64,000 nucleotides of DNA from Kiritimatiellia bacterium. GTDB lineage: Bacteria; Verrucomicrobiota; Kiritimatiellia; RFP12; UBA1067. A model generated the notes under the pieces. That model was not told the origin of the DNA. It searched no databases and saw only the letters and a program-made list of their open reading frames with translations. The stretch is from positions 1,442-65,441 of the forward strand of contig JAFPUH010000042.1 of NCBI GenBank assembly GCA_017395505.1, written 5' to 3'. Each line of letters begins with the position of its first letter. Within the stretch, counting starts at the first letter, position 1. The position numbers and the translations under genes are program-made. Positions 1-64,000 of the stretch are shown here, piece by piece.

Positions 1-300
1 GCCGCGCTCATCCTTGCCGACGGCGAAGACGACAACGCCATTCTTGACGGTGCCGTAGCTCTGGAAATGTGAAGCCGGGAAAGTGACACACCATGCGCCG
101 CGATCCTTGACGCAATCAAGCGTGAGCGTTTCGCCGTCCGCATTCGTGACGCGGACGCGGCAACCCGTCACTTCGACGCCGCACTTTGAACGGATGCCGG
201 TGACGGCGATCGTGCGGGAAGATCCACACGGAACGTTAAGCGGAACGAACGGCCAGTCCGGACGCTCGCAGTTGCAGCAGATCATGTATCTCGATATCAT
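1..300 (-). CDS. hypothetical tail-module protein, N-terminal 100 codons only (gene runs off window)
   Basis: Absent from the ORF track because no stop lies in the window. ATG at 298-300, with GGAGG (307-311, minus strand) 6 nt upstream. Frame is open for exactly 100 codons to position 1 and starts MISRYMICCNCERPDW. Lies 14 nt after the preceding gene. Confidence 0.5.
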   Translation of the reverse strand, partial: MISRYMICCNCERPDWPFVPLNVPCGSSRTIAVTGIRSKCGVEVTGCRVRVTNADGETLTLDCVKDRGAWCVTFPASHFQSYGTVKNGVVVFAVGKDERG

Positions 301-314
301 TTGTCGCCTCCAAA

Positions 315-1241
315 TCAAGTCGGCTCAGAGTAGAACCATGCAGGGAACGTGGTCGTCTCGTAAGCCTGAAATCTGAAATTGTACGGGGTCGGCGGCGTTC
401 CGCCTGAATCCCTCGCGATGCGCTTGCCTGAGCCGTCCAGCAGCTCAGGCATCGTGACATTGCACGGCTTGCCGGTCTCTGCATCAGGCAGCCGGATCAA
501 CACAAGCTTTCCGTCGGTGCCTTTCTCGCGCATTCCGGCGTCGGCAATAGCGACATCCCAGCCGATTTCCGTTGCGCTGTCGCCTCCGGCGATCTTGACC
601 TTGTTCGTGCGGTGTCGAAGCTCTATGGTGTAGCGGTACTTCCATTTGCCGTCGCCGAACACGCGAGCTTCAGCGACCATGCAAAAGAGCGTCTTGGCCG
701 CAAAAACCTCGCCGCCGATGGTGACATCGGATGCGTTGACCTTGCAGCGGTGGGCACTCCATCCGGATTGCCGCGTCTCGAACTTGACGACCTTCGTGAA
801 GACGGGTGCGGGGCTCTTGATGGTCGGCACCGAATCGAAGACATCGCCGGCCGAGTTGAGCACGGCGGTGCCGTCGGCAGCCGTCGTAAGCTCGCGCTCG
901 TCTTCGCCGCCGGACCATCCCCATTGCTCGACCTGGCCGGATTGGGCCGACTGACCTTCGCCAACGGTCTCGACCGTGCGTTGGCCGTAGTTGACGATGA
1001 CATCAATGACCTTCTTCTCGTGTTCGCGACCTTCCTCGACGTCGTAAGACTGCACGAAAAGCCCGGAATGACTTGGATGCGCCGATCCGATAGCAGGAAC
1101 GCCGACGAAAGTCTTGGCCTCACCATTCGCGGAGAGATTGTCGCCGTCGAGCACAATGCGATATGGCCGCCTGAGCGATGTGATGCCGGTCGAATCCACG
1201 GACCAGCGGCGGCCATCCCTCTGTATGCTTAAGTCTGCCAT
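315..1241 (-). CDS. distal tail protein candidate (first gene after tape measure)
   Basis: Track ORF 315-1247 begins at TTG; the first ATG is at 1241 (MADLSIQ), 2 nt after the tape-measure stop. Function is inferred from position only. Confidence 0.6.
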   Translation of the reverse strand: MADLSIQRDGRRWSVDSTGITSLRRPYRIVLDGDNLSANGEAKTFVGVPAIGSAHPSHSGLFVQSYDVEEGREHEKKVIDVIVNYGQRTVETVGEGQSAQSGQVEQWGWSGGEDERELTTAADGTAVLNSAGDVFDSVPTIKSPAPVFTKVVKFETRQSGWSAHRCKVNASDVTIGGEVFAAKTLFCMVAEARVFGDGKWKYRYTIELRHRTNKVKIAGGDSATEIGWDVAIADAGMREKGTDGKLVLIRLPDAETGKPCNVTMPELLDGSGKRIARDSGGTPPTPYNFRFQAYETTTFPAWFYSEPT

Positions 1242-1243
1242 CG

Positions 1244-2482
1244 TCAAATCTCCATATAGGTTTCGTCGCCGACGCCGGCATCTTCGGTGTTGTCAGCGGT
1301 CTTTTCGGTGTTTTTCGCGATCTTCTCAAGAAGGGCGGTCTGCTTTTTCGACTCGCTCTGCAATTGAGGACCAAGCATGGCGGTGCGCATCGCATCATTC
1401 GAGCCGCCCATTATGAGCTCATTGCGGATCGCTGGCGCCTTTGCAGCTTCAGCAATATCGGCACCCTCGCCGAGCTCAATCTTTCGCGCGGCGGTGGATA
1501 TCGCAGCTTTGCCGTATGACTTTGCGAATCGGTCGATGACGATCTTCTGATCTTCGAATGCCTTTGTGATGCGCTCGACGCGTTCCTCGGCAAGCTGGCC
1601 GATCTCCTCGATGCGATCCTCCATTTCATCCATGGACTGGTCGAAGGTCTGGCCGGCCATTTCCCAAGCTTCGCCGATCGAGCCGCCGCCGACGATGGCG
1701 CCGATGAAAGAGCCGATCGCGTCGAAGGTCGGCGTGATGTAAGCTTGAAGCTTGCGGAAGTATTCAATGCACTTCGTGACGGCGATCTTCGTGTAGTAGG
1801 TGAGGGAGTTGCCGGCGTTCAAGGCGGCCCCGCGGACGCCGCCCTCGTAATCTTCGCCGAACCAGCGGCATATCATGCCGAGACCTTGCAGCCAAATCGA
1901 TTTGGCCGAATTTGCCGTAATGAGCATGGCGTCGGCGGCATCGTCGCCCGCGTCGGCGGCGGCTTGCGGAATCTTCGGCATGGCGGTTACGACATCCTCA
2001 AGGGCGAGCGTCGAAGTCGATGCGGCGTTTATGAGGGGCAAGAACTCGAGGCCGGACCTTCCGAACACCTTCATCGCGGCGGCGGCGCGATCGGACGCAT
2101 CCGGAACCTTGCCGAGTTCGCCGATGGTGTCATAGAAGCCCTGGAGCCCGGATCGTCCGGTATTCTTCTCCATCAGCTGAAACGCCTTGGCGAGACCTTC
2201 GACATTCGCGTTGATGCCGAGAACGCCCATGGCGGACGCGGCCTGCGTAAGCTCGTCAACGCTCGTCGATGTCTTTTGGGCGACATCCGAGAGCTTGCCG
2301 AGCTCGTTGATTCCGTCGCCGACGGCGCGAAGCGAGAGATAGGCGCCGACGGCCGAGAGCGCACCGCCGAGAGCGGAGCGAATCTTCGCGCCGGCGGCGG
2401 CGGCGCGGCTTTCGACGGACGCGAATGCGGCGCCGGTTTGATCCTTGCCCTTGATGGCGAGCTGGTGGGTGGACTGGCTCAT
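1244..2482 (-). CDS. tail tape measure protein (412 aa, short)
   Basis: Ala/Gly-rich helical protein with Gly-rich hydrophobic segments (IGSFIGAIVGGGSIG). Sits directly after the chaperone pair, and its ATG forms an ATGA overlap with the upstream stop. Confidence 0.8.
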   Translation of the reverse strand: MSQSTHQLAIKGKDQTGAAFASVESRAAAAGAKIRSALGGALSAVGAYLSLRAVGDGINELGKLSDVAQKTSTSVDELTQAASAMGVLGINANVEGLAKAFQLMEKNTGRSGLQGFYDTIGELGKVPDASDRAAAAMKVFGRSGLEFLPLINAASTSTLALEDVVTAMPKIPQAAADAGDDAADAMLITANSAKSIWLQGLGMICRWFGEDYEGGVRGAALNAGNSLTYYTKIAVTKCIEYFRKLQAYITPTFDAIGSFIGAIVGGGSIGEAWEMAGQTFDQSMDEMEDRIEEIGQLAEERVERITKAFEDQKIVIDRFAKSYGKAAISTAARKIELGEGADIAEAAKAPAIRNELIMGGSNDAMRTAMLGPQLQSESKKQTALLEKIAKNTEKTADNTEDAGVGDETYMEI

Positions 2483-2817
2483 GCGGGTTGCCCGTACTTC
2501 TCTTTGAGATCCTTCACCATGTTGAAAAGGGCGAAGGCGTCACGCTCCTTGCGGTCGGCCTCGGCCTCGGCGGCGGCGTGTTCGCAAGCTTTCGACATGA
2601 TGGGAAGGCACCATGATGCGAGGGTCTGCGAACGCTTCGGCACTTCGATCTTCGAATCCTTGCCGGCCCATTGCCTGACAATGGCGACAAGCACCATGAA
2701 GATGTCGGCGAGCGCGAGCGGAAGCCAAACGCCGAGGGTGCGTTCACCCTCGTGCAGAAATGCAGCCGTTGCCGTTTCGCCGCTCTCGGTCCGGCTTACG
2801 AGAGCAGCGCGATAAAA
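2479..2817 (-). CDS. -1 frame extension of chaperone (T-like part of a G/GT fusion)
   Basis: The frame -1 relative to G is open across the end of G and stops at 2479 in an ATGA overlap with the tape-measure ATG. Candidate slip site is the U4 run GAUUUUAUC (2814-2817), 5 codons before the G stop. No canonical XXXYYYZ heptamer was found. Confidence 0.45.
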   Translation of the reverse strand, partial: FYRAALVSRTESGETATAAFLHEGERTLGVWLPLALADIFMVLVAIVRQWAGKDSKIEVPKRSQTLASWCLPIMSKACEHAAAEAEADRKERDAFALFNMVKDLKEKYGQPA

Positions 2818-3089
2818 TCCGAAATGGTGCTCTTTTCGGGCAGGCCGACGAGCTCCGCGACGAGCTTCTGCATCTGAGGGAAGGAAAGCTCGGTGGGGTC
2901 GAAGTCCGAATCGTCCGCAAGCTTGACGTGCTCGCGTATGAGACGCTCGTACTGTTCGCCGATGCATTCCTTGCCCCCTTGCCAGATCTCGCCGTTCTCG
3001 CGGATTTCCTTCACGGTCAGGCGACGGACCTTTACAGTCACGTCGCCCAGCTTGAGCGTGGCGTAATCCGCAAACATATCAGCCGGCAT
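2796..3089 (-). CDS. tail assembly chaperone, G-like (97 aa)
   Basis: Small acidic ORF between the tube and tape-measure genes. It overlaps a -1 frame ORF that runs to the tape-measure start. Confidence 0.7.
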   Translation of the reverse strand: MPADMFADYATLKLGDVTVKVRRLTVKEIRENGEIWQGGKECIGEQYERLIREHVKLADDSDFDPTELSFPQMQKLVAELVGLPEKSTISDFIALLS

Positions 3090-3507
3090 TGCCCGGGACG
3101 GGCGATCCGTCCGGACGGAACTCTACGGTATATGTCGCCTTACGATCGCCGGTTGCATCCTCGTCGGGATACTTGACATCCTCGACGATGGCCCTGTTGA
3201 TCGTCACGCTGACGGTCTGATCGGCGTCGATGCCGTTCTCAAGCGTGATGGACAGGGTGAGCGCGGCGGGCGCGGCATCCGACGTGATGTTGCCGCTCGA
3301 CTTCTGGTAGAGCGTGACGGGGATGGTGCCGAGCTCCTTCAGTGCGCCCTTGATGAAGCGCTTGACGTTATCGTTGAGCGCCGTGACGTCGATCGAAGGG
3401 CGGTTTTCATCCTGACCGGCCTTGCCGACGGCCATCTCGTAGGTGGCGCCTCCGAATGTGAGGGTCGCGGACTTGACGCCCCAGCGGTTGAATGTAGGCT
3501 CTGACAT
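3079..3507 (-). CDS. major tail tube protein candidate (142 aa)
   Basis: Immediately upstream of the chaperone, with an AGGAG RBS. Size and position fit a siphovirus tube protein. Confidence 0.65.
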   Translation of the reverse strand: MSEPTFNRWGVKSATLTFGGATYEMAVGKAGQDENRPSIDVTALNDNVKRFIKGALKELGTIPVTLYQKSSGNITSDAAPAALTLSITLENGIDADQTVSVTINRAIVEDVKYPDEDATGDRKATYTVEFRPDGSPVPGNAG

Positions 3508-3525
3508 TTGATGTCTCCTTTCTTT

Positions 3526-4017
3526 TTATGTCAAAGATTCTGGTTCGTAATACGAAATGAAAAACTCGGCCCAATCGAGCGGGAAATGGGCGATGTCATT
3601 CTCCTGGCGGCGGATTGCAGAGACGCGAGCACCGGCTCTTGCGTTCCGCACGATCGAGATTATCATGTCACGCAGATCCTCGATGACCTTGCTGCCGCCG
3701 GCGACGGTGAGGCCGTTCGCCGACGCCGTGCGCTCTGTGATGACGCTCTCGATATACTTTTCGCCGTTGGGCCCTTTGACGCAGCCGCCGACGACCATGC
3801 GAACGGTGAATATTTCATCCTCGTTGACGGCCTCGTTTTCCTCAACGGGCGTGATCCAAAGGAAGGGCGAATCGTCTTCATTCGGGATGCACTGAGCATA
3901 CGCGCCGACGTGGACGGCGAGGCCGCGGCCAAAGTTCGTGATGCAATAGGCGAGCACGTCGGCGGAATCGGCGACTGCTTGCGCGGCGTTAGTCATGACG
4001 GTGCGGTGTGAAATCAT
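3526..4017 (-). CDS. neck/tail terminator candidate (163 aa)
   Basis: ATGA overlap with the upstream gene. Lies between the head-tail genes and the tube gene. Confidence 0.55.
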   Translation of the reverse strand: MISHRTVMTNAAQAVADSADVLAYCITNFGRGLAVHVGAYAQCIPNEDDSPFLWITPVEENEAVNEDEIFTVRMVVGGCVKGPNGEKYIESVITERTASANGLTVAGGSKVIEDLRDMIISIVRNARAGARVSAIRRQENDIAHFPLDWAEFFISYYEPESLT

Positions 4018-4631
4018 GCGGCACTCGCTTTCTGCATCTGGCGGGCGAGCTCCTTGTAGAACGCGCCTTTCGCCCAGCTGATGAGGTACTTGTCAACGTA
4101 TGCGCCAAACGGCTCGGGAATGACGCGGCGCGGGTTGTGGACGTATGCCCTGGGAACGTCGCGAATGCCGAGGCGATGCCAAAAGCGGCGATCGTCGTCA
4201 TTCTGGAAGGGGTCGTACTGCGTGGAGCCGATACCATCCTGGAAGTTGACGGCCCAATTTGCAAGATGATCCGGCCAGCCGATTATCTGCCAGCCGTTCT
4301 TCTTGTATGCGACGATATTTGTGCGATCGGCGAGAACGCCGCCCATGGGCGAGCTGCGTCCGGTCTTTGCGCGGAGCTCTTTTGTGAAGTCTTCAAAATC
4401 CTTGAACTTCGGAACGCCCTCGACGCCGCCGGCGCTCTTCATGACCTTGACGAGCTTGCCGCGAAGCGCGGAACACGCACGGCCGAAAGATCTCTGCATG
4501 AGCTTCGGCGTATCGATGCGCCGGCGACGCGCCCAGCGTTCGAGATCCTTGAACGAAATCTCGATCGCTATCTTCGCGGCGCCGCGTCCGCGAGTCGATA
4601 GGACGCCCGAATCTGTGATCGTGAATGCCAT
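4014..4631 (-). CDS. head-tail joining/tail completion candidate (205 aa)
   Basis: Track ORF 4014-4763 trimmed to the ATG at 4631 (MAFTITDSG), which overlaps the upstream stop (4631-4633). Confidence 0.55.
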   Translation of the reverse strand: MAFTITDSGVLSTRGRGAAKIAIEISFKDLERWARRRRIDTPKLMQRSFGRACSALRGKLVKVMKSAGGVEGVPKFKDFEDFTKELRAKTGRSSPMGGVLADRTNIVAYKKNGWQIIGWPDHLANWAVNFQDGIGSTQYDPFQNDDDRRFWHRLGIRDVPRAYVHNPRRVIPEPFGAYVDKYLISWAKGAFYKELARQMQKASAA

Positions 4632-4966
4632 CAGCGCGGAGCCCTCGCGTTTGAAGTGCAGCGGATGATCCAGCCAATGGCGGGGTCGCGCGAAATCTGC
4701 TGGACGGCGAGGGTCGTGCCGTCCTGAAGTTCCAGGGTGTCGCCGATTGCGATCTGTACGCATTCGGCGGGAATGTTCTCGACCATGACAGTCCAGGGAT
4801 CGGCGGCGAACGAGCCGCGCGAAGGTCCGGCGTTCTCGGCCTGACTTTCGCCGTGGATGACGTTTGCGCGAAACGAGCCTTCGAGGTGCGGCGCCTTATC
4901 CTGGCGCCATTTCACCAATTCGGCAAGCGGATCGAACGCCGCGCCATGATCGAAGATGCAGCCCAT
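4631..4966 (-). CDS. head-tail adaptor candidate (111 aa)
   Basis: Small ORF in the neck module whose start overlaps the upstream TAA by 1 nt. Confidence 0.55.
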   Translation of the reverse strand: MGCIFDHGAAFDPLAELVKWRQDKAPHLEGSFRANVIHGESQAENAGPSRGSFAADPWTVMVENIPAECVQIAIGDTLELQDGTTLAVQQISRDPAIGWIIRCTSNARAPR

Positions 4967-5502
4967 TATTCGAATATGAGGCGGATGAAGCCGCCGACTC
5001 CGGTACCGGTGAAAAGAAGCGTCTCGCCAGGCGCAAGATACTTGGCCGTGCCGAGCGCGTTGGTGTAGACGTATCCGGTCTGCGTCCCGCTGAACAGGCT
5101 ATTCGTGACGGCGATGGTGTTCTTGTAGACAGGCCATGTGTTGGTCGTCGTCGAGACGACGGAATTTGTCACGACGGAAAGGATGCCGGGATCGTCTATG
5201 AACGAAAGATTCGGAAACGAGTTGGTCGTCACCGCGTGAGTGTAGAAGTTTGTCTCGACGACGGTATACGATATGTTCGTCAATGTGGAGATCTCCACGG
5301 CGTTCGTGTAGACCGGCGCGGAGTAGATCGTGCTCAGCGCGACGGTTCCGTTGGATACGGGAGAAAACGCCTCCACGCGCGTGAGCTTGCCGCCCTGCGA
5401 GAGCTTGAACGTCTGGCCGTTCTGCGGCGAGAACGGAACGACATTGGCGGCGAACGCGGCGAATGCGGCGATCGCCATTGCCAGAGATATCAGCTTTTTC
5501 AT
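4966..5502 (-). CDS. Thr/Ser/Asn-rich protein with N-terminal Sec-type signal peptide (178 aa)
   Basis: Track ORF starts at TTG 5517; the ATG at 5502 gives MKKLISLAMAIAAFAAFA-AN with an AxA cleavage motif, and a GAGG RBS lies upstream. Located between the capsid and neck genes. Confidence 0.7.
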   Translation of the reverse strand: MKKLISLAMAIAAFAAFAANVVPFSPQNGQTFKLSQGGKLTRVEAFSPVSNGTVALSTIYSAPVYTNAVEISTLTNISYTVVETNFYTHAVTTNSFPNLSFIDDPGILSVVTNSVVSTTTNTWPVYKNTIAVTNSLFSGTQTGYVYTNALGTAKYLAPGETLLFTGTGVGGFIRLIFE

Positions 5503-5540
5503 TTTCAACACCCTCAAATCAATATGTGGTTTCTGCGTTT

Positions 5541-5582
5541 TGGAAAGAAGCGCCCGGCGGCGAGGTAATTTCCGCCGGGCGC
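5541..5582 (-). terminator. rho-independent terminator/stabiliser after capsid gene
   Basis: Perfect 11-bp GC stem (5550-5560 with 5572-5582), followed on the minus strand by UUCUUUCC. Starts 9 nt after the capsid stop. Confidence 0.6.
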
Positions 5583-5590
5583 CGCTTTAA

Positions 5591-6577
5591 TTACCGACCG
5601 ACGTTGACGACGGTGGAAGGATACTCGGTATACGCCGAGTCGAACTTGCACATCGCGACACCGGCGCTGAACGCCTCGACCACGCCTAGGAACGCTTCAG
5701 CATCGTACACGTTGCACTTGTCGTCATCGTCATACCACGCCCTCATGTCGAAAGGCTTGTCGGCCGGCGCATCCTCCGGGATGTACACGGGCGTCCAGCC
5801 GTAGGTCGCCTTGCTCTTGGCCGTCGAGACGGCGTTGCCGTTCGCTTCCGGACGGAGGCCGATGACGGCGACGCAATCATCATACGACGTGCCGACGATC
5901 TCGGAATCAAAGAGCACGATGTCATTGAATCCCATGAAGGTCGAGACGGCGGCGCGGACCTTCTCGATATCGGTCATGATGAAGCCGGTATCGTTCGCAG
6001 CACCCGCGAGCTTTTCGAGACGGTAGCGGATCTCCGGGATCTCGCAGAAGTCAAGCCAGGCGTTCGTCGTCATGACGAGGGTCGGCTTGCCGTACATGCG
6101 CAGCGACTTCGCCTTCTGCTGAAGGATCTTGACGACGGAGTGGTTGGTCAGGGTCGTCGCGGCGGCGTAGCGCGTCGCATTGAAGACCGTGGCGAACGCA
6201 TCGTCTTCGACCTTGTTCCAGGCGAGACGCTGGGAGAGCTCGGCGCCGGCATTGTCGGCGGCCTCGGCGGACGCATAGGCGGCGCCGTCATCCTCGAACA
6301 GCTTGCCGCGGCCTTCGTAGCGGCTGACGGACCATTTGACATCGACCATGCTGATGGCGGTGCCGCTGAGGGCCGTGCCGTTCGCGCGGGCCTTGGTGCC
6401 CTTGGATGCGGTGAGCCCGGCGGGAGCGACTGTCATTGTGCCGCTCTTTCCCGTGACGGGCATCAGCGGGAAGATCTTCGGGAATGCGTATCCCTTGACG
6501 TCCAGCTGAGAGATGGAGCCAATCGCCGCCAGATCGGGGCGGTCGGCCTTTTCAACTCTGAAAAAACGCTTTGCCAT
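5591..6577 (-). CDS. major capsid protein candidate (328 aa)
   Basis: Track ORF trimmed to the ATG at 6577 (MAKRFFRV) with an AAGGAA RBS. Lies directly after the protease-scaffold gene and is followed by a strong terminator. Size is typical of an HK97-fold capsid protein. Confidence 0.7.
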   Translation of the reverse strand: MAKRFFRVEKADRPDLAAIGSISQLDVKGYAFPKIFPLMPVTGKSGTMTVAPAGLTASKGTKARANGTALSGTAISMVDVKWSVSRYEGRGKLFEDDGAAYASAEAADNAGAELSQRLAWNKVEDDAFATVFNATRYAAATTLTNHSVVKILQQKAKSLRMYGKPTLVMTTNAWLDFCEIPEIRYRLEKLAGAANDTGFIMTDIEKVRAAVSTFMGFNDIVLFDSEIVGTSYDDCVAVIGLRPEANGNAVSTAKSKATYGWTPVYIPEDAPADKPFDMRAWYDDDDKCNVYDAEAFLGVVEAFSAGVAMCKFDSAYTEYPSTVVNVGR

Positions 6578-6602
6578 TTTATATGTTTCCTTTTTTGAGG
6601 TT

Positions 6603-7733
6603 TTACTTTTTCTTGTTGCGGTAGCTCGCCTTGAGCTCCGGATACTTCTGACACGCGGCCACATAGCCGATGTCATCGACGGCCTCGGCGAACGTCGAAT
6701 ATTTCGACGCGGCGTTGGACGGCGAAAGCACGGAGCCGGTCAGGAGGTCCCGCGTCTCTTTCATGTGCTGAAGCTGCTCACGGGAATCCGCGAGGTCTTT
6801 GGCACTTGTCTCAAGCTTGGATGTGAGATCGCTCACCGCGCCGATGAGAGCGGCGAGATTCTCGTATCCGGCCTGCTTGACCTGATCGTTGAAATCCTGA
6901 AGGGCCTTGTTCGCGGCATCGCGCGCCTGGCACACGGTGCCATAGTCCACGGTGTCGAGCATGGCCTTGTCGAGCTTCGCCTGAAGCTCGTTGATCTTCT
7001 TGGACGCGCCCTTGTACCGCGCTTCCCAATCTCCGACCTCGTTTTTGTTCTGCGTGGAACTTTCGGCGGCGGTTTCGGCCTTGGCCTTGTTGCGGGCGGC
7101 CTCGATCTCGGCGCGGCCCTCGTCGGTGAGCTCCTTGGAATCAAGGTACTTCTTCGCGCCGTCCGGAATCTTCGCAAACTTATGGCCGACGATGGACGCA
7201 GCGGCGCGGACATCGGACGCGATGACCGTGCAATCAAGGCCATTCTCCTTGCACTCGGCGCCGGTGTACCATGTCTCGTCGCTCATGAGGGCCGAAATCT
7301 CCTCCTCGGTGCGGTTCTTGAACTTGCCGCGATAGAAGGACATGATGATCGTCTTCATCTGGTCGAGGACGCTGGCCTGCTTGCGCATTTCCTCGGCATT
7401 GCCCTCGGTATAGCCCCAGGGATCGTGAATCATCATGAAGCTCGCCTCTTCCATCTCGATCTCGTCGCAAGCGCAAGCGATGACGGACGCCATCGACGCG
7501 GCGATGCCGACGACATGGGCGATGATCTTTGCCTTGCAGTTCTTGATCGCGTTTGCCATTTCGACGCCCTGGATCACACTGCCGCCGGGCGAATTGATTT
7601 CGATCTCGGCGACGTCATCGGCCGAAAGCGTATCAAGAAACGCCTTGAGGGATTTCGGGGAGCAGTAGTCGCCCCAGAAACCGTGATAGTCGAAGTCGGT
7701 GATTTCGCCGATCAGACTGTATTTCTTTCTCAC
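6603..7733 (-). CDS. prohead protease (ClpP/S49-like) fused to coiled-coil scaffold domain
   Basis: The N-terminal half has ClpP/S49-like motifs (INSPGGSV, GIAASMAS, MMIHDP). The C-terminal ~180 aa is a charged coiled coil, as in lambda C/Nu3. GTG start in a GTGA overlap with the portal stop. Confidence 0.8.
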   Translation of the reverse strand: MRKKYSLIGEITDFDYHGFWGDYCSPKSLKAFLDTLSADDVAEIEINSPGGSVIQGVEMANAIKNCKAKIIAHVVGIAASMASVIACACDEIEMEEASFMMIHDPWGYTEGNAEEMRKQASVLDQMKTIIMSFYRGKFKNRTEEEISALMSDETWYTGAECKENGLDCTVIASDVRAAASIVGHKFAKIPDGAKKYLDSKELTDEGRAEIEAARNKAKAETAAESSTQNKNEVGDWEARYKGASKKINELQAKLDKAMLDTVDYGTVCQARDAANKALQDFNDQVKQAGYENLAALIGAVSDLTSKLETSAKDLADSREQLQHMKETRDLLTGSVLSPSNAASKYSTFAEAVDDIGYVAACQKYPELKASYRNKKK

Positions 7734-9403
7734 TCTTTTTCACCTTTCTCGCCATCATCGGCGTTTGGGTTGTTGTTGTCAGGATCAATGACGGATCCGT
7801 TTGCCGTCTGCAAGGCGAGGTGCGGAATGCCATGCGCCTTGAAAAACTCTATCTCCTCGCCGAATGCGAGAGCCTTTTGCTTCCAGTCCGGGCCCCATTT
7901 CTCGCGATAGAGGATGGTGCCGTTCTTGAGGCCCGAATTGAGGGCGGTCTGCTCTTTGACGGGATCGAGCGAACGGTGGGGCGGCTGTTGCCACTTGACG
8001 CACGTGCGGCGCCAGTCCTTCGGCAGCGCGGAATCCTTCGGGATGACGCCGTACCGTTGAGCCCAGCGCGACCAATTCGCAAGCACCCAGTCGAGGATGT
8101 ACTTTTCGAGCTTGTGGAACTCATTGTCGAACTCGACCTGGGAAAGCACCATCTCGGCCTGTGATGCGGAATATGACGAGTCCGCCTTGCCGGTCGCATG
8201 GATGGAGCCAAGGCCGATCGCGAAGCCGACGCCGCGATGCAGCCATGTCGAAAATTCGACAAGCTTCTCGTTCGGATGCGACGTGCTAAGAAGCTCCATC
8301 TTGAGGCCGGGCGGCATTATGTCATACAGGATTCCGGCAGAATCAAGCTCCTCGGTTTCAAGCTTCATCTGGTCCGCTTCTTCGGCGGCCTGTTGCGCGG
8401 CCTCGACTGCGGCCTGATAGTCTTCGGTGCCGACGGGCGCCTCGGCGTCAGGGTCGAGGGCGGCATCGATATCGGCCTCGTTCTTTTCCTCGGTCTGGAG
8501 AATCTGGCCGATCTTCTGGGCGCCATGCTTTGACGCCTGGACCTCGAAGCCCTGAAGGTCGGTGAGGTCGGCGACGGTGCCGAGGCCCGGCCAAAGGCGG
8601 GAAGATCCGCGCATCTGGTTGAACCGGCCGACGCCGCGAAATATCGTGAAAAGCGAATCGCGCCAACGCTGGCCCTCCGGCTTGATGAGGGTCCATGCGA
8701 TGCGCTTGCCGGTGGAATCGAACTCGTCGTAGACGGAGAGGCCGCGTTGCGACCATGAGACGGTGACGCCGATCGTCTTTCCGTTCGCATTCTTGACGAT
8801 GCCCTGGTACTGTTTGCAGCCGGGGAACTTGTCGGCGAAACCTACAAGATCGCCGACGCAATCGGGCTCGAACGCGATGACCTGACCTGTCGATGCGGCG
8901 GTGATGTCATCGTCGAAGACGAGAACGACGTCGCCGCCGAGCATCTGGGTGCGGAGCGCGAGCTTCAGGACGTCCTGAAGGTCGAGATCTTCGAAGTACT
9001 CCGCTTCCTGGGCCCAATTCGCGAAGGCCATCTGAATCTTCGCGGCCGCGACCTCATATCCCTTCGGGAAGTCGAAGACGGCCTTGCCGCCGTTTACGCC
9101 GACGGTGTTGTTCTCGATTTGAGTCAAAAGCCCTTCGAGGCGGTCGCTATTCCTCGCGGCATTGCGGGCGAGGGCGACGAGACGGTTGCGCTCGTGAATC
9201 GTGAGCTGACCGACCTCGCCTTCGGTCTCGGCCGAAATGCGCGGACGGTTGAACTGATCGGGGCCGTGGACGGTGCGATATCCGCCCCTGGCGAAGTAGC
9301 CCATCTTGCGCATGCCGCCGATGATGATTGCGGCGACGCGCCTCTGCTCGTTTTTCGGCAGGTTGGCGAACTTTGCGTGTGGAGAGGCTTTGCACTTGAA
9401 CAT
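7730..9403 (-). CDS. portal protein (557 aa, lambda B-like position)
   Basis: Size and position between the gpW-like gene and the protease gene. Acidic C-terminus. Confidence 0.8.
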   Translation of the reverse strand: MFKCKASPHAKFANLPKNEQRRVAAIIIGGMRKMGYFARGGYRTVHGPDQFNRPRISAETEGEVGQLTIHERNRLVALARNAARNSDRLEGLLTQIENNTVGVNGGKAVFDFPKGYEVAAAKIQMAFANWAQEAEYFEDLDLQDVLKLALRTQMLGGDVVLVFDDDITAASTGQVIAFEPDCVGDLVGFADKFPGCKQYQGIVKNANGKTIGVTVSWSQRGLSVYDEFDSTGKRIAWTLIKPEGQRWRDSLFTIFRGVGRFNQMRGSSRLWPGLGTVADLTDLQGFEVQASKHGAQKIGQILQTEEKNEADIDAALDPDAEAPVGTEDYQAAVEAAQQAAEEADQMKLETEELDSAGILYDIMPPGLKMELLSTSHPNEKLVEFSTWLHRGVGFAIGLGSIHATGKADSSYSASQAEMVLSQVEFDNEFHKLEKYILDWVLANWSRWAQRYGVIPKDSALPKDWRRTCVKWQQPPHRSLDPVKEQTALNSGLKNGTILYREKWGPDWKQKALAFGEEIEFFKAHGIPHLALQTANGSVIDPDNNNPNADDGEKGEKE

Positions 9404-9404
9404 A

Positions 9405-9680
9405 TCAGCACCTCGTTATCATGACCCGGCGGATGCCGGAGAGAGGAACGCCGTCGAGACGCTTTTGTATCTGGCTCACGCGGTCGGCGTAATCGACGCG
9501 AAGCTTCTGGAGCGTGCCGAGGTCGAGGCGGGTGTAGCTCTTGGAGCCGCCAGACGCCGAGATCGTCGCCGAGGCGGTTCCGTTGACGCTGATCTCGCGG
9601 ATCACGCGGTCAAGCTCACCGATCCAGACGGTGTACCTCGCCTTGTTCTTTATCAGGTTGTCTCTTTGTAGTGCGGTCAT
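9405..9680 (-). CDS. gpW-like head-tail joining protein (91 aa)
   Basis: Track ORF 9405-10070 trimmed to the ATG at 9680 (MTALQRDNL). Small ORF between terminase and portal, as in lambda W, with a C-terminal helical segment LQKLRVDYADRVSQIQKRL. Confidence 0.55.
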   Translation of the reverse strand: MTALQRDNLIKNKARYTVWIGELDRVIREISVNGTASATISASGGSKSYTRLDLGTLQKLRVDYADRVSQIQKRLDGVPLSGIRRVMITRC

Positions 9681-9735
9681 CACGCGCACTATCTTAGCAC
9701 AAAAAAAAGCCAATAATTCCGGCGAGGGCGAAATA

Positions 9736-9785
9736 GTGCCCGAATCGGGCGCTAGACGGTAGAAGTTGTGCCCGAATCGGGCGCT
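9736..9785. repeat. two identical 18-bp hairpin-forming repeats (GTGCCCGAATCGGGCGCT), 32-bp period
   Basis: Copies at 9736-9753 and 9768-9785. Each can fold as a 7-bp stem with a 3-nt loop on the plus strand, and the second is followed by TTTT. An A8/T8 run lies at 9701-9708. Confidence 0.9.
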
Positions 9786-9943
9786 TTTCCGTCTTGCATC
9801 CGATACTCGACGGTTTCCTTCCGGCCGCATCGACGGCATTTGACGTACTGGCGGCGGCGCCCGTTTACGATGCGCGACGACACCTTGAGCCAGGGGGTCC
9901 ATTGTCCGCATGACGGACACACCTCGATATACCGGATTATCAT
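9752..9943 (-). CDS. small zinc-ribbon protein (63 aa)
   Basis: CPSC...CRRC motif pair. Its ATG forms an ATGA overlap with the large terminase stop. The 3' end of the ORF is encoded by the hairpin repeat. Confidence 0.5.
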   Translation of the reverse strand: MIIRYIEVCPSCGQWTPWLKVSSRIVNGRRRQYVKCRRCGRKETVEYRMQDGKAPDSGTTSTV

Positions 9944-12363
9944 TTGCGATACCTTCCTCGTTTGAATTTCGGGCGAATGTTTTTGGGGCGGGCGATGGGT
10001 CTTTTCGGTATGGGCGAAGCCTCGACGAGCGGGTTGACCGTCGAAACGACATCGCCGGCGAAGGGCTCAACGTCAGGGTCTAGTGTGCCTTCGGTTTCGT
10101 CGGCCTCGCCGTTGTAGTCGGCGATGATGTTCTTGTTGCGCATCGGGTCGAAAAGATCATCCTGGTGGAACTTGTGCGGGGCGATTTCGTCGCCGTTCGG
10201 CTGGGGTTGCGAAGCGGCCGGGGCGGTTATCACGCCGTCGATGATTTGGGATAGGTTGTCATACGCATGATACCAGGATGCGAGCGCGAAACATCCGGTG
10301 AGGCAGTCGCAGAAGTGGTTCTCGCCTAGGGTCTGCCAATCCCACGCGGTGAGGGTCTTGCCGCCTCGGATGACAGAATACTTGCGGATGAGCTTTTCGT
10401 TGCAGACTTCCGTCGCAAATTCGAAATGGCGGGCGGCGTCCGTGCCGAAAAGCGAAAGCGAACCGGCCTGCAGCGGCGTTTCAAGAAATCCCGACTGCAT
10501 TATCTCGCGCCAGTACGGAGCCATTTCCGCAAGGTACTGTCCGTATTGCGAACGCGTCGCGAATACGTGGTCGCCGCGTCTCAAGGTATCCTTTTCGCGA
10601 ACGCCGAACTTGTCCCACGGGAAGCCTCGCATCGCGACGAGCGGGAAGGGCAGCGGCACCGTCTTGCGGATCACAAAGAGGGTGCGATGGATGACTTGCG
10701 GCAGATAGCCGCGGTCGAAGCCGACGGCGAGAGGATGGACGCGCCGGTTCCTCGCGTCGCGGAAGTCGGTCTTTGATATCTTTTCGACGACGGCCTTGAT
10801 TGCGGCGGCGACGAGCCTGTTGCGAACGAGATCCGATGAATTTGGCGGCACAAGAGGACCGTGCTCAGGATATCGGCCATACTTGACGACGGCGGAGACG
10901 CGGTGAGGGCCGAACGCGACGGCGGCATAAGACAGGCCGCGATTCTTCGTGATGTTGACGTCGCAGAAGACGACGAGCTGATCGGTGCCGGCAGGCAGCA
11001 CATTCTCGCGGACGCCGTTCAAGCGCTCCGATACGATGTCCGCATTGACCTCAAGCTCGGATGCGGAATCGCTGACCTTCATCATGATCTCGGCGTCGAA
11101 CGCCTGGGCGCCGAGACGTGCGCGAAGATTCAGGATGTGATGAACGGCGTCAACCTCCATCGTCTCGTCGTACTGTTTCGGATCCAGTACGACGACATCG
11201 GCGAACTTGTCGCGATTGGCCTTGTACCATTCCGTCGAGCGGGTGCGGCGCGAATCGTGTGCGGCGGCATCCTCGATGTAATGCTCGATGAACTGGACAA
11301 CGAGGCGCGACCAATTCGGGCATTTGCGCTTGACGAACGGCTCGATCGTGACATCCCACTCCGGATGCTTGGAGCGCGAGCAGAGCTCCGTCGCGACATC
11401 GCCGAAGCATTGCGGGGTGATGGTCACGAACGCCGATATCGTGCGGTCGTGACCGGCGAGCATCAGCGCGTCGTGGTGGATATAGTCGATGACGGTCTTC
11501 ACCATCGCCGGCGAATGCGCGATCTTCTCGGTTTGAGGGTCGTCGATGATTAGGAAGTCCGGACGCTGACCGCCCTCGTTCGCTCCGCGCACGGCGCCGC
11601 CGACGCCGACAGAGCCGACGATTGCGCCGCATCCCGCGTCGAGAAGATTGCCGTTGTCGTCGGTCAGGGTCGGCAGCACAATCTGATCGGCGCCCCATTC
11701 CATGTCGGTCGGCCGGCCGTGGTACGTCTGCGATACGCCGCGCTGGGCGATGTCGCCGATCGCCTGAATGGGAATTGCGATCGCCGGGAAGTCTTGATAT
11801 ATGCCGCGAGATCTCGATATGAGGCGACGGACGCTCTTGAGATTCTTCTTTGCGAGCTTGCCGGTCGCGGATATGATGACGGGATAGCGGCGGTGTCCGT
11901 AGAGGATGGCCCAAGTGATGGCGCAATATACGATGATCGTGGTCTTGCCGGTGCCGCGTCCGTAGAGCTTGACGGCCTGGCCGCCGTGCAATATCGTCTC
12001 CTGCACGTCATGGATGAGGCCGTCGCGGATAAGGGCAGAAGGGCGGTGATTCAGCACACGCCGGCAGTAATGCCACATGAAGAGTTCCAGGTCGAATCGG
12101 CACGATTCCTTCAGTCTCGGATGGCGCGGCTTGATGTTGAAGTCGCCGATCTCATTTCGGCGGGCGACATAATCGGCGACGCGCTCGGCGGCTGATTTGG
12201 GACCGCGAGCCTTTTTGTCGGCGATGCGTATCTTCCGCTCGGCCTCGGCCTTGCGGAAGACCGTCAGCTCGTCGTCGGTCATCTTGCGGCCAAGCATGGC
12301 CTCGACGCCGAAGCGACCGACGCCGTGCGCGGCATAGTCGCAGATCTGGTCGATCTCAGTCAT
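9940..12363 (-). CDS. terminase large subunit (GpA-like, 807 aa)
   Basis: Track ORF 9940-12735 trimmed to the ATG at 12363, which overlaps the upstream stop at 12356. Has Walker A (GRGTGKT) and Walker B-like (PDFLIIDDP) motifs. Sits upstream of gpW/portal as in lambda. Confidence 0.85.
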   Translation of the reverse strand: MTEIDQICDYAAHGVGRFGVEAMLGRKMTDDELTVFRKAEAERKIRIADKKARGPKSAAERVADYVARRNEIGDFNIKPRHPRLKESCRFDLELFMWHYCRRVLNHRPSALIRDGLIHDVQETILHGGQAVKLYGRGTGKTTIIVYCAITWAILYGHRRYPVIISATGKLAKKNLKSVRRLISRSRGIYQDFPAIAIPIQAIGDIAQRGVSQTYHGRPTDMEWGADQIVLPTLTDDNGNLLDAGCGAIVGSVGVGGAVRGANEGGQRPDFLIIDDPQTEKIAHSPAMVKTVIDYIHHDALMLAGHDRTISAFVTITPQCFGDVATELCSRSKHPEWDVTIEPFVKRKCPNWSRLVVQFIEHYIEDAAAHDSRRTRSTEWYKANRDKFADVVVLDPKQYDETMEVDAVHHILNLRARLGAQAFDAEIMMKVSDSASELEVNADIVSERLNGVRENVLPAGTDQLVVFCDVNITKNRGLSYAAVAFGPHRVSAVVKYGRYPEHGPLVPPNSSDLVRNRLVAAAIKAVVEKISKTDFRDARNRRVHPLAVGFDRGYLPQVIHRTLFVIRKTVPLPFPLVAMRGFPWDKFGVREKDTLRRGDHVFATRSQYGQYLAEMAPYWREIMQSGFLETPLQAGSLSLFGTDAARHFEFATEVCNEKLIRKYSVIRGGKTLTAWDWQTLGENHFCDCLTGCFALASWYHAYDNLSQIIDGVITAPAASQPQPNGDEIAPHKFHQDDLFDPMRNKNIIADYNGEADETEGTLDPDVEPFAGDVVSTVNPLVEASPIPKRPIARPKNIRPKFKRGRYRK

Positions 12364-13051
12364 TGCCCTCGAAGACGGCCTCGACGCAGCGCCCGTTGCG
12401 ATAGCATCGGCAGTTGGGATTGGACGGCGAGCAGTATGCGCCGTGACGGTTCTCGCAGCCGACGCGCCATTCGTTCGCCTCGCGTATGCGGTCGCGCTCG
12501 CGTCCGTCGCGCTCGCGGGAGCGGGCAAGCGAAACGAGATCCGGATCGCGACCCTCGACGAATACGCGAAGCCCTGCGTTTCGGCTCCGGGGGAGCATGT
12601 TGACTGTCTCGGCCATGTTGAGGGCGATCCGGGCGAGATAGACGGCGCACTCCTTCGCGCCGGATGCGCAATTGCCGACGACCTTCTGCTTTGGGTTGGC
12701 GTATCCGATAAGGATGCGGACGCCGCCGGCGACATTCGTGACGTCGATGCGGCAGAATGCGACCTGATCGCGGTTCATGCGACGCTCAAGGCGGCGGTCC
12801 TGGGGCGAGTTGTTCGACGAGACATGGGCCTTGGATTCCGGGCGGCTTTCAAGCCACTTGGTGACGGCTGAGAGCTGGCGCAGAAATTCGATCGTCATGG
12901 AGTAGACGTTGAAGCCGTCATCCGATGCGCTCGTAAACGTCTGGCGAAAGCCGTTGGCCGCGCTGAAGTCGTTCGCGCGTTTGAACAGATCGACGAATGC
13001 CGCATATTCCGGCGAGACGTCCGCAAACGTTCCCTGCGTCTCGTATATCAT
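12356..13051 (-). CDS. hypothetical protein upstream of TerL (possible small terminase subunit; Cys-rich C-terminus)
   Basis: Trimmed to the ATG at 13051 with a strong AAAGGAG RBS. Any function is positional only, and no HTH was recognised. Confidence 0.6.
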   Translation of the reverse strand: MIYETQGTFADVSPEYAAFVDLFKRANDFSAANGFRQTFTSASDDGFNVYSMTIEFLRQLSAVTKWLESRPESKAHVSSNNSPQDRRLERRMNRDQVAFCRIDVTNVAGGVRILIGYANPKQKVVGNCASGAKECAVYLARIALNMAETVNMLPRSRNAGLRVFVEGRDPDLVSLARSRERDGRERDRIREANEWRVGCENRHGAYCSPSNPNCRCYRNGRCVEAVFEGND

Positions 13052-13567
13052 TCGGCTCCTTTCAAATTGGCGGACACCGAGCCCCGCGCTCTGGAAGGTA
13101 TTACCACGACCCGCTGACACGCTGGGCCCGGCGTCCATTGGCGGAGAAGCCGAGGCGCGGGCACTCTAGGGCCTACTACCGCCCACGCAAACACCGCACC
13201 CCGGCTTCGCCATTTGCGCCGGTCTCTCCCGGCTGTCACCACTATGGAAGTTCGCCTGTCGGTCTGGGCGCGTCGCGGGCTCCGCACGGTCGCCGGGCGG
13301 ATTGCGCCACGGCGATTCTTGTTTGCCCGATTCGTGTCTTCGACGATCCACGGACTAGTTGCGCTCTCCTGCCAGTGGTAGGAGTGTAGCGGGAGCGCTC
13401 TCACGGTTTTGCCATATCTCATAGTCGTTGACATGGGAGTTTCTGCCAGTATTTACAAGCCTCGCTCATGGCTCACGGCTTCACCCTACGCCTGCGCGCC
13501 GGCTTTGGGTTCCCCGTTTCGCGATCTATGGCTCGCGCCGCCAGTCTCGCCATCGGTTGTATTAAAG

Positions 13568-14083
13568 TCACTTCGCACCCCCTTCCTCGTAGGGCATCTG
13601 CGCCCATTTTAGTCGACAATCAACGCCCTGCTCGTATAGCGGGCAGCCGTATGGCTCGGCGTCAGTCGGAATCACATAGCACTCGTGGTGCGAGCAGTAA
13701 TTCTCGTGCATCCGTTCGGTCTGCTCTTCCGCCGTCCCCACATCGCAGTTACGGGGCGGCGCGGAGAGGGCGGCGCGAGCTAAATCATACGCCCCTGCCG
13801 TATCCTCAATGTTTGCCATCTCGTCGGTTTGCTCATATGCGCGGACGAACTTTATCAGCGCCTCGCGCATCTTCGCGCCGTTACCGTCCGATAACTCGCC
13901 CTTATACGCACGCATCGCGGCGGCAACCCTCGCGGCCTCTGCCGGATTGTCGGAGTCAAGGCGAAGCACAAAATACTTCTTGCCTTTCAGCGGCGTTCCG
14001 TCTGTATGGCGAATCTGGTATTTGTCATACATTTCCCAGCCATCAGGCAGCTGCGCCACATTGCTAGATTGTTTCTCGCTCAT
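13568..14083 (-). CDS. hypothetical phage protein (171 aa)
   Basis: ATG-initiated ORF with plausible composition. Last gene before the 516-bp ORF-free region. Confidence 0.6.
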   Translation of the reverse strand: MSEKQSSNVAQLPDGWEMYDKYQIRHTDGTPLKGKKYFVLRLDSDNPAEAARVAAAMRAYKGELSDGNGAKMREALIKFVRAYEQTDEMANIEDTAGAYDLARAALSAPPRNCDVGTAEEQTERMHENYCSHHECYVIPTDAEPYGCPLYEQGVDCRLKWAQMPYEEGGAK

Positions 14084-14168
14084 GCTTCACCGCCCTTCTC
14101 ACCACTCGCGATCATGTCGTACCATTTCCGCTTGAGCGGAAGATGCAAAAGCACGCAGTCTTCACGCT

Positions 14169-14531
14169 TTAATCTAACCATAGTCTGAACTCCTCGTTGT
14201 CTTGATATATATAGAGCTTGTTGTCGAGGGCGACGCGCAGCGCGGCGCGGGCGCCCTCTGACGTCTCCCATCCGCTAAGGAGATGGATTGCGTCGCACGA
14301 CTTGACCGCCGCAAGTTCGAACTCCATCAGGCGCGCCAGAATGGCCGGCGATTTTGCCACTGTGTCAGGAGTGCCGAAGGATTTGCCGATCTCGACCGGA
14401 CTCACAACCTCCCAATTTTCGCGAAGTTTGGGATGTTGACGAAATAGGTTTGCCGCGGAGATGAACGCGGGATAGTTGTATTTCTTACATCCGCGCATCG
14501 GCCCGGCGATATAAATGCGCTTCTTACTCAT
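14169..14531 (-). CDS. DUF4406-like (nucleoside 2-deoxyribosyltransferase-like) protein
   Basis: Motifs recalled for this family: IYIAGPMRG, YNYPAF, CDAIHLLSGWETSEGA. Confidence 0.6.
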   Translation of the reverse strand: MSKKRIYIAGPMRGCKKYNYPAFISAANLFRQHPKLRENWEVVSPVEIGKSFGTPDTVAKSPAILARLMEFELAAVKSCDAIHLLSGWETSEGARAALRVALDNKLYIYQDNEEFRLWLD

Positions 14532-15000
14532 GGCCTTGCCCTCCCGCCTCCTCGATGATATGCTTTATCTTGGCTATGGCAGAGTCGAAGTTTTCGCTGC
14601 TCATTCGGATGATGTCGTTTTCCGACGGCATATATTCCCAGACTGACTCAATGCCGTGCGCCCATGCGTTGGTTGCGAAATCATACGACGGAAAACCGCA
14701 ATGGACACAGAGGCAAGGGCATCCGTTCTCATCCTCTCGCGGATCTCCGACGTTGTGAGGGAGTAATAAATGAAACTCTTCGCCAAAGACCATCTCATGA
14801 GTTTCGTCGTCCGGCGCGTTGCGCTTCTTTATGAAGTTGCCGACGATATCACGAGCGGCGGCGAGCGCAAAGAGCAGCAGCCCAAATATCGTCAACGCGA
14901 CGGCAAGCTGAGATATCATGTCATTGCGGGCGTCGCGGCGACGGATGCGCTCGACTTCGGTCTCGGCCCATGTTGGATGTTCGATCGTGTTCGTAGACAT
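14524..15000 (-). CDS. membrane-anchored hypothetical protein (158 aa)
   Basis: One clear TM helix (LAVALTIFGLLLFALAAA) and a Cys cluster (CPCLCVHC). Confidence 0.6.
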   Translation of the reverse strand: MSTNTIEHPTWAETEVERIRRRDARNDMISQLAVALTIFGLLLFALAAARDIVGNFIKKRNAPDDETHEMVFGEEFHLLLPHNVGDPREDENGCPCLCVHCGFPSYDFATNAWAHGIESVWEYMPSENDIIRMSSENFDSAIAKIKHIIEEAGGQGHE

Positions 15001-15009
15001 GGCGGCTCC

Positions 15010-15345
15010 TTAGAATGGCATATCACCGACGTCGGCGGGATCTTCGCCAGGCACATCGGGAAGGGCAGATGGTTCGGCGGCGGATGTTGCGGCCGTGACC
15101 GTCACGGACGCCGGCGAGACTGGCGCAAGGAAGCGCGTCGCACCTTGACGATACTCGACCTTGACGGGCCAGTACTTCTTTTTCGCGTCGCCTTTCGTGA
15201 CCTGAGACGGCCACATCGCGATACGCAGCTCAACACCGCTGATCGTGATCTTGCCGGTTGCGATCGGCGACTTCTCGCTTTTGCGTTCGCTCTCTTCATA
15301 GAGGGCTCCGCGCATTTCCGGATCGTATGCTTTCTGTTCGCTCAT
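15010..15345 (-). CDS. small ssDNA-binding-like protein with SSB-type acidic C-terminal tip
   Basis: Trimmed to the ATG at 15345 with a GGAAGGA RBS. Ends ...EDPADVGDMPF, resembling the bacterial SSB tip DDDIPF. Located in the replication module. Confidence 0.45.
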   Translation of the reverse strand: MSEQKAYDPEMRGALYEESERKSEKSPIATGKITISGVELRIAMWPSQVTKGDAKKKYWPVKVEYRQGATRFLAPVSPASVTVTAATSAAEPSALPDVPGEDPADVGDMPF

Positions 15346-15350
15346 GAGTT

Positions 15351-15629
15351 TTATCCTTCCTGAGATTCTGATATGCATTTGTCAAATGCTTCGAGCGCGA
15401 CTTTGGCCTCGATGAAAGCGTCACGGAATATTGATCGACCATCGCGCCGCATCGTGTGGACCGTCTCGGCCTTTGCGACACGCGCGACGTATAGCTCCCA
15501 CAACCTATCACGTGGGGCCTCAACCTGAATCGGTGGCGGCACTCCTGGCATGATAGGGCCATCGGCCGGAATCACCTCTGCAACCGGCGCGACCTCTGGC
15601 GCCGACGATTCTTTTTTAGCTTTCGCCAT
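15351..15629 (-). CDS. hypothetical protein (92 aa)
   Basis: Start taken at MAKAKKESS. Lies in the replication module. Confidence 0.5.
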   Translation of the reverse strand: MAKAKKESSAPEVAPVAEVIPADGPIMPGVPPPIQVEAPRDRLWELYVARVAKAETVHTMRRDGRSIFRDAFIEAKVALEAFDKCISESQEG

Positions 15630-15643
15630 ATAGAACTCTCCTC

Positions 15644-16135
15644 TCATTTTTCGTTAGTCAGTGAATATCGCAGACCTTCGTCGGCACATGATGTTTTATC
15701 TTTCGTCGTCTCAGAACCTACCACGGGGGGAGGGGTAGGTTGCGTGTTTCGGCCATCGGCAGCCGCAGTCTCTTGCATTTCGACGATAACCCTGCACCGT
15801 TCGACGGCAATCTCTCGGCGTGTCTTTTTATTCAAGGCCGCCCCGTCATCTTTAGCGAAGCGATCCATCTCACAATATCGCGCATATATCTTGAGGTCAT
15901 CTTTATGTTGCCGCATCCGCGCGGCCAACTCAGGCGAGAACTTGCGCGATATCTTCCGTGCCGCCCTGTCATACTTCTCGAACCACGCGCGGCCCTTGCC
16001 GTCGTGATACAGATACGCAAAGACGCCCTCGCGCCGCCCTTCATCGACAACAGCCTCATGGATCGACCGGCCAATCTCAATCGACCGCCGCTCTTGGGCT
16101 GTGAATCCTCGGCACTCAAAAGATGAGGTCGTCAT
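15644..16135 (-). CDS. hypothetical protein (163 aa)
   Basis: ATG start overlaps the primase-helicase 3' end by 20 nt. Confidence 0.6.
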   Translation of the reverse strand: MTTSSFECRGFTAQERRSIEIGRSIHEAVVDEGRREGVFAYLYHDGKGRAWFEKYDRAARKISRKFSPELAARMRQHKDDLKIYARYCEMDRFAKDDGAALNKKTRREIAVERCRVIVEMQETAAADGRNTQPTPPPVVGSETTKDKTSCADEGLRYSLTNEK

Positions 16136-19100
16136 CTAAATCCTCCCCCTCTGTATTTTCTATACTTTCTTTTTCATGCGTAAAAGAAACACCTTGCGAC
16201 CGCGCGCGCGCGTATGGTGGGTTAGGTGCGTTTGTGTTGCCATTTTCGAAAAACTCCCCCGCGCCCTCTTTTATATGCGGACTTTCTGGAAATTGCCCGT
16301 CAAAACCCACCAACCCACCGCGCAACACATCCAAAACGACCTCGCCGCGAGGTGTGAGCCCCTTGAAATCATACATCGTTCGCCCTTCGAGCGTTCGCGA
16401 CGAGAAGCTGAAAAGGGTTGCAAAATCCTCCTTGAGCCTCTGAATCGTTTTGCCGACGCGCCGCGATCCGTAGATGGTGCGCGTCTTTTCATCGACTTCA
16501 TCGGTGCCGAAGCGCTTGATGATTCTGTCAGACATTTCGCCGGCGGTGAATGACAGACTGCCGGGCGGCGTCTGCGATACCAGGACGGCGACCACCTCCT
16601 TTGCGATCAGCTCATTCATGAGCGGCAGCACAGCCTTTTCGATTTCCGCCGTAGACAGCGCCCGGATCGCATCAGCCTCACAACCCATCGCGCGGCCGCA
16701 CCTGACAGAGAACTCCGCATATTCCGGATGTCTCATGTTGATTGACGCATCCACCGGCTTATCGTCGGCCAACGCCCTCGCCAATACCCTCAAGATGAAA
16801 GTCAGGTACTTGTTGCGATTCGCAAGATTGTCCGCAAGCAGCTCGCCCGGCCCCTTTGGAATCTTAGGACGCCCGATCGTTCGCGCCGTGATTATTCGGT
16901 CAGGCAGACCGCCGCCCTCGCTGGCGAATACCGCATTGTTCGACGTGAGCGCGATACACGCCCGCGCAAACTGCGTGACGAGCACACTTGTCTTGTAAAG
17001 TTCGCGGGTTTTGTGCGATCCATTGGTCGAGGCCGTCTGCAAATCATTGTCGGCCCATTTGATTTTATAGTCGAAATTGTCGAAGATCTCAAACCGCCCC
17101 TTGTCGATGATGATCCAGAAGTTGTCGGATCCCTTGTCGCCGTGTTCCATCTTTGTGACGGAATCATCGAGCTGGCCGTCCGTGCGGATGCCGAGAAACT
17201 GCTTGATGCCCTGGAGCAGAAACGTCTTGCCCGATCCGCGCGGCCCATTCACAAGCAGAATCGGCTTGTTGCGGTGACACGCAAACAGATTGAGCGTCCA
17301 CAGCCGACAATTCATGACGTCGCTCGGCTTCTCAAGCGACGCATTCTTAAAGAGCAGCGATTCGGCGAACGGATCGACGCCAGGGCCATCGACGATCTTG
17401 AAGGGCAAGAGCGTCGCCCCTCGAAGAAACACAACGCCATCGGTGCCGTTCGCGACATCCTCAATGCCGGCCGCCGTGACCTTGTACATCCGCGAGTCGC
17501 CGTTTGATATGTAGATCGCGCCATCGCGCCGATCCCATTCCTTGGACGGCCTCACGCGCGGCGTAATCGCCTCGGCCATCGTCATATCTTCAATGAGCGA
17601 CATCATGAAGTCGTAGACCTTGTTCTCGCGGCTCACGTTCGTTTCAGTCGCGAGGAATGACTTGAACTCGTCGCTTTGGATGTTGTAAAGCACTCCATTC
17701 TTGCCGTCGAAATAAAGCGAGGTCGCGTACATCGGATTGTCTGCGTCTGCAAAAAACTTGCCTCTCGCCCTGAGCCACGCGAGCGACAGCGAACAGGTCA
17801 ACTCCGTTCGCTGGGGATTCGAAAGCTTCAGGTGCTTGGAAAACGACTCCATGCAACCAATCGCCATGCCGACCATGCGAGAGACCGGACACTTTATTTC
17901 ATCATAGCTCGCGTGCAGCTCGAACGCGCCACGGTTTTCGTCTCGCTCGGAGCGCCGCCATCCTTCAAACTGCAACGCATCGACGCCGACATTGAACCTT
18001 GCAATCTCACCTGGCGATATTTGAAAATCCACCTGATACCATCCGCGCTCTTTGAAGGGGGCGCGGGGCGCCAGGCGGCCGTATCTGCCGGCGTCTTCCA
18101 TCTTCCCTCGCCCGTCCGTGCGCTTCTCTTTGCCATCCTCTGCCTTAGTCTCGCCATCAGGCGCTTCGCCCGGCATAAGGGAATCGGTGTTGCGAGCCTC
18201 TTTCTGGGCTCGCTGGAGGTCGAGCAAATCGGCATCCTCAAAATTCCACTTCGCCGGCCATTCGCCAAATGCCTCAATCGCCGCCTGAAATGCCGATTTG
18301 TCGACCTTCTTTTTCGCGGCATCCATAGCCTCGGCCCAATCGCTGAAATCCTTGACGTGCCGAACTTCGCCTGGCGCAACCTCGACATCCGGCATGACAA
18401 TCTTCCGGATCTTGCCGGCGAATCCATCAGCCCGGAGCTTGCGTTCGACGTCGCAAGCGTGACGCTGGCCGACGGCGAACGGCTTCTCCTCGCCGCTCTT
18501 TGGATCCACGCGCACATCGTCGTCTTTGTCGGCGATTATGAGCACGGACGGAACGCCCTCGAAATACTTGCCGAATCCTGCAGACCACTTTCCGGCGCCC
18601 TTTGCGTTGCACGTCGCGGCCAACTTCAGCCGCTTGACGATCGCGTTGACGTCTTTCTCGCCCTCGCAAATAATGACCGGCTTGCCGCCCTTGGCCGCCT
18701 TGCGAATCAGCGGCACCTGATACGGGATATATTCGACGCCGTGCTGTTCGACACCGAACCGCCACTCGCCAGGGCGATCCGGGTCCGGCGACATCTGCAC
18801 AAATGTCTTCTTGTCGTTCTTCATGACGCGCCGCACTACCTTGAAGACGGTCGCCCCGTCTTCGCGCTTGTAGTGGTATTCGCATACGAACTTGCCATAG
18901 TCGCGCGGCTTTTTCGGTGCGGCCGATAAAGGCCCCGCAAGCTTCGCAGCATTGCCCGATTTTTTCGCGCTGGCGGCTTTCGACACTTTGCCCCTGGTGT
19001 TTGCCTTGCCCTTGCCACGAACGCGCTCAGGGCGCTCTGGCATCAGGTCTTTCACCTTGAGCCCCAGGGCCGCGACTATATCGGCCGTAGAGCATTCGGC

Positions 19101-19250
19101 ATAGCATTTGACGAGTATGCGTCCGTCCGCGCCGACGTTGACGTGCATGGAAGGGTTGTGATCGTCATGCGCCGGGCAGCAAGCCATCCAGCCGCCTTTG
19201 CCGTCGGACGTCACGCCGTCAAGTTTGCCGAGAAAATCGTCAATGCTCAT
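16116..19250 (-). CDS. bifunctional DNA primase / helicase (1044 aa)
   Basis: N-terminal zinc motif (CCPAHDDHNPSMHV...C), a TOPRIM-like motif (VIICEGEKDVNAI) and a C-terminal P-loop (VNGPRGSGKTFLLQGI). Confidence 0.85.
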   Translation of the reverse strand: MSIDDFLGKLDGVTSDGKGGWMACCPAHDDHNPSMHVNVGADGRILVKCYAECSTADIVAALGLKVKDLMPERPERVRGKGKANTRGKVSKAASAKKSGNAAKLAGPLSAAPKKPRDYGKFVCEYHYKREDGATVFKVVRRVMKNDKKTFVQMSPDPDRPGEWRFGVEQHGVEYIPYQVPLIRKAAKGGKPVIICEGEKDVNAIVKRLKLAATCNAKGAGKWSAGFGKYFEGVPSVLIIADKDDDVRVDPKSGEEKPFAVGQRHACDVERKLRADGFAGKIRKIVMPDVEVAPGEVRHVKDFSDWAEAMDAAKKKVDKSAFQAAIEAFGEWPAKWNFEDADLLDLQRAQKEARNTDSLMPGEAPDGETKAEDGKEKRTDGRGKMEDAGRYGRLAPRAPFKERGWYQVDFQISPGEIARFNVGVDALQFEGWRRSERDENRGAFELHASYDEIKCPVSRMVGMAIGCMESFSKHLKLSNPQRTELTCSLSLAWLRARGKFFADADNPMYATSLYFDGKNGVLYNIQSDEFKSFLATETNVSRENKVYDFMMSLIEDMTMAEAITPRVRPSKEWDRRDGAIYISNGDSRMYKVTAAGIEDVANGTDGVVFLRGATLLPFKIVDGPGVDPFAESLLFKNASLEKPSDVMNCRLWTLNLFACHRNKPILLVNGPRGSGKTFLLQGIKQFLGIRTDGQLDDSVTKMEHGDKGSDNFWIIIDKGRFEIFDNFDYKIKWADNDLQTASTNGSHKTRELYKTSVLVTQFARACIALTSNNAVFASEGGGLPDRIITARTIGRPKIPKGPGELLADNLANRNKYLTFILRVLARALADDKPVDASINMRHPEYAEFSVRCGRAMGCEADAIRALSTAEIEKAVLPLMNELIAKEVVAVLVSQTPPGSLSFTAGEMSDRIIKRFGTDEVDEKTRTIYGSRRVGKTIQRLKEDFATLFSFSSRTLEGRTMYDFKGLTPRGEVVLDVLRGGLVGFDGQFPESPHIKEGAGEFFENGNTNAPNPPYARARSQGVSFTHEKESIENTEGEDLDDDLIF

Positions 19251-19382
19251 TTTTCCGCTCCGTCAAATGCCTGAATCTGACTACTCGCGTGACATATGGC
19301 GACTTGCCGATCCGTTCACGCTCATACGTGAAGCGCGTCAAATGCCGAATGTGCCGCATCCGAACAGATATGCGCCGAACCA

Positions 19383-19562
19383 TCATTTTTCAGCCCCCTG
19401 CAAATTCCTCTCGATCTTGCAATCATCGGTATACAACGGCCTATGAACGCAAAACCGGCATTTGTCCGAGAAATTGCCGTACCCCTTGCGACCCTCCCAA
19501 TGCACACACCGCCCCGTTTCATCCGCCTTACGGTAGTTGTCTGTTCTATCCGTCACGCCCAT
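19383..19562 (-). CDS. 59-aa Cys/His-rich micro-ORF
   Basis: Below the track threshold; translated by hand as MGVTDRTDNYRKADETGRCVHWEGRKGYGNFSDKCRFCVH... Its stop overlaps (TGATG) a further 47-aa ORF (19240-19383) that runs into the primase start. Confidence 0.3.
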   Translation of the reverse strand: MGVTDRTDNYRKADETGRCVHWEGRKGYGNFSDKCRFCVHRPLYTDDCKIERNLQGAEK

Positions 19563-19573
19563 AACGCACCCCC

Positions 19574-19762
19574 TTATTCCGCGAGCGTATTCAAACGCGA
19601 GAACACCGTATCGAAATCCTCGGCGACATTCAAAATCATGCCCTTGGTCGTGAACCAGATATCGGTCGTGCCGTCACCCTGCTGGACTATATCGACAACC
19701 TTTGTGATATTGACGGCAACCTTGCGCTTTGTCACAGCATCCGTGAACATCCTGAATTTCAT
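19574..19762 (-). CDS. hypothetical protein (62 aa)
   Basis: ATG with an AAGGAAGG RBS. Confidence 0.5.
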   Translation of the reverse strand: MKFRMFTDAVTKRKVAVNITKVVDIVQQGDGTTDIWFTTKGMILNVAEDFDTVFSRLNTLAE

Positions 19763-19986
19763 GACTCGACCCTTCCTTTTCTGTTGTTAAAAAATCGAAA
19801 TGTGGGAACGCCGTCTCGCCGCGTTCCGGTGCAATTCCCAAGCCGCTACGCCTTGACTCCAGACAACGCACGGACGGCAGCGAATCCGTCCGAACGCCGC
19901 AATCACGGAAGGGCGCCGGCCACGTTGCACTCGGGCGGACGGGATCTCGCCCGCCTCCAGGTCACCGTGATTGTCTCCGAACAAAT

Positions 19987-20259
19987 TCATGCGCGACACA
20001 TCTTGACGATGTTGAAAGCTTCCTCGATGTCGGCATTCACACGCGCCGACAGCACATAGTCGAATCCGTCGTCATCCTTGATCTTGACGATCTCGGTGCC
20101 GCCGCATTCCGCGACAAGCTCGCGCCGGACACCCAAAACCGGCGCAAACGATACGATGTTCCCACGCCGCGCGATGACCTGAAAGATCTTCTTCCTCGAA
20201 CGGTCAATTGTCGATGTGCCGATATATGCCTCGCCCTTTTGGAATACCGCGTCACTCAT
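19987..20259 (-). CDS. hypothetical protein (90 aa)
   Basis: ATGA overlap with the upstream gene. Confidence 0.55.
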   Translation of the reverse strand: MSDAVFQKGEAYIGTSTIDRSRKKIFQVIARRGNIVSFAPVLGVRRELVAECGGTEIVKIKDDDGFDYVLSARVNADIEEAFNIVKMCRA

Positions 20260-20531
20260 GCAGCCACTTCTTTCTTTTCGGTCTGATAGATTGCCGCGCC
20301 GTTTTCATCGCGCTCGACAAGTCCGCTGTTCGGCATTCCCTCGCCATCTTCAACGGCCTTCAAAACCGCATCGACACGATACATCATCGAACCGTTCCGC
20401 GTCGTCGAGAACTTCCGGCAATCCATCGGATGACGAACGGCGAAAGCCCTCAGCCAGTTTTCAGGAACATCGGCGACCTCTTGCATGATCGCGTCCTTGC
20501 TCGCCCATTCCTTGCGCGTCATCATTTGCAT
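20256..20531 (-). CDS. hypothetical protein (91 aa), possibly a small DNA-binding/excisionase-like protein
   Basis: Overlaps the upstream stop by 10 nt. The functional guess rests only on weak resemblance (MYRVDAVLKAVEDG). Confidence 0.5.
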   Translation of the reverse strand: MQMMTRKEWASKDAIMQEVADVPENWLRAFAVRHPMDCRKFSTTRNGSMMYRVDAVLKAVEDGEGMPNSGLVERDENGAAIYQTEKKEVAA

Positions 20532-20875
20532 ACTTCACCGCCCTTGCTTTTCCCGAAACCCGGATCGTCGACGACAATGACTTCGGAACGTTGGCCATCT
20601 GGACTTCCAAGCGCGCCTGCATCAAGCGGCTCCGGCTTGAACGGCGAAATTGGCACGTCATCCAGGACGACACCGTCTTGCGACTTTACCACCGCGAGCG
20701 TCGCGCCGTCCATCGAGACGGGCAACGCGACATGACCGCGACATACCGCGGTCAATATTGCAAGAACCTCGCCGCCGCGGGATCTGAAATTCGCATCAGC
20801 CCGCGCGTCAAGCTCGCGCACGACGTCACCTGGTACATCGCGCAACAATATCGTCTGGGTATCCTTGCCGCTCAT
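20522..20875 (-). CDS. ribbon-helix-helix (Arc/MetJ-type) DNA-binding protein
   Basis: The N-terminus (TILLRDVPGDVVRELDARA) is typical of an RHH fold. ATGA overlap with the upstream gene. Confidence 0.55.
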   Translation of the reverse strand: MSGKDTQTILLRDVPGDVVRELDARADANFRSRGGEVLAILTAVCRGHVALPVSMDGATLAVVKSQDGVVLDDVPISPFKPEPLDAGALGSPDGQRSEVIVVDDPGFGKSKGGEVCK

Positions 20876-21117
20876 GCATCCCCCTTGACCGCGACCCTAC
20901 GCCGCGACACGCCGCAAGACCTCGCAGCCGAACCCCGACGACGCACATTTTGATGCTTGGGTGATATATCACTATGGCCCCAAAAAAAATCATCGCCAGA
21001 GACGGACGCTTTTTTTGTCGCCGCCATGTACCGGGCGATTACGGCAGCAACGGAGACGCCGTTCGACGCGGCGATCCGTTGAGCGCTCTCACGCACTAGC
21101 TTCGGAAGCTTACGCAT
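20872..21117 (-). CDS. hypothetical protein (81 aa)
   Basis: Trimmed to the ATG at 21117 (MRKLPKLV). Contains the palindrome GTGATATATCAC at 20961-20972. Confidence 0.5.
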   Translation of the reverse strand: MRKLPKLVRESAQRIAASNGVSVAAVIARYMAATKKASVSGDDFFWGHSDISPKHQNVRRRGSAARSCGVSRRRVAVKGDA

Positions 21118-21403
21118 TTTTAGACCTCCGCTTCTTTTGGTTTTCGCCGATGGTGTACTCTGCAATCCTCACGGCGTCGCGATACTTTTCAGAGACTTCG
21201 CCGTTCGTATCCAGCACTCCGACCATTCTGGCGATGTTCTCGACACCGCGCCAAAGCAGATCAAGCACGGTCAGCTTATTGTGCCCGGCCACAACCGCCG
21301 CTGTAATCATCGCGATTGCTTTCTTCTTCGGGGGCACCATGCCACCTAGCATGACATAATGATCGGGATGCCGCCCTTGCCTTGTTCGCTTTTTGTCGTC
21401 CAT
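21110..21403 (-). CDS. hypothetical protein (97 aa), first gene of the leftward operon
   Basis: ATG at 21403 facing the divergent intergenic region. Confidence 0.55.
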   Translation of the reverse strand: MDDKKRTRQGRHPDHYVMLGGMVPPKKKAIAMITAAVVAGHNKLTVLDLLWRGVENIARMVGVLDTNGEVSEKYRDAVRIAEYTIGENQKKRRSKNA

Positions 21404-21468
21404 GACCTGATCCTTTCTCGTTTCACCGCTGAAACTCTATCAGCAGTTTCGGTGCGTATGATACCATA

Positions 21469-21480
21469 ATGATATATCAC
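21469..21480. promoter_or_regulatory. candidate operator: palindrome ATGATATATCAC (second copy GTGATATATCAC at 20961-20972)
   Basis: The 10-bp perfect palindrome TGATATATCA occurs twice. This copy lies in the divergent promoter region between 21403 and 21532. Confidence 0.35.
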
Positions 21481-21496
21481 CTGTCAACGGGGTATT

Positions 21497-21525
21497 TTCA
21501 TCCAGGCGAAATTTTGTGTTATACT
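21497..21525 (+). promoter_or_regulatory. extended -10 promoter (TGTTATACT) for a near-leaderless transcript
   Basis: -10 TATACT at 21520-21525 preceded by TGn, with a weak -35 TTCATC 17 nt upstream. The ATG at 21532 is 7 nt after the -10. Confidence 0.4.
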
Positions 21526-21531
21526 GCAATC

Positions 21532-21924
21532 ATGAAATCTTTTGGCCGTCTATTCCTGGTTGCTCTCGCGGTGACAATCATACTCGCCGCGCAAAAGTCT
21601 CTCGATACTGTTCCTCGTGGCGTCTACATCGCAGCCGCAATCGTCGCCGTGCCGGCGATCCTTCCACCAATTCGACTCGGACGAAAGAAAAAGCGCAACC
21701 GCTCGAAGGCTCTCTATTCAGGTGTTTCCGAACTTGCCGACGCCATCGAAGAAGGGGATGCGACAATTGATTCCACAATCAAAGCCATCCTTCAGGATGT
21801 TCGCGACAAACTCAGCGACGCATCTGATTCAATTGCAGGTGGCGAATACGAATCTGCGACCGAAACCATCGACGATCTCACATACGACATTGACCGCGCT
21901 CTCGCCGGCCGCACAGCCCAATAA
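21532..21924 (+). CDS. membrane protein at prophage end (moron-like, only plus-strand gene of the element)
   Basis: Trimmed to the ATG at 21532 (MKSFGRLFLVALAVTIILAA). Two hydrophobic helices, a KKKRNR motif, then an acidic helical tail. Confidence 0.6.
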   Translation: MKSFGRLFLVALAVTIILAAQKSLDTVPRGVYIAAAIVAVPAILPPIRLGRKKKRNRSKALYSGVSELADAIEEGDATIDSTIKAILQDVRDKLSDASDSIAGGEYESATETIDDLTYDIDRALAGRTAQ

Positions 21925-22027
21925 AACAATGCCGCACTGTATGCACTTTTGTGGGGACTTGTTTTCAGGAATGCAGACGCAAGCCCGTCAATACCGAATA
22001 TTTGCGAACATACCCAATCCACACAAA

Positions 22028-22051
22028 GGTTCGAATCCCCCCCCCTCCGCC
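22028..22051 (+). other. orphan tRNA 3'-end fragment (putative attR core)
   Basis: GGTTCGAATCCCCCCCCTCCGCCA reads as a T-loop TTCGAAT, a 3' T-stem CCCCC and a 3' acceptor strand. The upstream sequence lacks a matching 5' T-stem, D-arm or anticodon arm. Confidence 0.5.
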
Positions 22052-22080
22052 AGCAATGCAAGTTTTTTCACAATACCCCC

Positions 22081-22110
22081 TTGTGCGCGCTCGGCGAATA
22101 TGGTATACTA
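22081..22110 (+). promoter_or_regulatory. promoter of tRNA-Ala (TTGTGC-18-TATACT with extended TG)
   Basis: -35 at 22081-22086 and TGGTATACT at 22102-22110. The tRNA starts 19 nt downstream. Confidence 0.45.
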
Positions 22111-22128
22111 TTCTTCGTTTTCACGTAT

Positions 22129-22204
22129 GGGGAAGTAGCTCAGTTGGTAGAGCATCACGTTCGCAACGTGGGGGTCGAGAGTTCGAATCTCTTCTTCTCC
22201 ACCA
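22129..22204 (+). tRNA. tRNA-Ala (anticodon CGC)
   Basis: Folded by hand. Acceptor GGGGAAG/CTTCTCC with the G3:U70 Ala identity pair, D-arm GCTC/GAGC, anticodon loop TTCGCAA, T-arm GAGAG-TTCGAAT-CTCTT, and an encoded ACCA. Confidence 0.9.
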
Positions 22205-22219
22205 TTCGGCAAGGCGAAA

Positions 22220-22250
22220 GACCTCAGATTACTCTGAGGCCTTTTTCGTT
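22220..22250 (+). terminator. rho-independent terminator after tRNA-Ala
   Basis: Stem CCTCAG/CTGAGG (22222-22227 with 22234-22239), followed by a T5 run. Confidence 0.5.
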
Positions 22251-22292
22251 TTCTGGATATTGGAGTTCCCATCCGTCATCGACTGGTGCGGG

Positions 22293-22321
22293 TGCACGGC
22301 GGAGGGAAAATATGATATAAT
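22293..22321 (+). promoter_or_regulatory. extended -10 promoter (TGATATAAT) upstream of gatB
   Basis: TATAAT at 22316-22321 with TGn. The second ATG (22331) is only 9 nt downstream, so the leader is very short or absent. Confidence 0.35.
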
Positions 22322-23764
22322 ATGCCACCTATGGAATTCGAGAACACTATCGGGCTTGAGACGCACGTCCAGCTGAAGACCAGAACCAAGATGTTCTGCT
22401 CGTGTCTTCTGAAGACGGGTTGCGAGCCCAACACCAATGTCTGCCCCGTCTGCTTGGGCTATCCTGGGGCGCTGCCGGTCATGAACAAGGAGGCGGTGAA
22501 GCTCACGGTGATGAGCGGAATGATGCTCGGCTGCGAGATCAATCCCCACGCTACCTTCGACCGCAAGAACTACTTCTATCCCGACATGGCGAAGGACTAC
22601 CAGATCAGCGAGAACGGCAGTCCGCTTTGCATCGGCGGCGGCGTGACGATACAGACGCCGAGGGGGCCAAAGTTCATCCGCATAAACCACATACATCTCG
22701 AAGAGGATGCGGCTAAGATCAACCATTATGCGGTAAGCTCTGGCGTGGATTTCAACCGTGGAGGCACTCCGCTGATGGAGATCGTGTCCGAGCCTGACAT
22801 GTCCAGCGCAGACGAGGCGATAGCGTATCTGACGGCGTTGAAGGAGATGCTGGTATATGCCGGAGTTAGCGACTGCAACCTTGAAGAGGGCAATATGCGC
22901 TCCGACGTCAACATCTCGATACGTCCCGTAGGCGAGACGAAGCTGGGCACGAAGGTCGAGATCAAGAACATGAACACCTTCAAGGGCATCCACGCGGCTC
23001 TCGAGTACGAGGCCCGGCGCCAGAGGGAGTGCATGGCGCATTCGATTCCGATTGTGCAGGAGACGCGCCGTTGGGATGGCGAGGCGCTCGAGACGGCTTC
23101 CATGCGCTCGAAGGAGAACGCCCACGACTACCGCTATTTCCCAGAGCCTGACCTTGTGCCGGTGGAGCTTTCGAAGGAGCAGATAGAGGAGTGGCGCAAG
23201 CTGCTGCCCGAGCAGCCTGAGAAGCGCCGCGCGAGGATGATGGAGGAGTACGGCATAGCCGAGTACGACGCCGAGGTGCTTTCGCAGCACAAGGCGAACG
23301 CCGACTACTTCGAGGCTGCGGCGAAGGGTCTCGACAAGAAGACTGCGAAGATACTCTGCAACCTCTACATGTCGGATGTCATGGCGCTCATGAACGCCAG
23401 CGGCAAGTCGATCGGCGAGTGCGCGATGGCCCCGGAGGCGCTTGCGGCGCTGGTGAAGATGTCCGTCGCAGGTACTATTAACGGTCCGACGCTCAAGGAG
23501 CTTCTGCCTGAGATCTTCGAGAAGGGTGGCGATCCAGAGGCGATCGTAAAGGAGCGCGGGCTTGGGGCGGTAAGCGACACGGCTGCGCTCGAGGCGTTCG
23601 TCGATCAGGCCATCGCGGCGAATCCCGGGCCTGTTCAGGACTTCAAGAACGGTAAGAAGGCCGCGGCCGGATTCTTCGTCGGGCAGGTGATGAAGCTCTC
23701 GAAGGGCAAGGCCGATCCTAAGATCGTCGGCGGAATCGTCGCAAGAAAGCTGGCTCAGGCATGA
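22322..23764 (+). CDS. gatB: Asp-tRNA(Asn)/Glu-tRNA(Gln) amidotransferase subunit B
   Basis: The N-terminus (EFENTIGLETHVQLKTRTKMFCSC) and overall length match GatB. The true start may be the ATG at 22331. Confidence 0.9.
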   Translation: MPPMEFENTIGLETHVQLKTRTKMFCSCLLKTGCEPNTNVCPVCLGYPGALPVMNKEAVKLTVMSGMMLGCEINPHATFDRKNYFYPDMAKDYQISENGSPLCIGGGVTIQTPRGPKFIRINHIHLEEDAAKINHYAVSSGVDFNRGGTPLMEIVSEPDMSSADEAIAYLTALKEMLVYAGVSDCNLEEGNMRSDVNISIRPVGETKLGTKVEIKNMNTFKGIHAALEYEARRQRECMAHSIPIVQETRRWDGEALETASMRSKENAHDYRYFPEPDLVPVELSKEQIEEWRKLLPEQPEKRRARMMEEYGIAEYDAEVLSQHKANADYFEAAAKGLDKKTAKILCNLYMSDVMALMNASGKSIGECAMAPEALAALVKMSVAGTINGPTLKELLPEIFEKGGDPEAIVKERGLGAVSDTAALEAFVDQAIAANPGPVQDFKNGKKAAAGFFVGQVMKLSKGKADPKIVGGIVARKLAQA

Positions 23765-24189
23765 AACTTCGAAATTGCGTATTTGCGGCGGTTGCCGCGC
23801 TTGTGACGGCAGGTTGCTCGTCGTTCCACCAGACCCAGCTCGTAAAGTTCGTGGATGACGATGGACGCTTCCTTGAGGTGGTCTACGGCTACGGCGACGA
23901 GGATCACGTGACAAAGTGGGTTTCGCCAGCGACCGGCAAGACGATAGAGCTCAAGTCAAGGCTGCGCGTCAAGGTCAAGATGGAGGGCGGTCCTAGCTTC
24001 AAGGCATTCCAGTGCATGAACACTCTCGGAAGCGGCACGATGTACAGGACCGACAACGAGCGCTGGATGTATCTGGCGAACGGCTTCACCTGCGCTGTTT
24101 TCGAGTGGGACGAGGAGCGCAAGGACTACCGGTACGTGTTCCAAGGCGTGCTTTGCCAGACTCCGGAGGATGCGGAGGGGGGCAAGTGA
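23761..24189 (+). CDS. lipoprotein, hypothetical
   Basis: Signal peptide with lipobox (LVTAGC). Its start overlaps the gatB stop. Confidence 0.7.
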   Translation: MKLRNCVFAAVAALVTAGCSSFHQTQLVKFVDDDGRFLEVVYGYGDEDHVTKWVSPATGKTIELKSRLRVKVKMEGGPSFKAFQCMNTLGSGTMYRTDNERWMYLANGFTCAVFEWDEERKDYRYVFQGVLCQTPEDAEGGK

Positions 24190-24914
24190 GCGCGCTGGAC
24201 AACATGCGCGTCGTGCTGGTCGGCACGCTCTACACCGGAAATGTGGGGTCGAGCTGCCGCGCAATGGCCAACATGGGTATCAAGAACCTGGTGCTGGCTG
24301 CGCCGAACCTGCAGAATTCGTGGGAAGAGGGCGAGCGTATGGCGGTCCATGCGACGGACATTCTGGCGAACAGGCGCGAGACGGCTACTTTCGAGGAGGC
24401 TGTGGCGGATTGTGTGGCGGTCGTCGGCACCACGGCGCGGGAAGGTCTCTACCGCCAGCACGTCAAGGCACCGAGGGATTGCGCGGCCGACCTGCTCTCG
24501 CTCGCCGAGACGGGGCCTGTCGCGCTCGTCTTCGGGCGAGAGGACAAAGGGCTTCTCAACGAGGAGATCGCGCAGTGCACGCATCTCATAAGAATCCCCG
24601 TCGACGAGGGCTACACCTCGATTAACCTTTCGCAGGCGGTGCTGATCACTTGCTACGAGTTCTTTACGGCGTCCGGCAAGTACCAGCCGCCGCATGAAAA
24701 GGCGCCGCCCGCGCCACAGGCGCAGAAGATGCAGCTTATGAAGAACTGGTCGAAGATGCTGCAGGAGATAGGCTTCATGAAGCCTGAGCAGGAGGACCAC
24801 TTCATGCAGGGTTTCCACCGCGTCTTCTCGCGCGGAGTTTTCACTAAGGACGATGCGGCGCTCATGCTGGGCGTCGCCAGACAGGCCATTTGGGCAAAGG
24901 AGAACCATGGATAG
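24186..24914 (+). CDS. trmJ: SPOUT-class tRNA 2'-O-methyltransferase (TrmJ-like)
   Basis: VVLVGTLYTGNVGSSCRAMANMG, ALVFGREDKGL and SINLSQAV resemble TrmJ. Start is either GTG 24186 (GTGA overlap) or ATG 24204. Confidence 0.75.
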   Translation: MSALDNMRVVLVGTLYTGNVGSSCRAMANMGIKNLVLAAPNLQNSWEEGERMAVHATDILANRRETATFEEAVADCVAVVGTTAREGLYRQHVKAPRDCAADLLSLAETGPVALVFGREDKGLLNEEIAQCTHLIRIPVDEGYTSINLSQAVLITCYEFFTASGKYQPPHEKAPPAPQAQKMQLMKNWSKMLQEIGFMKPEQEDHFMQGFHRVFSRGVFTKDDAALMLGVARQAIWAKENHG

Positions 24915-25959
24915 ACTAGCATACCTCGTACGACGCATGCTGCTCGTGATACCTACGTTCATAGGCATCACGATAGTGTGCTTCTCGCTGACGCGATTCC
25001 TGCCGGGCGGTCCGGTGGAGATAAGGATGATGCGGCTCAAGGGCCTGGGCGCGCAGTCCGGCGAGACGTCGGGCAGCAGCAGCGCATCGGCTTCGAACGT
25101 GTCGGACGAATACAAGAAGCAGCTTGAGGCGCAGTTCGGCTTCGACAAGCCGATCTACGAGCAGTATTGGGACTGGCTCGTCGTAAAGCGCATGGGCATG
25201 CAGCTGCCCAGCTACGACTATCCTAACAAGACGGCGTGGCAGCTCATCAAGTCGCGCATACCGATTTCGCTCTGGTTTGGCCTCGCGTCGTTCATACTGA
25301 CTTACATGATATGCATTCCGCTAGGCATAGCCAAGGCGCTGAAGCACCGGCAGACGTTCGACGCCGCATCGTCGCTCGTGGTGTTCATAGCCTATGCGAT
25401 ACCGGCGTTTGCGCTCGCGATGCTTCTCAAGATGTTCTTCTGCGGAACGGTAGAGGGCTTCGCCGACATCTTCCCGCTCGGCGGCATTTCGTCCGACTTC
25501 GACGTCGAACCTTCGGCGTGGACCTGGTTCTGGGACCGCGCGTGGCACATGGCGATGCCGATATGCTGCTATGTCGCGGGCAGTTTCGCGATGTTGACCA
25601 TTCTCATGAAGAACTCGCTGCTCGACCAGATTTCGGCTGACTACATAAGGACAGTCATCGCAAAGGGTGCGACGCGTCGCCGTGCGATATGGGGGCATGC
25701 CTTCAGGAATGCGCTCATTCCGGTGGCCACTGGGCTTGGCGGCATAATCGGCCTGATCTTCGTCGGCTCGATCATAATCGAGACGATTTTCGAGATACCG
25801 GGCATGGGCCGCCTTTCGTGGGATGCACTGATCGGTCGCGACTACGCCGTGTTCCTTGCGCTTCTCGCCCTGACGGCGAGCTTCCAGCTCGTCGGCAACC
25901 TCATCTCCGACGTACTCTACATGATAATCGACCCCAGAATCGACTTCTCGAAGAAATAA
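24907..25959 (+). CDS. ABC transporter permease (OppB/YejB-like)
   Basis: Trimmed to the ATG at 24907 (MDRLAYLVRRMLLVIPTF). Multi-TM protein with an EAA-like loop. No ATPase or binding-protein gene is adjacent. Confidence 0.85.
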   Translation: MDRLAYLVRRMLLVIPTFIGITIVCFSLTRFLPGGPVEIRMMRLKGLGAQSGETSGSSSASASNVSDEYKKQLEAQFGFDKPIYEQYWDWLVVKRMGMQLPSYDYPNKTAWQLIKSRIPISLWFGLASFILTYMICIPLGIAKALKHRQTFDAASSLVVFIAYAIPAFALAMLLKMFFCGTVEGFADIFPLGGISSDFDVEPSAWTWFWDRAWHMAMPICCYVAGSFAMLTILMKNSLLDQISADYIRTVIAKGATRRRAIWGHAFRNALIPVATGLGGIIGLIFVGSIIIETIFEIPGMGRLSWDALIGRDYAVFLALLALTASFQLVGNLISDVLYMIIDPRIDFSKK

Positions 25960-25963
25960 AGCC

Positions 25964-27052
25964 ATGGCAATATTCTCTCCACTTACAGTTAAGCGATTCC
26001 GTTCGTTCAAGCGCATCCGCCGTGCGTGGTGGTCGCTGATAGGGCTGGGAATCATCTTCGTGTTTTGCATGCTCGCCGACGTGGTATGCCCGTGCGATCC
26101 TCGCGCGGTTGTCGACACGGCGACGCTCGAGAAGTACCGCAAGCCGGTAGTCGAGCAGACTTACGACATAAAGACAGTGCGCTACAACCTGGGCGACGAC
26201 GGGTCGATATGGGACTACGAAGGGCCGAAGGACGTCAACGAGGCCGACTACAACGTGACGCGCACGCAGCGCGACGGCTATACGCGCGTTTTCATGGAGC
26301 CGAAGGAACCGCCGGCCGTTACCGAACGCATACTGCCGGCGCCGGAGATAAGCTTTCCGTTCCGTCCGTGCAAGGCGCATCCGTTCGGCATTGACGCCGG
26401 AGGACGCGATGTCTACGCCCGCGTGGTGCACGGAATGCGGATAGCGCTGCTCTTCGGAATAATCCTCGCTGCATCCGGAATGTTCATAGGGCTTGTGGTC
26501 GGCGCTGTAGAGGGCTACTTTGGCGGAAAGGTCGACATAACCCTGCAGCGCTTCACCGAGATATGGAGCGCAATGCCGTTCCTCTACATCATGATCTTCA
26601 TAGGATCGACGATGGGCCGCAGCTTCACGATACTGCTTATATGCTATGCGATCTTCAACTGGATCGGCGTAAGCTACTACATGCGTGCGGAGTTCCTGCG
26701 CCTCAGGTCGCGCACATTCGTCGAGGCGGCGAAGGTGCAGGGCTTCTCTGCAGCGCGCATCATCTTCGGGCACATACTGCCGAACGCGCTGACGCCGCTC
26801 ATCACACTCTTCCCGTTCCTGCTCATGGGCGCGATAGGCTCTCTGGCTGCGCTTGACTTTCTCGGCTTCGGCCTGCCGCCGATGACTCCGAGCTGCGGCG
26901 AGCTGATGAACCAGGCCCAGCAGTTCCGCTTCGCGTGGTGGCTGATCCTCTTCCCGGCGCTTGCGCTGTTCATCGTGATGCTTCTGACGGTTCTGGTCGG
27001 CGAAGGTCTGCGCGACGCGTTTGATCCGCGCCAGAAGTCGAAGCTCGAATAG
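25964..27052 (+). CDS. ABC transporter permease (OppC/YejE-like)
   Basis: Multi-TM protein paired with the preceding permease. Ends with TAG. Confidence 0.85.
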   Translation: MAIFSPLTVKRFRSFKRIRRAWWSLIGLGIIFVFCMLADVVCPCDPRAVVDTATLEKYRKPVVEQTYDIKTVRYNLGDDGSIWDYEGPKDVNEADYNVTRTQRDGYTRVFMEPKEPPAVTERILPAPEISFPFRPCKAHPFGIDAGGRDVYARVVHGMRIALLFGIILAASGMFIGLVVGAVEGYFGGKVDITLQRFTEIWSAMPFLYIMIFIGSTMGRSFTILLICYAIFNWIGVSYYMRAEFLRLRSRTFVEAAKVQGFSAARIIFGHILPNALTPLITLFPFLLMGAIGSLAALDFLGFGLPPMTPSCGELMNQAQQFRFAWWLILFPALALFIVMLLTVLVGEGLRDAFDPRQKSKLE

Positions 27053-27058
27053 TACGAA

Positions 27059-29470
27059 ATGGCTGAAGAGCTGACCCCGATGATGCGCCAGTATCTCGCC
27101 ATGAAGCGCGAGATACCGAAGGGTGCGATATTGATGTTCCGTCTCGGAGACTTCTACGAGATGTTCGGAGAGGATGCCATTGTCGCGTCGCCCATTCTCG
27201 GGGCCACTCTCACGCGCCGAGGCAACCAGCCGATGTGCGGGGTGCCGCATCATGCGCTCAATGCGTATCTAGCCAAACTAATCAGGGCCGGGAAGACGGC
27301 TGCGCTCTGCGATCAGGTGGAGGATCCCAAGACTGCGAAAGGGCTTGTCCGCCGCGAGATAACGCGGATCGTCACGCCAGGCACAGTCACGGAGGACGGA
27401 CTGCTTGATGAGACAGCCAACAACTACATAGCCGCCGTTTCGGGGCTGGGGCTTGCGCTGCTCGACCTTTCGACGGGCGAATTCTGCGTCGAGGGGTTCG
27501 CGAACGAGGCAAAGCTCGCCGAGGGGATCGAAAGGGCGCGGCCGGCCGAGATGCTGGAGGCGACGGACGAGAACCGCTGGACGTTTTCGATCGACGCTGC
27601 CTACGACTGTCTTACGCGCCATCTCAAGGTGCTTTCGCTGGACGGTTTCGGGCTGACGGGCAAGAATGACCTCATATGCGCTGCAGGTGCGCTGCTCTAC
27701 TATGTCGGCACGACGCTGCACCATTCCCTTGAGCATGTCAGGAAGGTTTCGCTCAGGGGCGGAGACGACGCGCTTGTGCTGGACGGCGGCACGATACGCC
27801 ACCTTCAGCTTCTGCCGGGAGGCGAGGTTTCCAAGGATGCGTCGCTGTTGGGCGTTCTGGATGTGACCAAGACCCCGATGGGAGCCAGGACGCTCAGAAA
27901 CTGGATAGCCCGTCCGCTTGCACGTTCCGCTGACGTCAATGCGAGACTGGATTCCGTCGGCGCATTCGTGGGAAACCGCACTTCGCTTGCGCAGCTCAGG
28001 GTGCTTCTGAACGGCGTTCGAGACCTTGAGCGTCTCATAGCCAAGGTCAACGCGATGCGGGCAAATCCGCGCGACATGAAGGCTTTGGCGTCATCTCTAA
28101 GGCCGATACCGGATGTTTTGGGCGAGCTTGACGCGACGGGTGCAAGACTTGCGACCGCCAGGCCGACGCCGCAGCCCGAGATAGTGGATTTGATAGACCG
28201 CGCAATAGCCGAAGAGCCACCTGTGACTCTCGTGGACGGCGGGTTCATCGCACCCGGATACAACGCAGAGCTGGATGAGCTTCGCGATATAGCGAGGGAA
28301 GGGCATGCGTGGCTTGCGGAATACCAAGCCAAGGAGCAGGCGAGAACCGGCATCTCGAAGCTCAAGGTTAAGCATGTCTCGACATTCGGCTTTGTGATAG
28401 AGATACCTAAGGGTTCGATTGCAATGGCGCCGGCAGACTACGAGCGTCGCCAGACGCTGACGACGGGCGAGCGGTATGTCACGCCGGAGCTTAAGGACTA
28501 CGAGCGCAAGGTTCTCGGAGCGCAGGAGAAGTCGATAGCGATCGAACAGAGGCTTTTCCGCGAAATTCTGGAGACGGTTTCGGCCAAGACCGTCGCCATA
28601 CAGGAGACGGCGCTTGCTCTTGGCGAACTTGACGCGCTGCTATCCTTGGCGGACAGGGCTTTGGCCGCAGGCTACGTAAGGCCAGTGGTGGACGATTCGG
28701 ACGAGCTTGAGTTGGTTGATGGACGCCACCCCATAATCGAGCAGTTGCCGGATGCGGAGCCGTTTGTGCCGAATTCCGCGCATTTGAACACAACCACCGA
28801 CCAGATAATGCTCATAACGGGGCCTAATATGGCCGGCAAGTCCACTTACATACGCCAGGTTGCGACCATTGCAGTCATGGCGCAGATGGGCAGCTATGTT
28901 CCGGCGACGTCCATGAGGCTGGGGGTGCTGGATCGCGTGTTCACGCGAATCGGTGCCGGCGACGACCTCGCAAGGGGGCGTTCGACGTTCCTGGTGGAGA
29001 TGCAGGAGACGGCGAACATACTCAACAACGCCACGACAAAATCGCTCATAGTGTTGGACGAGATAGGACGCGGAACCTCTACCTTCGACGGCATATCAAT
29101 CGCCTGGTCGGTGGCCGAATACCTGCACGGCAAGGCGTCCGCAAAGGCGAAAACCCTTTTTGCGACCCACTATCACGAGCTTACCGATCTTGCCGACATA
29201 CTGCAGGGTGTGAAGAACTATACCGTCCGCGTCAAGGAGGAGGGAGGACGGGTGGTCTTTCTGCGGCGTATCGCGCCAGGCGTAGCCGAGAAGAGCTTTG
29301 GAATACACGTCGGGGCCATGGCGGGGCTGCCTAAGGAGGTTGTCGACCGTGCCGCCCAGATACTGAAGAACCTGGAGGCCAATGAACTGGACATCAATGC
29401 GCCGGCTAAGGTCGTGAAAAGGCCTCGCCGGAAGATACATGAAATGCCAGGACAAATGACCTTCTTCTAA
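27059..29470 (+). CDS. mutS: DNA mismatch repair protein MutS
   Basis: N-terminus TPMMRQYLAMK...FRLGDFYEMFGEDA and Walker A GPNMAGKST; 803 aa. Confidence 0.95.
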   Translation: MAEELTPMMRQYLAMKREIPKGAILMFRLGDFYEMFGEDAIVASPILGATLTRRGNQPMCGVPHHALNAYLAKLIRAGKTAALCDQVEDPKTAKGLVRREITRIVTPGTVTEDGLLDETANNYIAAVSGLGLALLDLSTGEFCVEGFANEAKLAEGIERARPAEMLEATDENRWTFSIDAAYDCLTRHLKVLSLDGFGLTGKNDLICAAGALLYYVGTTLHHSLEHVRKVSLRGGDDALVLDGGTIRHLQLLPGGEVSKDASLLGVLDVTKTPMGARTLRNWIARPLARSADVNARLDSVGAFVGNRTSLAQLRVLLNGVRDLERLIAKVNAMRANPRDMKALASSLRPIPDVLGELDATGARLATARPTPQPEIVDLIDRAIAEEPPVTLVDGGFIAPGYNAELDELRDIAREGHAWLAEYQAKEQARTGISKLKVKHVSTFGFVIEIPKGSIAMAPADYERRQTLTTGERYVTPELKDYERKVLGAQEKSIAIEQRLFREILETVSAKTVAIQETALALGELDALLSLADRALAAGYVRPVVDDSDELELVDGRHPIIEQLPDAEPFVPNSAHLNTTTDQIMLITGPNMAGKSTYIRQVATIAVMAQMGSYVPATSMRLGVLDRVFTRIGAGDDLARGRSTFLVEMQETANILNNATTKSLIVLDEIGRGTSTFDGISIAWSVAEYLHGKASAKAKTLFATHYHELTDLADILQGVKNYTVRVKEEGGRVVFLRRIAPGVAEKSFGIHVGAMAGLPKEVVDRAAQILKNLEANELDINAPAKVVKRPRRKIHEMPGQMTFF

Positions 29471-29500
29471 GTGGCGAAGAACCGACGTTTTTGGTATACT
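29471..29500 (+). promoter_or_regulatory. extended -10 promoter (TGGTATACT) upstream of hisI
   Basis: TGGTATACT at 29492-29500, with a weak -35. Confidence 0.35.
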
Positions 29501-29529
29501 ACTACACATACGCACAAATTGGGTTACAT

Positions 29530-29931
29530 ATGGGACAGCTTGAAGAATCTCTGGAACTTACGCTCGACTTCACGAAGCTCGAGAAAATAGGCGCTGGCGT
29601 CATACCAGTCGCCGTTCAGAACGTCGACACCAAGGAGGTCATACTCGTCGCCTACACGAACGAGTTCGCCATGAAGGAGAGCTTTGCCAAGCGCAAGCTC
29701 ATACTGTGGTCGACGAGCCGCAACAAGCTCTGGTTCAAGGGCGAGACCAGCGGCGAGACGTTCGATCTTCTTGAGGCTTACGTCAATTGCGAGCAGAATT
29801 CGCTGGTATATGTGGTGCGGCCGTGCCGCGGCGGCATATGCCACACGAAGAACAAGAAGGGCGAGCCGCGCAACTGCTACTACAGGCGTATCGACTTCGA
29901 TACTTTAAAACTCACAAATATCGACGAATAA
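29530..29931 (+). CDS. hisI: phosphoribosyl-AMP cyclohydrolase
   Basis: LWSTSRNKLWFKGETSG and a Cys-containing C-terminal half, as in HisI. Trimmed to the ATG at 29530. Confidence 0.8.
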   Translation: MGQLEESLELTLDFTKLEKIGAGVIPVAVQNVDTKEVILVAYTNEFAMKESFAKRKLILWSTSRNKLWFKGETSGETFDLLEAYVNCEQNSLVYVVRPCRGGICHTKNKKGEPRNCYYRRIDFDTLKLTNIDE

Positions 29932-29945
29932 GGAAAGGCTACGAT

Positions 29946-30167
29946 ATGATAGGTCAGGGTATTGTTCTGATGTTGGCCGGAATGGGTATCGTCTACCTGT
30001 TTCTGCTTGTTCTGATACTGGTGACTACGGTGTCGATGAAGGGCATCGCCCGTTTTGACGGCATACTGCCGCAGGACGCGCCCAAGAAGAAGCCGGCGGC
30101 CGCCGCAAAGGCGGGATCCGACGATGAAAATGTCGCGCTCGCGATTGCGGTCGCGCTCAACGCCTGA
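29946..30167 (+). CDS. oadG: oxaloacetate decarboxylase gamma subunit-like
   Basis: A 73-aa single-TM protein with an Ala/Lys-rich tail, immediately upstream of oadA. Confidence 0.6.
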   Translation: MIGQGIVLMLAGMGIVYLFLLVLILVTTVSMKGIARFDGILPQDAPKKKPAAAAKAGSDDENVALAIAVALNA

Positions 30168-30202
30168 TACACAGCGATTTCAAAAGATAAGGGGTAAACA
30201 AA

Positions 30203-32029
30203 ATGGCCAAGAAAACAGTCAAGTTCATGTGCACGGCGTTCCGTGACGGCTTCCAGTCCGTGATCGGCGCCCGCGTTCTCTCCAAGGATTTCCTCCCTTG
30301 CGTCGAGGAGGCCTACCAGGCTGGCGTACGCTGGTTCGAGGCGGGCGGCGGCGCACGCTTCCAAAGCTGCTATTTCTACTGCCAGGAGGATGCGTTCGAT
30401 GTTATGGACGCTTTCCGCAAGGCAGCCCCTGAAGCCGACCTGCAGACGCTCTCCCGTGGCGTCAACGTCGTCGGTCTTGAGAGCCAGCCGAGCGACATGA
30501 TCAAGCTCCACGCCCAGATGTTCAAGAAGCATGGCATGAGCTCGATCCGCAACTTCGACGCGCTGAACGACGTGAACAACCTCAGGTGGTCCGGCCAGTG
30601 CATCCATGATGCGGGCCTCAACCACGAAGTCGTCGTGACGATGATGGGCCTGCCGCCCGGTATCGACAACAAGGGCACCCACACGCCGGAGTTCTACCGC
30701 GACCGTCTGAAGCTCATCATGGATGCGGGTATTCCTTTCGACCGCGTCGCCTTCAAGGACGCTTCGGGAACCTCGACCCCTGCGACCGTCTACAACACGA
30801 TGAAGCTCGCCCGCAAGCTGCTCGGCGACAAGGTGCACATCCAGTTCCACAGCCACGAGACGGCCGGCAACGGCGTTGCGTGCTATCTTGCGGCGCTTAA
30901 GGGCGGCGCAGACGGCATCGACCTTTCGATGGCTCCGATGAGCGGCGGCACCTGCCAGCCCGACATCATCACCATGTGGCACTGTCTTGACGGCGACCCT
31001 GACTTCTGCTTCGATTTCGACATCGAGAAGATAAAGAAGGCCGAGGACTCCTTCAAGAACGCTATGAAGAAGTACTTCCTGCCGCCGGAAGCGATGAGCG
31101 TCAATCCGCAGATCATCTGGAGCCCGATGCCGGGCGGTGCGCTGACGGCAAACACGCAGATGCTTCGCGACAACAACATGATGGACAAGTACGACGACAT
31201 GATCGCTGAGATGTACGACTGCGTGCGTCTTGGCGGCTTTGGCACGTCGGTCACGCCCGTCTCGCAGTTCTACGCGCAGCAGGCGATTCAGAACGTCATG
31301 TTCGGCAAGTTCAAGAAGTTTGCCCCCGGCTACGCCAAGATGGTGCTCGGCTACTTCGGCAAGACGCCCGTTCCGCCGGATCCCGAGATCGTCAAGAAGG
31401 CTGCGGAGTTCATGGCGTCGAACGAGCTCACGAAGCCCTATTCCACGCCTACCACGAAGACCGTGCTTGAACTGAACGACGCCGATCCCAACAAGGGTGG
31501 TGCCGTTGCCAAGAAGGCGCTCGAGGATGCCGGTCTGCCGGTCACGGACGAGAACATCTTCATCGCAGCCGCATGCAAGGAGAAGGGCATCCTCTTCCTT
31601 AAGGATCCTTCCAAGGCGCCGATGGGTTGCCGCTTCGCCGAGGATGCTGCGCCCAAGTCTGCCGCAGGCAAGGACGGTGTGACCGTAACCATCAACGGCA
31701 AGACGTATGGCGTCAAGATCACTGGCGATGGCAAGGCCGTCGTCAACGGCAAGGAAGTCGCCTTCAAGAGCGAGGCTGGCGTTAAGGCCGCAGCTCCGGC
31801 GGCCGCAGCTCCGGCGGGTGGGCAGGAGGTCAAGGCTCCCGTGCCCGGAACCATCCTTCGCGTCACAGCTTCGAGCGGAACCAAGGTCTCCAAGGGCGAC
31901 GAGCTGCTCGTCATGGACGTCATGAAGATGGAAACTCCCGTTGCGGCTCCATGCGACGGTACCGTTACCGTAATGGTCAACGCCACTGACAAGGTCGCCA
32001 CGGGCGATGTGCTGGCCGTGATCGGCTGA
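30203..32029 (+). CDS. oadA: oxaloacetate decarboxylase alpha subunit (carboxyltransferase + biotinyl domain)
   Basis: TIM-barrel carboxyltransferase motifs (FRDGFQS, HSHETAG) and a C-terminal biotin attachment motif (DVMKME). Confidence 0.85.
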   Translation: MAKKTVKFMCTAFRDGFQSVIGARVLSKDFLPCVEEAYQAGVRWFEAGGGARFQSCYFYCQEDAFDVMDAFRKAAPEADLQTLSRGVNVVGLESQPSDMIKLHAQMFKKHGMSSIRNFDALNDVNNLRWSGQCIHDAGLNHEVVVTMMGLPPGIDNKGTHTPEFYRDRLKLIMDAGIPFDRVAFKDASGTSTPATVYNTMKLARKLLGDKVHIQFHSHETAGNGVACYLAALKGGADGIDLSMAPMSGGTCQPDIITMWHCLDGDPDFCFDFDIEKIKKAEDSFKNAMKKYFLPPEAMSVNPQIIWSPMPGGALTANTQMLRDNNMMDKYDDMIAEMYDCVRLGGFGTSVTPVSQFYAQQAIQNVMFGKFKKFAPGYAKMVLGYFGKTPVPPDPEIVKKAAEFMASNELTKPYSTPTTKTVLELNDADPNKGGAVAKKALEDAGLPVTDENIFIAAACKEKGILFLKDPSKAPMGCRFAEDAAPKSAAGKDGVTVTINGKTYGVKITGDGKAVVNGKEVAFKSEAGVKAAAPAAAAPAGGQEVKAPVPGTILRVTASSGTKVSKGDELLVMDVMKMETPVAAPCDGTVTVMVNATDKVATGDVLAVIG

Positions 32030-32040
32030 GGAGGATGTAA

Positions 32041-33606
32041 ATGAAGAAACTCCTGATGTCTATTGCTGTCGCGGTTTGCGCGCTTGGCGCGCAGGCCGAG
32101 GGCAACTGGCAGGATACGTTGGCGAAGGTCAAGAACCTCGCAGGCGACACCGGCATTTCTGGTTTCGTCAAGCGCGAGGCTCCGGCATACATAACCGGAA
32201 ACTTCGCCGCTGCCGACAGACCTGCCGCGCCGAACCTCGCAATGGGTCGCCAGCCGCGCGAAAACCACGTCAACAAGAACGGCTTTTATGTGGTGGACTA
32301 CATACAGGCCGAGACGCTTTCGACCGACGGCCATGAGGTCAAGCTTGGCGACTGGATTGGCGGATACTTCGATGAGAACGGTTCGTTCGTCAAGGGACAT
32401 GAGGTCAAGACGCTGTTTGGAATGCCCTATGGTGTTGGGCAGCTCATCATGATTCCGCTGTGTCTTTTGATGATGTATCTCGCGATTGTCAAGGGTTTTG
32501 AGCCTCTTTTGCTGCTACCGATCGGCTTTGGCGGGCTTCTCGCCAACTGTCCGCTCGCCGGTGTGACGGCGCCAGCGATGATGCATGATGGCGTGATCAC
32601 GTTCCTCGCTTCGGGTCTGCCGGTCATGCAGGGTGGCATTGTCGAACCTGGTGGCTTTCTGCACTACTTCTTCAAGTTCGGCATCGATACGGGAGTGTTC
32701 CCGATCATGATCTTCATGGGTGTCGGCGCCATGACGGACTTCGGTCCGCTGATCGCCAATCCTAAGATGGCTCTTCTCGGTGGCGCCGCACAGTTCGGCA
32801 TCTTCTTCGCGCTCTTTGGCGCTCTTGGCCTCGCCTCGCTCTTCGGCGCCGACTTCTTTGGCGGTGTCGATCCTGTCAAGGCCGCTGCCTCGATCGGTAT
32901 CATAGGTGGTGCCGACGGCCCGACGGCAATATGGCTTACGAGCCGCCTAGCCCCCGATCTTCTGGGTGCGATCGCTGTCGCCGCGTACTCCTACATGGCT
33001 CTGGTGCCGATCATCCAGCCTCCGATCATGAATGCGCTCACGACGAAGGAAGAGCGCCTCATCAAGATGCCGCCGCTTCGTGAGGTCAAGAAGATTGAGA
33101 AGATATGCTTCCCGCTCATCGTGCTGCTCCTCTGTGCGGTGCTTCTGCCGTCTGCGGTGCCGCTCATCGGCGCCTTGATGCTCGGCAATCTCGCCAAGGA
33201 GGCTGGTTCGTCGGTTGCGCGAATCAGCGATACGATGTCCAACGCGCTCATCAACATCGTCACCATAATGCTTGGCCTCTCGGTAGGCTCCAAGCTCGCC
33301 TGCGAGAAGTTCCTGTCCGGAACCACGCTCGGCATCCTCGCGCTTGGCCTCTGCGCATTCTGCGTAGGAACCGCAGCTGGAGTGCTTATGGCGAAGCTCA
33401 TGAACCTGTTTTCGAAGGAGAAGGTGAATCCGCTTATCGGATCCGCCGGAGTCTCGGCGGTTCCGATGGCTGCGCGCGTTTCCAACAAGGTAGCGCTCCA
33501 GAACGATCCGACGAACTTCCTGCTGATGCAGGCAATGGGTCCGAACGTCTCTGGCGTCATAGGCTCGGCGGTCGTTGCCGGCGTTCTCTATACACTTTGC
33601 CGTTAA
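32041..33606 (+). CDS. oadB: Na+-translocating decarboxylase beta subunit with ~135-aa N-terminal extension
   Basis: The core from about aa 135 onward ([19 protein letters not shown]) is multi-TM and OadB-like. The N-terminus carries a signal peptide and a soluble segment. Confidence 0.85.
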
Positions 33607-33609
33607 GAG

Positions 33610-34545
33610 ATGATGCGCACCTCCAAGATCCTTACGGTCATCGCCGCGCTCGCCGTCTCGACGGCGGCGCAGGCTTCTTGGTATTGGCCATTCGGGTCTG
33701 ACGGCGACTCCAGGAAGAAAGACCAGCCTCGTCTTTCTGAGTTGATGGAGCAGGCTTCGATCGCGATCGACAATGCAAGCGATTTGGCGGCTGAAGGCAA
33801 GGTGGAGGAGGCGGTTGCGGAGTACCGTCGTGCGCTAGATGAACTCGACCGTGTAGAGCGCGAGAATCCTGAGCGGGCGGCGACTCCGGAGTTTGCGACT
33901 GTCAGGAACAAGCGTGCGATAGTGAACGCTTCGATAGACTCGCTGTACCTTGCCCAGGCGCGCGAGAATGCTAGGGCTGTGGCCGTGACGGACACAACCG
34001 AGCTAGAGAGGCGCTTTGCCGAAAGGCGGGCCGAGCGTATTGCGGCCACGAACGGCGAGAGAAAGTCCCTCAAGCCACAGCTTGAGAGCCAACTCGACGC
34101 CTATATGGTCGAAGAGCGGAAGCGCAACCATGCTGTCGAGCAGGAGGCCGAGAGGGTCAAGACGGAGCGCACGATAAGCGAACTGCTTGCGAAGGATCCA
34201 AATAGCCGCAAAGCGCGTTTGCTGCAGGCCAACGAGATGCTGAAGGCCGAGGATGTTGATGGAGCCGTAGCAAAACTCAATGAGATACTGGAGAAAAACC
34301 CTGACGACGTCTCGGCTCTCAACATGCTCGCCATATGCCAGGTGAACAAGGGCGAGACAAAGGCCGCTCAAAAGACGTTGGTCCATGCCATCAAGGCTAA
34401 TCCCAGTGACTATCATGCCTTCTACAACATGAGCAGGATCATTGTGCAGACCGGCGGCAAGAAGTCCACTGCGAAGCGCTACTACGACACTGGGCGCAAG
34501 CTCGGCGGCCCAGAGGACAAGGGCATGGAGGCGCTTTTCAAATGA
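33610..34545 (+). CDS. secreted TPR-repeat protein
   Basis: Signal peptide, a coiled-coil region, and C-terminal TPR-like repeats (NPDDVSALNMLAICQVNKGE...). Confidence 0.7.
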   Translation: MMRTSKILTVIAALAVSTAAQASWYWPFGSDGDSRKKDQPRLSELMEQASIAIDNASDLAAEGKVEEAVAEYRRALDELDRVERENPERAATPEFATVRNKRAIVNASIDSLYLAQARENARAVAVTDTTELERRFAERRAERIAATNGERKSLKPQLESQLDAYMVEERKRNHAVEQEAERVKTERTISELLAKDPNSRKARLLQANEMLKAEDVDGAVAKLNEILEKNPDDVSALNMLAICQVNKGETKAAQKTLVHAIKANPSDYHAFYNMSRIIVQTGGKKSTAKRYYDTGRKLGGPEDKGMEALFK

Positions 34546-35117
34546 TAGCCCTGTTGGCCAGCTTCTTGATATCGACGAACGCGCCAGCTTCGGAGCTTGT
34601 GCAGAGCTGCCGGACGATGATACCTGCAGATGTCGAGCTTGACGGCCGAATAATTCTCAGGAACCGCAAGGGGTTCTCACAGGCGGAGTATGACTATGTT
34701 CTGACGCGCAGATCGGGAGAGACAGACCTTGTGCTAAAGGACGCCTCGGGCAGCAAGGTGGATTTTGAGCGCGAGGGGCGCATACTCGGAACGGACGTCA
34801 CCTGGAGCGACATCACACTTGATTATCTTTGGTGGGACGATTTCTCATTTGATGAGGAACGCGAGGCCGAGTCTGTTCATGGGCAGACATGCTCTGTGGT
34901 GATTATGAAAAAGGGCGATAGGACGGTGCGCGTCTGGGTGGACCGCAAGACCGGCGCCCTTATGCAGGCAGAGGAGCTTGTGTCCGGCAAGCCTGTTCGT
35001 AGGTTGTGGGGAACCCGCATAAAGAAGTTTGGCGATCGCTGGATGGCGAACGTCATGGAGGTTGAAACACTTGGTTCGGGCCACCGTACCAAAATAACAG
35101 TTGAGGAGCTGAGATGA
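34542..35117 (+). CDS. LolA-like / outer-membrane lipoprotein-sorting-like protein
   Basis: Signal peptide and 191 aa. Resemblance to the LolA-fold family is by eye only. Overlaps both neighbouring genes by 4 nt. Confidence 0.5.
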   Translation: MIALLASFLISTNAPASELVQSCRTMIPADVELDGRIILRNRKGFSQAEYDYVLTRRSGETDLVLKDASGSKVDFEREGRILGTDVTWSDITLDYLWWDDFSFDEEREAESVHGQTCSVVIMKKGDRTVRVWVDRKTGALMQAEELVSGKPVRRLWGTRIKKFGDRWMANVMEVETLGSGHRTKITVEELR

Positions 35118-36175
35118 AGGCGATAAAGAAACTACTGAAATTCATATTGTGGCTGGTCGTGACGGTTGTCGTCATTGCGTTGCTGCTCGTGCTTACGCTT
35201 CCGATGTGGATCGGCCCTGTGGCCAAGACCGCTGCAAACCGAACGGTCCCAGGCATCACGGGAACAGGATTCCGCCTTGGTGAGTTCGGTTTGAACTACT
35301 ACACAGGTAATGTCAGGCTTGGTGACGTGTGGCTGGCCAACCCGGAAGGCTACACCCCCTGCGACGCTCTTAGGCTCGGTGTTTTCAAGGTCGATCTTGA
35401 TGTGGGCTCTCTTCTGGAGGACACGGTGATAATTCACGAGATTGCGATTCGTGACGTGTTTGTCTCCTATGTCTCAAAGGACGGCGTCTACAACTTCGAC
35501 GCAATTGCCGCGAATGCCCAGAATGCGCTCGCCGGAGAAGGTTGCGAAACCGTAGAAGAGGCTCCCCAGACAGAGGAAAGGAAGGACGGCGACGAAGAGC
35601 CTGCGTCAGGCTCGTCCCAGAAGAAGGTCATCATCGACAAGATTGAGATTGCAGGTGTGACGGTTCAGTGGGGACCGGTGCCGCTTCCGTTGCCCAAGAT
35701 CACGCTCAAGGACATCGGCCGTGAATCTGGCGGCGTGTCATGGGATGTCGCATGGCGCGAGATTTCAGACAAGCTTCTCAACCAGATAAACTCTTTGGGC
35801 AAGGGACTTGTCACCCTCGGCGAGACGGGCCTGGGTGCGGCCACAAACAGCATCAGTGTCGTTTCCGATGCGCTTCTCGACAGCTCGTCCGCGATTACCG
35901 GCGCCACCACGAACACCGTCAGCAACCTGAAGGACTCTTTCAAGGATGGTATTGGTTCCACCACAGAGGTCACATCCGGAATGCTACAGTCGACAGGCGA
36001 AGTCACCGCTGGTGCCATAAAATCCGCTGGAGAGGTGACGACCGACACCCTCAAATCTGCCGGGGAGGCGACGACAGATGTGCTCAAGTCGACAGGCGAC
36101 ACCTTGAAGTCCGCCGGACAGGAGCTTAAGTCGATAGGTAAAGATTTCAAGAACATGTTCAAGAACAACAAGTAA
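35114..36175 (+). CDS. membrane-anchored AsmA-like protein with C-terminal tandem KSAGE/TT repeats
   Basis: N-terminal TM helix. The C-terminal repeats (LKSAGEVTTDTLKSAGEATTDVLKSTGDTLKSAGQELKS) correspond to roughly 33-nt DNA repeats at 35980-36130. Confidence 0.6.
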   Translation: MKAIKKLLKFILWLVVTVVVIALLLVLTLPMWIGPVAKTAANRTVPGITGTGFRLGEFGLNYYTGNVRLGDVWLANPEGYTPCDALRLGVFKVDLDVGSLLEDTVIIHEIAIRDVFVSYVSKDGVYNFDAIAANAQNALAGEGCETVEEAPQTEERKDGDEEPASGSSQKKVIIDKIEIAGVTVQWGPVPLPLPKITLKDIGRESGGVSWDVAWREISDKLLNQINSLGKGLVTLGETGLGAATNSISVVSDALLDSSSAITGATTNTVSNLKDSFKDGIGSTTEVTSGMLQSTGEVTAGAIKSAGEVTTDTLKSAGEATTDVLKSTGDTLKSAGQELKSIGKDFKNMFKNNK

Positions 36176-36187
36176 GGCAACCACTAA

Positions 36188-38656
36188 ATGGAAAAGAAAA
36201 CAACAACGAGGAAAAAAGACCGTCGCGTAGAAATGTCCGTTGAGGGCCTCAAGGAGGACTACTCATGGCACCTCAGGTACACTCTCGCCAAGGACGAGAG
36301 CCAGGCGACGCCTCGTGACCAGTACACAGCTTTCGCGCACGCAGTTCGCGACCGCATAGTCGAACGCTGGATCAACACCCAGGCGGAGTATCACCGCCAG
36401 AACACTAAGCGCATCTACTATCTGTCGCTCGAGTTCCTTATCGGACGTCTGCTCGGCAACAACGTCATCAACCTCAAGGCTGATCAGCTCTGCCGCGATG
36501 CGCTCAAGGAATACGGAATAGACTGGAACAGCCTTCGCGACTACGAGAGTGACGCCGGTCTCGGCAACGGCGGGCTTGGCCGACTCGCCGCATGCTACCT
36601 CGACTCGATGTCCACGCTCGACCTCGCCGGTATGGGCTATGGTTTGCGGTACGATTACGGCATCTTCCGCCAGAAGATCGTCAACGGCAACCAGGTCGAG
36701 GAGCCTGACCACTGGCTCAAGGATGGCTATCCGTGGGAGATGGCGCGTCCTGAGTACGCCCAGACCGTCAGTTTCGGCGGGCATGTAGAATGCCTGTCGT
36801 ATCGCGGCCGCCAGCAGTGGCGCTGGGTTCCGGAGGAAACAGTCGAGGGTCTGCCGTACGACCTGCCGATCGTAGGCTACAAGAATGCCGTCAACTCGCT
36901 GCGACTCTGGTCCGCCAAGGCTGTTGACGAGTTCGATCTCGCCGACTTCAACAAGGGTTCCTATGTGGATGCGGTCGAGACCAAGGTGCTCGCCGAGAAC
37001 CTGACGAAGGTGCTTTATCCGAACGACAATACTACCGCCGGCAAGGAGCTTCGCCTGCGTCAGCAGTATTTCTTCGTTGCCTGCTCGCTCAAGGACATTC
37101 TCCGCCGCTTCAGGGAGACGAACGACAGCTGGGATGCGTTGCCCGACAAGGTGTTCATCCATCTCAACGAGACTCACCCGGCGCTGGTCATACCCGAACT
37201 GATGAGAATTCTCATCGACAACGAGGGGCTTGATTGGGACAAGGCCTGGGATCTTACGCGTCGTTCCACCGGCTACACGAACCATACCATCCTTCCCGAG
37301 GCTCTCGAGAAGTGGCCTGTTCCGATGATGGAGAAGCTGCTGCCGCGCCACCTGCAGATCATCTACGAGATCAACGGGCGCTTCCTCCAGCAGATCAGCG
37401 CTCTCTATCCCGGCGACATAAAGCGTCTTCAGAGGATGTCTCTCATCGACGAGTCCGGAGAGCGCTACGTGCGCATGGCCAACATGTGCATAATAGGAAC
37501 TTCGAGCGTCAACGGCGTGGCCGAGCTGCACTCGCAGATCCTCAAGGATTCGCTCTTCAAGGACTTCTACGAGCTCTATCCCGAGAAGTTCCACAACGTT
37601 ACGAACGGAATCACCCCGCGCCGCTGGTTGCTTAAGGCCAACCCCGCGCTTGCCCAGCTCATAAGCGAGTCGATCGGCGAGAAGTGGATAACCAACCTCG
37701 ATCAGCTCAAGAAGATCGAGAAGTTCAAGGACAACGACACCTTCCTCGCCGCGCTCGCCAAGATCAAGCGCAGCAACAAGGGACAGCTGTCTAACTGGGT
37801 GATGCGCAACCTTGGCGTGAAGCTAAATCCCGATGCGATATTCGACGTTCAGGTAAAGCGTCTGCACGAGTACAAGCGTCAGCTTCTTCTCGCGCTGTAC
37901 GTCATTATCTTCTACAACAGGCTCGTCTCCAATCCGAAGTACGATCCGATGCCGCGCAGCTTCATATTTGCGGCCAAGGCGGCTCCGGGCTACTACATGG
38001 CGAAGCTGATCATCCGCTTCATCCACGGCATAGCCGGAGTTGTGAACTCGAACCCTCGCACGCGCGGCAAGCTGTCGCTCGTCTTCCTGCCCGACTATCG
38101 AGTCTCCCTCGCCGAGAAGATAATGCCCGCCGCAGAAGTGTCGGAGCAGATATCCCTCGCCGGCATGGAGGCTTCGGGAACCGGCAACATGAAGTTCATG
38201 ATGAACGGTGCGCTTACGATCGGCACCTACGACGGCGCCAATGTCGAAATCAACCAGGAAGTCGGCGACGACAACATGTTCCTGTTCGGCATGCGTACGG
38301 AGGATGTCGCCAAGCGTCGTCCCGCCTATGTCGCGCGCGACATATACAAGAACGACCCCGAGATCCGCGAGGCCCTTGATATGATAAAGGCCAATGTGTT
38401 CTCGCTTCTCGAGCCGGGACTGTTCGATCCCATACTTCGTAGCCTGCTGGACTACAACGACTACTACATGCTTCTCGCCGACCTTAAGAGCTACATGGCC
38501 GCGCAGGATCGTGTCGACGCCACCTATCGCGATGCGAAGAAGTGGAACAGGATGTCGCTTGTGAACATAGCCCGTTCCGGACGCTTCTCGTCCGATCGCG
38601 CCGTGCTTGAGTACGCCAAGGACATCTGGCACGTCGAGCCTGTAGCGTTCTCCTGA
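36188..38656 (+). CDS. glgP: glycogen/maltodextrin phosphorylase
   Basis: 822 aa with typical phosphorylase motifs (GNGGLGRLAAC, EASGTGNMKFMMNGA). Confidence 0.9.
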   Translation: MEKKTTTRKKDRRVEMSVEGLKEDYSWHLRYTLAKDESQATPRDQYTAFAHAVRDRIVERWINTQAEYHRQNTKRIYYLSLEFLIGRLLGNNVINLKADQLCRDALKEYGIDWNSLRDYESDAGLGNGGLGRLAACYLDSMSTLDLAGMGYGLRYDYGIFRQKIVNGNQVEEPDHWLKDGYPWEMARPEYAQTVSFGGHVECLSYRGRQQWRWVPEETVEGLPYDLPIVGYKNAVNSLRLWSAKAVDEFDLADFNKGSYVDAVETKVLAENLTKVLYPNDNTTAGKELRLRQQYFFVACSLKDILRRFRETNDSWDALPDKVFIHLNETHPALVIPELMRILIDNEGLDWDKAWDLTRRSTGYTNHTILPEALEKWPVPMMEKLLPRHLQIIYEINGRFLQQISALYPGDIKRLQRMSLIDESGERYVRMANMCIIGTSSVNGVAELHSQILKDSLFKDFYELYPEKFHNVTNGITPRRWLLKANPALAQLISESIGEKWITNLDQLKKIEKFKDNDTFLAALAKIKRSNKGQLSNWVMRNLGVKLNPDAIFDVQVKRLHEYKRQLLLALYVIIFYNRLVSNPKYDPMPRSFIFAAKAAPGYYMAKLIIRFIHGIAGVVNSNPRTRGKLSLVFLPDYRVSLAEKIMPAAEVSEQISLAGMEASGTGNMKFMMNGALTIGTYDGANVEINQEVGDDNMFLFGMRTEDVAKRRPAYVARDIYKNDPEIREALDMIKANVFSLLEPGLFDPILRSLLDYNDYYMLLADLKSYMAAQDRVDATYRDAKKWNRMSLVNIARSGRFSSDRAVLEYAKDIWHVEPVAFS

Positions 38657-38664
38657 GGCGGTGT

Positions 38665-39537
38665 ATGGCCAAGGTGAAGGATCAGTCTGACGCAGAATAC
38701 TACGTGCGAGCCGCCGACGAGACGGTCTTCGGCCCCATAGGCATGGAGACACTCGTCGAGTGGGCCAGGGATTCGCGCATAGACCCGACCTCTGCCGTCT
38801 CGACCGATCAGAAGACGTGGCGACCTGCGCCGCTGATTCCCGAGTTGGAGATGACATGGCTTGTAGAGACAGACCCAGGCACATTTTATGGTCCATTCAA
38901 CCGTGCAGTTGTGGATGGTCTCTTCGAGGCTGGTACGCTTACCCGCGAAGCCCGTCTTTACGAGCTTGATACCGGCAAGTCATCTGCGGAACGCGCCAGA
39001 ATGGAGGCGGAGATAGCGGCCAAGACAAAGGCGATCGCCGATCTTGAGAAACGTGCCGGCGAACAGGCCGAGACGACCAAGAAGACGATGGGCTTCATGG
39101 AGGCCAAGCTGGCAGAGCTTACCGCGGCCATAGGCGAGATCGGCAAGACTGCCGAGGCTGACCATTCTCTTGCAAAGGAAGAGGTATTCAAGTCTCGCGA
39201 GAGGGCAGATGCCGCCGAGTCGCGCGCCGTTCAGGCTGAGGCCGACCGTGATGCGCTTGAGAGGAAGCTGGCCGTAGCAGAGACTGAAATCGCCGATCTT
39301 CGCTCTCAGCTTGAGGCGGTGACCAAATTCTCTTCGGTCCAATCTCAAGTGTCCGTTTCTGATGCAATACAGCCTGAGGTCATCATGGCTGAGCCGCCGT
39401 CCAGGGGTGCACCGCATTTCCCTGGCGTAGGCAGTTCGTCGGGATTGGCCGCGCTTGAGGCCGCCGCTAGACGAGAGCTTGCGGCCGCCAAGAAGCATGG
39501 AATATCGCTCGGTGGGATTTTCGGAGGTAAGAAGTGA
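38665..39537 (+). CDS. GYF_2-like double-domain coiled-coil protein
   Basis: Two N-terminal repeats of the pattern W/Y..x..ETVFGP...L..W...G.I, followed by a long coiled coil. Confidence 0.65.
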   Translation: MAKVKDQSDAEYYVRAADETVFGPIGMETLVEWARDSRIDPTSAVSTDQKTWRPAPLIPELEMTWLVETDPGTFYGPFNRAVVDGLFEAGTLTREARLYELDTGKSSAERARMEAEIAAKTKAIADLEKRAGEQAETTKKTMGFMEAKLAELTAAIGEIGKTAEADHSLAKEEVFKSRERADAAESRAVQAEADRDALERKLAVAETEIADLRSQLEAVTKFSSVQSQVSVSDAIQPEVIMAEPPSRGAPHFPGVGSSSGLAALEAAARRELAAAKKHGISLGGIFGGKK

Positions 39538-40784
39538 GCTCCAGCGAAACGAAGTGGTTCCTGCGAACCCAGGATGAGACATTCGGTCCCGAGACCGAGG
39601 AAAAGCTCGTCGAATGGGCCAGGATGGGCAGGATACAGCCAGGTCAGGAGATTTCTGAAGACAACATCGCTTGGCGCAGGGTCGAGGATGTGCCTTTCCT
39701 GGATATGCGCTTTTCGATCGACCTTGGCGACGGCAACCCTCGCGGACCTTTCAACAAGGCCGCGGCCGAGGCATTGTTGGCTTCGGGCAGACTCCCGCCG
39801 ACGGCAACACTGGTCGAGGTACGCGAGCCGTTCCCTGAGCCTGAAGCAGCACCGACTGAAGAGTCCGAGTCCGAGCCTATCTTGGAGCCAGAGCAGGTGC
39901 CAGCTCCCGAGCCTGTGCAGCCTCGCGTAATAGAGAAGGTTGTAGTCAAGGAGGTGCGCGTCGAAGTCCCCGTCGAAAAGACCGTCATCAAGGAGGTTCG
40001 CGTAGAGGTTCCTGTCGAGGTAGAGAAGATTGTTGTGGACGAAACGCGCGTCAGGGAGCTGGAGAAGCTTCTTGATGACGCAAACCGCGAGACCGCCAAG
40101 CTCAAAGAGCAGGTTGTCGCTCTGTCCGACGAGCTTCGCCGTCTGCCTCAGGCCGCCAGCGAGGTGGCCGACATACAGGCTGCGATGTTCACCGCGATGA
40201 CAAGCGAGGCAGAGGAGCTTCAGAAGCTTCTTGAAGATGAGAAGAGGGATGCCGAGGAGTTCCGCAAGCGCCATCAGGAGAGGGCCGACAAGCTGCTTGA
40301 GCGTCGCCGCAACCTGCTGAAGCGCGCCGGTGCCAACATAGAGGAGATGACCCGCAAGGCGCTTATAGAGCGTCCGGAGGATCCTCGCACTGCCCAGTTG
40401 CGCCGCGAATTGGAGGATCTGCGTCGCGTTAGCGAGAGGAAGGCTTTCGATTACGAAGATCGCATACGCGGCCTCACCGAGAAGCTGAAGGTTCGCGAGA
40501 CCGAGCTGTCTAGGGCTACCGCGGGGATGAAGGATGTGACCCAGCTTCAGGCCGAGGTTCAGGCTCTAAAGGAGCAGGTGCAGCTGCGCGAGAAGGATCT
40601 TATGGCAGAGCGTCAGAAGGGCGAGGAGATGCGGCAGCAGCAGGCTTTCGCTCAACAGGCTATGATGGCTCGCCTGGCTCAGCTAGAGTCGCCTTCGATC
40701 GGAACTGTGCAGTCGCTTTCGACCAACCAGAGCCGTGAGGCCAAGCTGGTCAAGCTGCCTCGCTGGATGAAGATTGGTTCATGA
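39534..40784 (+). CDS. GYF_2-like coiled-coil protein (paralogue of preceding gene)
   Basis: Same N-terminal architecture (WFLRTQDETFGPETEEKLVEWARMGRI), KEVRVEVPVE tandem repeats, and a long coiled coil. 4-nt overlaps with both neighbours. Confidence 0.65.
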   Translation: MSSSETKWFLRTQDETFGPETEEKLVEWARMGRIQPGQEISEDNIAWRRVEDVPFLDMRFSIDLGDGNPRGPFNKAAAEALLASGRLPPTATLVEVREPFPEPEAAPTEESESEPILEPEQVPAPEPVQPRVIEKVVVKEVRVEVPVEKTVIKEVRVEVPVEVEKIVVDETRVRELEKLLDDANRETAKLKEQVVALSDELRRLPQAASEVADIQAAMFTAMTSEAEELQKLLEDEKRDAEEFRKRHQERADKLLERRRNLLKRAGANIEEMTRKALIERPEDPRTAQLRRELEDLRRVSERKAFDYEDRIRGLTEKLKVRETELSRATAGMKDVTQLQAEVQALKEQVQLREKDLMAERQKGEEMRQQQAFAQQAMMARLAQLESPSIGTVQSLSTNQSREAKLVKLPRWMKIGS

Positions 40785-42331
40785 CGACATTCGCTTGCAT
40801 CCTTCTGGCCGTTCTGTCGATTTGGGACTATCCATCCCGTCAGGTTCGTCACGACCAGTTGCGGCAGCAGTTCATAGTCGCGCTTCGCGAGGGCGACACT
40901 GAGACGATGATAGAGACGTGCCGCAAAGGCGTTCAGCTTCTGCCTGACGATCCTACTTGGCACTACAACCTCGCCTGTTCCCTCGCGTATCAGAGAAAGC
41001 CTAAAGAGAGCCTTGACGAACTTGAGGTCGCCATCGATCTCGGCTTCCGCAACGCTGACCAGATAGCGAACGACAGCGATCTGAAGCGAATCGCCAAGGA
41101 GCCCCGCTTCAAGGAACTTGTGGATTATGCGCGCGAGATACAAACGAAGCCTATTCTATCAGGGCCGATGGCCAGCGTTCCCGCGACGGGTCTGTTCGGC
41201 CGCTCGATAGCGCTTGGTGCGCAGAACTTCTCGTGGGACTTCGATGCCGGATGCTTTCTGGCAAAGCTGAAGCTTGCCGCCGATGGTTCAGGCGGGAATG
41301 TCGGCGACCTCTATGTTAATCGCGATTCCTTCCATTCGCCGAACGGACGCGAGGCGCTTGATGCGTTTCTGTCGGAATATCCCGGACTGACATGCGTTAC
41401 GCTCGACCAGGAGGGCCGTTCAAGGGGGATGGATCTTGATTTTCCCAACGCCATATATCCATACCCGGTCTTCGGCAACTCTTCAAGGGCTAGGGTAGGC
41501 GACCAGTATTGGCGCTCCCTGCCGCGTGCGCTCGTTACGAGCGAGGCCGTGCGGCTGAAGACGATGGCCCGTCTATACCTTTCCAATCAGATATGGGTGT
41601 TCCCTTCAAACGCCGACACTCCGCCCGTAGGCACGAACGGTGATGTATTTGCCTCTGTTGCGCCATATTGGCTCACGACCGCCGGACGCAGCTGGAGCGA
41701 TCTGCCTTACCTGAAGGCCGCGCTTGAAGCTAGCCGCTCGTTGCCGGCCGAGACCAAGAAGTCTGCCGTCGCGCGTGGACTTCTGGCGCCGACCATACAG
41801 ACCTTGATCCGCAAGTCTCTTAAAGGCGTAGAGAGCGAGAGCGACTATCTTACCTCAAAGGCCCATCCGACGGCTCTTCCGCCTGGCGGCCTCGACCTTG
41901 AACGCCTTAAGGCTTCCGCCGCCGCTCTCAAGCCGTCCGCCGTACCGCCCTTGGCCGTTATCGCGGTTAGTCCACGGCCCATCGCCGAAGAAACGGTCTG
42001 GCCAGAGCTTACCTATGCAACCGGCTTTGCGTGGGCCTATGTGCTGCGCGCCGAAGAGAACGAGCGCTCGTTTTCCGTAAAGGCCAAAGGTGCCGGCGAC
42101 TACATGTTTTCGATAGTTCATGACGATCTTGGCGCCGCAAAACTTGAGCGTCTGGGGTATGACAGCGCCGTAATAACGATCGACAGGTCGAAACTGACGC
42201 CAACCAACCGTGTGGACCTTGCCGTTTTCGGGCGTTCTGCCGCTTCCGGTTGGGGTGCGCCAAGCTACGTGTCGTTTGCTGTGGTCGATGAAGATGCGCC
42301 TTATTCCGATCCGGTGCTGACGCCGCGATGA
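40781..42331 (+). CDS. hypothetical protein with N-terminal hydrophobic segment and TPR-like region (516 aa)
   Basis: Translationally coupled to the preceding gene. No catalytic motif recognised. Confidence 0.65.
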   Translation: MTTFACILLAVLSIWDYPSRQVRHDQLRQQFIVALREGDTETMIETCRKGVQLLPDDPTWHYNLACSLAYQRKPKESLDELEVAIDLGFRNADQIANDSDLKRIAKEPRFKELVDYAREIQTKPILSGPMASVPATGLFGRSIALGAQNFSWDFDAGCFLAKLKLAADGSGGNVGDLYVNRDSFHSPNGREALDAFLSEYPGLTCVTLDQEGRSRGMDLDFPNAIYPYPVFGNSSRARVGDQYWRSLPRALVTSEAVRLKTMARLYLSNQIWVFPSNADTPPVGTNGDVFASVAPYWLTTAGRSWSDLPYLKAALEASRSLPAETKKSAVARGLLAPTIQTLIRKSLKGVESESDYLTSKAHPTALPPGGLDLERLKASAAALKPSAVPPLAVIAVSPRPIAEETVWPELTYATGFAWAYVLRAEENERSFSVKAKGAGDYMFSIVHDDLGAAKLERLGYDSAVITIDRSKLTPTNRVDLAVFGRSAASGWGAPSYVSFAVVDEDAPYSDPVLTPR

Positions 42332-43320
42332 AATACGTACTTGCTCCGTTGGCTGAGTTCACCGACGCTCCATTTCGCCTCACATGTCATGAGGCCGGGG
42401 CGGATCAGACATACACCGAAATGGTTTCTGCCGCGGCGCTCTTCTACGGACACGGTCCTACTCGCCATCTGATGGAGACTATGCCTGGAGAAGGGCCGGT
42501 CGCCTGCCAGATTTTCGGAGCCAACGAGGAGGAAATCGCCTTTACCGCTGCAGAGGCTTCGAAACTAATGTCGCCCGATGGCGACAAACCTCGCTTTTGC
42601 GAAATTAACCTCAATGCCGGCTGCCCGATGCCGCGGATAGTGAGATGTGGCGCAGGTGCCAGCCTTGTGACGGATCCTGAGAGGGTGTATCGTCTGCTCA
42701 AGGCGATTGTCGCCAACACAACCCTGCCTGTCACATTGAAGACGCGCCTTGGACCTCGCCTTGGCGAAAACACGGTATTCGAACTTGCGGATGCCGCGGA
42801 GCGTGCAGGTGCAAGCGGGCTTTGCGTTCACGCCCGCTACACGAGCCAGATGCATGGCGGGCCAGTAAATCTCGATGTCCTCGCCGAACTCGTCAGCCGC
42901 ACCAGATTGCCCGTTACGGGCAACGGAGGAGTGAAGTGCGCGGAAGATGCGCGCAATATGGCGGCGACGGGAGTATCTGCCGTAATGATTGGGCGGACGG
43001 CTCTGCGCGATCCGTCCATCTTTGCGCGGCTAAAAGGCATCAATGTGGGCATTTTCTCCGGACCCGAATGGGCAAGGCGCCATCTCGATCATCTTCTTGA
43101 TTTTCGGCGTATGCTCGTATCGAAGTATCCCGTAGACCATGTGCCGTGCGAAGACGGATATGTCGGCATAAAGATGCACACGCATCTCTTTCGCTACTTT
43201 TCCGGAATGCCGGGAGCCGCGGCTCTCCGTGCAAGGCTGAATTCGATACGCACTCTGGCGGAAGTACGCGAGGTGCTAGCCATGCCTGCTCTTGCGCCTA
43301 AAAACTCAGATTTGATATAA
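42328..43320 (+). CDS. dus: tRNA-dihydrouridine synthase
   Basis: LAPLAEFTDAPFR, NLNAGCP and TLKTRLG motifs. Confidence 0.85.
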   Translation: MKYVLAPLAEFTDAPFRLTCHEAGADQTYTEMVSAAALFYGHGPTRHLMETMPGEGPVACQIFGANEEEIAFTAAEASKLMSPDGDKPRFCEINLNAGCPMPRIVRCGAGASLVTDPERVYRLLKAIVANTTLPVTLKTRLGPRLGENTVFELADAAERAGASGLCVHARYTSQMHGGPVNLDVLAELVSRTRLPVTGNGGVKCAEDARNMAATGVSAVMIGRTALRDPSIFARLKGINVGIFSGPEWARRHLDHLLDFRRMLVSKYPVDHVPCEDGYVGIKMHTHLFRYFSGMPGAAALRARLNSIRTLAEVREVLAMPALAPKNSDLI

Positions 43321-43348
43321 TACTAACCTTGTAGGTTTTGTCGCAATT

Positions 43349-45457
43349 ATGGTTGCGGCGTTCGCACAGGCTGGATCGTCCATCGAGAAGGTCGTTCCAG
43401 AGAGCTACGTATCTAGGGCATGGACGGTAAAGACCTCGACAAACGTCGAGATGCGTGTTACATTCTGGCGGTCTGACGTGTTTCGCATCGAGGCGGGACC
43501 GCTCGTAGCCGACACGAACGTAACGGTAAAGACGGAGATTTCCGCGACCGGCCAGTACATAACGACGACTAATTCGGCGTTCGTGGCGAGCTATGCGGAT
43601 CCTAAGAACGATCCTGCGAAGACCCAGATGCTCGTGGACGGCGCGGCTGAGGATATGACGCGTGTCCGCTTCGCCGACGGCGAGGGTGAATATGTCTGGG
43701 AGACGAGTGCGTTGAAGCTCAAGCTCGACAAGGGGGCCGGAACTTTCGAGTGTCGTCTGCCTACGGGCGAAACGGTCTTTAGGCAGACGCGTCCTGTGGC
43801 GCTGATCAAGTCGCAGTCGACCAACGAGACCGACGATACCATACTCTATCTCGCCTCCAACAGCAGGGCGCGCTATTTTGGCGGTGGTCAGCAGAACGGC
43901 GACGTCAACCACACGGGCAGGAAGATCGATATCGTCGCCGACTGCAAGTGGGACGAGGGTGGCCATCCGAATCCCGCGCCATGGATGATGGCGCGAGTCG
44001 AGAAGGGCGTCTACTACGGTATCTTCCGCCATACCTTCTCGGCCGGCAACTACGATTTCAGGGGCAAGGACGAGATCGCGCTTACGCAGTACGAGTACAG
44101 GTTCGATGCGTTCTTCTTCGTCGGCACGAGCTTCAATCAGGTGCTGAACCGCTATACGGAGCTTACCGGACGGCCGAACTTCGTGCCGGTCTGGGCGCTG
44201 GAGCTGGGCGACGCCGATGCGTGGATGACCCGCGACAAGGATACCCGCGAACCCAAGCAGAACGCCGACTATTCGTACGTCGAGACTACGACCGATGTCG
44301 TCGCACGCAACGCCGAGAAGTATCGCGCCGAAGACATGCCCTGCGGCTGGCTGCTGGTGAATGACGGCTACGGCTGCAAGTATATGCAGCTCGGCTGGAC
44401 AGTCGAGGCGCTAAAGTCGCTCGGCTTCAGGACTGGCCTCTGGACCGAGGGCGACCTCGACCGCATCAACTGGGAGATCGGCAAGGCCGGAACTCGCATC
44501 CAGAAGATCGACGTCGCGTGGTCGGGTCCGGCGTATCAGCACGGTCTTGAGTGCAACAAGACTGCCTACGACGGCTTCATCAACAATTCCGACGCTCGCG
44601 CGTTCATCTGGACGTGCCAGGGCTGGGCTGGAACGCAGCGCTACGGCGTCTGCTGGACGGGCGACCAGTACGGAAACCTCGATCTCGTCAGATACCACAT
44701 CCCGACGATCGCCGGCTCCGGCATGAGCGGTCAGGCTTACGCCACAACCGACATCGACGGCATCTTCGGCGGCTCGAACGAGAGCTATGTGCGCGACCTT
44801 GAGTTCAAGTGCTTCACGCCCGCTCTCTATGTGATGGACGGCTGGAGCGATGTGAACAAGGCGCCGTGGAGCTTTCCCGAGCCCTACAAGAGCATCATCC
44901 GCGACTGGCTGAAGTGGAAGCTTCGCATAACGCCCTACATGTACACGACCTGCCGCGAGGCCTGGGATACTGGCGCGCCGATCGTCCGTCCGCTCGCTTG
45001 GAACTATCCCGACGACGATGTGGCGCTCTCCGACAGGGTGAAGTACGAGATGATGCTCGGCCGCGACTTCCTCGTGGCGCCCATGTTCGATTCCGAGGAG
45101 GCTTCCGAGGGTTGGTATCTGCGCGGCATCTACCTGCCCGACGGCATGTGGTACGACTACAACGACGGCCGCCGCGTAAATGGAGGAATGACGATCTCCG
45201 CGTATCCGACGACCCTCGCCACGCTGCCTGTCTTCGTTCGCGGCGGAGCGATCATACCTATGTATCCCGAAACGCAGTATTCCGACCAGATGGTCAAGGA
45301 TGTCGTTACGTTCGACATCTGGCCCGACGGCGACAGCGAGTACGCGATGTACGAGGATGACGGCGAAACGCGCGCCTACGAGAAGGGCGAGTGGACGACC
45401 CAGACGGTGAAGGTGTCTGCGCCCAAGGCCGATTTCGCGGGCGACATCAAGGTTTAG
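43349..45457 (+). CDS. glycoside hydrolase family 31, catalytic part (ends at in-frame TAG)
   Basis: GH31-like motifs (KIDVAWSG, WTGDQYGNLD). Confidence 0.85.
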   Translation: MVAAFAQAGSSIEKVVPESYVSRAWTVKTSTNVEMRVTFWRSDVFRIEAGPLVADTNVTVKTEISATGQYITTTNSAFVASYADPKNDPAKTQMLVDGAAEDMTRVRFADGEGEYVWETSALKLKLDKGAGTFECRLPTGETVFRQTRPVALIKSQSTNETDDTILYLASNSRARYFGGGQQNGDVNHTGRKIDIVADCKWDEGGHPNPAPWMMARVEKGVYYGIFRHTFSAGNYDFRGKDEIALTQYEYRFDAFFFVGTSFNQVLNRYTELTGRPNFVPVWALELGDADAWMTRDKDTREPKQNADYSYVETTTDVVARNAEKYRAEDMPCGWLLVNDGYGCKYMQLGWTVEALKSLGFRTGLWTEGDLDRINWEIGKAGTRIQKIDVAWSGPAYQHGLECNKTAYDGFINNSDARAFIWTCQGWAGTQRYGVCWTGDQYGNLDLVRYHIPTIAGSGMSGQAYATTDIDGIFGGSNESYVRDLEFKCFTPALYVMDGWSDVNKAPWSFPEPYKSIIRDWLKWKLRITPYMYTTCREAWDTGAPIVRPLAWNYPDDDVALSDRVKYEMMLGRDFLVAPMFDSEEASEGWYLRGIYLPDGMWYDYNDGRRVNGGMTISAYPTTLATLPVFVRGGAIIPMYPETQYSDQMVKDVVTFDIWPDGDSEYAMYEDDGETRAYEKGEWTTQTVKVSAPKADFAGDIKV

Positions 45458-45460
45458 ATC

Positions 45461-46141
45461 ATGCCTGTCGAGGGCAAGGGCTTCAAGGGGCAGCTCAAGG
45501 AGCGCGCCTACGAGCTTTGGGTGCATACGGCCGTTGCGCCTTCGCAGGTCTTGCTAGCCGGCGAGGAGGTTCTCGCCATCAGCGAGACGAACGCGACCAG
45601 GGTCGCCAGAATATACGCCAACTCCCGCCAGTGCTGGTACTACGACGCGGCGGAGAAGGACGGCACCGTCAAGATCAAGCTCGCCAAGCGTTGCGTCAAG
45701 TCGGCATGCGACGTGACGATCAACTCCGCCGTCGCCAAGAAGGTCTCGAGCCAGGCCTATCCCAAGGCTCCAAAGGAGATCGCCAAGAGGATTGCCGCCG
45801 CCAAGGAGCAGACGAAGTATGTCGCAGGCATGAACTCGCCTAACCTCTACCAGCAGATGGGTCAGGAGTTCAAGGTGCCGGTAGACGGTTCGTGGAAGCG
45901 CGTGACCGGTTCGGTCGTCTGCTCGTCCGATACCGATCCCAAGGCTGTCGTAACCTTCCGCCTGACGACAGACACCGGCAAGGTGATCTTCGAGCGCGTC
46001 GGCCAGAAGGGCAACGATGCGCCGCAGCTTGTGGCCGTGAACATACCGTCCTACGCCAACATGCTGATCTTCAGCGTCAAGCGCGAAGACGATGGCGTTC
46101 CCTCGCTCGGCGTCTGGAAGGATATCAAGCTTGTCAAGTGA
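45461..46141 (+). CDS. C-terminal beta-sandwich + NPCBM-like carbohydrate-binding part of the same GH31
   Basis: Same reading frame as 43349-45457, separated only by TAG-ATC. The sequence continues the distal GH31 domain pattern. Confidence 0.7.
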   Translation: MPVEGKGFKGQLKERAYELWVHTAVAPSQVLLAGEEVLAISETNATRVARIYANSRQCWYYDAAEKDGTVKIKLAKRCVKSACDVTINSAVAKKVSSQAYPKAPKEIAKRIAAAKEQTKYVAGMNSPNLYQQMGQEFKVPVDGSWKRVTGSVVCSSDTDPKAVVTFRLTTDTGKVIFERVGQKGNDAPQLVAVNIPSYANMLIFSVKREDDGVPSLGVWKDIKLVK

Positions 46142-46146
46142 CCAGG

Positions 46147-46176
46147 TTGCGCTGATGTGCCCGGTTATGATATAAT
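46147..46176 (+). promoter_or_regulatory. infA promoter (TTGCGC-18-TATAAT, extended TG)
   Basis: -35 at 46147-46152 and TGATATAAT at 46168-46176, 34 nt upstream of the ATG. Confidence 0.45.
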
Positions 46177-46209
46177 ACACAAGTTTCACAGGCAAAAAAG
46201 GTTAAACGA

Positions 46210-46458
46210 ATGGCGAAAGAAGAAGATCAGGCGATCGAAGTGACGGGTGTCGTCACCAAGGTTTTGCCTGCCACCATGTATAAAGTGAGGCTCGAGAACG
46301 GGCACGAGGTTCTTGCCCACATTTCGGGCAAGATGCGCAAGTTCTTCATAAAGATCGCGATCGGCGACACTGTCACCGTCGAGATCTCGCCCTACGATCT
46401 GGGCAAGGGCCGTATCACCTATCGCCATAAGGACCAGGCGACCCCGGCGCAGCATTGA
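46210..46458 (+). CDS. infA: translation initiation factor IF-1
   Basis: S1-like sequence ([36 protein letters not shown]). Confidence 0.95.
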
Positions 46459-46513
46459 GTCCGGCAAGCCGATTGATTTAACTAGACAACTATAACTCGA
46501 AAGGAACCATACA

Positions 46514-47278
46514 ATGTCAGGTCACAGCCACTGGGCGACTATCAAGCGCGCGAAGGGCGCCGCGGACGCCAAGAAGGGTAAGATTTTCTCCAAGCTCGGC
46601 AAGGAGATCACGATCGTCGTAAAGGCGAAGGGCGGCAATCCCGACAACAACCCGACGCTCCGTACGCTCATCGCGAAGGCCAAGGCCGCGCAGATGCCCA
46701 ACGACAACATCGACCGCGCCATCAAGAAGGGTACGGGCGAGCTCGAGTCGGCTGCTCTCGTCGACGCCCAGTACGAGGGTATCAAGGGCGGTGTCGCATT
46801 CGTCGTCAACGTGCTTACCGACAACAAGAACCGCGCCGCGGCCGAAGTCGGCAACGTCTTCAAGAAGAACGGCCTCGAGTTCGCGAAGCAGGGTAGCGCC
46901 TCGCGTCTCTTCGACCGCAAGGGCCAGATCATGATTCCCGCGGCCGACGGCGTCGATGAAGACACCGTCATGATGACCGCACTTGACGCCGGCGCCGAGG
47001 ATGTCGTCGCCGAAGACGGCGGCTTCACCGTGAAGTGCCAGCCCAACGATTTCACGACCGTGCTTGAGGCGATCAAGGCGGCCGGCATCAACGTTGACGA
47101 AGAGAATTCGTCCGTCGGCCTCGTGCCGAACATGACGACGCCCGTCAACGACGTCGCCACGGCCAAGGCGATGCAGAAGTTCATCGACATGCTCGAGGAT
47201 CTCGAGGACGTTCAGGACGTCTACAACAACATGGAGACGTCTGACGAGGTCGATGCCGCTCTCGAAGCCGAGGGCTGA
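46514..47278 (+). CDS. yebC: YebC/PmpR family DNA-binding regulator
   Basis: N-terminus MSGHSHWATIKRAKGAADAKKGKIFSK. Confidence 0.9.
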   Translation: MSGHSHWATIKRAKGAADAKKGKIFSKLGKEITIVVKAKGGNPDNNPTLRTLIAKAKAAQMPNDNIDRAIKKGTGELESAALVDAQYEGIKGGVAFVVNVLTDNKNRAAAEVGNVFKKNGLEFAKQGSASRLFDRKGQIMIPAADGVDEDTVMMTALDAGAEDVVAEDGGFTVKCQPNDFTTVLEAIKAAGINVDEENSSVGLVPNMTTPVNDVATAKAMQKFIDMLEDLEDVQDVYNNMETSDEVDAALEAEG

Positions 47279-47313
47279 TAGACGGTTGCCAAAACAAATC
47301 AAGGAGGTCTGAT

Positions 47314-47688
47314 ATGAAGCTCGAACATGTCGCGATTGACGTGCCTGACGCCGAGGCGTTCAAGGCTTGGTGGTGCAAGAACCTCGGGTTCCGCGTTTCA
47401 TCGAACCCCGGGTTCATAATGGACGACTCCGGCGAGGCTGGCCTTGAGGTCTACCGCACCGGCGAGACCGCCGCGGCGCCCGACTACAAGGCGATGAACT
47501 CGATGACCTTCCACGTGGCCTTCGTCTCCGACGACGTCAAGGCCGATGTCGATCGTCTCGTCGCCGCCGGCGCGACGCTCGAGCAGCTCAAGCTTGAAAA
47601 TCCCTCGTTTCACATGGCGATCCTTCGTGATCCGTGGGGCGTTGCGATCCAGCTCTGCCGCCGCGAGAAGTCGATCTTCATAAAGTAA
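47314..47688 (+). CDS. VOC/glyoxalase-family protein
   Basis: MKLEHVAIDVPD... and 124 aa. Confidence 0.7.
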   Translation: MKLEHVAIDVPDAEAFKAWWCKNLGFRVSSNPGFIMDDSGEAGLEVYRTGETAAAPDYKAMNSMTFHVAFVSDDVKADVDRLVAAGATLEQLKLENPSFHMAILRDPWGVAIQLCRREKSIFIK

Positions 47689-47706
47689 GGCGGCCTGACC
47701 AAGGCT

Positions 47707-48567
47707 ATGCACAGGCTAGACTCGGCGATGGAAAAAGCGGCGGTGCTGATGGAGGCACTGCCGTATATCCAGGACTTCAAGGGCTCGGTAGTTCTGCTGA
47801 AGCTCGGCGGGTCCGTGATGGAGTCCGAAGCCAATCTCGATTCCCTGATGGGCGACATCTCGCTCATGAACGCGGTCGGGATAAAGGTCGTGATTGTGCA
47901 TGGCGGCGGCAAGGCAATCTCGAAGGCGATAAAGGAGAGCGGCCACGAGCCGCTCTTCGTCGACGGCCTCAGGGTCACAGACGAGATGACGATGGAGATC
48001 GTCCGCAAGACCCTCAACAATGTCGTAAATCCCGATCTTGTCCGTCGGCTTCAGGCGCGCGGCACGAACGCCCGCCCGCTGCACGGAAACTGGATCTTCA
48101 CCGCACGCCGCATCACCGAGCCTGACCGCGGCTATGTCGGCCATGTGGTTCATGCCGACACCCGTGCGGTCTGCGAGATGCTCGATGCGGGCATCGTGCC
48201 TGTCGTCACTCCGCTCGGCACGGGCGAGGGCGACCAGCATCTCTACAACATAAATGCGGACTTCGCCGCTGCGGCGCTCGCCAAGGCGCTTCGCGTCAGG
48301 AAGTTCGCCCTCGTCTCGGATGTGCCGGGTCTCCTTCGCGACCCGTCCGACCCTGAGACGCTTTTCTCGACCCTGCGTCTTGACGAGGTTGACTCCCTCA
48401 AGAGCCAGGGCATACTCTCGGGGGGCATGCTCCCGAAGATAGAAAGCTGCGAGGCGGCGATACGTGCGGGTGTGCGCAAGGTGCATCTCGTGGATGGTCG
48501 CATGCCCCATTCGCTGCTGCTTGAAATATTCACGCGCGAAGGCGTGGGAACGGAGATAACGGAATGA
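47707..48567 (+). CDS. argB: acetylglutamate kinase
   Basis: LLKLGGSVM, VIVHGGG and NINAD motifs. Confidence 0.9.
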   Translation: MHRLDSAMEKAAVLMEALPYIQDFKGSVVLLKLGGSVMESEANLDSLMGDISLMNAVGIKVVIVHGGGKAISKAIKESGHEPLFVDGLRVTDEMTMEIVRKTLNNVVNPDLVRRLQARGTNARPLHGNWIFTARRITEPDRGYVGHVVHADTRAVCEMLDAGIVPVVTPLGTGEGDQHLYNINADFAAAALAKALRVRKFALVSDVPGLLRDPSDPETLFSTLRLDEVDSLKSQGILSGGMLPKIESCEAAIRAGVRKVHLVDGRMPHSLLLEIFTREGVGTEITE

Positions 48568-49763
48568 GCAACAATACACAGGACATCCTCGATCTTTACA
48601 AGGCCAACGTAATGCCGACATATGCGCCGTCTCTCGTCTTGGCGAGCGGAACCGGCGTCACGGTGCGCGATGTGGACAACCGCGTCTACTACGATTTCAC
48701 GAGCGGCATCGGCGTCCACAACGTCGGCCACTGCAATCCCCGCGTCGTCGAGGCCATAAGGGAACAGGCCGGCGCGATGACCCACTGCTCTAACCTCTTC
48801 GTCAACGCGCCCGCCACTCTTCTTGCCAAGAAGCTGGTCGAGCTTTCCGGTCTCGGCGGCAAGGCCTTCTTCTGCAACTCCGGCGCGGAGGCCAACGAGG
48901 CCGCCATCAAGCTCGCCCGCAGGTGGGGCTCCCAGAACGGCGGTCGCTACGAGATCGTCACGATGCGTCAGGGCTTCCACGGCCGTACCCTCGCCACCCT
49001 CGCCGCGACAGGACAGTCGTGGTGTCAGGAGAGCTACGATCCGTTGCCTGTCGGCTTCGTCTACGCCGACTTCAACGACATCGAGAGCGTCAAGGCCGCA
49101 GTCACCGACAAGACGGTCGCCATAATGCTCGAGGCCGTGCAGGGCGAAGGCGGCGTAACCCCCGCTACGCCTGAATTCATGGCTGGCGTCCGCGCGCTCT
49201 GCGACGAGAAGAACCTGCTCATGATCTGCGACGAGGTTCAGTGCGGAATGGGTCGCACGGGCTCCTGGTTCGCGTGGCAGGGCTATGACGTCAAGCCCGA
49301 TCTCTTCACTCTCGCGAAGGCGATTGCCGACGGAATCCCGATGGGCGTTCTCGTCTCCAACGCCAAGCTGGCCGACGTGTTCGCCGTCTCTTCCCACGCC
49401 TCCACCTTCGGCGGCAACCCCGTTGCTGCCGCTGCTGCCATGGCGGTTATAGACGTCATCGAAGAGGAGAAGATCCTCGAGAACGTGACGAAGATAGGCG
49501 ATCTTTTCCGCGAGGCTCTTCAGGGTCTCGTCGACAAGTACGAAAAGCTGCTTGAGGTTCGCGGCAAGGGTCTCATGGTCGGTCTCGTCGTCGACGGCGA
49601 CGCCAAGGAGATCGTCGAGGCTCTTCAGGGCCAGAGCATTCTCGCTCTCACCGCCGGTGCGAACGTCGTGCGCTTCCTGCCGCCGCTCACGCTTGGCGAG
49701 GACGACCTCGAGGACGCGGTCGACATGATCAGCGACGCGCTCGATTGCGTCTACGGCGAGTAA
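48564..49763 (+). CDS. argD: acetylornithine aminotransferase
   Basis: Class-III aminotransferase motifs (FCNSGAEANE, DEVQCGMGRTG, TLAKAI). Confidence 0.9.
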   Translation: MSNNTQDILDLYKANVMPTYAPSLVLASGTGVTVRDVDNRVYYDFTSGIGVHNVGHCNPRVVEAIREQAGAMTHCSNLFVNAPATLLAKKLVELSGLGGKAFFCNSGAEANEAAIKLARRWGSQNGGRYEIVTMRQGFHGRTLATLAATGQSWCQESYDPLPVGFVYADFNDIESVKAAVTDKTVAIMLEAVQGEGGVTPATPEFMAGVRALCDEKNLLMICDEVQCGMGRTGSWFAWQGYDVKPDLFTLAKAIADGIPMGVLVSNAKLADVFAVSSHASTFGGNPVAAAAAMAVIDVIEEEKILENVTKIGDLFREALQGLVDKYEKLLEVRGKGLMVGLVVDGDAKEIVEALQGQSILALTAGANVVRFLPPLTLGEDDLEDAVDMISDALDCVYGE

Positions 49764-49778
49764 TTGCGAAAGGGCATC

Positions 49779-51089
49779 ATGTCTGACATAAGGGTTCGCT
49801 TCGCGCCTTCGCCCACCGGCAAGGTGCATATCGGCAACATACGCGCCGCCATCTACAACTGGCTCTACGCCCGCCACACCGGCGGCAAGTTCCTTCTTCG
49901 CATCGAGGATACCGACCTCGAGCGCTCGACGCCCGAGGCCATCAAGGCGCTCTTCGAGTGCATGGAGTGGCTGAAGCTCGATTGGGACGAGGAGGTCTTC
50001 TACCAGACGAAGAACGTCAAGCGCCACCTCGAGGTGGTCGACCAGCTTCTTGCGTCCGGCCACGCCTACAAGGTCGAGAAGACCTCTCGCGACGGCAAGA
50101 CGGGCGTCGTTACGATGTTCCGCATGCCCAAGGAGGGCGTGATCGAGTTTGACGACATCGTCAAGGGCCACATTGCCAAGAAGGCCGAAGACATCCAGGA
50201 CTTCGCGATCGTCCGCTCCGACGGTTCGCCGATCTTCCACATAGCGAACGTCGTGGACGACATCGACCAGCGCGTGACTCACATCATCCGCGGCGACGAC
50301 CATGTCGAGAACACCTTCAAGCACATCTGCATCTTCAGGGCGCTCGGAGCGCCCGTGCCGAAGTACGGACATCTCTCGATGATCGTCAACCAGCAGGGCA
50401 AGCCCTATTCGAAGCGCGACGGTGCGGCGTTCGTGGGCGAGTTCCGCGAGCAGGGCTATCTGCCCGAGGCGCTCTTCAACTATCTGCTGCTTCTCGGCTG
50501 GAACCCCGGCGACGACCGCGAGGTGCTCTCGCGCGACGAGATGGTGAAGCTTTTCGAGCTTGAGAAGGTGCATGTGACGGCCGCGATGTTCGACCTCAAG
50601 AAGCTGCAGTGGATGAACGGCGAATACGTAAAGCGTCTGCCGCGCGACGTGTTCGAGGCCGAGCTGCGCAAGCGTGTCGAGTCCGCCGGACTTTCCGTGC
50701 CTGACGGCTTCAACATGCCCGCGTTGATCGACCAGATGCAGGTCAGGACGAAGTTCCTGAACGACATGCCCGCGAACGTCGCCTATTTCTTCACCGACGA
50801 CTATCCCTACGACGAAAAGTCCGTCGAGAAGCGTCTGAAGAAGGATGGCGTGAAGGACACTCTTATCGACCTCGTCCAGCGCTTCTCCGGCGTCGCCGAA
50901 TGGACGGCGCCAGCGCTCGAATCCGTCATAAAGGAGCTGAGCCAGGGTAATGGCATGGGGCCTTGGGTGCATCCGATTCGCGTTGCGGTTTCGGGTCGCA
51001 TGGATGGTCCCGGGCTCTTTGAGATGCTTGAGATTCTCGGCCGCGAAAAGACGCTCGCGAGGCTCAAGAAGACGGCCGACATGCTGTGA
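49779..51089 (+). CDS. gltX: glutamate--tRNA ligase
   Basis: RFAPSPTGKVHIGN (HIGH motif) and KPYSKRDG (KMSKS-like motif). Track ORF starts at TTG 49764; the ATG is at 49779. Confidence 0.9.
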   Translation: MSDIRVRFAPSPTGKVHIGNIRAAIYNWLYARHTGGKFLLRIEDTDLERSTPEAIKALFECMEWLKLDWDEEVFYQTKNVKRHLEVVDQLLASGHAYKVEKTSRDGKTGVVTMFRMPKEGVIEFDDIVKGHIAKKAEDIQDFAIVRSDGSPIFHIANVVDDIDQRVTHIIRGDDHVENTFKHICIFRALGAPVPKYGHLSMIVNQQGKPYSKRDGAAFVGEFREQGYLPEALFNYLLLLGWNPGDDREVLSRDEMVKLFELEKVHVTAAMFDLKKLQWMNGEYVKRLPRDVFEAELRKRVESAGLSVPDGFNMPALIDQMQVRTKFLNDMPANVAYFFTDDYPYDEKSVEKRLKKDGVKDTLIDLVQRFSGVAEWTAPALESVIKELSQGNGMGPWVHPIRVAVSGRMDGPGLFEMLEILGREKTLARLKKTADML

Positions 51090-52045
51090 GCACCCTGCTG
51101 GTAGCCTATCGCGCGTCCGACCTGTTCGAGAGGGGACGTCACGGCGCAAAGCGCTCTTCGTCCCTGCTGAACGGCGATACGACCTGCCATGTGCTCGACA
51201 TATACCAGCGCCACGCCATAGAGAAGACCCACCACGCGAAAGTCGTCTGCTCGCCCCATCTGCCTGACGGCCCTTGGGACGAGATACATTTCAAGACCGG
51301 CCCTAAGCTGATGAGCGGAGAGCTTTCGCTCGACTTGCTGCAGGAGATATCGCGTCTTCTTGGTGGAGACCTCAAGCCGCCAAGGTTCACGCTTGATTTC
51401 GAGGGCAAGGAGCGCGACAGGAATGCGCTTCTCGAAAAGGTCGTCGGCGATCCCGGTCGCGTGCGCGATTTCTCCGCAAAATGGCGGACAAGCGTGCCCG
51501 GCATCGAACCAATCGAACTTACGAGCTTTCCCGGCTGCTTCTGCCACCGCCGTCCGGACGATGGCGGACTCGCCCTCGCCGAGGTCGTTTCGCGCGAATT
51601 GTCGGCGCTCGAGTCGCGCCCCGAGACGCTGAACCTGCTTGACATGGGGTGCGGCTGCGGACTCGTCGGCTTTCTCGTAGCTTCGGCCGTGAAGGGCGTC
51701 AACCTTGTCATGGTCGATTCGCATTCACGCGCAGTCGAGGCGGCCACCCTGAATTCCAATAACCTTGGCATTTCGGCCGAAATCATTTTGGCGGACAACG
51801 GCACCCCAGAGCGCATGGACGGCACCTTCGACATCTTCGTCGGCAATCCCCCGTATTACTCCGACTATCGCATAGCGGAAGTGTTTCTTGAGACCGCGAA
51901 AAGGGCTCTCAAGCCGGGCGGTGTGTGCTATACGGTCGTCAAGAACGATGCCGGACTCAGACCTGTGCAGGAGCGCTTCTTCCCGTCGGTCGAGGTCATT
52001 CACCGCCGCGGATATTGCGTCCTCAAATCGCTGAACCGCGCTTGA
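51086..52045 (+). CDS. class I SAM-dependent methyltransferase (RsmC/RlmG-like, NPPY motif)
   Basis: LLDMGCGCGLVG SAM-binding motif and the catalytic motif FVGNPPYY. Confidence 0.75.
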   Translation: MSTLLVAYRASDLFERGRHGAKRSSSLLNGDTTCHVLDIYQRHAIEKTHHAKVVCSPHLPDGPWDEIHFKTGPKLMSGELSLDLLQEISRLLGGDLKPPRFTLDFEGKERDRNALLEKVVGDPGRVRDFSAKWRTSVPGIEPIELTSFPGCFCHRRPDDGGLALAEVVSRELSALESRPETLNLLDMGCGCGLVGFLVASAVKGVNLVMVDSHSRAVEAATLNSNNLGISAEIILADNGTPERMDGTFDIFVGNPPYYSDYRIAEVFLETAKRALKPGGVCYTVVKNDAGLRPVQERFFPSVEVIHRRGYCVLKSLNRA

Positions 52046-52121
52046 TTCGCGCGTGGCGATTTGGTGTAGTGCCCCTTGCGGTGCGCAAGCAATAGAGTAC
52101 TGTTGCCAATTTAATTTTTGA

Positions 52122-52229
52122 TACCCTAGGGGTTTGCCATACCTAGGGGTAGCGGGTTGTTACCCCTAGGGGTAAGAGGCTGCTACCCGTAGGGGTGAGA
52201 GGCTGCTACCCGTAGGGGTAAGCGGCTGC
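52122..52229. repeat. five head-to-tail palindrome-containing repeats (consensus TACCCNTAGGGGTRAGMGGCTGC)
   Basis: Copies start at 52122, 52140, 52161, 52184 and 52207. The last three are 23-bp units. The core of copy 3 (TACCCCTAGGGGTA) is a perfect 14-bp palindrome. The array is preceded by an AT-rich patch at 52108-52121. Confidence 0.9.
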
Positions 52230-52281
52230 AGAGCGCCAGGGTGCCGCCCGTGAAACGTGAAAAAGCGAGACGGCGAGCGGG
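52230..52281. repeat. left arm of 52-bp perfect inverted repeat
   Basis: AGAGCGCCAGGGTGCCGCCCGTGAAACGTGAAAAAGCGAGACGGCGAGCGGG is the exact reverse complement of 52928-52979. Confidence 0.95.
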
Positions 52282-52385
52282 ACTAGTAGGATTTACGGGG
52301 GCTTTGTGATGGTTGTGGCGTCGAGGCGGGAATTTGGAGATTTGGGAATATCGAGCTGTTGGACAGGGCAAATCAAGTCAAGTTG

Positions 52386-52416
52386 GGAAAAATCAAAGCG
52401 CCTTCAACGGGCGCTT
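52386..52416. terminator. terminator-like hairpin, possibly bidirectional
   Basis: Stem AAGCGCC/GGCGCTT (52396-52402 with 52410-52416). An A-rich run lies upstream (a U tract on the minus strand) and GAATTGTCTTT lies downstream. Confidence 0.4.
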
Positions 52417-52452
52417 GAATTGTCTTTAAGAGCGGCTGAAAAGACCCTGAAA

Positions 52453-52559
52453 GCGAGGCGGGGCGACCTGGCGACGACCGGCCCGCACCGAGGCACCTCC
52501 CTACTACGGTCCATCCGATGGTGCGGATCGGGCGTCGTCAAAGGTCGCAGTCGCCTCGC
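52453..52559 (+). ncRNA. candidate structured RNA: 107-nt four-helix rod-like hairpin
   Basis: Helices: 52453-60 with 52552-59 (8 bp); 52463-68 with 52543-48 (6 bp); 52469-76 with 52533-40 (8 bp, including one G.U that is valid only on the plus strand); 52483-89 with 52520-26 (7 bp). No ORF. Identity unknown. Confidence 0.3.
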
Positions 52560-52724
52560 GGAGTCCGAAGGCCGGACATGCGCCGCAGAAACGCAAGGCG
52601 TTTCGGAGGGTAGTTTCGAGCGAAGCGAGAACCCGAAGGGCGCGCAAGCGACCGCGGCGAAGGTCGGCCGGAAAGACCAAACACAGTTTGGTCGTCAGGG
52701 CTGAGGTTGGAGTATCCCTGACAT

Positions 52725-52811
52725 GGAGGAATAAAAGACCCGGGGCGCGGCGCATGGGGTGAAATATCGTGAAAGACCCCATTGATCGTTACTGATTGCC
52801 GCGCCCCGGGT
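52725..52811 (-). terminator. large GC hairpin with minus-strand U tract (likely terminator of the phage-like operon)
   Basis: Perfect 14-bp stem (52738-52751 with 52798-52811) plus an inner 7-bp stem (52754-60 with 52776-82). The minus strand continues CUUUUAUU. Confidence 0.5.
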
Positions 52812-52927
52812 TAGATCGTCTTCAATTCAGGGCCTTTTCAACTCATAGCCAAACAACACCAGCTCATTCGCAGCTCTCCATCCGCTCTCTGACGCCTCGA
52901 CCATCACGAAGCCCCACGTCAAAAGAA

Positions 52928-52979
52928 CCCGCTCGCCGTCTCGCTTTTTCACGTTTCACGGGCGGCACCCTGGCGCTCT
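52928..52979. repeat. right arm of 52-bp perfect inverted repeat
   Basis: Exact reverse complement of 52230-52281. Lies 46 nt downstream of the stop of the 688-aa gene. Confidence 0.95.
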
Positions 52980-53024
52980 TTCGCGGACTCTGAGCGAAAG
53001 AAGCCCGCACCTCTGAAACAGTCG

Positions 53025-55091
53025 TCATCGGTTTAGCCTCAGCGTGTTGAAATTCCAGTCGATGCGGACAAGGGGCTGGTGGGATTGGATGCCGACGGCC
53101 ATATTCGGCACCGGGCGTGATGCGGAGCTGGTCGTGCCCAAATCGAGGTCGAAGCTGCCCAGTATGCCGTCGCCGGGCGCCGACGTGTAATGAATCGTTA
53201 TGGGGCCGTCGTCAGGCTCCTTTATCGCGTACCCGGTGACGGTGCCCGTGGCGTTGAAAACCACCTGCGGCGAAAAGCTGACGTATTGCTTCGCCTCGCT
53301 AATGGCGTTGGACAGCCGGTTTTGCAACGCCGTTAAGTCGGCGGGCCTGAACGGGTAGGCCGCTGCGAGCTCCGACCGCACCCTTTCGATGTTCTCGGTT
53401 TGCCATTGCAGGCAGAGTCCCTCGTAGCCTGACTGCGAGCTGGCCGTCCCATTTGCTGCGCGGACTTTCTTTATCTTGTCATAGTTTGAAAAGACATCGT
53501 CGATGGATTCGCCCTGAGTCTGCGTAAAAAGTCCGCACAGCTCAACCTCGCGAATGACGCCGGCCTGCCACGCCCTTGGTCCCGGGAAAAGTATGTTGCC
53601 GTTTGGTGCGGCAAGGATCGGGTTCCAATAGTCGTATTCGGCCGTGCCCTCTACAGTCACGGGAAGCGTTCCCGACGGCGGGGTGAGTTGAATGATGTCA
53701 AAGACATCGTCGGACGTGTCGTCGTCCGCTATGATTTCATATCTCAAAGTGAATGCGCCCCGATAGTCGGACCATTCGACGATAGGGGGCGAGATCGTAA
53801 ACGGCATCATGCCGCCTGTTGAATACCAGAGGTTGTAAAGATTTTTGATTTTGTCCTCGTTGGCATGTACCTGCAAAACAGGCACCGGGGGCGAATCGGT
53901 GTTGGCGACGCATTTGCCGCTTTGCACTCCAGCCACGACGACACCGTGCAAACTTTGGTTGGCTTTTGCCGTCGTCGTATCCTCGAAGGTCGTCGAGCCC
54001 CAAGATACTTGCACTTCCGGGTTGATGGCGGGACGTCCACTCGACCAATCGAGGGCGGAGGCAGGTATTGTGCCGCTAGCCGTTCCCGTCACCTTGTACT
54101 GTGTGATAGCCGCATAATTGTTGTGGTACGTGTCGCCAAAAGGCCAGTTGCCGTAAGTATATAGCCGATCCATTGCGGCAAAGGCTTGGCTGTATGCGGC
54201 GAGTCGCTCATACCAAAGGCGGCGGCTTTCGGAGCGGAGGATCGAGTAGTCGTACGATTTGCCAAAGGCTGCGGAAAGAATCGAACCGAAAGAGCCGAGC
54301 GGCGAAAGTTGATGCGCCAAAATAAATGCATCCCGCCAGCCTTCAGGCAGGCCGTCTTCCGAATAACTGTCAACATTCTGTAAAAAAGATAAAACTCCCT
54401 GCATCGAGGCCGGGGCGAGGTCTGGCGCAGTCGTGCGAAATATGCCGTCGTTTGCGCAGGCGTCGAGTGTGTGACCGCCCCTCCAGGAAGCGAGGGCGGA
54501 AATGACGTCTTGCGGCGCCACCCACGAAAAAGACGGTAACGTCGGCGTAGTGTCGCCAAGGGCGGACGATGAAAGCATCGATGATGACAGGGGTCTTGCA
54601 CTCCTGCCCGTTTGGGCTGTTGAATCGTGAATCTCCTGCACGTCGCACAGAAAGTTTGCGAAGTAGGGTGCGTTCCGAATCGGCGACCAAAGGAAGTTCT
54701 TGATCATCCATTCGAGCGCGGGGCGGTATATGCGGCGAGTCGAAAAAGCGCGGTCTTGCGGCGTCGAGCATTTGGCCGGATAAGGCAGATAGCCCGTCGC
54801 CGCCGTTGGATAGGCAAGGTCGTCGAAGGAGGCATACCTGACGCCTTGATTGACAGTTGAAAATACCGCATACTGCGGCGCGGGGACGCCCGAGATTATT
54901 GTGTACCAATAGTAAGCCCTCTCCCAATAGGCCTCCTCGATTGCGAGGAGCGCGGCGATCACGGTGGCGTCGATGCGGCGCGGCAGGCTGAAGGTCGCGT
55001 TGCCCGGAGTCTGCGCGGCGGTCACGGCGCTTGAGCCGATCCACGACGGGCGGCCGATGAAGATTCCGGGCTGTGGCGAAGAGATCGTCAT
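53025..55091 (-). CDS. large distal tail / host-recognition protein candidate (688 aa)
   Basis: Last gene of the tail module, in an ATGA overlap with the upstream gene. No recognised motif. Confidence 0.6.
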   Translation of the reverse strand: MTISSPQPGIFIGRPSWIGSSAVTAAQTPGNATFSLPRRIDATVIAALLAIEEAYWERAYYWYTIISGVPAPQYAVFSTVNQGVRYASFDDLAYPTAATGYLPYPAKCSTPQDRAFSTRRIYRPALEWMIKNFLWSPIRNAPYFANFLCDVQEIHDSTAQTGRSARPLSSSMLSSSALGDTTPTLPSFSWVAPQDVISALASWRGGHTLDACANDGIFRTTAPDLAPASMQGVLSFLQNVDSYSEDGLPEGWRDAFILAHQLSPLGSFGSILSAAFGKSYDYSILRSESRRLWYERLAAYSQAFAAMDRLYTYGNWPFGDTYHNNYAAITQYKVTGTASGTIPASALDWSSGRPAINPEVQVSWGSTTFEDTTTAKANQSLHGVVVAGVQSGKCVANTDSPPVPVLQVHANEDKIKNLYNLWYSTGGMMPFTISPPIVEWSDYRGAFTLRYEIIADDDTSDDVFDIIQLTPPSGTLPVTVEGTAEYDYWNPILAAPNGNILFPGPRAWQAGVIREVELCGLFTQTQGESIDDVFSNYDKIKKVRAANGTASSQSGYEGLCLQWQTENIERVRSELAAAYPFRPADLTALQNRLSNAISEAKQYVSFSPQVVFNATGTVTGYAIKEPDDGPITIHYTSAPGDGILGSFDLDLGTTSSASRPVPNMAVGIQSHQPLVRIDWNFNTLRLNR

Positions 55092-55651
55092 GACAGGTTC
55101 TCGAAGGCCTGGGCGTGGGGAATGTTCCTAAAGTCGCAGACGATGCCGCCGTTTGCGTCCAGCTGGTAGAGGGCTATCGTGACAAAGTTCGGATCGAGCG
55201 AGGCCGTGTGCATTAGGGCGAAAGTATCATATGCGGCGAGTGCGGCGGTGCCGTTCGAGGTCATGGGGGCTCGCAGCGCGATGAACTTGCCGTAATGCGT
55301 CGCGGGGTCGAGGGGGTTTGAGAAGCTCGTCGATTTGATGACCCCGCCGTCCACATAGTACTGATTGCTGAGATACTTTTTGGTTACGGTCTGGCCGCCC
55401 TCGGTCTCTTCGACCTCGACAAGCTCATAGCAGCCCGCGCCGGTGACGGCGTTCAACGCCAGGGCAGATGACCTTTGCCGCTTGTTTTCGGGGACGGGGA
55501 CGGAGCCGGTGCCGCCGAAGCCTGCGCGGAGGAGCCGACCAGGGGCAGAGAAAGGCAGCATCGAGTTGACGGCCTCGGTTATCGACTGGGCCCAGGAGGC
55601 GCGAGGCGGCTCGCCCTTCAACGGGGCTTGTATCTGACCTGTCTGGCTCAT
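55088..55651 (-). CDS. hypothetical tail protein (187 aa)
   Basis: Track ORF trimmed to the ATG at 55651 (MSQTGQIQ), in an ATGA overlap with the upstream stop. Confidence 0.6.
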   Translation of the reverse strand: MSQTGQIQAPLKGEPPRASWAQSITEAVNSMLPFSAPGRLLRAGFGGTGSVPVPENKRQRSSALALNAVTGAGCYELVEVEETEGGQTVTKKYLSNQYYVDGGVIKSTSFSNPLDPATHYGKFIALRAPMTSNGTAALAAYDTFALMHTASLDPNFVTIALYQLDANGGIVCDFRNIPHAQAFENLS

Positions 55652-56532
55652 GAGCTGCCGTTTGCTCCGCTGTTGACGTGTGGCATCGTCCAACGCTGGC
55701 CGTCTGGCCCGTAAAGCGCGACGTTCCATGGCGACATGCCAGAGGGGACCGAATCGAGACGGATGCCGAGCCAGGTTGTGACGCGCTTCCAGGTCTTGTC
55801 GGGCTGACGTGCGCACTCGTCAGGGCCTTGCAGCCACTGGTGGGCCGCTATGAAGCTTGTGAGACCGGGCGAGCCTGCACCGCTAGACGGTGATGGCGTG
55901 TCGATGTAGCCGCTCTTGGACTGGAGATCTGCGGGACACTGCGAATAGACCTTGGTGCAGACAAGCATCGGATAGAAGCGCATGACGCTCTCGATGCCTA
56001 GCTCAAAAAGCCTGCAGAGGTCGCAGGTCGCGTAGTACTGATCGCCAAGCTCCTCCGGAGAGGACAAGGTGCCGTCCGGCTTGGTGTAGTTGTAGCTGCT
56101 GGCGACTTCTGCGTTCGGTTCCTTCTGCCAGCATTCTATGAAGGCGCGGTTTGGCGTCGCTCCGCTCGTGCCGCAGTAGGCGAAAAGAGAGACGTCGTTT
56201 CGGACGGACTTTATCTCCCAAAACTCTTCGAGCGGAGTTTGGGTTGTGACTGTCGAGCCGCCCTCGCCCTCGCTTGTCGTTGTGTCGTTCTCGGAATAGG
56301 AGATCGAGAGGATGCCGCGATCTCCAGGGATCCTGCGAAGCTGGTAGCTCTTGACGATGACGGTTGCGCCGTCAAGAGTGAGAGCGACGCCGCTCTTCAG
56401 CGCCGTGGCGAAGGTCTTGAGGACATCGTAATCGTCGTTGAATGTGGCGACAAGTCCGGCGGCTCCGCTTTCGCTGAGGGTCTGTGAATCATCCTTCTGT
56501 CGGACGGCGGTTGTTGGGATTGTCACTGCCAT
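55648..56532 (-). CDS. distal tail protein candidate (294 aa)
   Basis: First gene after the tape measure, with a 10-nt overlap. Confidence 0.6.
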   Translation of the reverse strand: MAVTIPTTAVRQKDDSQTLSESGAAGLVATFNDDYDVLKTFATALKSGVALTLDGATVIVKSYQLRRIPGDRGILSISYSENDTTTSEGEGGSTVTTQTPLEEFWEIKSVRNDVSLFAYCGTSGATPNRAFIECWQKEPNAEVASSYNYTKPDGTLSSPEELGDQYYATCDLCRLFELGIESVMRFYPMLVCTKVYSQCPADLQSKSGYIDTPSPSSGAGSPGLTSFIAAHQWLQGPDECARQPDKTWKRVTTWLGIRLDSVPSGMSPWNVALYGPDGQRWTMPHVNSGANGSS

Positions 56533-57398
56533 GCTGCTGCTCCTGTCTTCTGTTCGATACGCTTCAGGACGTCCAGCTGCTCGCTGGCGAGGCGGCTCAT
56601 GTCCTCGACGACACCGCCGGCGCCCATGCCGCCAATTCTGGTGAGTGCGTCGGCTGCGCCGCCTGTGCGGTGCGGGATGTCCTTTTCAATGGTCTTTTCA
56701 AGGGCGCTTATTGCGGCTTCAAGCTGGTTTTGACGGCTGCGGTTCTCGGCGAGGGATTCGCGCTGGTGGTCGGCGTTGTCGTATTCGCCCTTTTCGGCGA
56801 AGGCGGAGACGGAGTCCTTTATCTTCGTCTCGGCCTCGCGGTACTTCTCGAGTTCCGACTTGAGAGCTGCGATCTGCTCGGCAGAGGTCTTGCCGTCAGG
56901 GCTTGTGAGCGATGAGAACTTTTCGCGCCAGGCTTTGGCTGACGAATAGCGTTGCTCTGCCTCGTCGAACGCCTTTGTGTAGGCGGACTGCTCGGCGTCC
57001 TTGTCGAGATATGTCTTGGCGAGGCCGATCGCTCCACCGGCGACGGCCCCCCAAGGGCCGCCCATCATGAAGCCGGCGCTTGCGCCCTGAATGGCGCTTG
57101 CGCCGTATTCGACGGCGTTGCGGGCTGCACCCTGCTGCATGTGTCCGGCGGCGTAGGAGGCGGCCAAGCCGACACCCATGCCGGCGAAGCCGCGCACCAT
57201 CTTCGTCATCGAGGAAGACGCCTTGCCGATGTCGCCATCAAAGCGGTCGGCGGCCTTGGCCGCCTTGTCGAGCGACTTGGAGAGCTGGCCAAGCCCAGCT
57301 TGGCCATCGATGCTTGATTCACCGCCCATGGCCTCGATTTTGCGCTTGGCCTTGTCGGTGTTGGCGTCGACTTCGATTGTGAGCTTTTTAGTCGCCAT
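56523..57398 (-). CDS. tail tape measure-like protein (291 aa, very short)
   Basis: Coiled-coil ends flanking a Gly/Ala-rich hydrophobic core (GFAGMGVGLAASYAAG...GGPWGAVAGGAIGLA). Follows the chaperone gene. Confidence 0.7.
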   Translation of the reverse strand: MATKKLTIEVDANTDKAKRKIEAMGGESSIDGQAGLGQLSKSLDKAAKAADRFDGDIGKASSSMTKMVRGFAGMGVGLAASYAAGHMQQGAARNAVEYGASAIQGASAGFMMGGPWGAVAGGAIGLAKTYLDKDAEQSAYTKAFDEAEQRYSSAKAWREKFSSLTSPDGKTSAEQIAALKSELEKYREAETKIKDSVSAFAEKGEYDNADHQRESLAENRSRQNQLEAAISALEKTIEKDIPHRTGGAADALTRIGGMGAGGVVEDMSRLASEQLDVLKRIEQKTGAAAWQ

Positions 57399-57926
57399 CG
57401 TCGATTTCCTCGATTACCTGGAGAGGGAAGATCTTGTTGGCCTCAAGGGCAGCGTTGCGGTGGAGGAGCGCGATGACCGAGAGCGGGGTTTCGTAGAACG
57501 CTTCGCGGTAGCTCCAGCCGAACGTCGAGCAGGCGTAGTGGAGGAGGTGGGCGATAGGGCCGTCACTTTTTTTTTACGCGACTCCTCTTCGTCATCTTCC
57601 GGGATGACGGCGGCTACCGTTCGCATCTGCGCCTCGGCTGCACGGCGAATGTCTGCAATTGCAGTCACCGGCAGAGTGTCGGCCCATTGCATCGCGAGGT
57701 CCAGGAGGTTGGCCCTGAAGATTTCGCGCGGGTCGTGCGTAAGGAGGTAGAGCGAGGGCAGGAGGTCAAGCACAGCTAGACCATCAGGGTTGGAGCTCTT
57801 AAGCAGCGGCGAGTCGATGTGTTCGAGGGCCGCCCACATGGCAAGCGTCATGGGGCGGACGTCACCGATCGGCAGCGGCATTGCCGCAGCTACGGCCTTC
57901 TTCGGGTTGGCTCTGCGCTTCTTCAT
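57388..57926 (-). CDS. tail assembly chaperone requiring a -1 shift (or +1 A) at an A9 run; the zero frame alone gives 57414-57926
   Basis: ATG at 57926 (MKKRRANPKK). After KKK (A9, 57567-57575) the zero-frame tail is S/T/R/P-rich and looks non-protein-like. The -1 frame reads SDGPIAHLLHYACSTFGWSYREAFYETPLSVIALLHRNAALEANKIFPLQVIEEIDDGD and stops at 57388, overlapping the tape-measure ATG. Confidence 0.6.
57567..57575 (-). other. A9 slippery homopolymer (T9 on plus strand)
   Basis: Read directly from the sequence: gtcactttttttttacgcg. Confidence 0.95.
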
Positions 57927-57928
57927 CG

Positions 57929-58312
57929 TCACGAGGTGGCGAGGACCGTTTCCTGGGTGCACAGCGAGGAGTTGTGGGCCTCGACGGTCCAGCGCTTGAG
58001 GCCGTTGTAGCTGCCGGCACGCTGGATGGAGTCGACGATGTAGTGGGTGCTGCCCAAAAGCAGGTCGGTGTAGCTTATCGGATTCGCTGAGACGGCTTCG
58101 GTACCGGCGGCCTGCGGAGCAGGGCCGCGCACGGTGAGGCTGATGGACTTCAGGGTGTCGTAGCGGATCTCCTTGACGCGGCGGTTGAACTGGTCGTAGA
58201 CGATTTCGCGCTGCGGGGTGGAAGTGTCGGTGATCGACTCGATGACGTAGCCTGTAAGGGCGTCGACGATGCCGTATTCACCGGCGGTGGTGGTTGGGGC
58301 GCTGCCTGCCAT
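57929..58312 (-). CDS. tail tube protein candidate (127 aa)
   Basis: AAAGGAA RBS. Lies immediately upstream of the chaperone gene. Confidence 0.55.
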   Translation of the reverse strand: MAGSAPTTTAGEYGIVDALTGYVIESITDTSTPQREIVYDQFNRRVKEIRYDTLKSISLTVRGPAPQAAGTEAVSANPISYTDLLLGSTHYIVDSIQRAGSYNGLKRWTVEAHNSSLCTQETVLATS

Positions 58313-58328
58313 GTTGTTTGTTCCTTTC

Positions 58329-58745
58329 TTAGTTCAGGATTATCGATGTTTCGAAAGCGACGGTCGCGGTGATGACCTGGGATTGCCTGTCAATGGTCTG
58401 CGTGGTCTCCTGCCAACAGAACTGCTCGCCGTCCAGGGCGTGCATGACGATCTCGGCGGCGTCGAGGGCGCGGATGACGCCCTGCTGCCTGCCGGCGAGC
58501 GGGGCGAGCTCCGAGCACTGCACGAGAAGCCTGGTGTCGGACGGTATGCCGGTGGCCGCACAGCCGTTGCGCTTCATGTTCGGCGTGACGACGACAACGG
58601 CGACCTTGCCGGCGCTTATCCAGGCCTTTGCCTCTTCGTAGACGGTGCGGGTATCTTCGGCAAAGGCTTTGCAGCCGCCGTCGACAAGATCTTGAACGGC
58701 GTTCAAGGCGTCTTTAATCTTTGTTTGAAGCTCAATGATTTTCAT
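58329..58745 (-). CDS. tail completion/terminator candidate (138 aa)
   Basis: Positional call only: it lies upstream of the tube gene. Confidence 0.5.
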   Translation of the reverse strand: MKIIELQTKIKDALNAVQDLVDGGCKAFAEDTRTVYEEAKAWISAGKVAVVVVTPNMKRNGCAATGIPSDTRLLVQCSELAPLAGRQQGVIRALDAAEIVMHALDGEQFCWQETTQTIDRQSQVITATVAFETSIILN

Positions 58746-58752
58746 TTGACGG

Positions 58753-58782
58753 TTGCCTTTTCAAAGTGGGTTGTGGTATAAT
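58753..58782 (+). promoter_or_regulatory. sigma70-like promoter (TTGCCT-18-TATAAT, extended TG) antisense to the MuF-like gene
   Basis: -35 at 58753-58758 and TGGTATAAT at 58774-58782. It points into the 3' end of the minus-strand gene. Confidence 0.35.
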
Positions 58783-58848
58783 GTGCGGTGTCCGAGAGTT
58801 CAGCTGGTGGTAGAGACCGTAAAACCGGGGTATGCGTGCATCGCTCCA

Positions 58849-59955
58849 TCAGGCTCCTCCCGGAATTTTTGTTTTATAGAAACTCACGATGCCGATGTCT
58901 GGATCGACTATGAGATTCAGAACGCCACCGTCGAAAGTATTGAACTCAAGATGGCTGCGGCCATGCTTTGCCGGAGAAACCTTGTCAGGCTTGCGCCACA
59001 TTGCCGGCAGGAGTTCGAAATCGCCTTTTGTCAGAGGGATATTGCGGCGGTCGTGCTCCTCAGCGCCGACGTGAATGTGGAGATGGTCCTTGAAGATGTT
59101 GTGAGATATCGAGAGGATGCGGCCATCGTAGCCGCGACCAAGCTTTGCTCTTCTTACTTTTCCGGAAAGGACTTCTTGTATGAGCTCTCCGCGCCAATGA
59201 GCCACATTGCCGTCGAACCGTATCTGGTCGCCGAACGCTTCACGCAGGCGGTCGGCCTCCGGCGAGTTGTCGGCGATTGGCAGCTCTGCCTGAAGATTGC
59301 CGTTGAACGAAGGCGCGGACGCGCCATTAGCAGAACCCGGTTCCGGCAGCGGGACGCCGAGGGCGAGACACTCAGAGCGAGAGACCGAAAATATATCCAT
59401 GCCGGAATTGTAGTCGAACGGCGGATAAGGCAGGCCGAATCGGGAGATGCGCGTCCAGATGGGGTCGGTCTTCGGTGCGATCATCCGGCCCTGGTAGAGA
59501 GTGCCGCCTTTCTGCTGCCAGATGGCGGGCCAGTTGCGAGGCATCTTGCGCGGCTCGGCGCGGAGGAGTTCGTAGGCCGGGAACGCGGCGAGGGCGCCAT
59601 CGGTCGTCGCCTGAAGATGCTGCACGTAGCCCTGGGCCATCTTGCGGTTGGTATCGAAGATGAGATCAAGGCGGGCCTTTGTCATGAGGTCCTTTATTGT
59701 GCCGCGATTCTCTCCGGCATCATAGCTGCCATGAGTGAGCATTTCGCGGACAGCCTTACGGAACTCGCTTTGCGAAAGGTTGCCGGAAAGAGACTCGGCT
59801 ATCCGGCTACGCATGGCATCAAGGAACCGCACCTCCGCTACGCGGGCGGAGAAGAAAGCGCGGTCGCGCAGTCCAGCCTGGATCGAGTTCCATTGTTCGG
59901 AGCCGATGTCTGAAGTAACGAGAGCCTTTTGGAGTATCTTTTCAGCTGCAGTCAT
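58849..59955 (-). CDS. MuF-like head morphogenesis protein with C-terminal nuclease-like (PBECR-type) domain
   Basis: The ATG at 59955 forms an ATGA overlap with the upstream stop (alternative ATG at 59970). MuF-like core (TKARLDLIFDTNRKMAQGY...LPYPPFDYNSG). The C-terminal ~110 aa (ILSISHNIFKDHLHIHVGAEEHDRRNIPLTKGDFELLPAMWRKPDKV...) resembles phage barnase/EndoU/colicin-RelE-like toxin domains. Confidence 0.65.
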   Translation of the reverse strand: MTAAEKILQKALVTSDIGSEQWNSIQAGLRDRAFFSARVAEVRFLDAMRSRIAESLSGNLSQSEFRKAVREMLTHGSYDAGENRGTIKDLMTKARLDLIFDTNRKMAQGYVQHLQATTDGALAAFPAYELLRAEPRKMPRNWPAIWQQKGGTLYQGRMIAPKTDPIWTRISRFGLPYPPFDYNSGMDIFSVSRSECLALGVPLPEPGSANGASAPSFNGNLQAELPIADNSPEADRLREAFGDQIRFDGNVAHWRGELIQEVLSGKVRRAKLGRGYDGRILSISHNIFKDHLHIHVGAEEHDRRNIPLTKGDFELLPAMWRKPDKVSPAKHGRSHLEFNTFDGGVLNLIVDPDIGIVSFYKTKIPGGA

Positions 59956-60518
59956 GATGCGATCTCCCATATTGCTGCCATGGCGACTTCAGACAGCTGC
60001 TCGTCGGTAGGAAGCACAGTAGGGTCGGCGTGGATTGTGGCCTTTGGAATCAGGAGCCAAAGCAGCTCTCCGCGCTCATTGTCCTTAATGAAGCCGTGGC
60101 TTGAGTTCTTGGGCCAGAAGATCGAATATTCGCCCTCGTTTGCGAGCGCTCCAGCTTCGCTCGGACAGATGCCGGCGACAGAAGGATCGATCGGGATTGC
60201 GAGAGCCTTTTTCTTGGGATAGACTGTGCCACCGAAGTAGTGCAGCGCGACGCCTTGTCCGGGAGCTCGCGGGTCGTTGGATTCCGCGCCTGCAGAGATG
60301 ACGGCTTTCAGTCCACGCTGCGAATCAACCCTGACGGTTTCTGCCGCCTTATGCCAGAAGCCGGACGGCGGGATGCCGAGGCGGCTTGGGGCAGAGCGCA
60401 GGCCGCGATTGGTGAAATGGCGACGGACAAAATCGCGCACGGCTTCAGCCATCGCCGAACCCGCTTTGGATTCGTCGAGGATGGTGAAGTCGGCCGGGAT
60501 CTTGAACGTCAGTTTCAT
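59952..60518 (-). CDS. virion morphogenesis-like protein (Mu G / HK97 gp10-like, 188 aa)
   Basis: The HYFGGTVYPKKKALAIP segment resembles that family. This is a weak call. Confidence 0.5.
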   Translation of the reverse strand: MKLTFKIPADFTILDESKAGSAMAEAVRDFVRRHFTNRGLRSAPSRLGIPPSGFWHKAAETVRVDSQRGLKAVISAGAESNDPRAPGQGVALHYFGGTVYPKKKALAIPIDPSVAGICPSEAGALANEGEYSIFWPKNSSHGFIKDNERGELLWLLIPKATIHADPTVLPTDEQLSEVAMAAIWEIAS

Positions 60519-60533
60519 TTGGCGGGAGTGGCC

Positions 60534-61631
60534 TTACGGTGAAAACTGATGGTGCGTTGAAAAGCCACGGCGCTGCATTTCGGCCCAGTCTTTGTCGCGA
60601 ATGGAAAGGATGAGGTCATCATCCAGCCATTCCGGGTAGATCTTCACGCCCCAGACATTCTGGCGGATATACTTGCCGGTGAGATTTTTCAGGCTGCCAC
60701 CCGCGAAGAGGCGGAACTCGATGCGCGAGTGCCTGGCGAAGCAGCGGTCGGCGCGCGGCCGCCACAACTCCTTCGTGCTGGTGGAGTCCTCGATCGGCGA
60801 GGGGTCCACCGCCGCAAATGTGAGCGCGTTAAGTTCGACCGCCGCGCCTCCCTGAACGATAGCGCCGCGCATCACGACCATGCGCCACTCGTTCGTGAGC
60901 GACCTTTCAGGCGCGCCCCAAAAATCAGTGCTGGTCGAAATGTCAAAAAGACTCATGTCATGGAATTGGCGAAGCGGCGACTCGGCGGCGCAAAGATACA
61001 CTTCGGCGTCGGCATCAGCCGCCGCGACAGTGATGGAGCGGTCGGACGAAACACAAAGAAAGACGACCTGCTGCATTTCGTTTGATGCCGCAATATTCCG
61101 CTCCTCGCCGCCGACCGTGACGGTGAGGTCCGTGTCGGTGATTATGTTGAGAGTATAGCAGCCGTACTGCCAATCATCCCGAGCCGCAAAGTCCTCCGGC
61201 ATATCATAGCTAGCCGGCAGGCAGTTCGCGGACCATGTGCCCGTCGAAGAGAGCGGGAGCGTGGCGCCCAGGCCGCCACGCTCGACTGGCCAGTAGGCGT
61301 CGCCGAGGAGATCGGGAGAGTAGTCGCCGCCCTCGGAGACGTAAAGCGCAGGCTCAGTCGAAATCATCGCCGACACAAACGGCATGAGGTTGGTGCCGAC
61401 GCTAATCCAGTCCACACACGTCCAGAAGACGGTTGTGAACGACGGCACCGGGCTGGGCAGCCCGAACGTCACGAGCGGCAGGGTGCCACTCTCCTCGCGG
61501 CGGTTGAATGACATAAGGGAGCTGTCGCCGTATTTCGGCAGGGCGAGGAGATCCACCATTTGGGCCGCGACGGCGGAATTGGCGGACAATACGACGGCGG
61601 CGAGTACCGCCAGATTACTTGATTTTCGCAT
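60534..61631 (-). CDS. exported hypothetical protein (365 aa)
   Basis: Trimmed to the ATG at 61631. Signal peptide MRKSSNLAVLAAVVLSANSAVA-AQ. Confidence 0.6.
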   Translation of the reverse strand: MRKSSNLAVLAAVVLSANSAVAAQMVDLLALPKYGDSSLMSFNRREESGTLPLVTFGLPSPVPSFTTVFWTCVDWISVGTNLMPFVSAMISTEPALYVSEGGDYSPDLLGDAYWPVERGGLGATLPLSSTGTWSANCLPASYDMPEDFAARDDWQYGCYTLNIITDTDLTVTVGGEERNIAASNEMQQVVFLCVSSDRSITVAAADADAEVYLCAAESPLRQFHDMSLFDISTSTDFWGAPERSLTNEWRMVVMRGAIVQGGAAVELNALTFAAVDPSPIEDSTSTKELWRPRADRCFARHSRIEFRLFAGGSLKNLTGKYIRQNVWGVKIYPEWLDDDLILSIRDKDWAEMQRRGFSTHHQFSP

Positions 61632-62142
61632 TTTCGAGAATCTCCTGAACTTGAGCATCGGTGAGGCCGAGGGCCGCCTGAAGCGCGGCGCGGCCCTGGA
61701 CAAAGGCAGGGTCGTCTTCGGCGAAATCCTGCGCGGCGAGGTATTCGTCGTAGAGATCCTGATCGATGATCCATTGCTTGACTTGCGGCCATACGCCGAG
61801 CTCCTTCAGGGCGACGACGACGCGCATTTTCGAATAGGTGGCGGGCTTGACCTTTCGCCAGGCCTTCTCGTAAGATTCATACGCTAAGCCGCTGTCGCGG
61901 TTGAAGGTGTAGCCGGTCACCTTCCAGTACTCATTCGAGACGGCGATGCCAGGCGGCGGCAGCTCGGCGAGCTCGTACCATCCGCAAGCGACGCGCGCTG
62001 CGGTGGGGAGTGCGTGGAGGCCGACGACGACAGCGCCGGTCTCAAGGTTGCGGCCCTGCGAAGGCAGGGCACGGGGCCGGGAGCCGACGGTCGAGGCGTC
62101 CGGCGAAAAAATGAAAAGAGCTGCGAGGATAAGCGAGTGCAT
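61615..62142 (-). CDS. hypothetical protein after tail fibre (possible fibre assembly factor, 175 aa)
   Basis: Trimmed to the ATG at 62142 (MHSLILAALFIF), 5 nt after the fibre stop. Confidence 0.5.
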   Translation of the reverse strand: MHSLILAALFIFSPDASTVGSRPRALPSQGRNLETGAVVVGLHALPTAARVACGWYELAELPPPGIAVSNEYWKVTGYTFNRDSGLAYESYEKAWRKVKPATYSKMRVVVALKELGVWPQVKQWIIDQDLYDEYLAAQDFAEDDPAFVQGRAALQAALGLTDAQVQEILENAKIK

Positions 62143-62146
62143 GACA

Positions 62147-63793
62147 TTACTCCCTGATGATGGCGATCGGATTGACATACAGCGTGCCGGCGTATGGCCA
62201 GGCGACGCAAAGAGCGGTGTTTGTCGGCCAGGTGCCATAGCCGCAATATTCGACGTTCGAGGCGACCGTGTAGGCGCCCGAAGGCTGCAAGACGACAAAG
62301 GTCTGGACACCGTCATTCCAGCCTGAGAGATCGGCGACGAGATTGCCGCCGGACGGGATAGAAACGGTCTCCTTGCCTGTGTGGCGGGCAATCACGGCGA
62401 CGGTGTTGGTCGCGCTCCAGGAAAAGCCGGAAATTGCCTCTTGCACGAACGCGGTTGTCGCAACCTTCGTAGAGTCGTCGCCAGCCGTCGGCGTCGGCGC
62501 GGTAGGCGTTCCTGTGAACGCCGGCGACGCGAGAGGGGCGACTGCCGTCTTTGCAATTCCGCTGTCCACTGGGTTGCCGTTGACGTCGAGCGCGGCGAGG
62601 TTGCCGGCGTATCCGTGTCCGGCGGTGAGGGCGAGAACGCCACTTTGCGATGGAAAGTATATCGTATTATTCATCACGCTCATCACTGGCGTTAGCATCG
62701 CATCCCAAAACTCAAATACTAACTGCCCGCTCCAAAAAGACAGGTTTCCGTATAGGTTTTGGTTGCCGCTGTTGCCGATCGCCCCCACATCGCTTGCGGT
62801 GAGCGTGACTGCGCCAGTCTTGTTGTTGACGCTCGAAACGGGAGCGGTCTGCAGCGCCGAGTCCGCCTTATCGAGCGACGCCTGCACGTCCTGCGCGAGA
62901 GCCGACCTCGCTATGTTCGTCGCGGGCGCAAGCGACGCAAGCTCGGAGCGTCTGACAATGCCGGAAGATGATGTTGAATCCCAAAGATAGTCGGTGTTGA
63001 CACCGTTGCGCTTGACGGCGACGCCCGAATAGGCGTAGGTGGTCGTATTGTTGTTGTTCAGCGTCGAAGCCGTCACCTGAACGCCGCCGGCGGGCGAAGA
63101 TCCAGACCCCTGGGCGAGAATCTTGATGGTGCGGCCCGCATTACCTTGAACGCCTAGCCAGTTCTCAGAGTTTGGAGCGACTTCATTCAAGGTGTATGAA
63201 GGCTTCGATGACGCCTTCGCCCAGTCCGGTACATTTGGATCCGTCTCGGTGTAGGACTGCAGGGCGGTCATAGCCTTGTTCGAAACGACGGAATAATTGC
63301 CGGGAGCGGGGGCGAGTTCGACAATCTTTGCGTCGGTCTCGGCCTTGGTGTAGTAGGGTGCGTTCGATACGTCGATTGTGTCGAAGTCGAGGGTTGCGAC
63401 CGGCGGGGCGATGGTGTTGGGCGTAAAGCCGGGAGAGTCGAGCAGGCGCAATAGGCCGTTGGCGGTGTAGTTGACACCTTCAGGATCCGTGGCGCGGATG
63501 AAAAAGCGGTAGGAGGCCGCGCCGACGTCGTTGGACGGTGCGAACGTAAGGCCGTCCGCCTGCCACCAGGTGCGGTCCATTCCGTTCGTCTGGTAGTAGA
63601 GGACGGATGATGTGACGTTGGAGAGCGCGCCCGACCATACAGGGTTGAACCTGACTGTCTCGCCGTGATAGGCGGTGAAGGTCTCGGCGTGAGCTTGAGG
63701 CGAAGTTATACGCCATTCAAAGGTCTTTGCAGAGGCGGTCGCGGACGCGACCATGGCAAAACCCAAGAGGACATATTTCGTTAAGGTCTTCAT
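62147..63793 (-). CDS. tail fibre protein with N-terminal signal peptide (548 aa)
   Basis: Classic side-tail-fibre motifs (VNNKTGAVTLTASDVGA and SPAFTGTPTAPTPTAGDDSTKVATTAFV). N-terminus MKTLTKYVLLGFAMVASATASA-K. Confidence 0.75.
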   Translation of the reverse strand: MKTLTKYVLLGFAMVASATASAKTFEWRITSPQAHAETFTAYHGETVRFNPVWSGALSNVTSSVLYYQTNGMDRTWWQADGLTFAPSNDVGAASYRFFIRATDPEGVNYTANGLLRLLDSPGFTPNTIAPPVATLDFDTIDVSNAPYYTKAETDAKIVELAPAPGNYSVVSNKAMTALQSYTETDPNVPDWAKASSKPSYTLNEVAPNSENWLGVQGNAGRTIKILAQGSGSSPAGGVQVTASTLNNNNTTTYAYSGVAVKRNGVNTDYLWDSTSSSGIVRRSELASLAPATNIARSALAQDVQASLDKADSALQTAPVSSVNNKTGAVTLTASDVGAIGNSGNQNLYGNLSFWSGQLVFEFWDAMLTPVMSVMNNTIYFPSQSGVLALTAGHGYAGNLAALDVNGNPVDSGIAKTAVAPLASPAFTGTPTAPTPTAGDDSTKVATTAFVQEAISGFSWSATNTVAVIARHTGKETVSIPSGGNLVADLSGWNDGVQTFVVLQPSGAYTVASNVEYCGYGTWPTNTALCVAWPYAGTLYVNPIAIIRE

Positions 63794-64000
63794 CAGTCTA
63801 GGAGCCTTTGAGGGGTTGCGTCTGCGAAAGCGGGCGCGGAGGCCGGACGGGCCGAGTCGTCGGTCGCGCCTTCCTCGGCGTAGCTTTCCGGGGTGATTGC
63901 GCCCTGGGAGATCTTCTCGAAGAGCGATTCGGCCTTTTCGAGGGCCTTGCGGCGGTCTTCAGAAAGAGGAACGCCGATGCGGTTGAGGACCTTTGCGGCT
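63793..64000 (-). CDS. C-terminal 68 codons of an upstream gene (partial)
   Basis: Hand translation ...LEKAESLFEKISQGAITPESYAEEG...PQRLLD, with the stop TGA at 63793-63795 overlapping the fibre ATG. Open to the window edge. Confidence 0.45.
   Translation of the reverse strand, partial: AAKVLNRIGVPLSEDRRKALEKAESLFEKISQGAITPESYAEEGATDDSARPASAPAFADATPQRLLD

Follow-up and report, generated by a model that had tools for sequence, protein, structure and literature searches.

A 750-bp Fold-Back Module as the Probable Late-End Recognition Region of a Mu-Like Prophage in a Rumen Kiritimatiellia Bacterium

Transposable Phages and Their Ends

Transposable phages are defined by their ends. The ends of Mu contain several transposase sites of about 22 bp, one of which is inverted. 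At the right end of Mu, about 115 bp separate the genes from the terminus, and an inverted repeat of 14 nt or longer is absent from the last 1.2 kb. Among known transposable phages, genomes are 36 to 39 kb in size, and the described Mu- and B3-like phages end in TG...CA, with recognized exceptions such as the Leptospira prophages and their TA-TA ends (PMC8705779). The biochemistry of such ends comes largely from Mu, and part of that work has no equivalent in any other transposable phage (PMC8705779).

Here, we describe a 750-bp noncoding module in a 64-kb stretch of Kiritimatiellia DNA (the window, 64,000 nt, in whose coordinates all positions are given unless stated otherwise). The module is real and conserved, and it is explicable in kind as the end of a Mu-like prophage. 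As at the right ends (attR) of Mu, B3, D3112, BcepMu, hankyphage, and the Leptospira prophages, it is a noncoding terminal region beside the last late gene. The phage that carries it also shares with transposable phages the Mu-type head genes, a MuB-like ATPase, insertion at unrelated host loci, short inverted motifs common to both ends, and possibly a 5-bp duplication. Nevertheless, this end is built differently. Unlike in Mu, the terminal 52 bp have an inverted twin, located 580 to 650 bp further in, with which they evolve in concert. The last 1.2 kb of Mu holds genes (gin, com, and mom), whereas about 750 bp here is gene free. The terminal bases are noncanonical (AG...CT here versus TG...CA in Mu), and the genome, at 29.5 kb, is smaller than the 36 to 39 kb of known transposable phages (PMC8705779). 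Also, unlike in Mu-like phages, there is no recognizable DDE transposase. Because the Mu right end has genes and lacks an inverted repeat, the architecture of the module departs from that of the model system. In the literature that we searched, we found no description of a fold-back end design for transposable phages and no report linking Kiritimatiellia to Mu-like phages.

Other kinds of repeat-bounded DNA bear comparison too. Miniature inverted-repeat transposable elements (MITEs) and other nonautonomous transposons likewise have no ORF and have long, perfect terminal inverted repeats with similarity that decays inward; unlike MITEs, the module is single copy, has a fixed place in the phage and no target duplication, and is absent from reference genomes. 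Plastid inverted repeats and sex-chromosome palindromes have arms that, as here, are identical within a genome, differ between lineages, and have sharp edges. However, those large gene-conversion palindromes measure kilobases, while the arms here are 52 bp in a phage terminus, and for these we infer the mechanism. Finally, gut invertons resemble the module in being intergenic segments of a few hundred base pairs with perfect inverted repeats in gut or rumen bacteria. Unlike invertons, the module comes with no recombinase, no internal promoter, and one orientation only, and both of its flanking genes point into it.

The Module and Its Variants

A repeat search identified a 52-nt inverted repeat in which positions 52230 to 52281 and 52928 to 52979 are 100% complementary, with 646 nt between them. 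These are the very coordinates given in a preliminary description of this DNA, which had reported a perfect (52/52) match from the letters alone. The 52-bp arm has only two copies in the 64-kb window when up to three mismatches are allowed, and none was expected from 100 shuffles. Inside the 52-bp arms lies a patch of 12 to 17 nt without homology, after which the two sides realign from GGGGCTTYGTGATGG. Over the 90 nt inward of the patch, the left side and the reverse-complemented right side are identical at 64 of 90 positions, giving total arms of about 135 bp, and so the degenerate inward similarity noted earlier is genuine.

The preliminary description also placed the module between convergent genes and saw no protein-like ORF in it, and both statements hold. 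To the left, on the plus strand, are yebC, argB, argD, gltX, and an MTS-family methyltransferase gene that ends at 52045; to the right, a phage gene encoding a 688-amino-acid (aa) protein ends at 53025. The longest ORF in the module encodes 132 aa. The module ORFs are rich in Arg, Ser, Pro, and Ala, a composition typical of G+C-rich noncoding DNA, and in variants of the module they are disrupted by non-triplet indels of 77, 5, 8, and 7 nt. Together, this composition and these disruptions support the ORF-free status of the module. Moreover, no gene is annotated within it on the public contigs.

The same sequence, base for base, is present in three independent public assemblies, and three more variants of the module were found beyond the window, in other metagenomes. 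A search of a representative protein library with the longest, spurious ORF (132 aa) led to the short contigs L023 and L024, which represent one module variant about 93% identical to the module of the window. A metagenome scan with a pattern of bases conserved between the window and L023 found L025 and L026 (an earlier pattern that included two lineage-specific bases had no match). The L025 contig, 10.4 kb long, includes a complete module. L026, which comes from a 29,686-nt scaffold, also has a complete module, the outer arm of which is 7 nt from the edge of the sequence.

Wider searches returned nothing. The region had no blastn match in phage and plasmid collections, and scans of IMG/VR with two arm patterns, the end motif, and the 688-aa protein were all without a match. 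The same was true of the 688-aa protein scanned against genome contigs and of a six-frame chimeric translation of the module used in a homologous-protein search.

The Late End of the Prophage

What lies on either side of the module differs in kind. On the phage side, a minus-strand spacer (52980 to 53024) separates the proximal arm from the last late gene, and within it TCGCTCAGAGTCCGCGA precedes the proximal arm in the window, L025, and L026. This sequence is retained in all lineages despite the fact that the last late genes, which encode proteins of 688 aa (window), 794 aa (L025), and 236 aa (L026), are mutually unrelated. The two module copies from JGI metagenomes are both joined to one and the same 17-nt phage flank, and the window and L025 share, with 93% identity, a 291-aa phage protein encoded upstream.

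On the host side, nothing beyond the distal arm is common to the contexts of the window, L025, and L026 (for L026, the comparison covers 7 nt only). In the window, a 23-bp tandem array lies between the distal arm and the methyltransferase gene; the idea that this array might be a set of phage transposase sites was dropped since no array follows the arm in L025 or L026. Homologues of the methyltransferase bear Kiritimatiellia names, and the names of the samples indicate rumen studies. Host relatives whose methyltransferase is 88 to 96% identical have no insert and carry other genes directly after the methyltransferase, with homology to the window stopping about 25 to 55 nt past its stop codon. 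In L025, an anaerobic sulfatase maturase-like (radical-SAM) gene is located 200 nt beyond the outer arm, after a promoter region. The insertions in the window (methyltransferase) and in L025 (maturase gene) are therefore at unrelated host sites, as is expected of a Mu-like phage.

Different DNA beyond the outer arm and the same phage flank inside indicate that the module travels with the phage and that 52230 is a boundary. The outer edge of the distal arm would thus be the late-end terminus of the prophage. In this respect the preliminary description, which had placed the module between two convergent genes, needs revision: the module is a terminal segment of a Mu-like prophage, with the left arm as its boundary, and not an element standing by itself.

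Protein-guided searches found five homologues of the 688-aa last gene. The closest, in L005 (87% identical), is followed by the same 42 nt after the stop codon, and the contig stops 4 nt short of the arm. In L006 (81% identical), a tyrosine integrase and an attP with a tRNA fragment replace the module, and a reverse transcriptase is also present. In the remaining homologues, further genes follow. The contig end of L005 had suggested an integrase att junction at about 52983, an idea that was abandoned when phage and module turned up together at a different locus; the prophage in the window has no integrase domain that would go with an integrase-type att site. An RNA gene (tRNA, tmRNA, or other) serving as an attachment site was likewise rejected, since ARAGORN detected no tRNA or tmRNA in the module region and Rfam found no RNA gene in the module.

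The Prophage and Its Early End

The prophage measures about 29.5 kb, from 52230 to a window-equivalent position of about 81765. DNA beyond the window was taken from contig L027, which overlaps the window exactly and whose position 1 corresponds to window position 63541. The late (structural) operon occupies 53025 to 64000 on the minus strand and runs on past the window. Within the window this operon has almost no Pfam matches, and its PHROG matches are to a tail fiber and a minor head/DNA pilot protein. Beyond the window, it continues with genes for Terminase_6N, Portal_Mu, and Mu-like_Pro_N, followed by an HTH_3 switch region. The head and packaging genes (Terminase_6N, Portal_Mu, and Mu-like_Pro_N) are thus of the Mu type, as in Mu-like phages.

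A plus-strand early operon encodes, in order, small proteins, an HTH_17 protein, a 716-aa protein, a 373-aa protein, a DUF3164 protein, and an HD-domain protein. The transposition genes among these lie at window-equivalent 75.8 to 79.5 kb, about 23 to 27 kb beyond the module. The earlier statement that no invertase or transposase accompanies the module therefore stands for the window, but not for the phage as a whole, which has transposition genes outside it. The 373-aa protein matches AAA_22 (2e-13), TniB (8e-7), and phrog_296, "DNA transposition protein" (4e-19); its tblastn matches include transposition protein B of Mannheimia, Burkholderia, Klebsiella, and other Mu-like phages, and members of its cluster carry the name "DNA transposition AAA+ family ATPase." Judged by these similarities, the prophage encodes a MuB/TniB-like transposition ATPase. 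The 716-aa protein is an orphan in the position of the transposase, after the HTH_17 protein and directly upstream of the 373-aa ATPase. Pfam, PHROGs, NCBIfam, phage genomes, and PDB sequences gave no match to it at all, whether to a DDE transposase or otherwise, and its AlphaFold model (pLDDT 43) was unusable. Also, no integrase, invertase, or other recombinase domain was found among the prophage genes.

Past the early end, host genes (radical SAM and Memo/AMMECR1) resume from L027 position 18369. The 52-bp arm sequence is absent from the early end, and so the arms do not simply represent "the" end of the phage. What the two ends do share is a 20-nt motif, TCAAGTCAAGTTGGGAAAAA, located at 52373 to 52392 on the plus strand. 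This candidate subterminal transposase-binding site recurs exactly, in inverted orientation, near the other prophage end (L027 18177 to 18196), with 0 occurrences expected by chance. At both ends, the motif is just outside an outward-facing terminator-like hairpin. Every module variant has the motif, and only on the distal side.

A candidate 5-bp duplication, GCTGC, is present at 52225 to 52229 and at L027 18226 to 18230. If GCTGC is the target duplication, the early terminus is at L027 18225 (window-equivalent 81765) and the prophage is 29,536 bp long, which is close to the 29,686 nt of the L026 scaffold. However, GCTGC occurs twice in the 300 nt bound to contain the early end (the second copy is at 18321), and it is part of the neighboring 23-bp repeat unit, and so the duplication is weak evidence. 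The arms of the window and of L026 begin with AG, as does the putative early end, and TG is found only in the L025 arm; in the window, then, the termini are AG...CT and not the TG...CA of Mu-like phages.

Concerted Evolution of the Arms

Comparison of the variants reveals how the arms change. Read from its outer end, the arm begins AGAGCGCCAGGGTGCCGCCCGTG... in the window, AGAGCGCCCGGGTGCCGGTCGTG... in L026, and TGACTGGCCGGGTGCCGGTCGTG... in L025, and the two arms of each module match each other at 52/52, 51/52, and 52/52 positions, respectively. Across lineages, only 45 to 49 of 52 positions match. In a four-sequence alignment, seven arm pairs are altered, always on both sides, and no pair is broken; the sole arm change without a mirror image is a transition. 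Most of the arm differences are carried by the outermost 9 nt, which are strongly variable across lineages.

The next 90 nt behave in the opposite manner. Here, the two sides of one genome are identical at 59 to 64 of 90 positions, whereas the same side across lineages is identical at 76 to 90 of 90. Arm-to-arm concerted evolution is thus limited to exactly 52 nt in every lineage, and the inner arms evolve independently. The 52 nt that evolve in concert are bounded by unrelated DNA on the outside and by the nonhomologous patch on the inside.

Selection or gene conversion acting on the outer 52 bp had been proposed on the basis of the window, and the concerted evolution of those 52 nt in four variants bears the proposal out. 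Seven mirrored differences in sequences that are otherwise 90 to 95% identical point to arm copying and not to stepwise compensatory mutation. Such copying might proceed by gene conversion or by intrastrand pairing with mismatch correction, and the nonhomologous DNA on either side would restrict it to 52 bp.

Interior of the Module

Between the outer arms, the module is a mosaic of conserved and variable parts. The distal inner arm (52282 to 52371), which matches the proximal inner arm at 64 of 90 positions, is near-invariant across lineages from about 52330. It is followed by the 20-nt motif and by a terminator-like hairpin (52396 to 52416) that works on either strand, better on the minus strand, where its tail is UUGAUUUUU. 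This hairpin faces outward, and its stem is conserved across module variants while its loop is variable. A long imperfect hairpin, B (52448 to 52560), has a conserved base, and its tip is swapped for AT-rich sequence in L025; one of its pairs goes from A-T through A·C/G·U to G-C across the variants.

The next part, a 77-nt segment rich in GAAG/GCAA-type loops (52579 to 52655), is present in the window and L023 and missing from L025 and L026, which makes it dispensable. Positions 52690 to 52739 have about 40% identity to the variants. On the minus strand, a near-invariant 14-bp G+C stem with a 46-nt structured loop (52738 to 52811) is followed by CUUUUAUU, and this stem is likely the terminator of the late operon. 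The proximal inner arm (52838 to 52927), which is without the 20-nt motif, then leads to the proximal 52-bp arm (52928 to 52979), the inverted internal copy of the terminal 52 bp.

Function of the Module and Alternative Explanations

Five lines of evidence, namely, the location at a terminus, the link to a phage with a MuB-like ATPase, the integrase and attP that take the place of the module in a relative, the inverted motif shared by both ends, and the concerted arms, argue for a transposable-phage end. The module is probably the noncoding terminal, or recognition, region at the late end of a Mu-like transposable prophage in a rumen Kiritimatiellia bacterium. Transposase sites had been one of several options named in the preliminary description, and on present sequence comparisons they are the best-supported reading. 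The distal arm (52230 to 52281) and the subterminal motif would be the putative sites at which the phage transposase binds and cuts and, by analogy, may correspond in function to Mu attR. The proximal arm, as an internal inverted copy of the same sites, may contribute to the assembly or regulation of the end complex, be it through extra binding sites, a DNA loop across 600 bp, or cis-immunity. As for the interior, its main content would be two terminators that face outward and keep the late operon insulated from the DNA of the host.

Should the arms prove functional, they would offer a compact, testable site pair for the study of phage end recognition, as well as a natural mini-element for genetic tools in rumen bacteria of the PVC group. 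If gene conversion alone maintains the arms, the module is a clean, small-scale case of concerted evolution bounded by heterology.

There is a small chance that the fold-back end is itself a working part of a noncanonical transposition process, in which the 716-aa orphan recognizes or needs the paired arms and the internal arm serves as a template from which the terminal 52 bp are restored. A self-templating end would explain why the arms, hypervariable outer 9 nt included, are copied in every lineage. If true, a transposable phage would here be defining and maintaining one of its ends in a new manner.

An unlikely explanation is that the module is a hitchhiking mini-transposon, a 750-bp nonautonomous element that was moved by the phage transposase and whose outer end the phage now uses. 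Perfect 52-bp terminal inverted repeats with outer edges that face away from each other fit this idea, as do the presence of the module in phages with unrelated adjacent genes and an interior that, like a passenger, tolerates large indels. However, no direct repeat surrounds the module in three lineages, where the flanks are GCTGC/TTCGC, GCGAT/GCTGA, and GACTT/TTCGC. The lack of a flanking target-site duplication recorded earlier for the window accordingly extends to two other lineages. Moreover, an arm-core pattern had 0 matches in 185,579 GTDB species-representative genomes, the window has a single copy of the module, and the two metagenome copies sit on the same 17-nt phage flank. With neither dispersed copies nor target-site duplications found, the module is not an ordinary MITE, a possibility that the preliminary description had allowed for.

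Improbable, too, is a structured RNA, either a long 3' untranslated region or a separate noncoding RNA of the late operon, with the arms as an RNase III-type stem; a long RNA stem had been among the options put forward at the outset. It is true that the interior, arms excluded, folds far better than shuffles (z = -5.7), that hairpin stems are kept while loops and tips vary, with one pair passing through a G·U intermediate, and that seven arm pairs have mirrored changes. Nevertheless, on the strand of the late operon, two terminator-like hairpins (52811 to 52738 and 52416 to 52396) lie between the arms, which could consequently be cotranscribed only by read-through. Consensus folds of the variant alignment are about equally stable on the two strands (-311 kcal/mol for plus versus -295 kcal/mol for minus), with no strand-specific excess of G·U pairs, which makes DNA-level structure as likely as an RNA; an attempt to assign an RNA to one strand from G·U pairs was dropped for the same reason, as both strands fold alike. 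Furthermore, the dispensable 77-nt block speaks against an RNA, and seven mirrored differences at 90 to 95% identity fit copying better than stepwise compensation. The module has no Rfam match at gathering thresholds, and at E values up to 10 the best matches are noise from eukaryotic microRNAs and long noncoding RNAs. The sole match at gathering score in the 64-kb window is a tRNA at 22129.

A neutral duplication-inversion scar at the edge of the prophage, without any function, has little probability. The central part is variable and tolerates indels, as a scar would, and module function is so far only inferred. On the other hand, arm length and perfection have persisted in three lineages despite differences among them at 3 to 7 arm positions, there is almost no variation in the large hairpin or in the distal subterminal 100 nt, and the position of the module relative to the last gene is kept even where that gene is replaced. 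Such conservation in relatives contradicts a neutral scar, a possibility that the preliminary description had also raised.

The least probable alternative is an invertible switch, in which the arms would recombine and turn the 646-bp interior around, carrying the motif and terminators toward or away from the terminus and thereby switching transposition or read-through on and off. In its favor, an inversion system needs identical inverted arms, the inner sides are functionally unequal with the end-shared motif on the distal side only, and contigs break at the arms. Against it, the orientation is one and the same in the three lineages with visible flanks and in each of the three independent assemblies that contain the window sequence. 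Neither an invertase nor an integrase domain occurs among the prophage genes, a search for sigma-70-like promoters within the module found none, and a repeat that exceeds k, together with the variable outer 9 nt, accounts for the contig breaks.

The breaking of contigs at the arms also has a practical consequence, in that this boundary will be miscalled by prophage finders and assemblers. Both ends of contig L023 and the end of L005 are at, or within about 4 nt of, the variable 9-nt block, and the simplest explanation for these stops is that lineages differing in the outer 9 nt coexist in those samples.

Variation within the inverted-repeat module

Within the module, variation is greatest in the outer 9 nt of the two arms (window positions 52230 to 52238 and 52971 to 52979). 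Three variants of this block were found (AGAGCGCCA, AGAGCGCCC, and TGACTGGCC), and each time the change in one arm was mirrored in the other. Two independent contigs, the phage relative L005 at its end and the metagenome variant L023 at both of its ends, break at the 9-nt block or no more than about 4 nt away from it, which suggests that several arm variants coexist inside single samples.

The module interior varies as well. A 77-nt block at 52579 to 52655, built from short hairpins whose loops are of the GAAG/GCAA/GAAA type, occurs in the window and in L023 and is precisely missing from the other two metagenome variants, L025 and L026; it looks like a small structured cassette that has been gained or lost. 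The sole RNA gene detected in the window, a tRNA-Ala(CGC) gene at 22129 to 22204, has no connection with the inverted-repeat module.

Sequences flanking the phage termini

Directly outside the inferred phage terminus lies a tandem array of five 23-bp units (52120 to 52229; unit TACCCnTAGGGGTrAGnGGCTGC), each of which has a palindromic core. An AT-rich stretch precedes the first unit, and the last unit stops exactly at the phage terminus. No further copy of the motif was found elsewhere in the window or in the compared sequence L012, and the array was found neither outside the arm of L025 or L026 nor in host relatives. The array might serve as binding sites for a host protein or specify a small repeat RNA, and it may derive from host DNA or be the leftover of another element.

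Farther out, the region 3' of the methyltransferase gene is hypervariable among close relatives, as revealed by comparing window positions 52046 to 52110 with host loci L015 to L022. Downstream of this gene, L015 to L019 carry a 4HBT thioesterase/ACP cluster, L021 a promoter and a tRNA-Val within which the contig stops, and L022 a promoter and a different ORF; in the window the promoter region alone persists, in degenerate form.

At the early end, which is borne by L027, a sequence running past the window end, some 140 nt of AT-rich sequence (L027 18226 to 18368; window-equivalent 81766 to 81908) separate the putative early terminus from the stop codon of a host radical-SAM gene. This segment contains a good promoter-like site (TTGAAA-17-TAATAT; L027 18292 to 18264, minus strand) that faces the phage. 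Should the segment belong to the host, its promoter-like site would have faced the 23-bp array before insertion.

Transposase candidate and exchange of lysogeny modules

Between the genes for an HTH_17 protein and a MuB-like ATPase, the transposase position is occupied by a gene for a 716-aa protein (L027 12266 to 14416; window-equivalent 75806 to 77956). This protein had no match in Pfam, PHROGs, NCBIfam, PDB sequences, or 50,697 phage genomes, its AlphaFold model was of poor quality, and the one 90%-identity cluster examined held only close homologues (93% or more). The protein may be a transposase, either a highly diverged one or one of a new kind.

The related phage L006 (region 6485 to 13584), whose homologue of the 688-aa last late gene product is 81% identical, uses a tyrosine integrase and an attP that includes a tRNA 3' fragment, which means that phages of this group exchange their lysogeny modules. 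L006 also encodes a reverse transcriptase (RVT_1) adjoining a DUF6273 protein, a pair that is possibly a diversity-generating retroelement.
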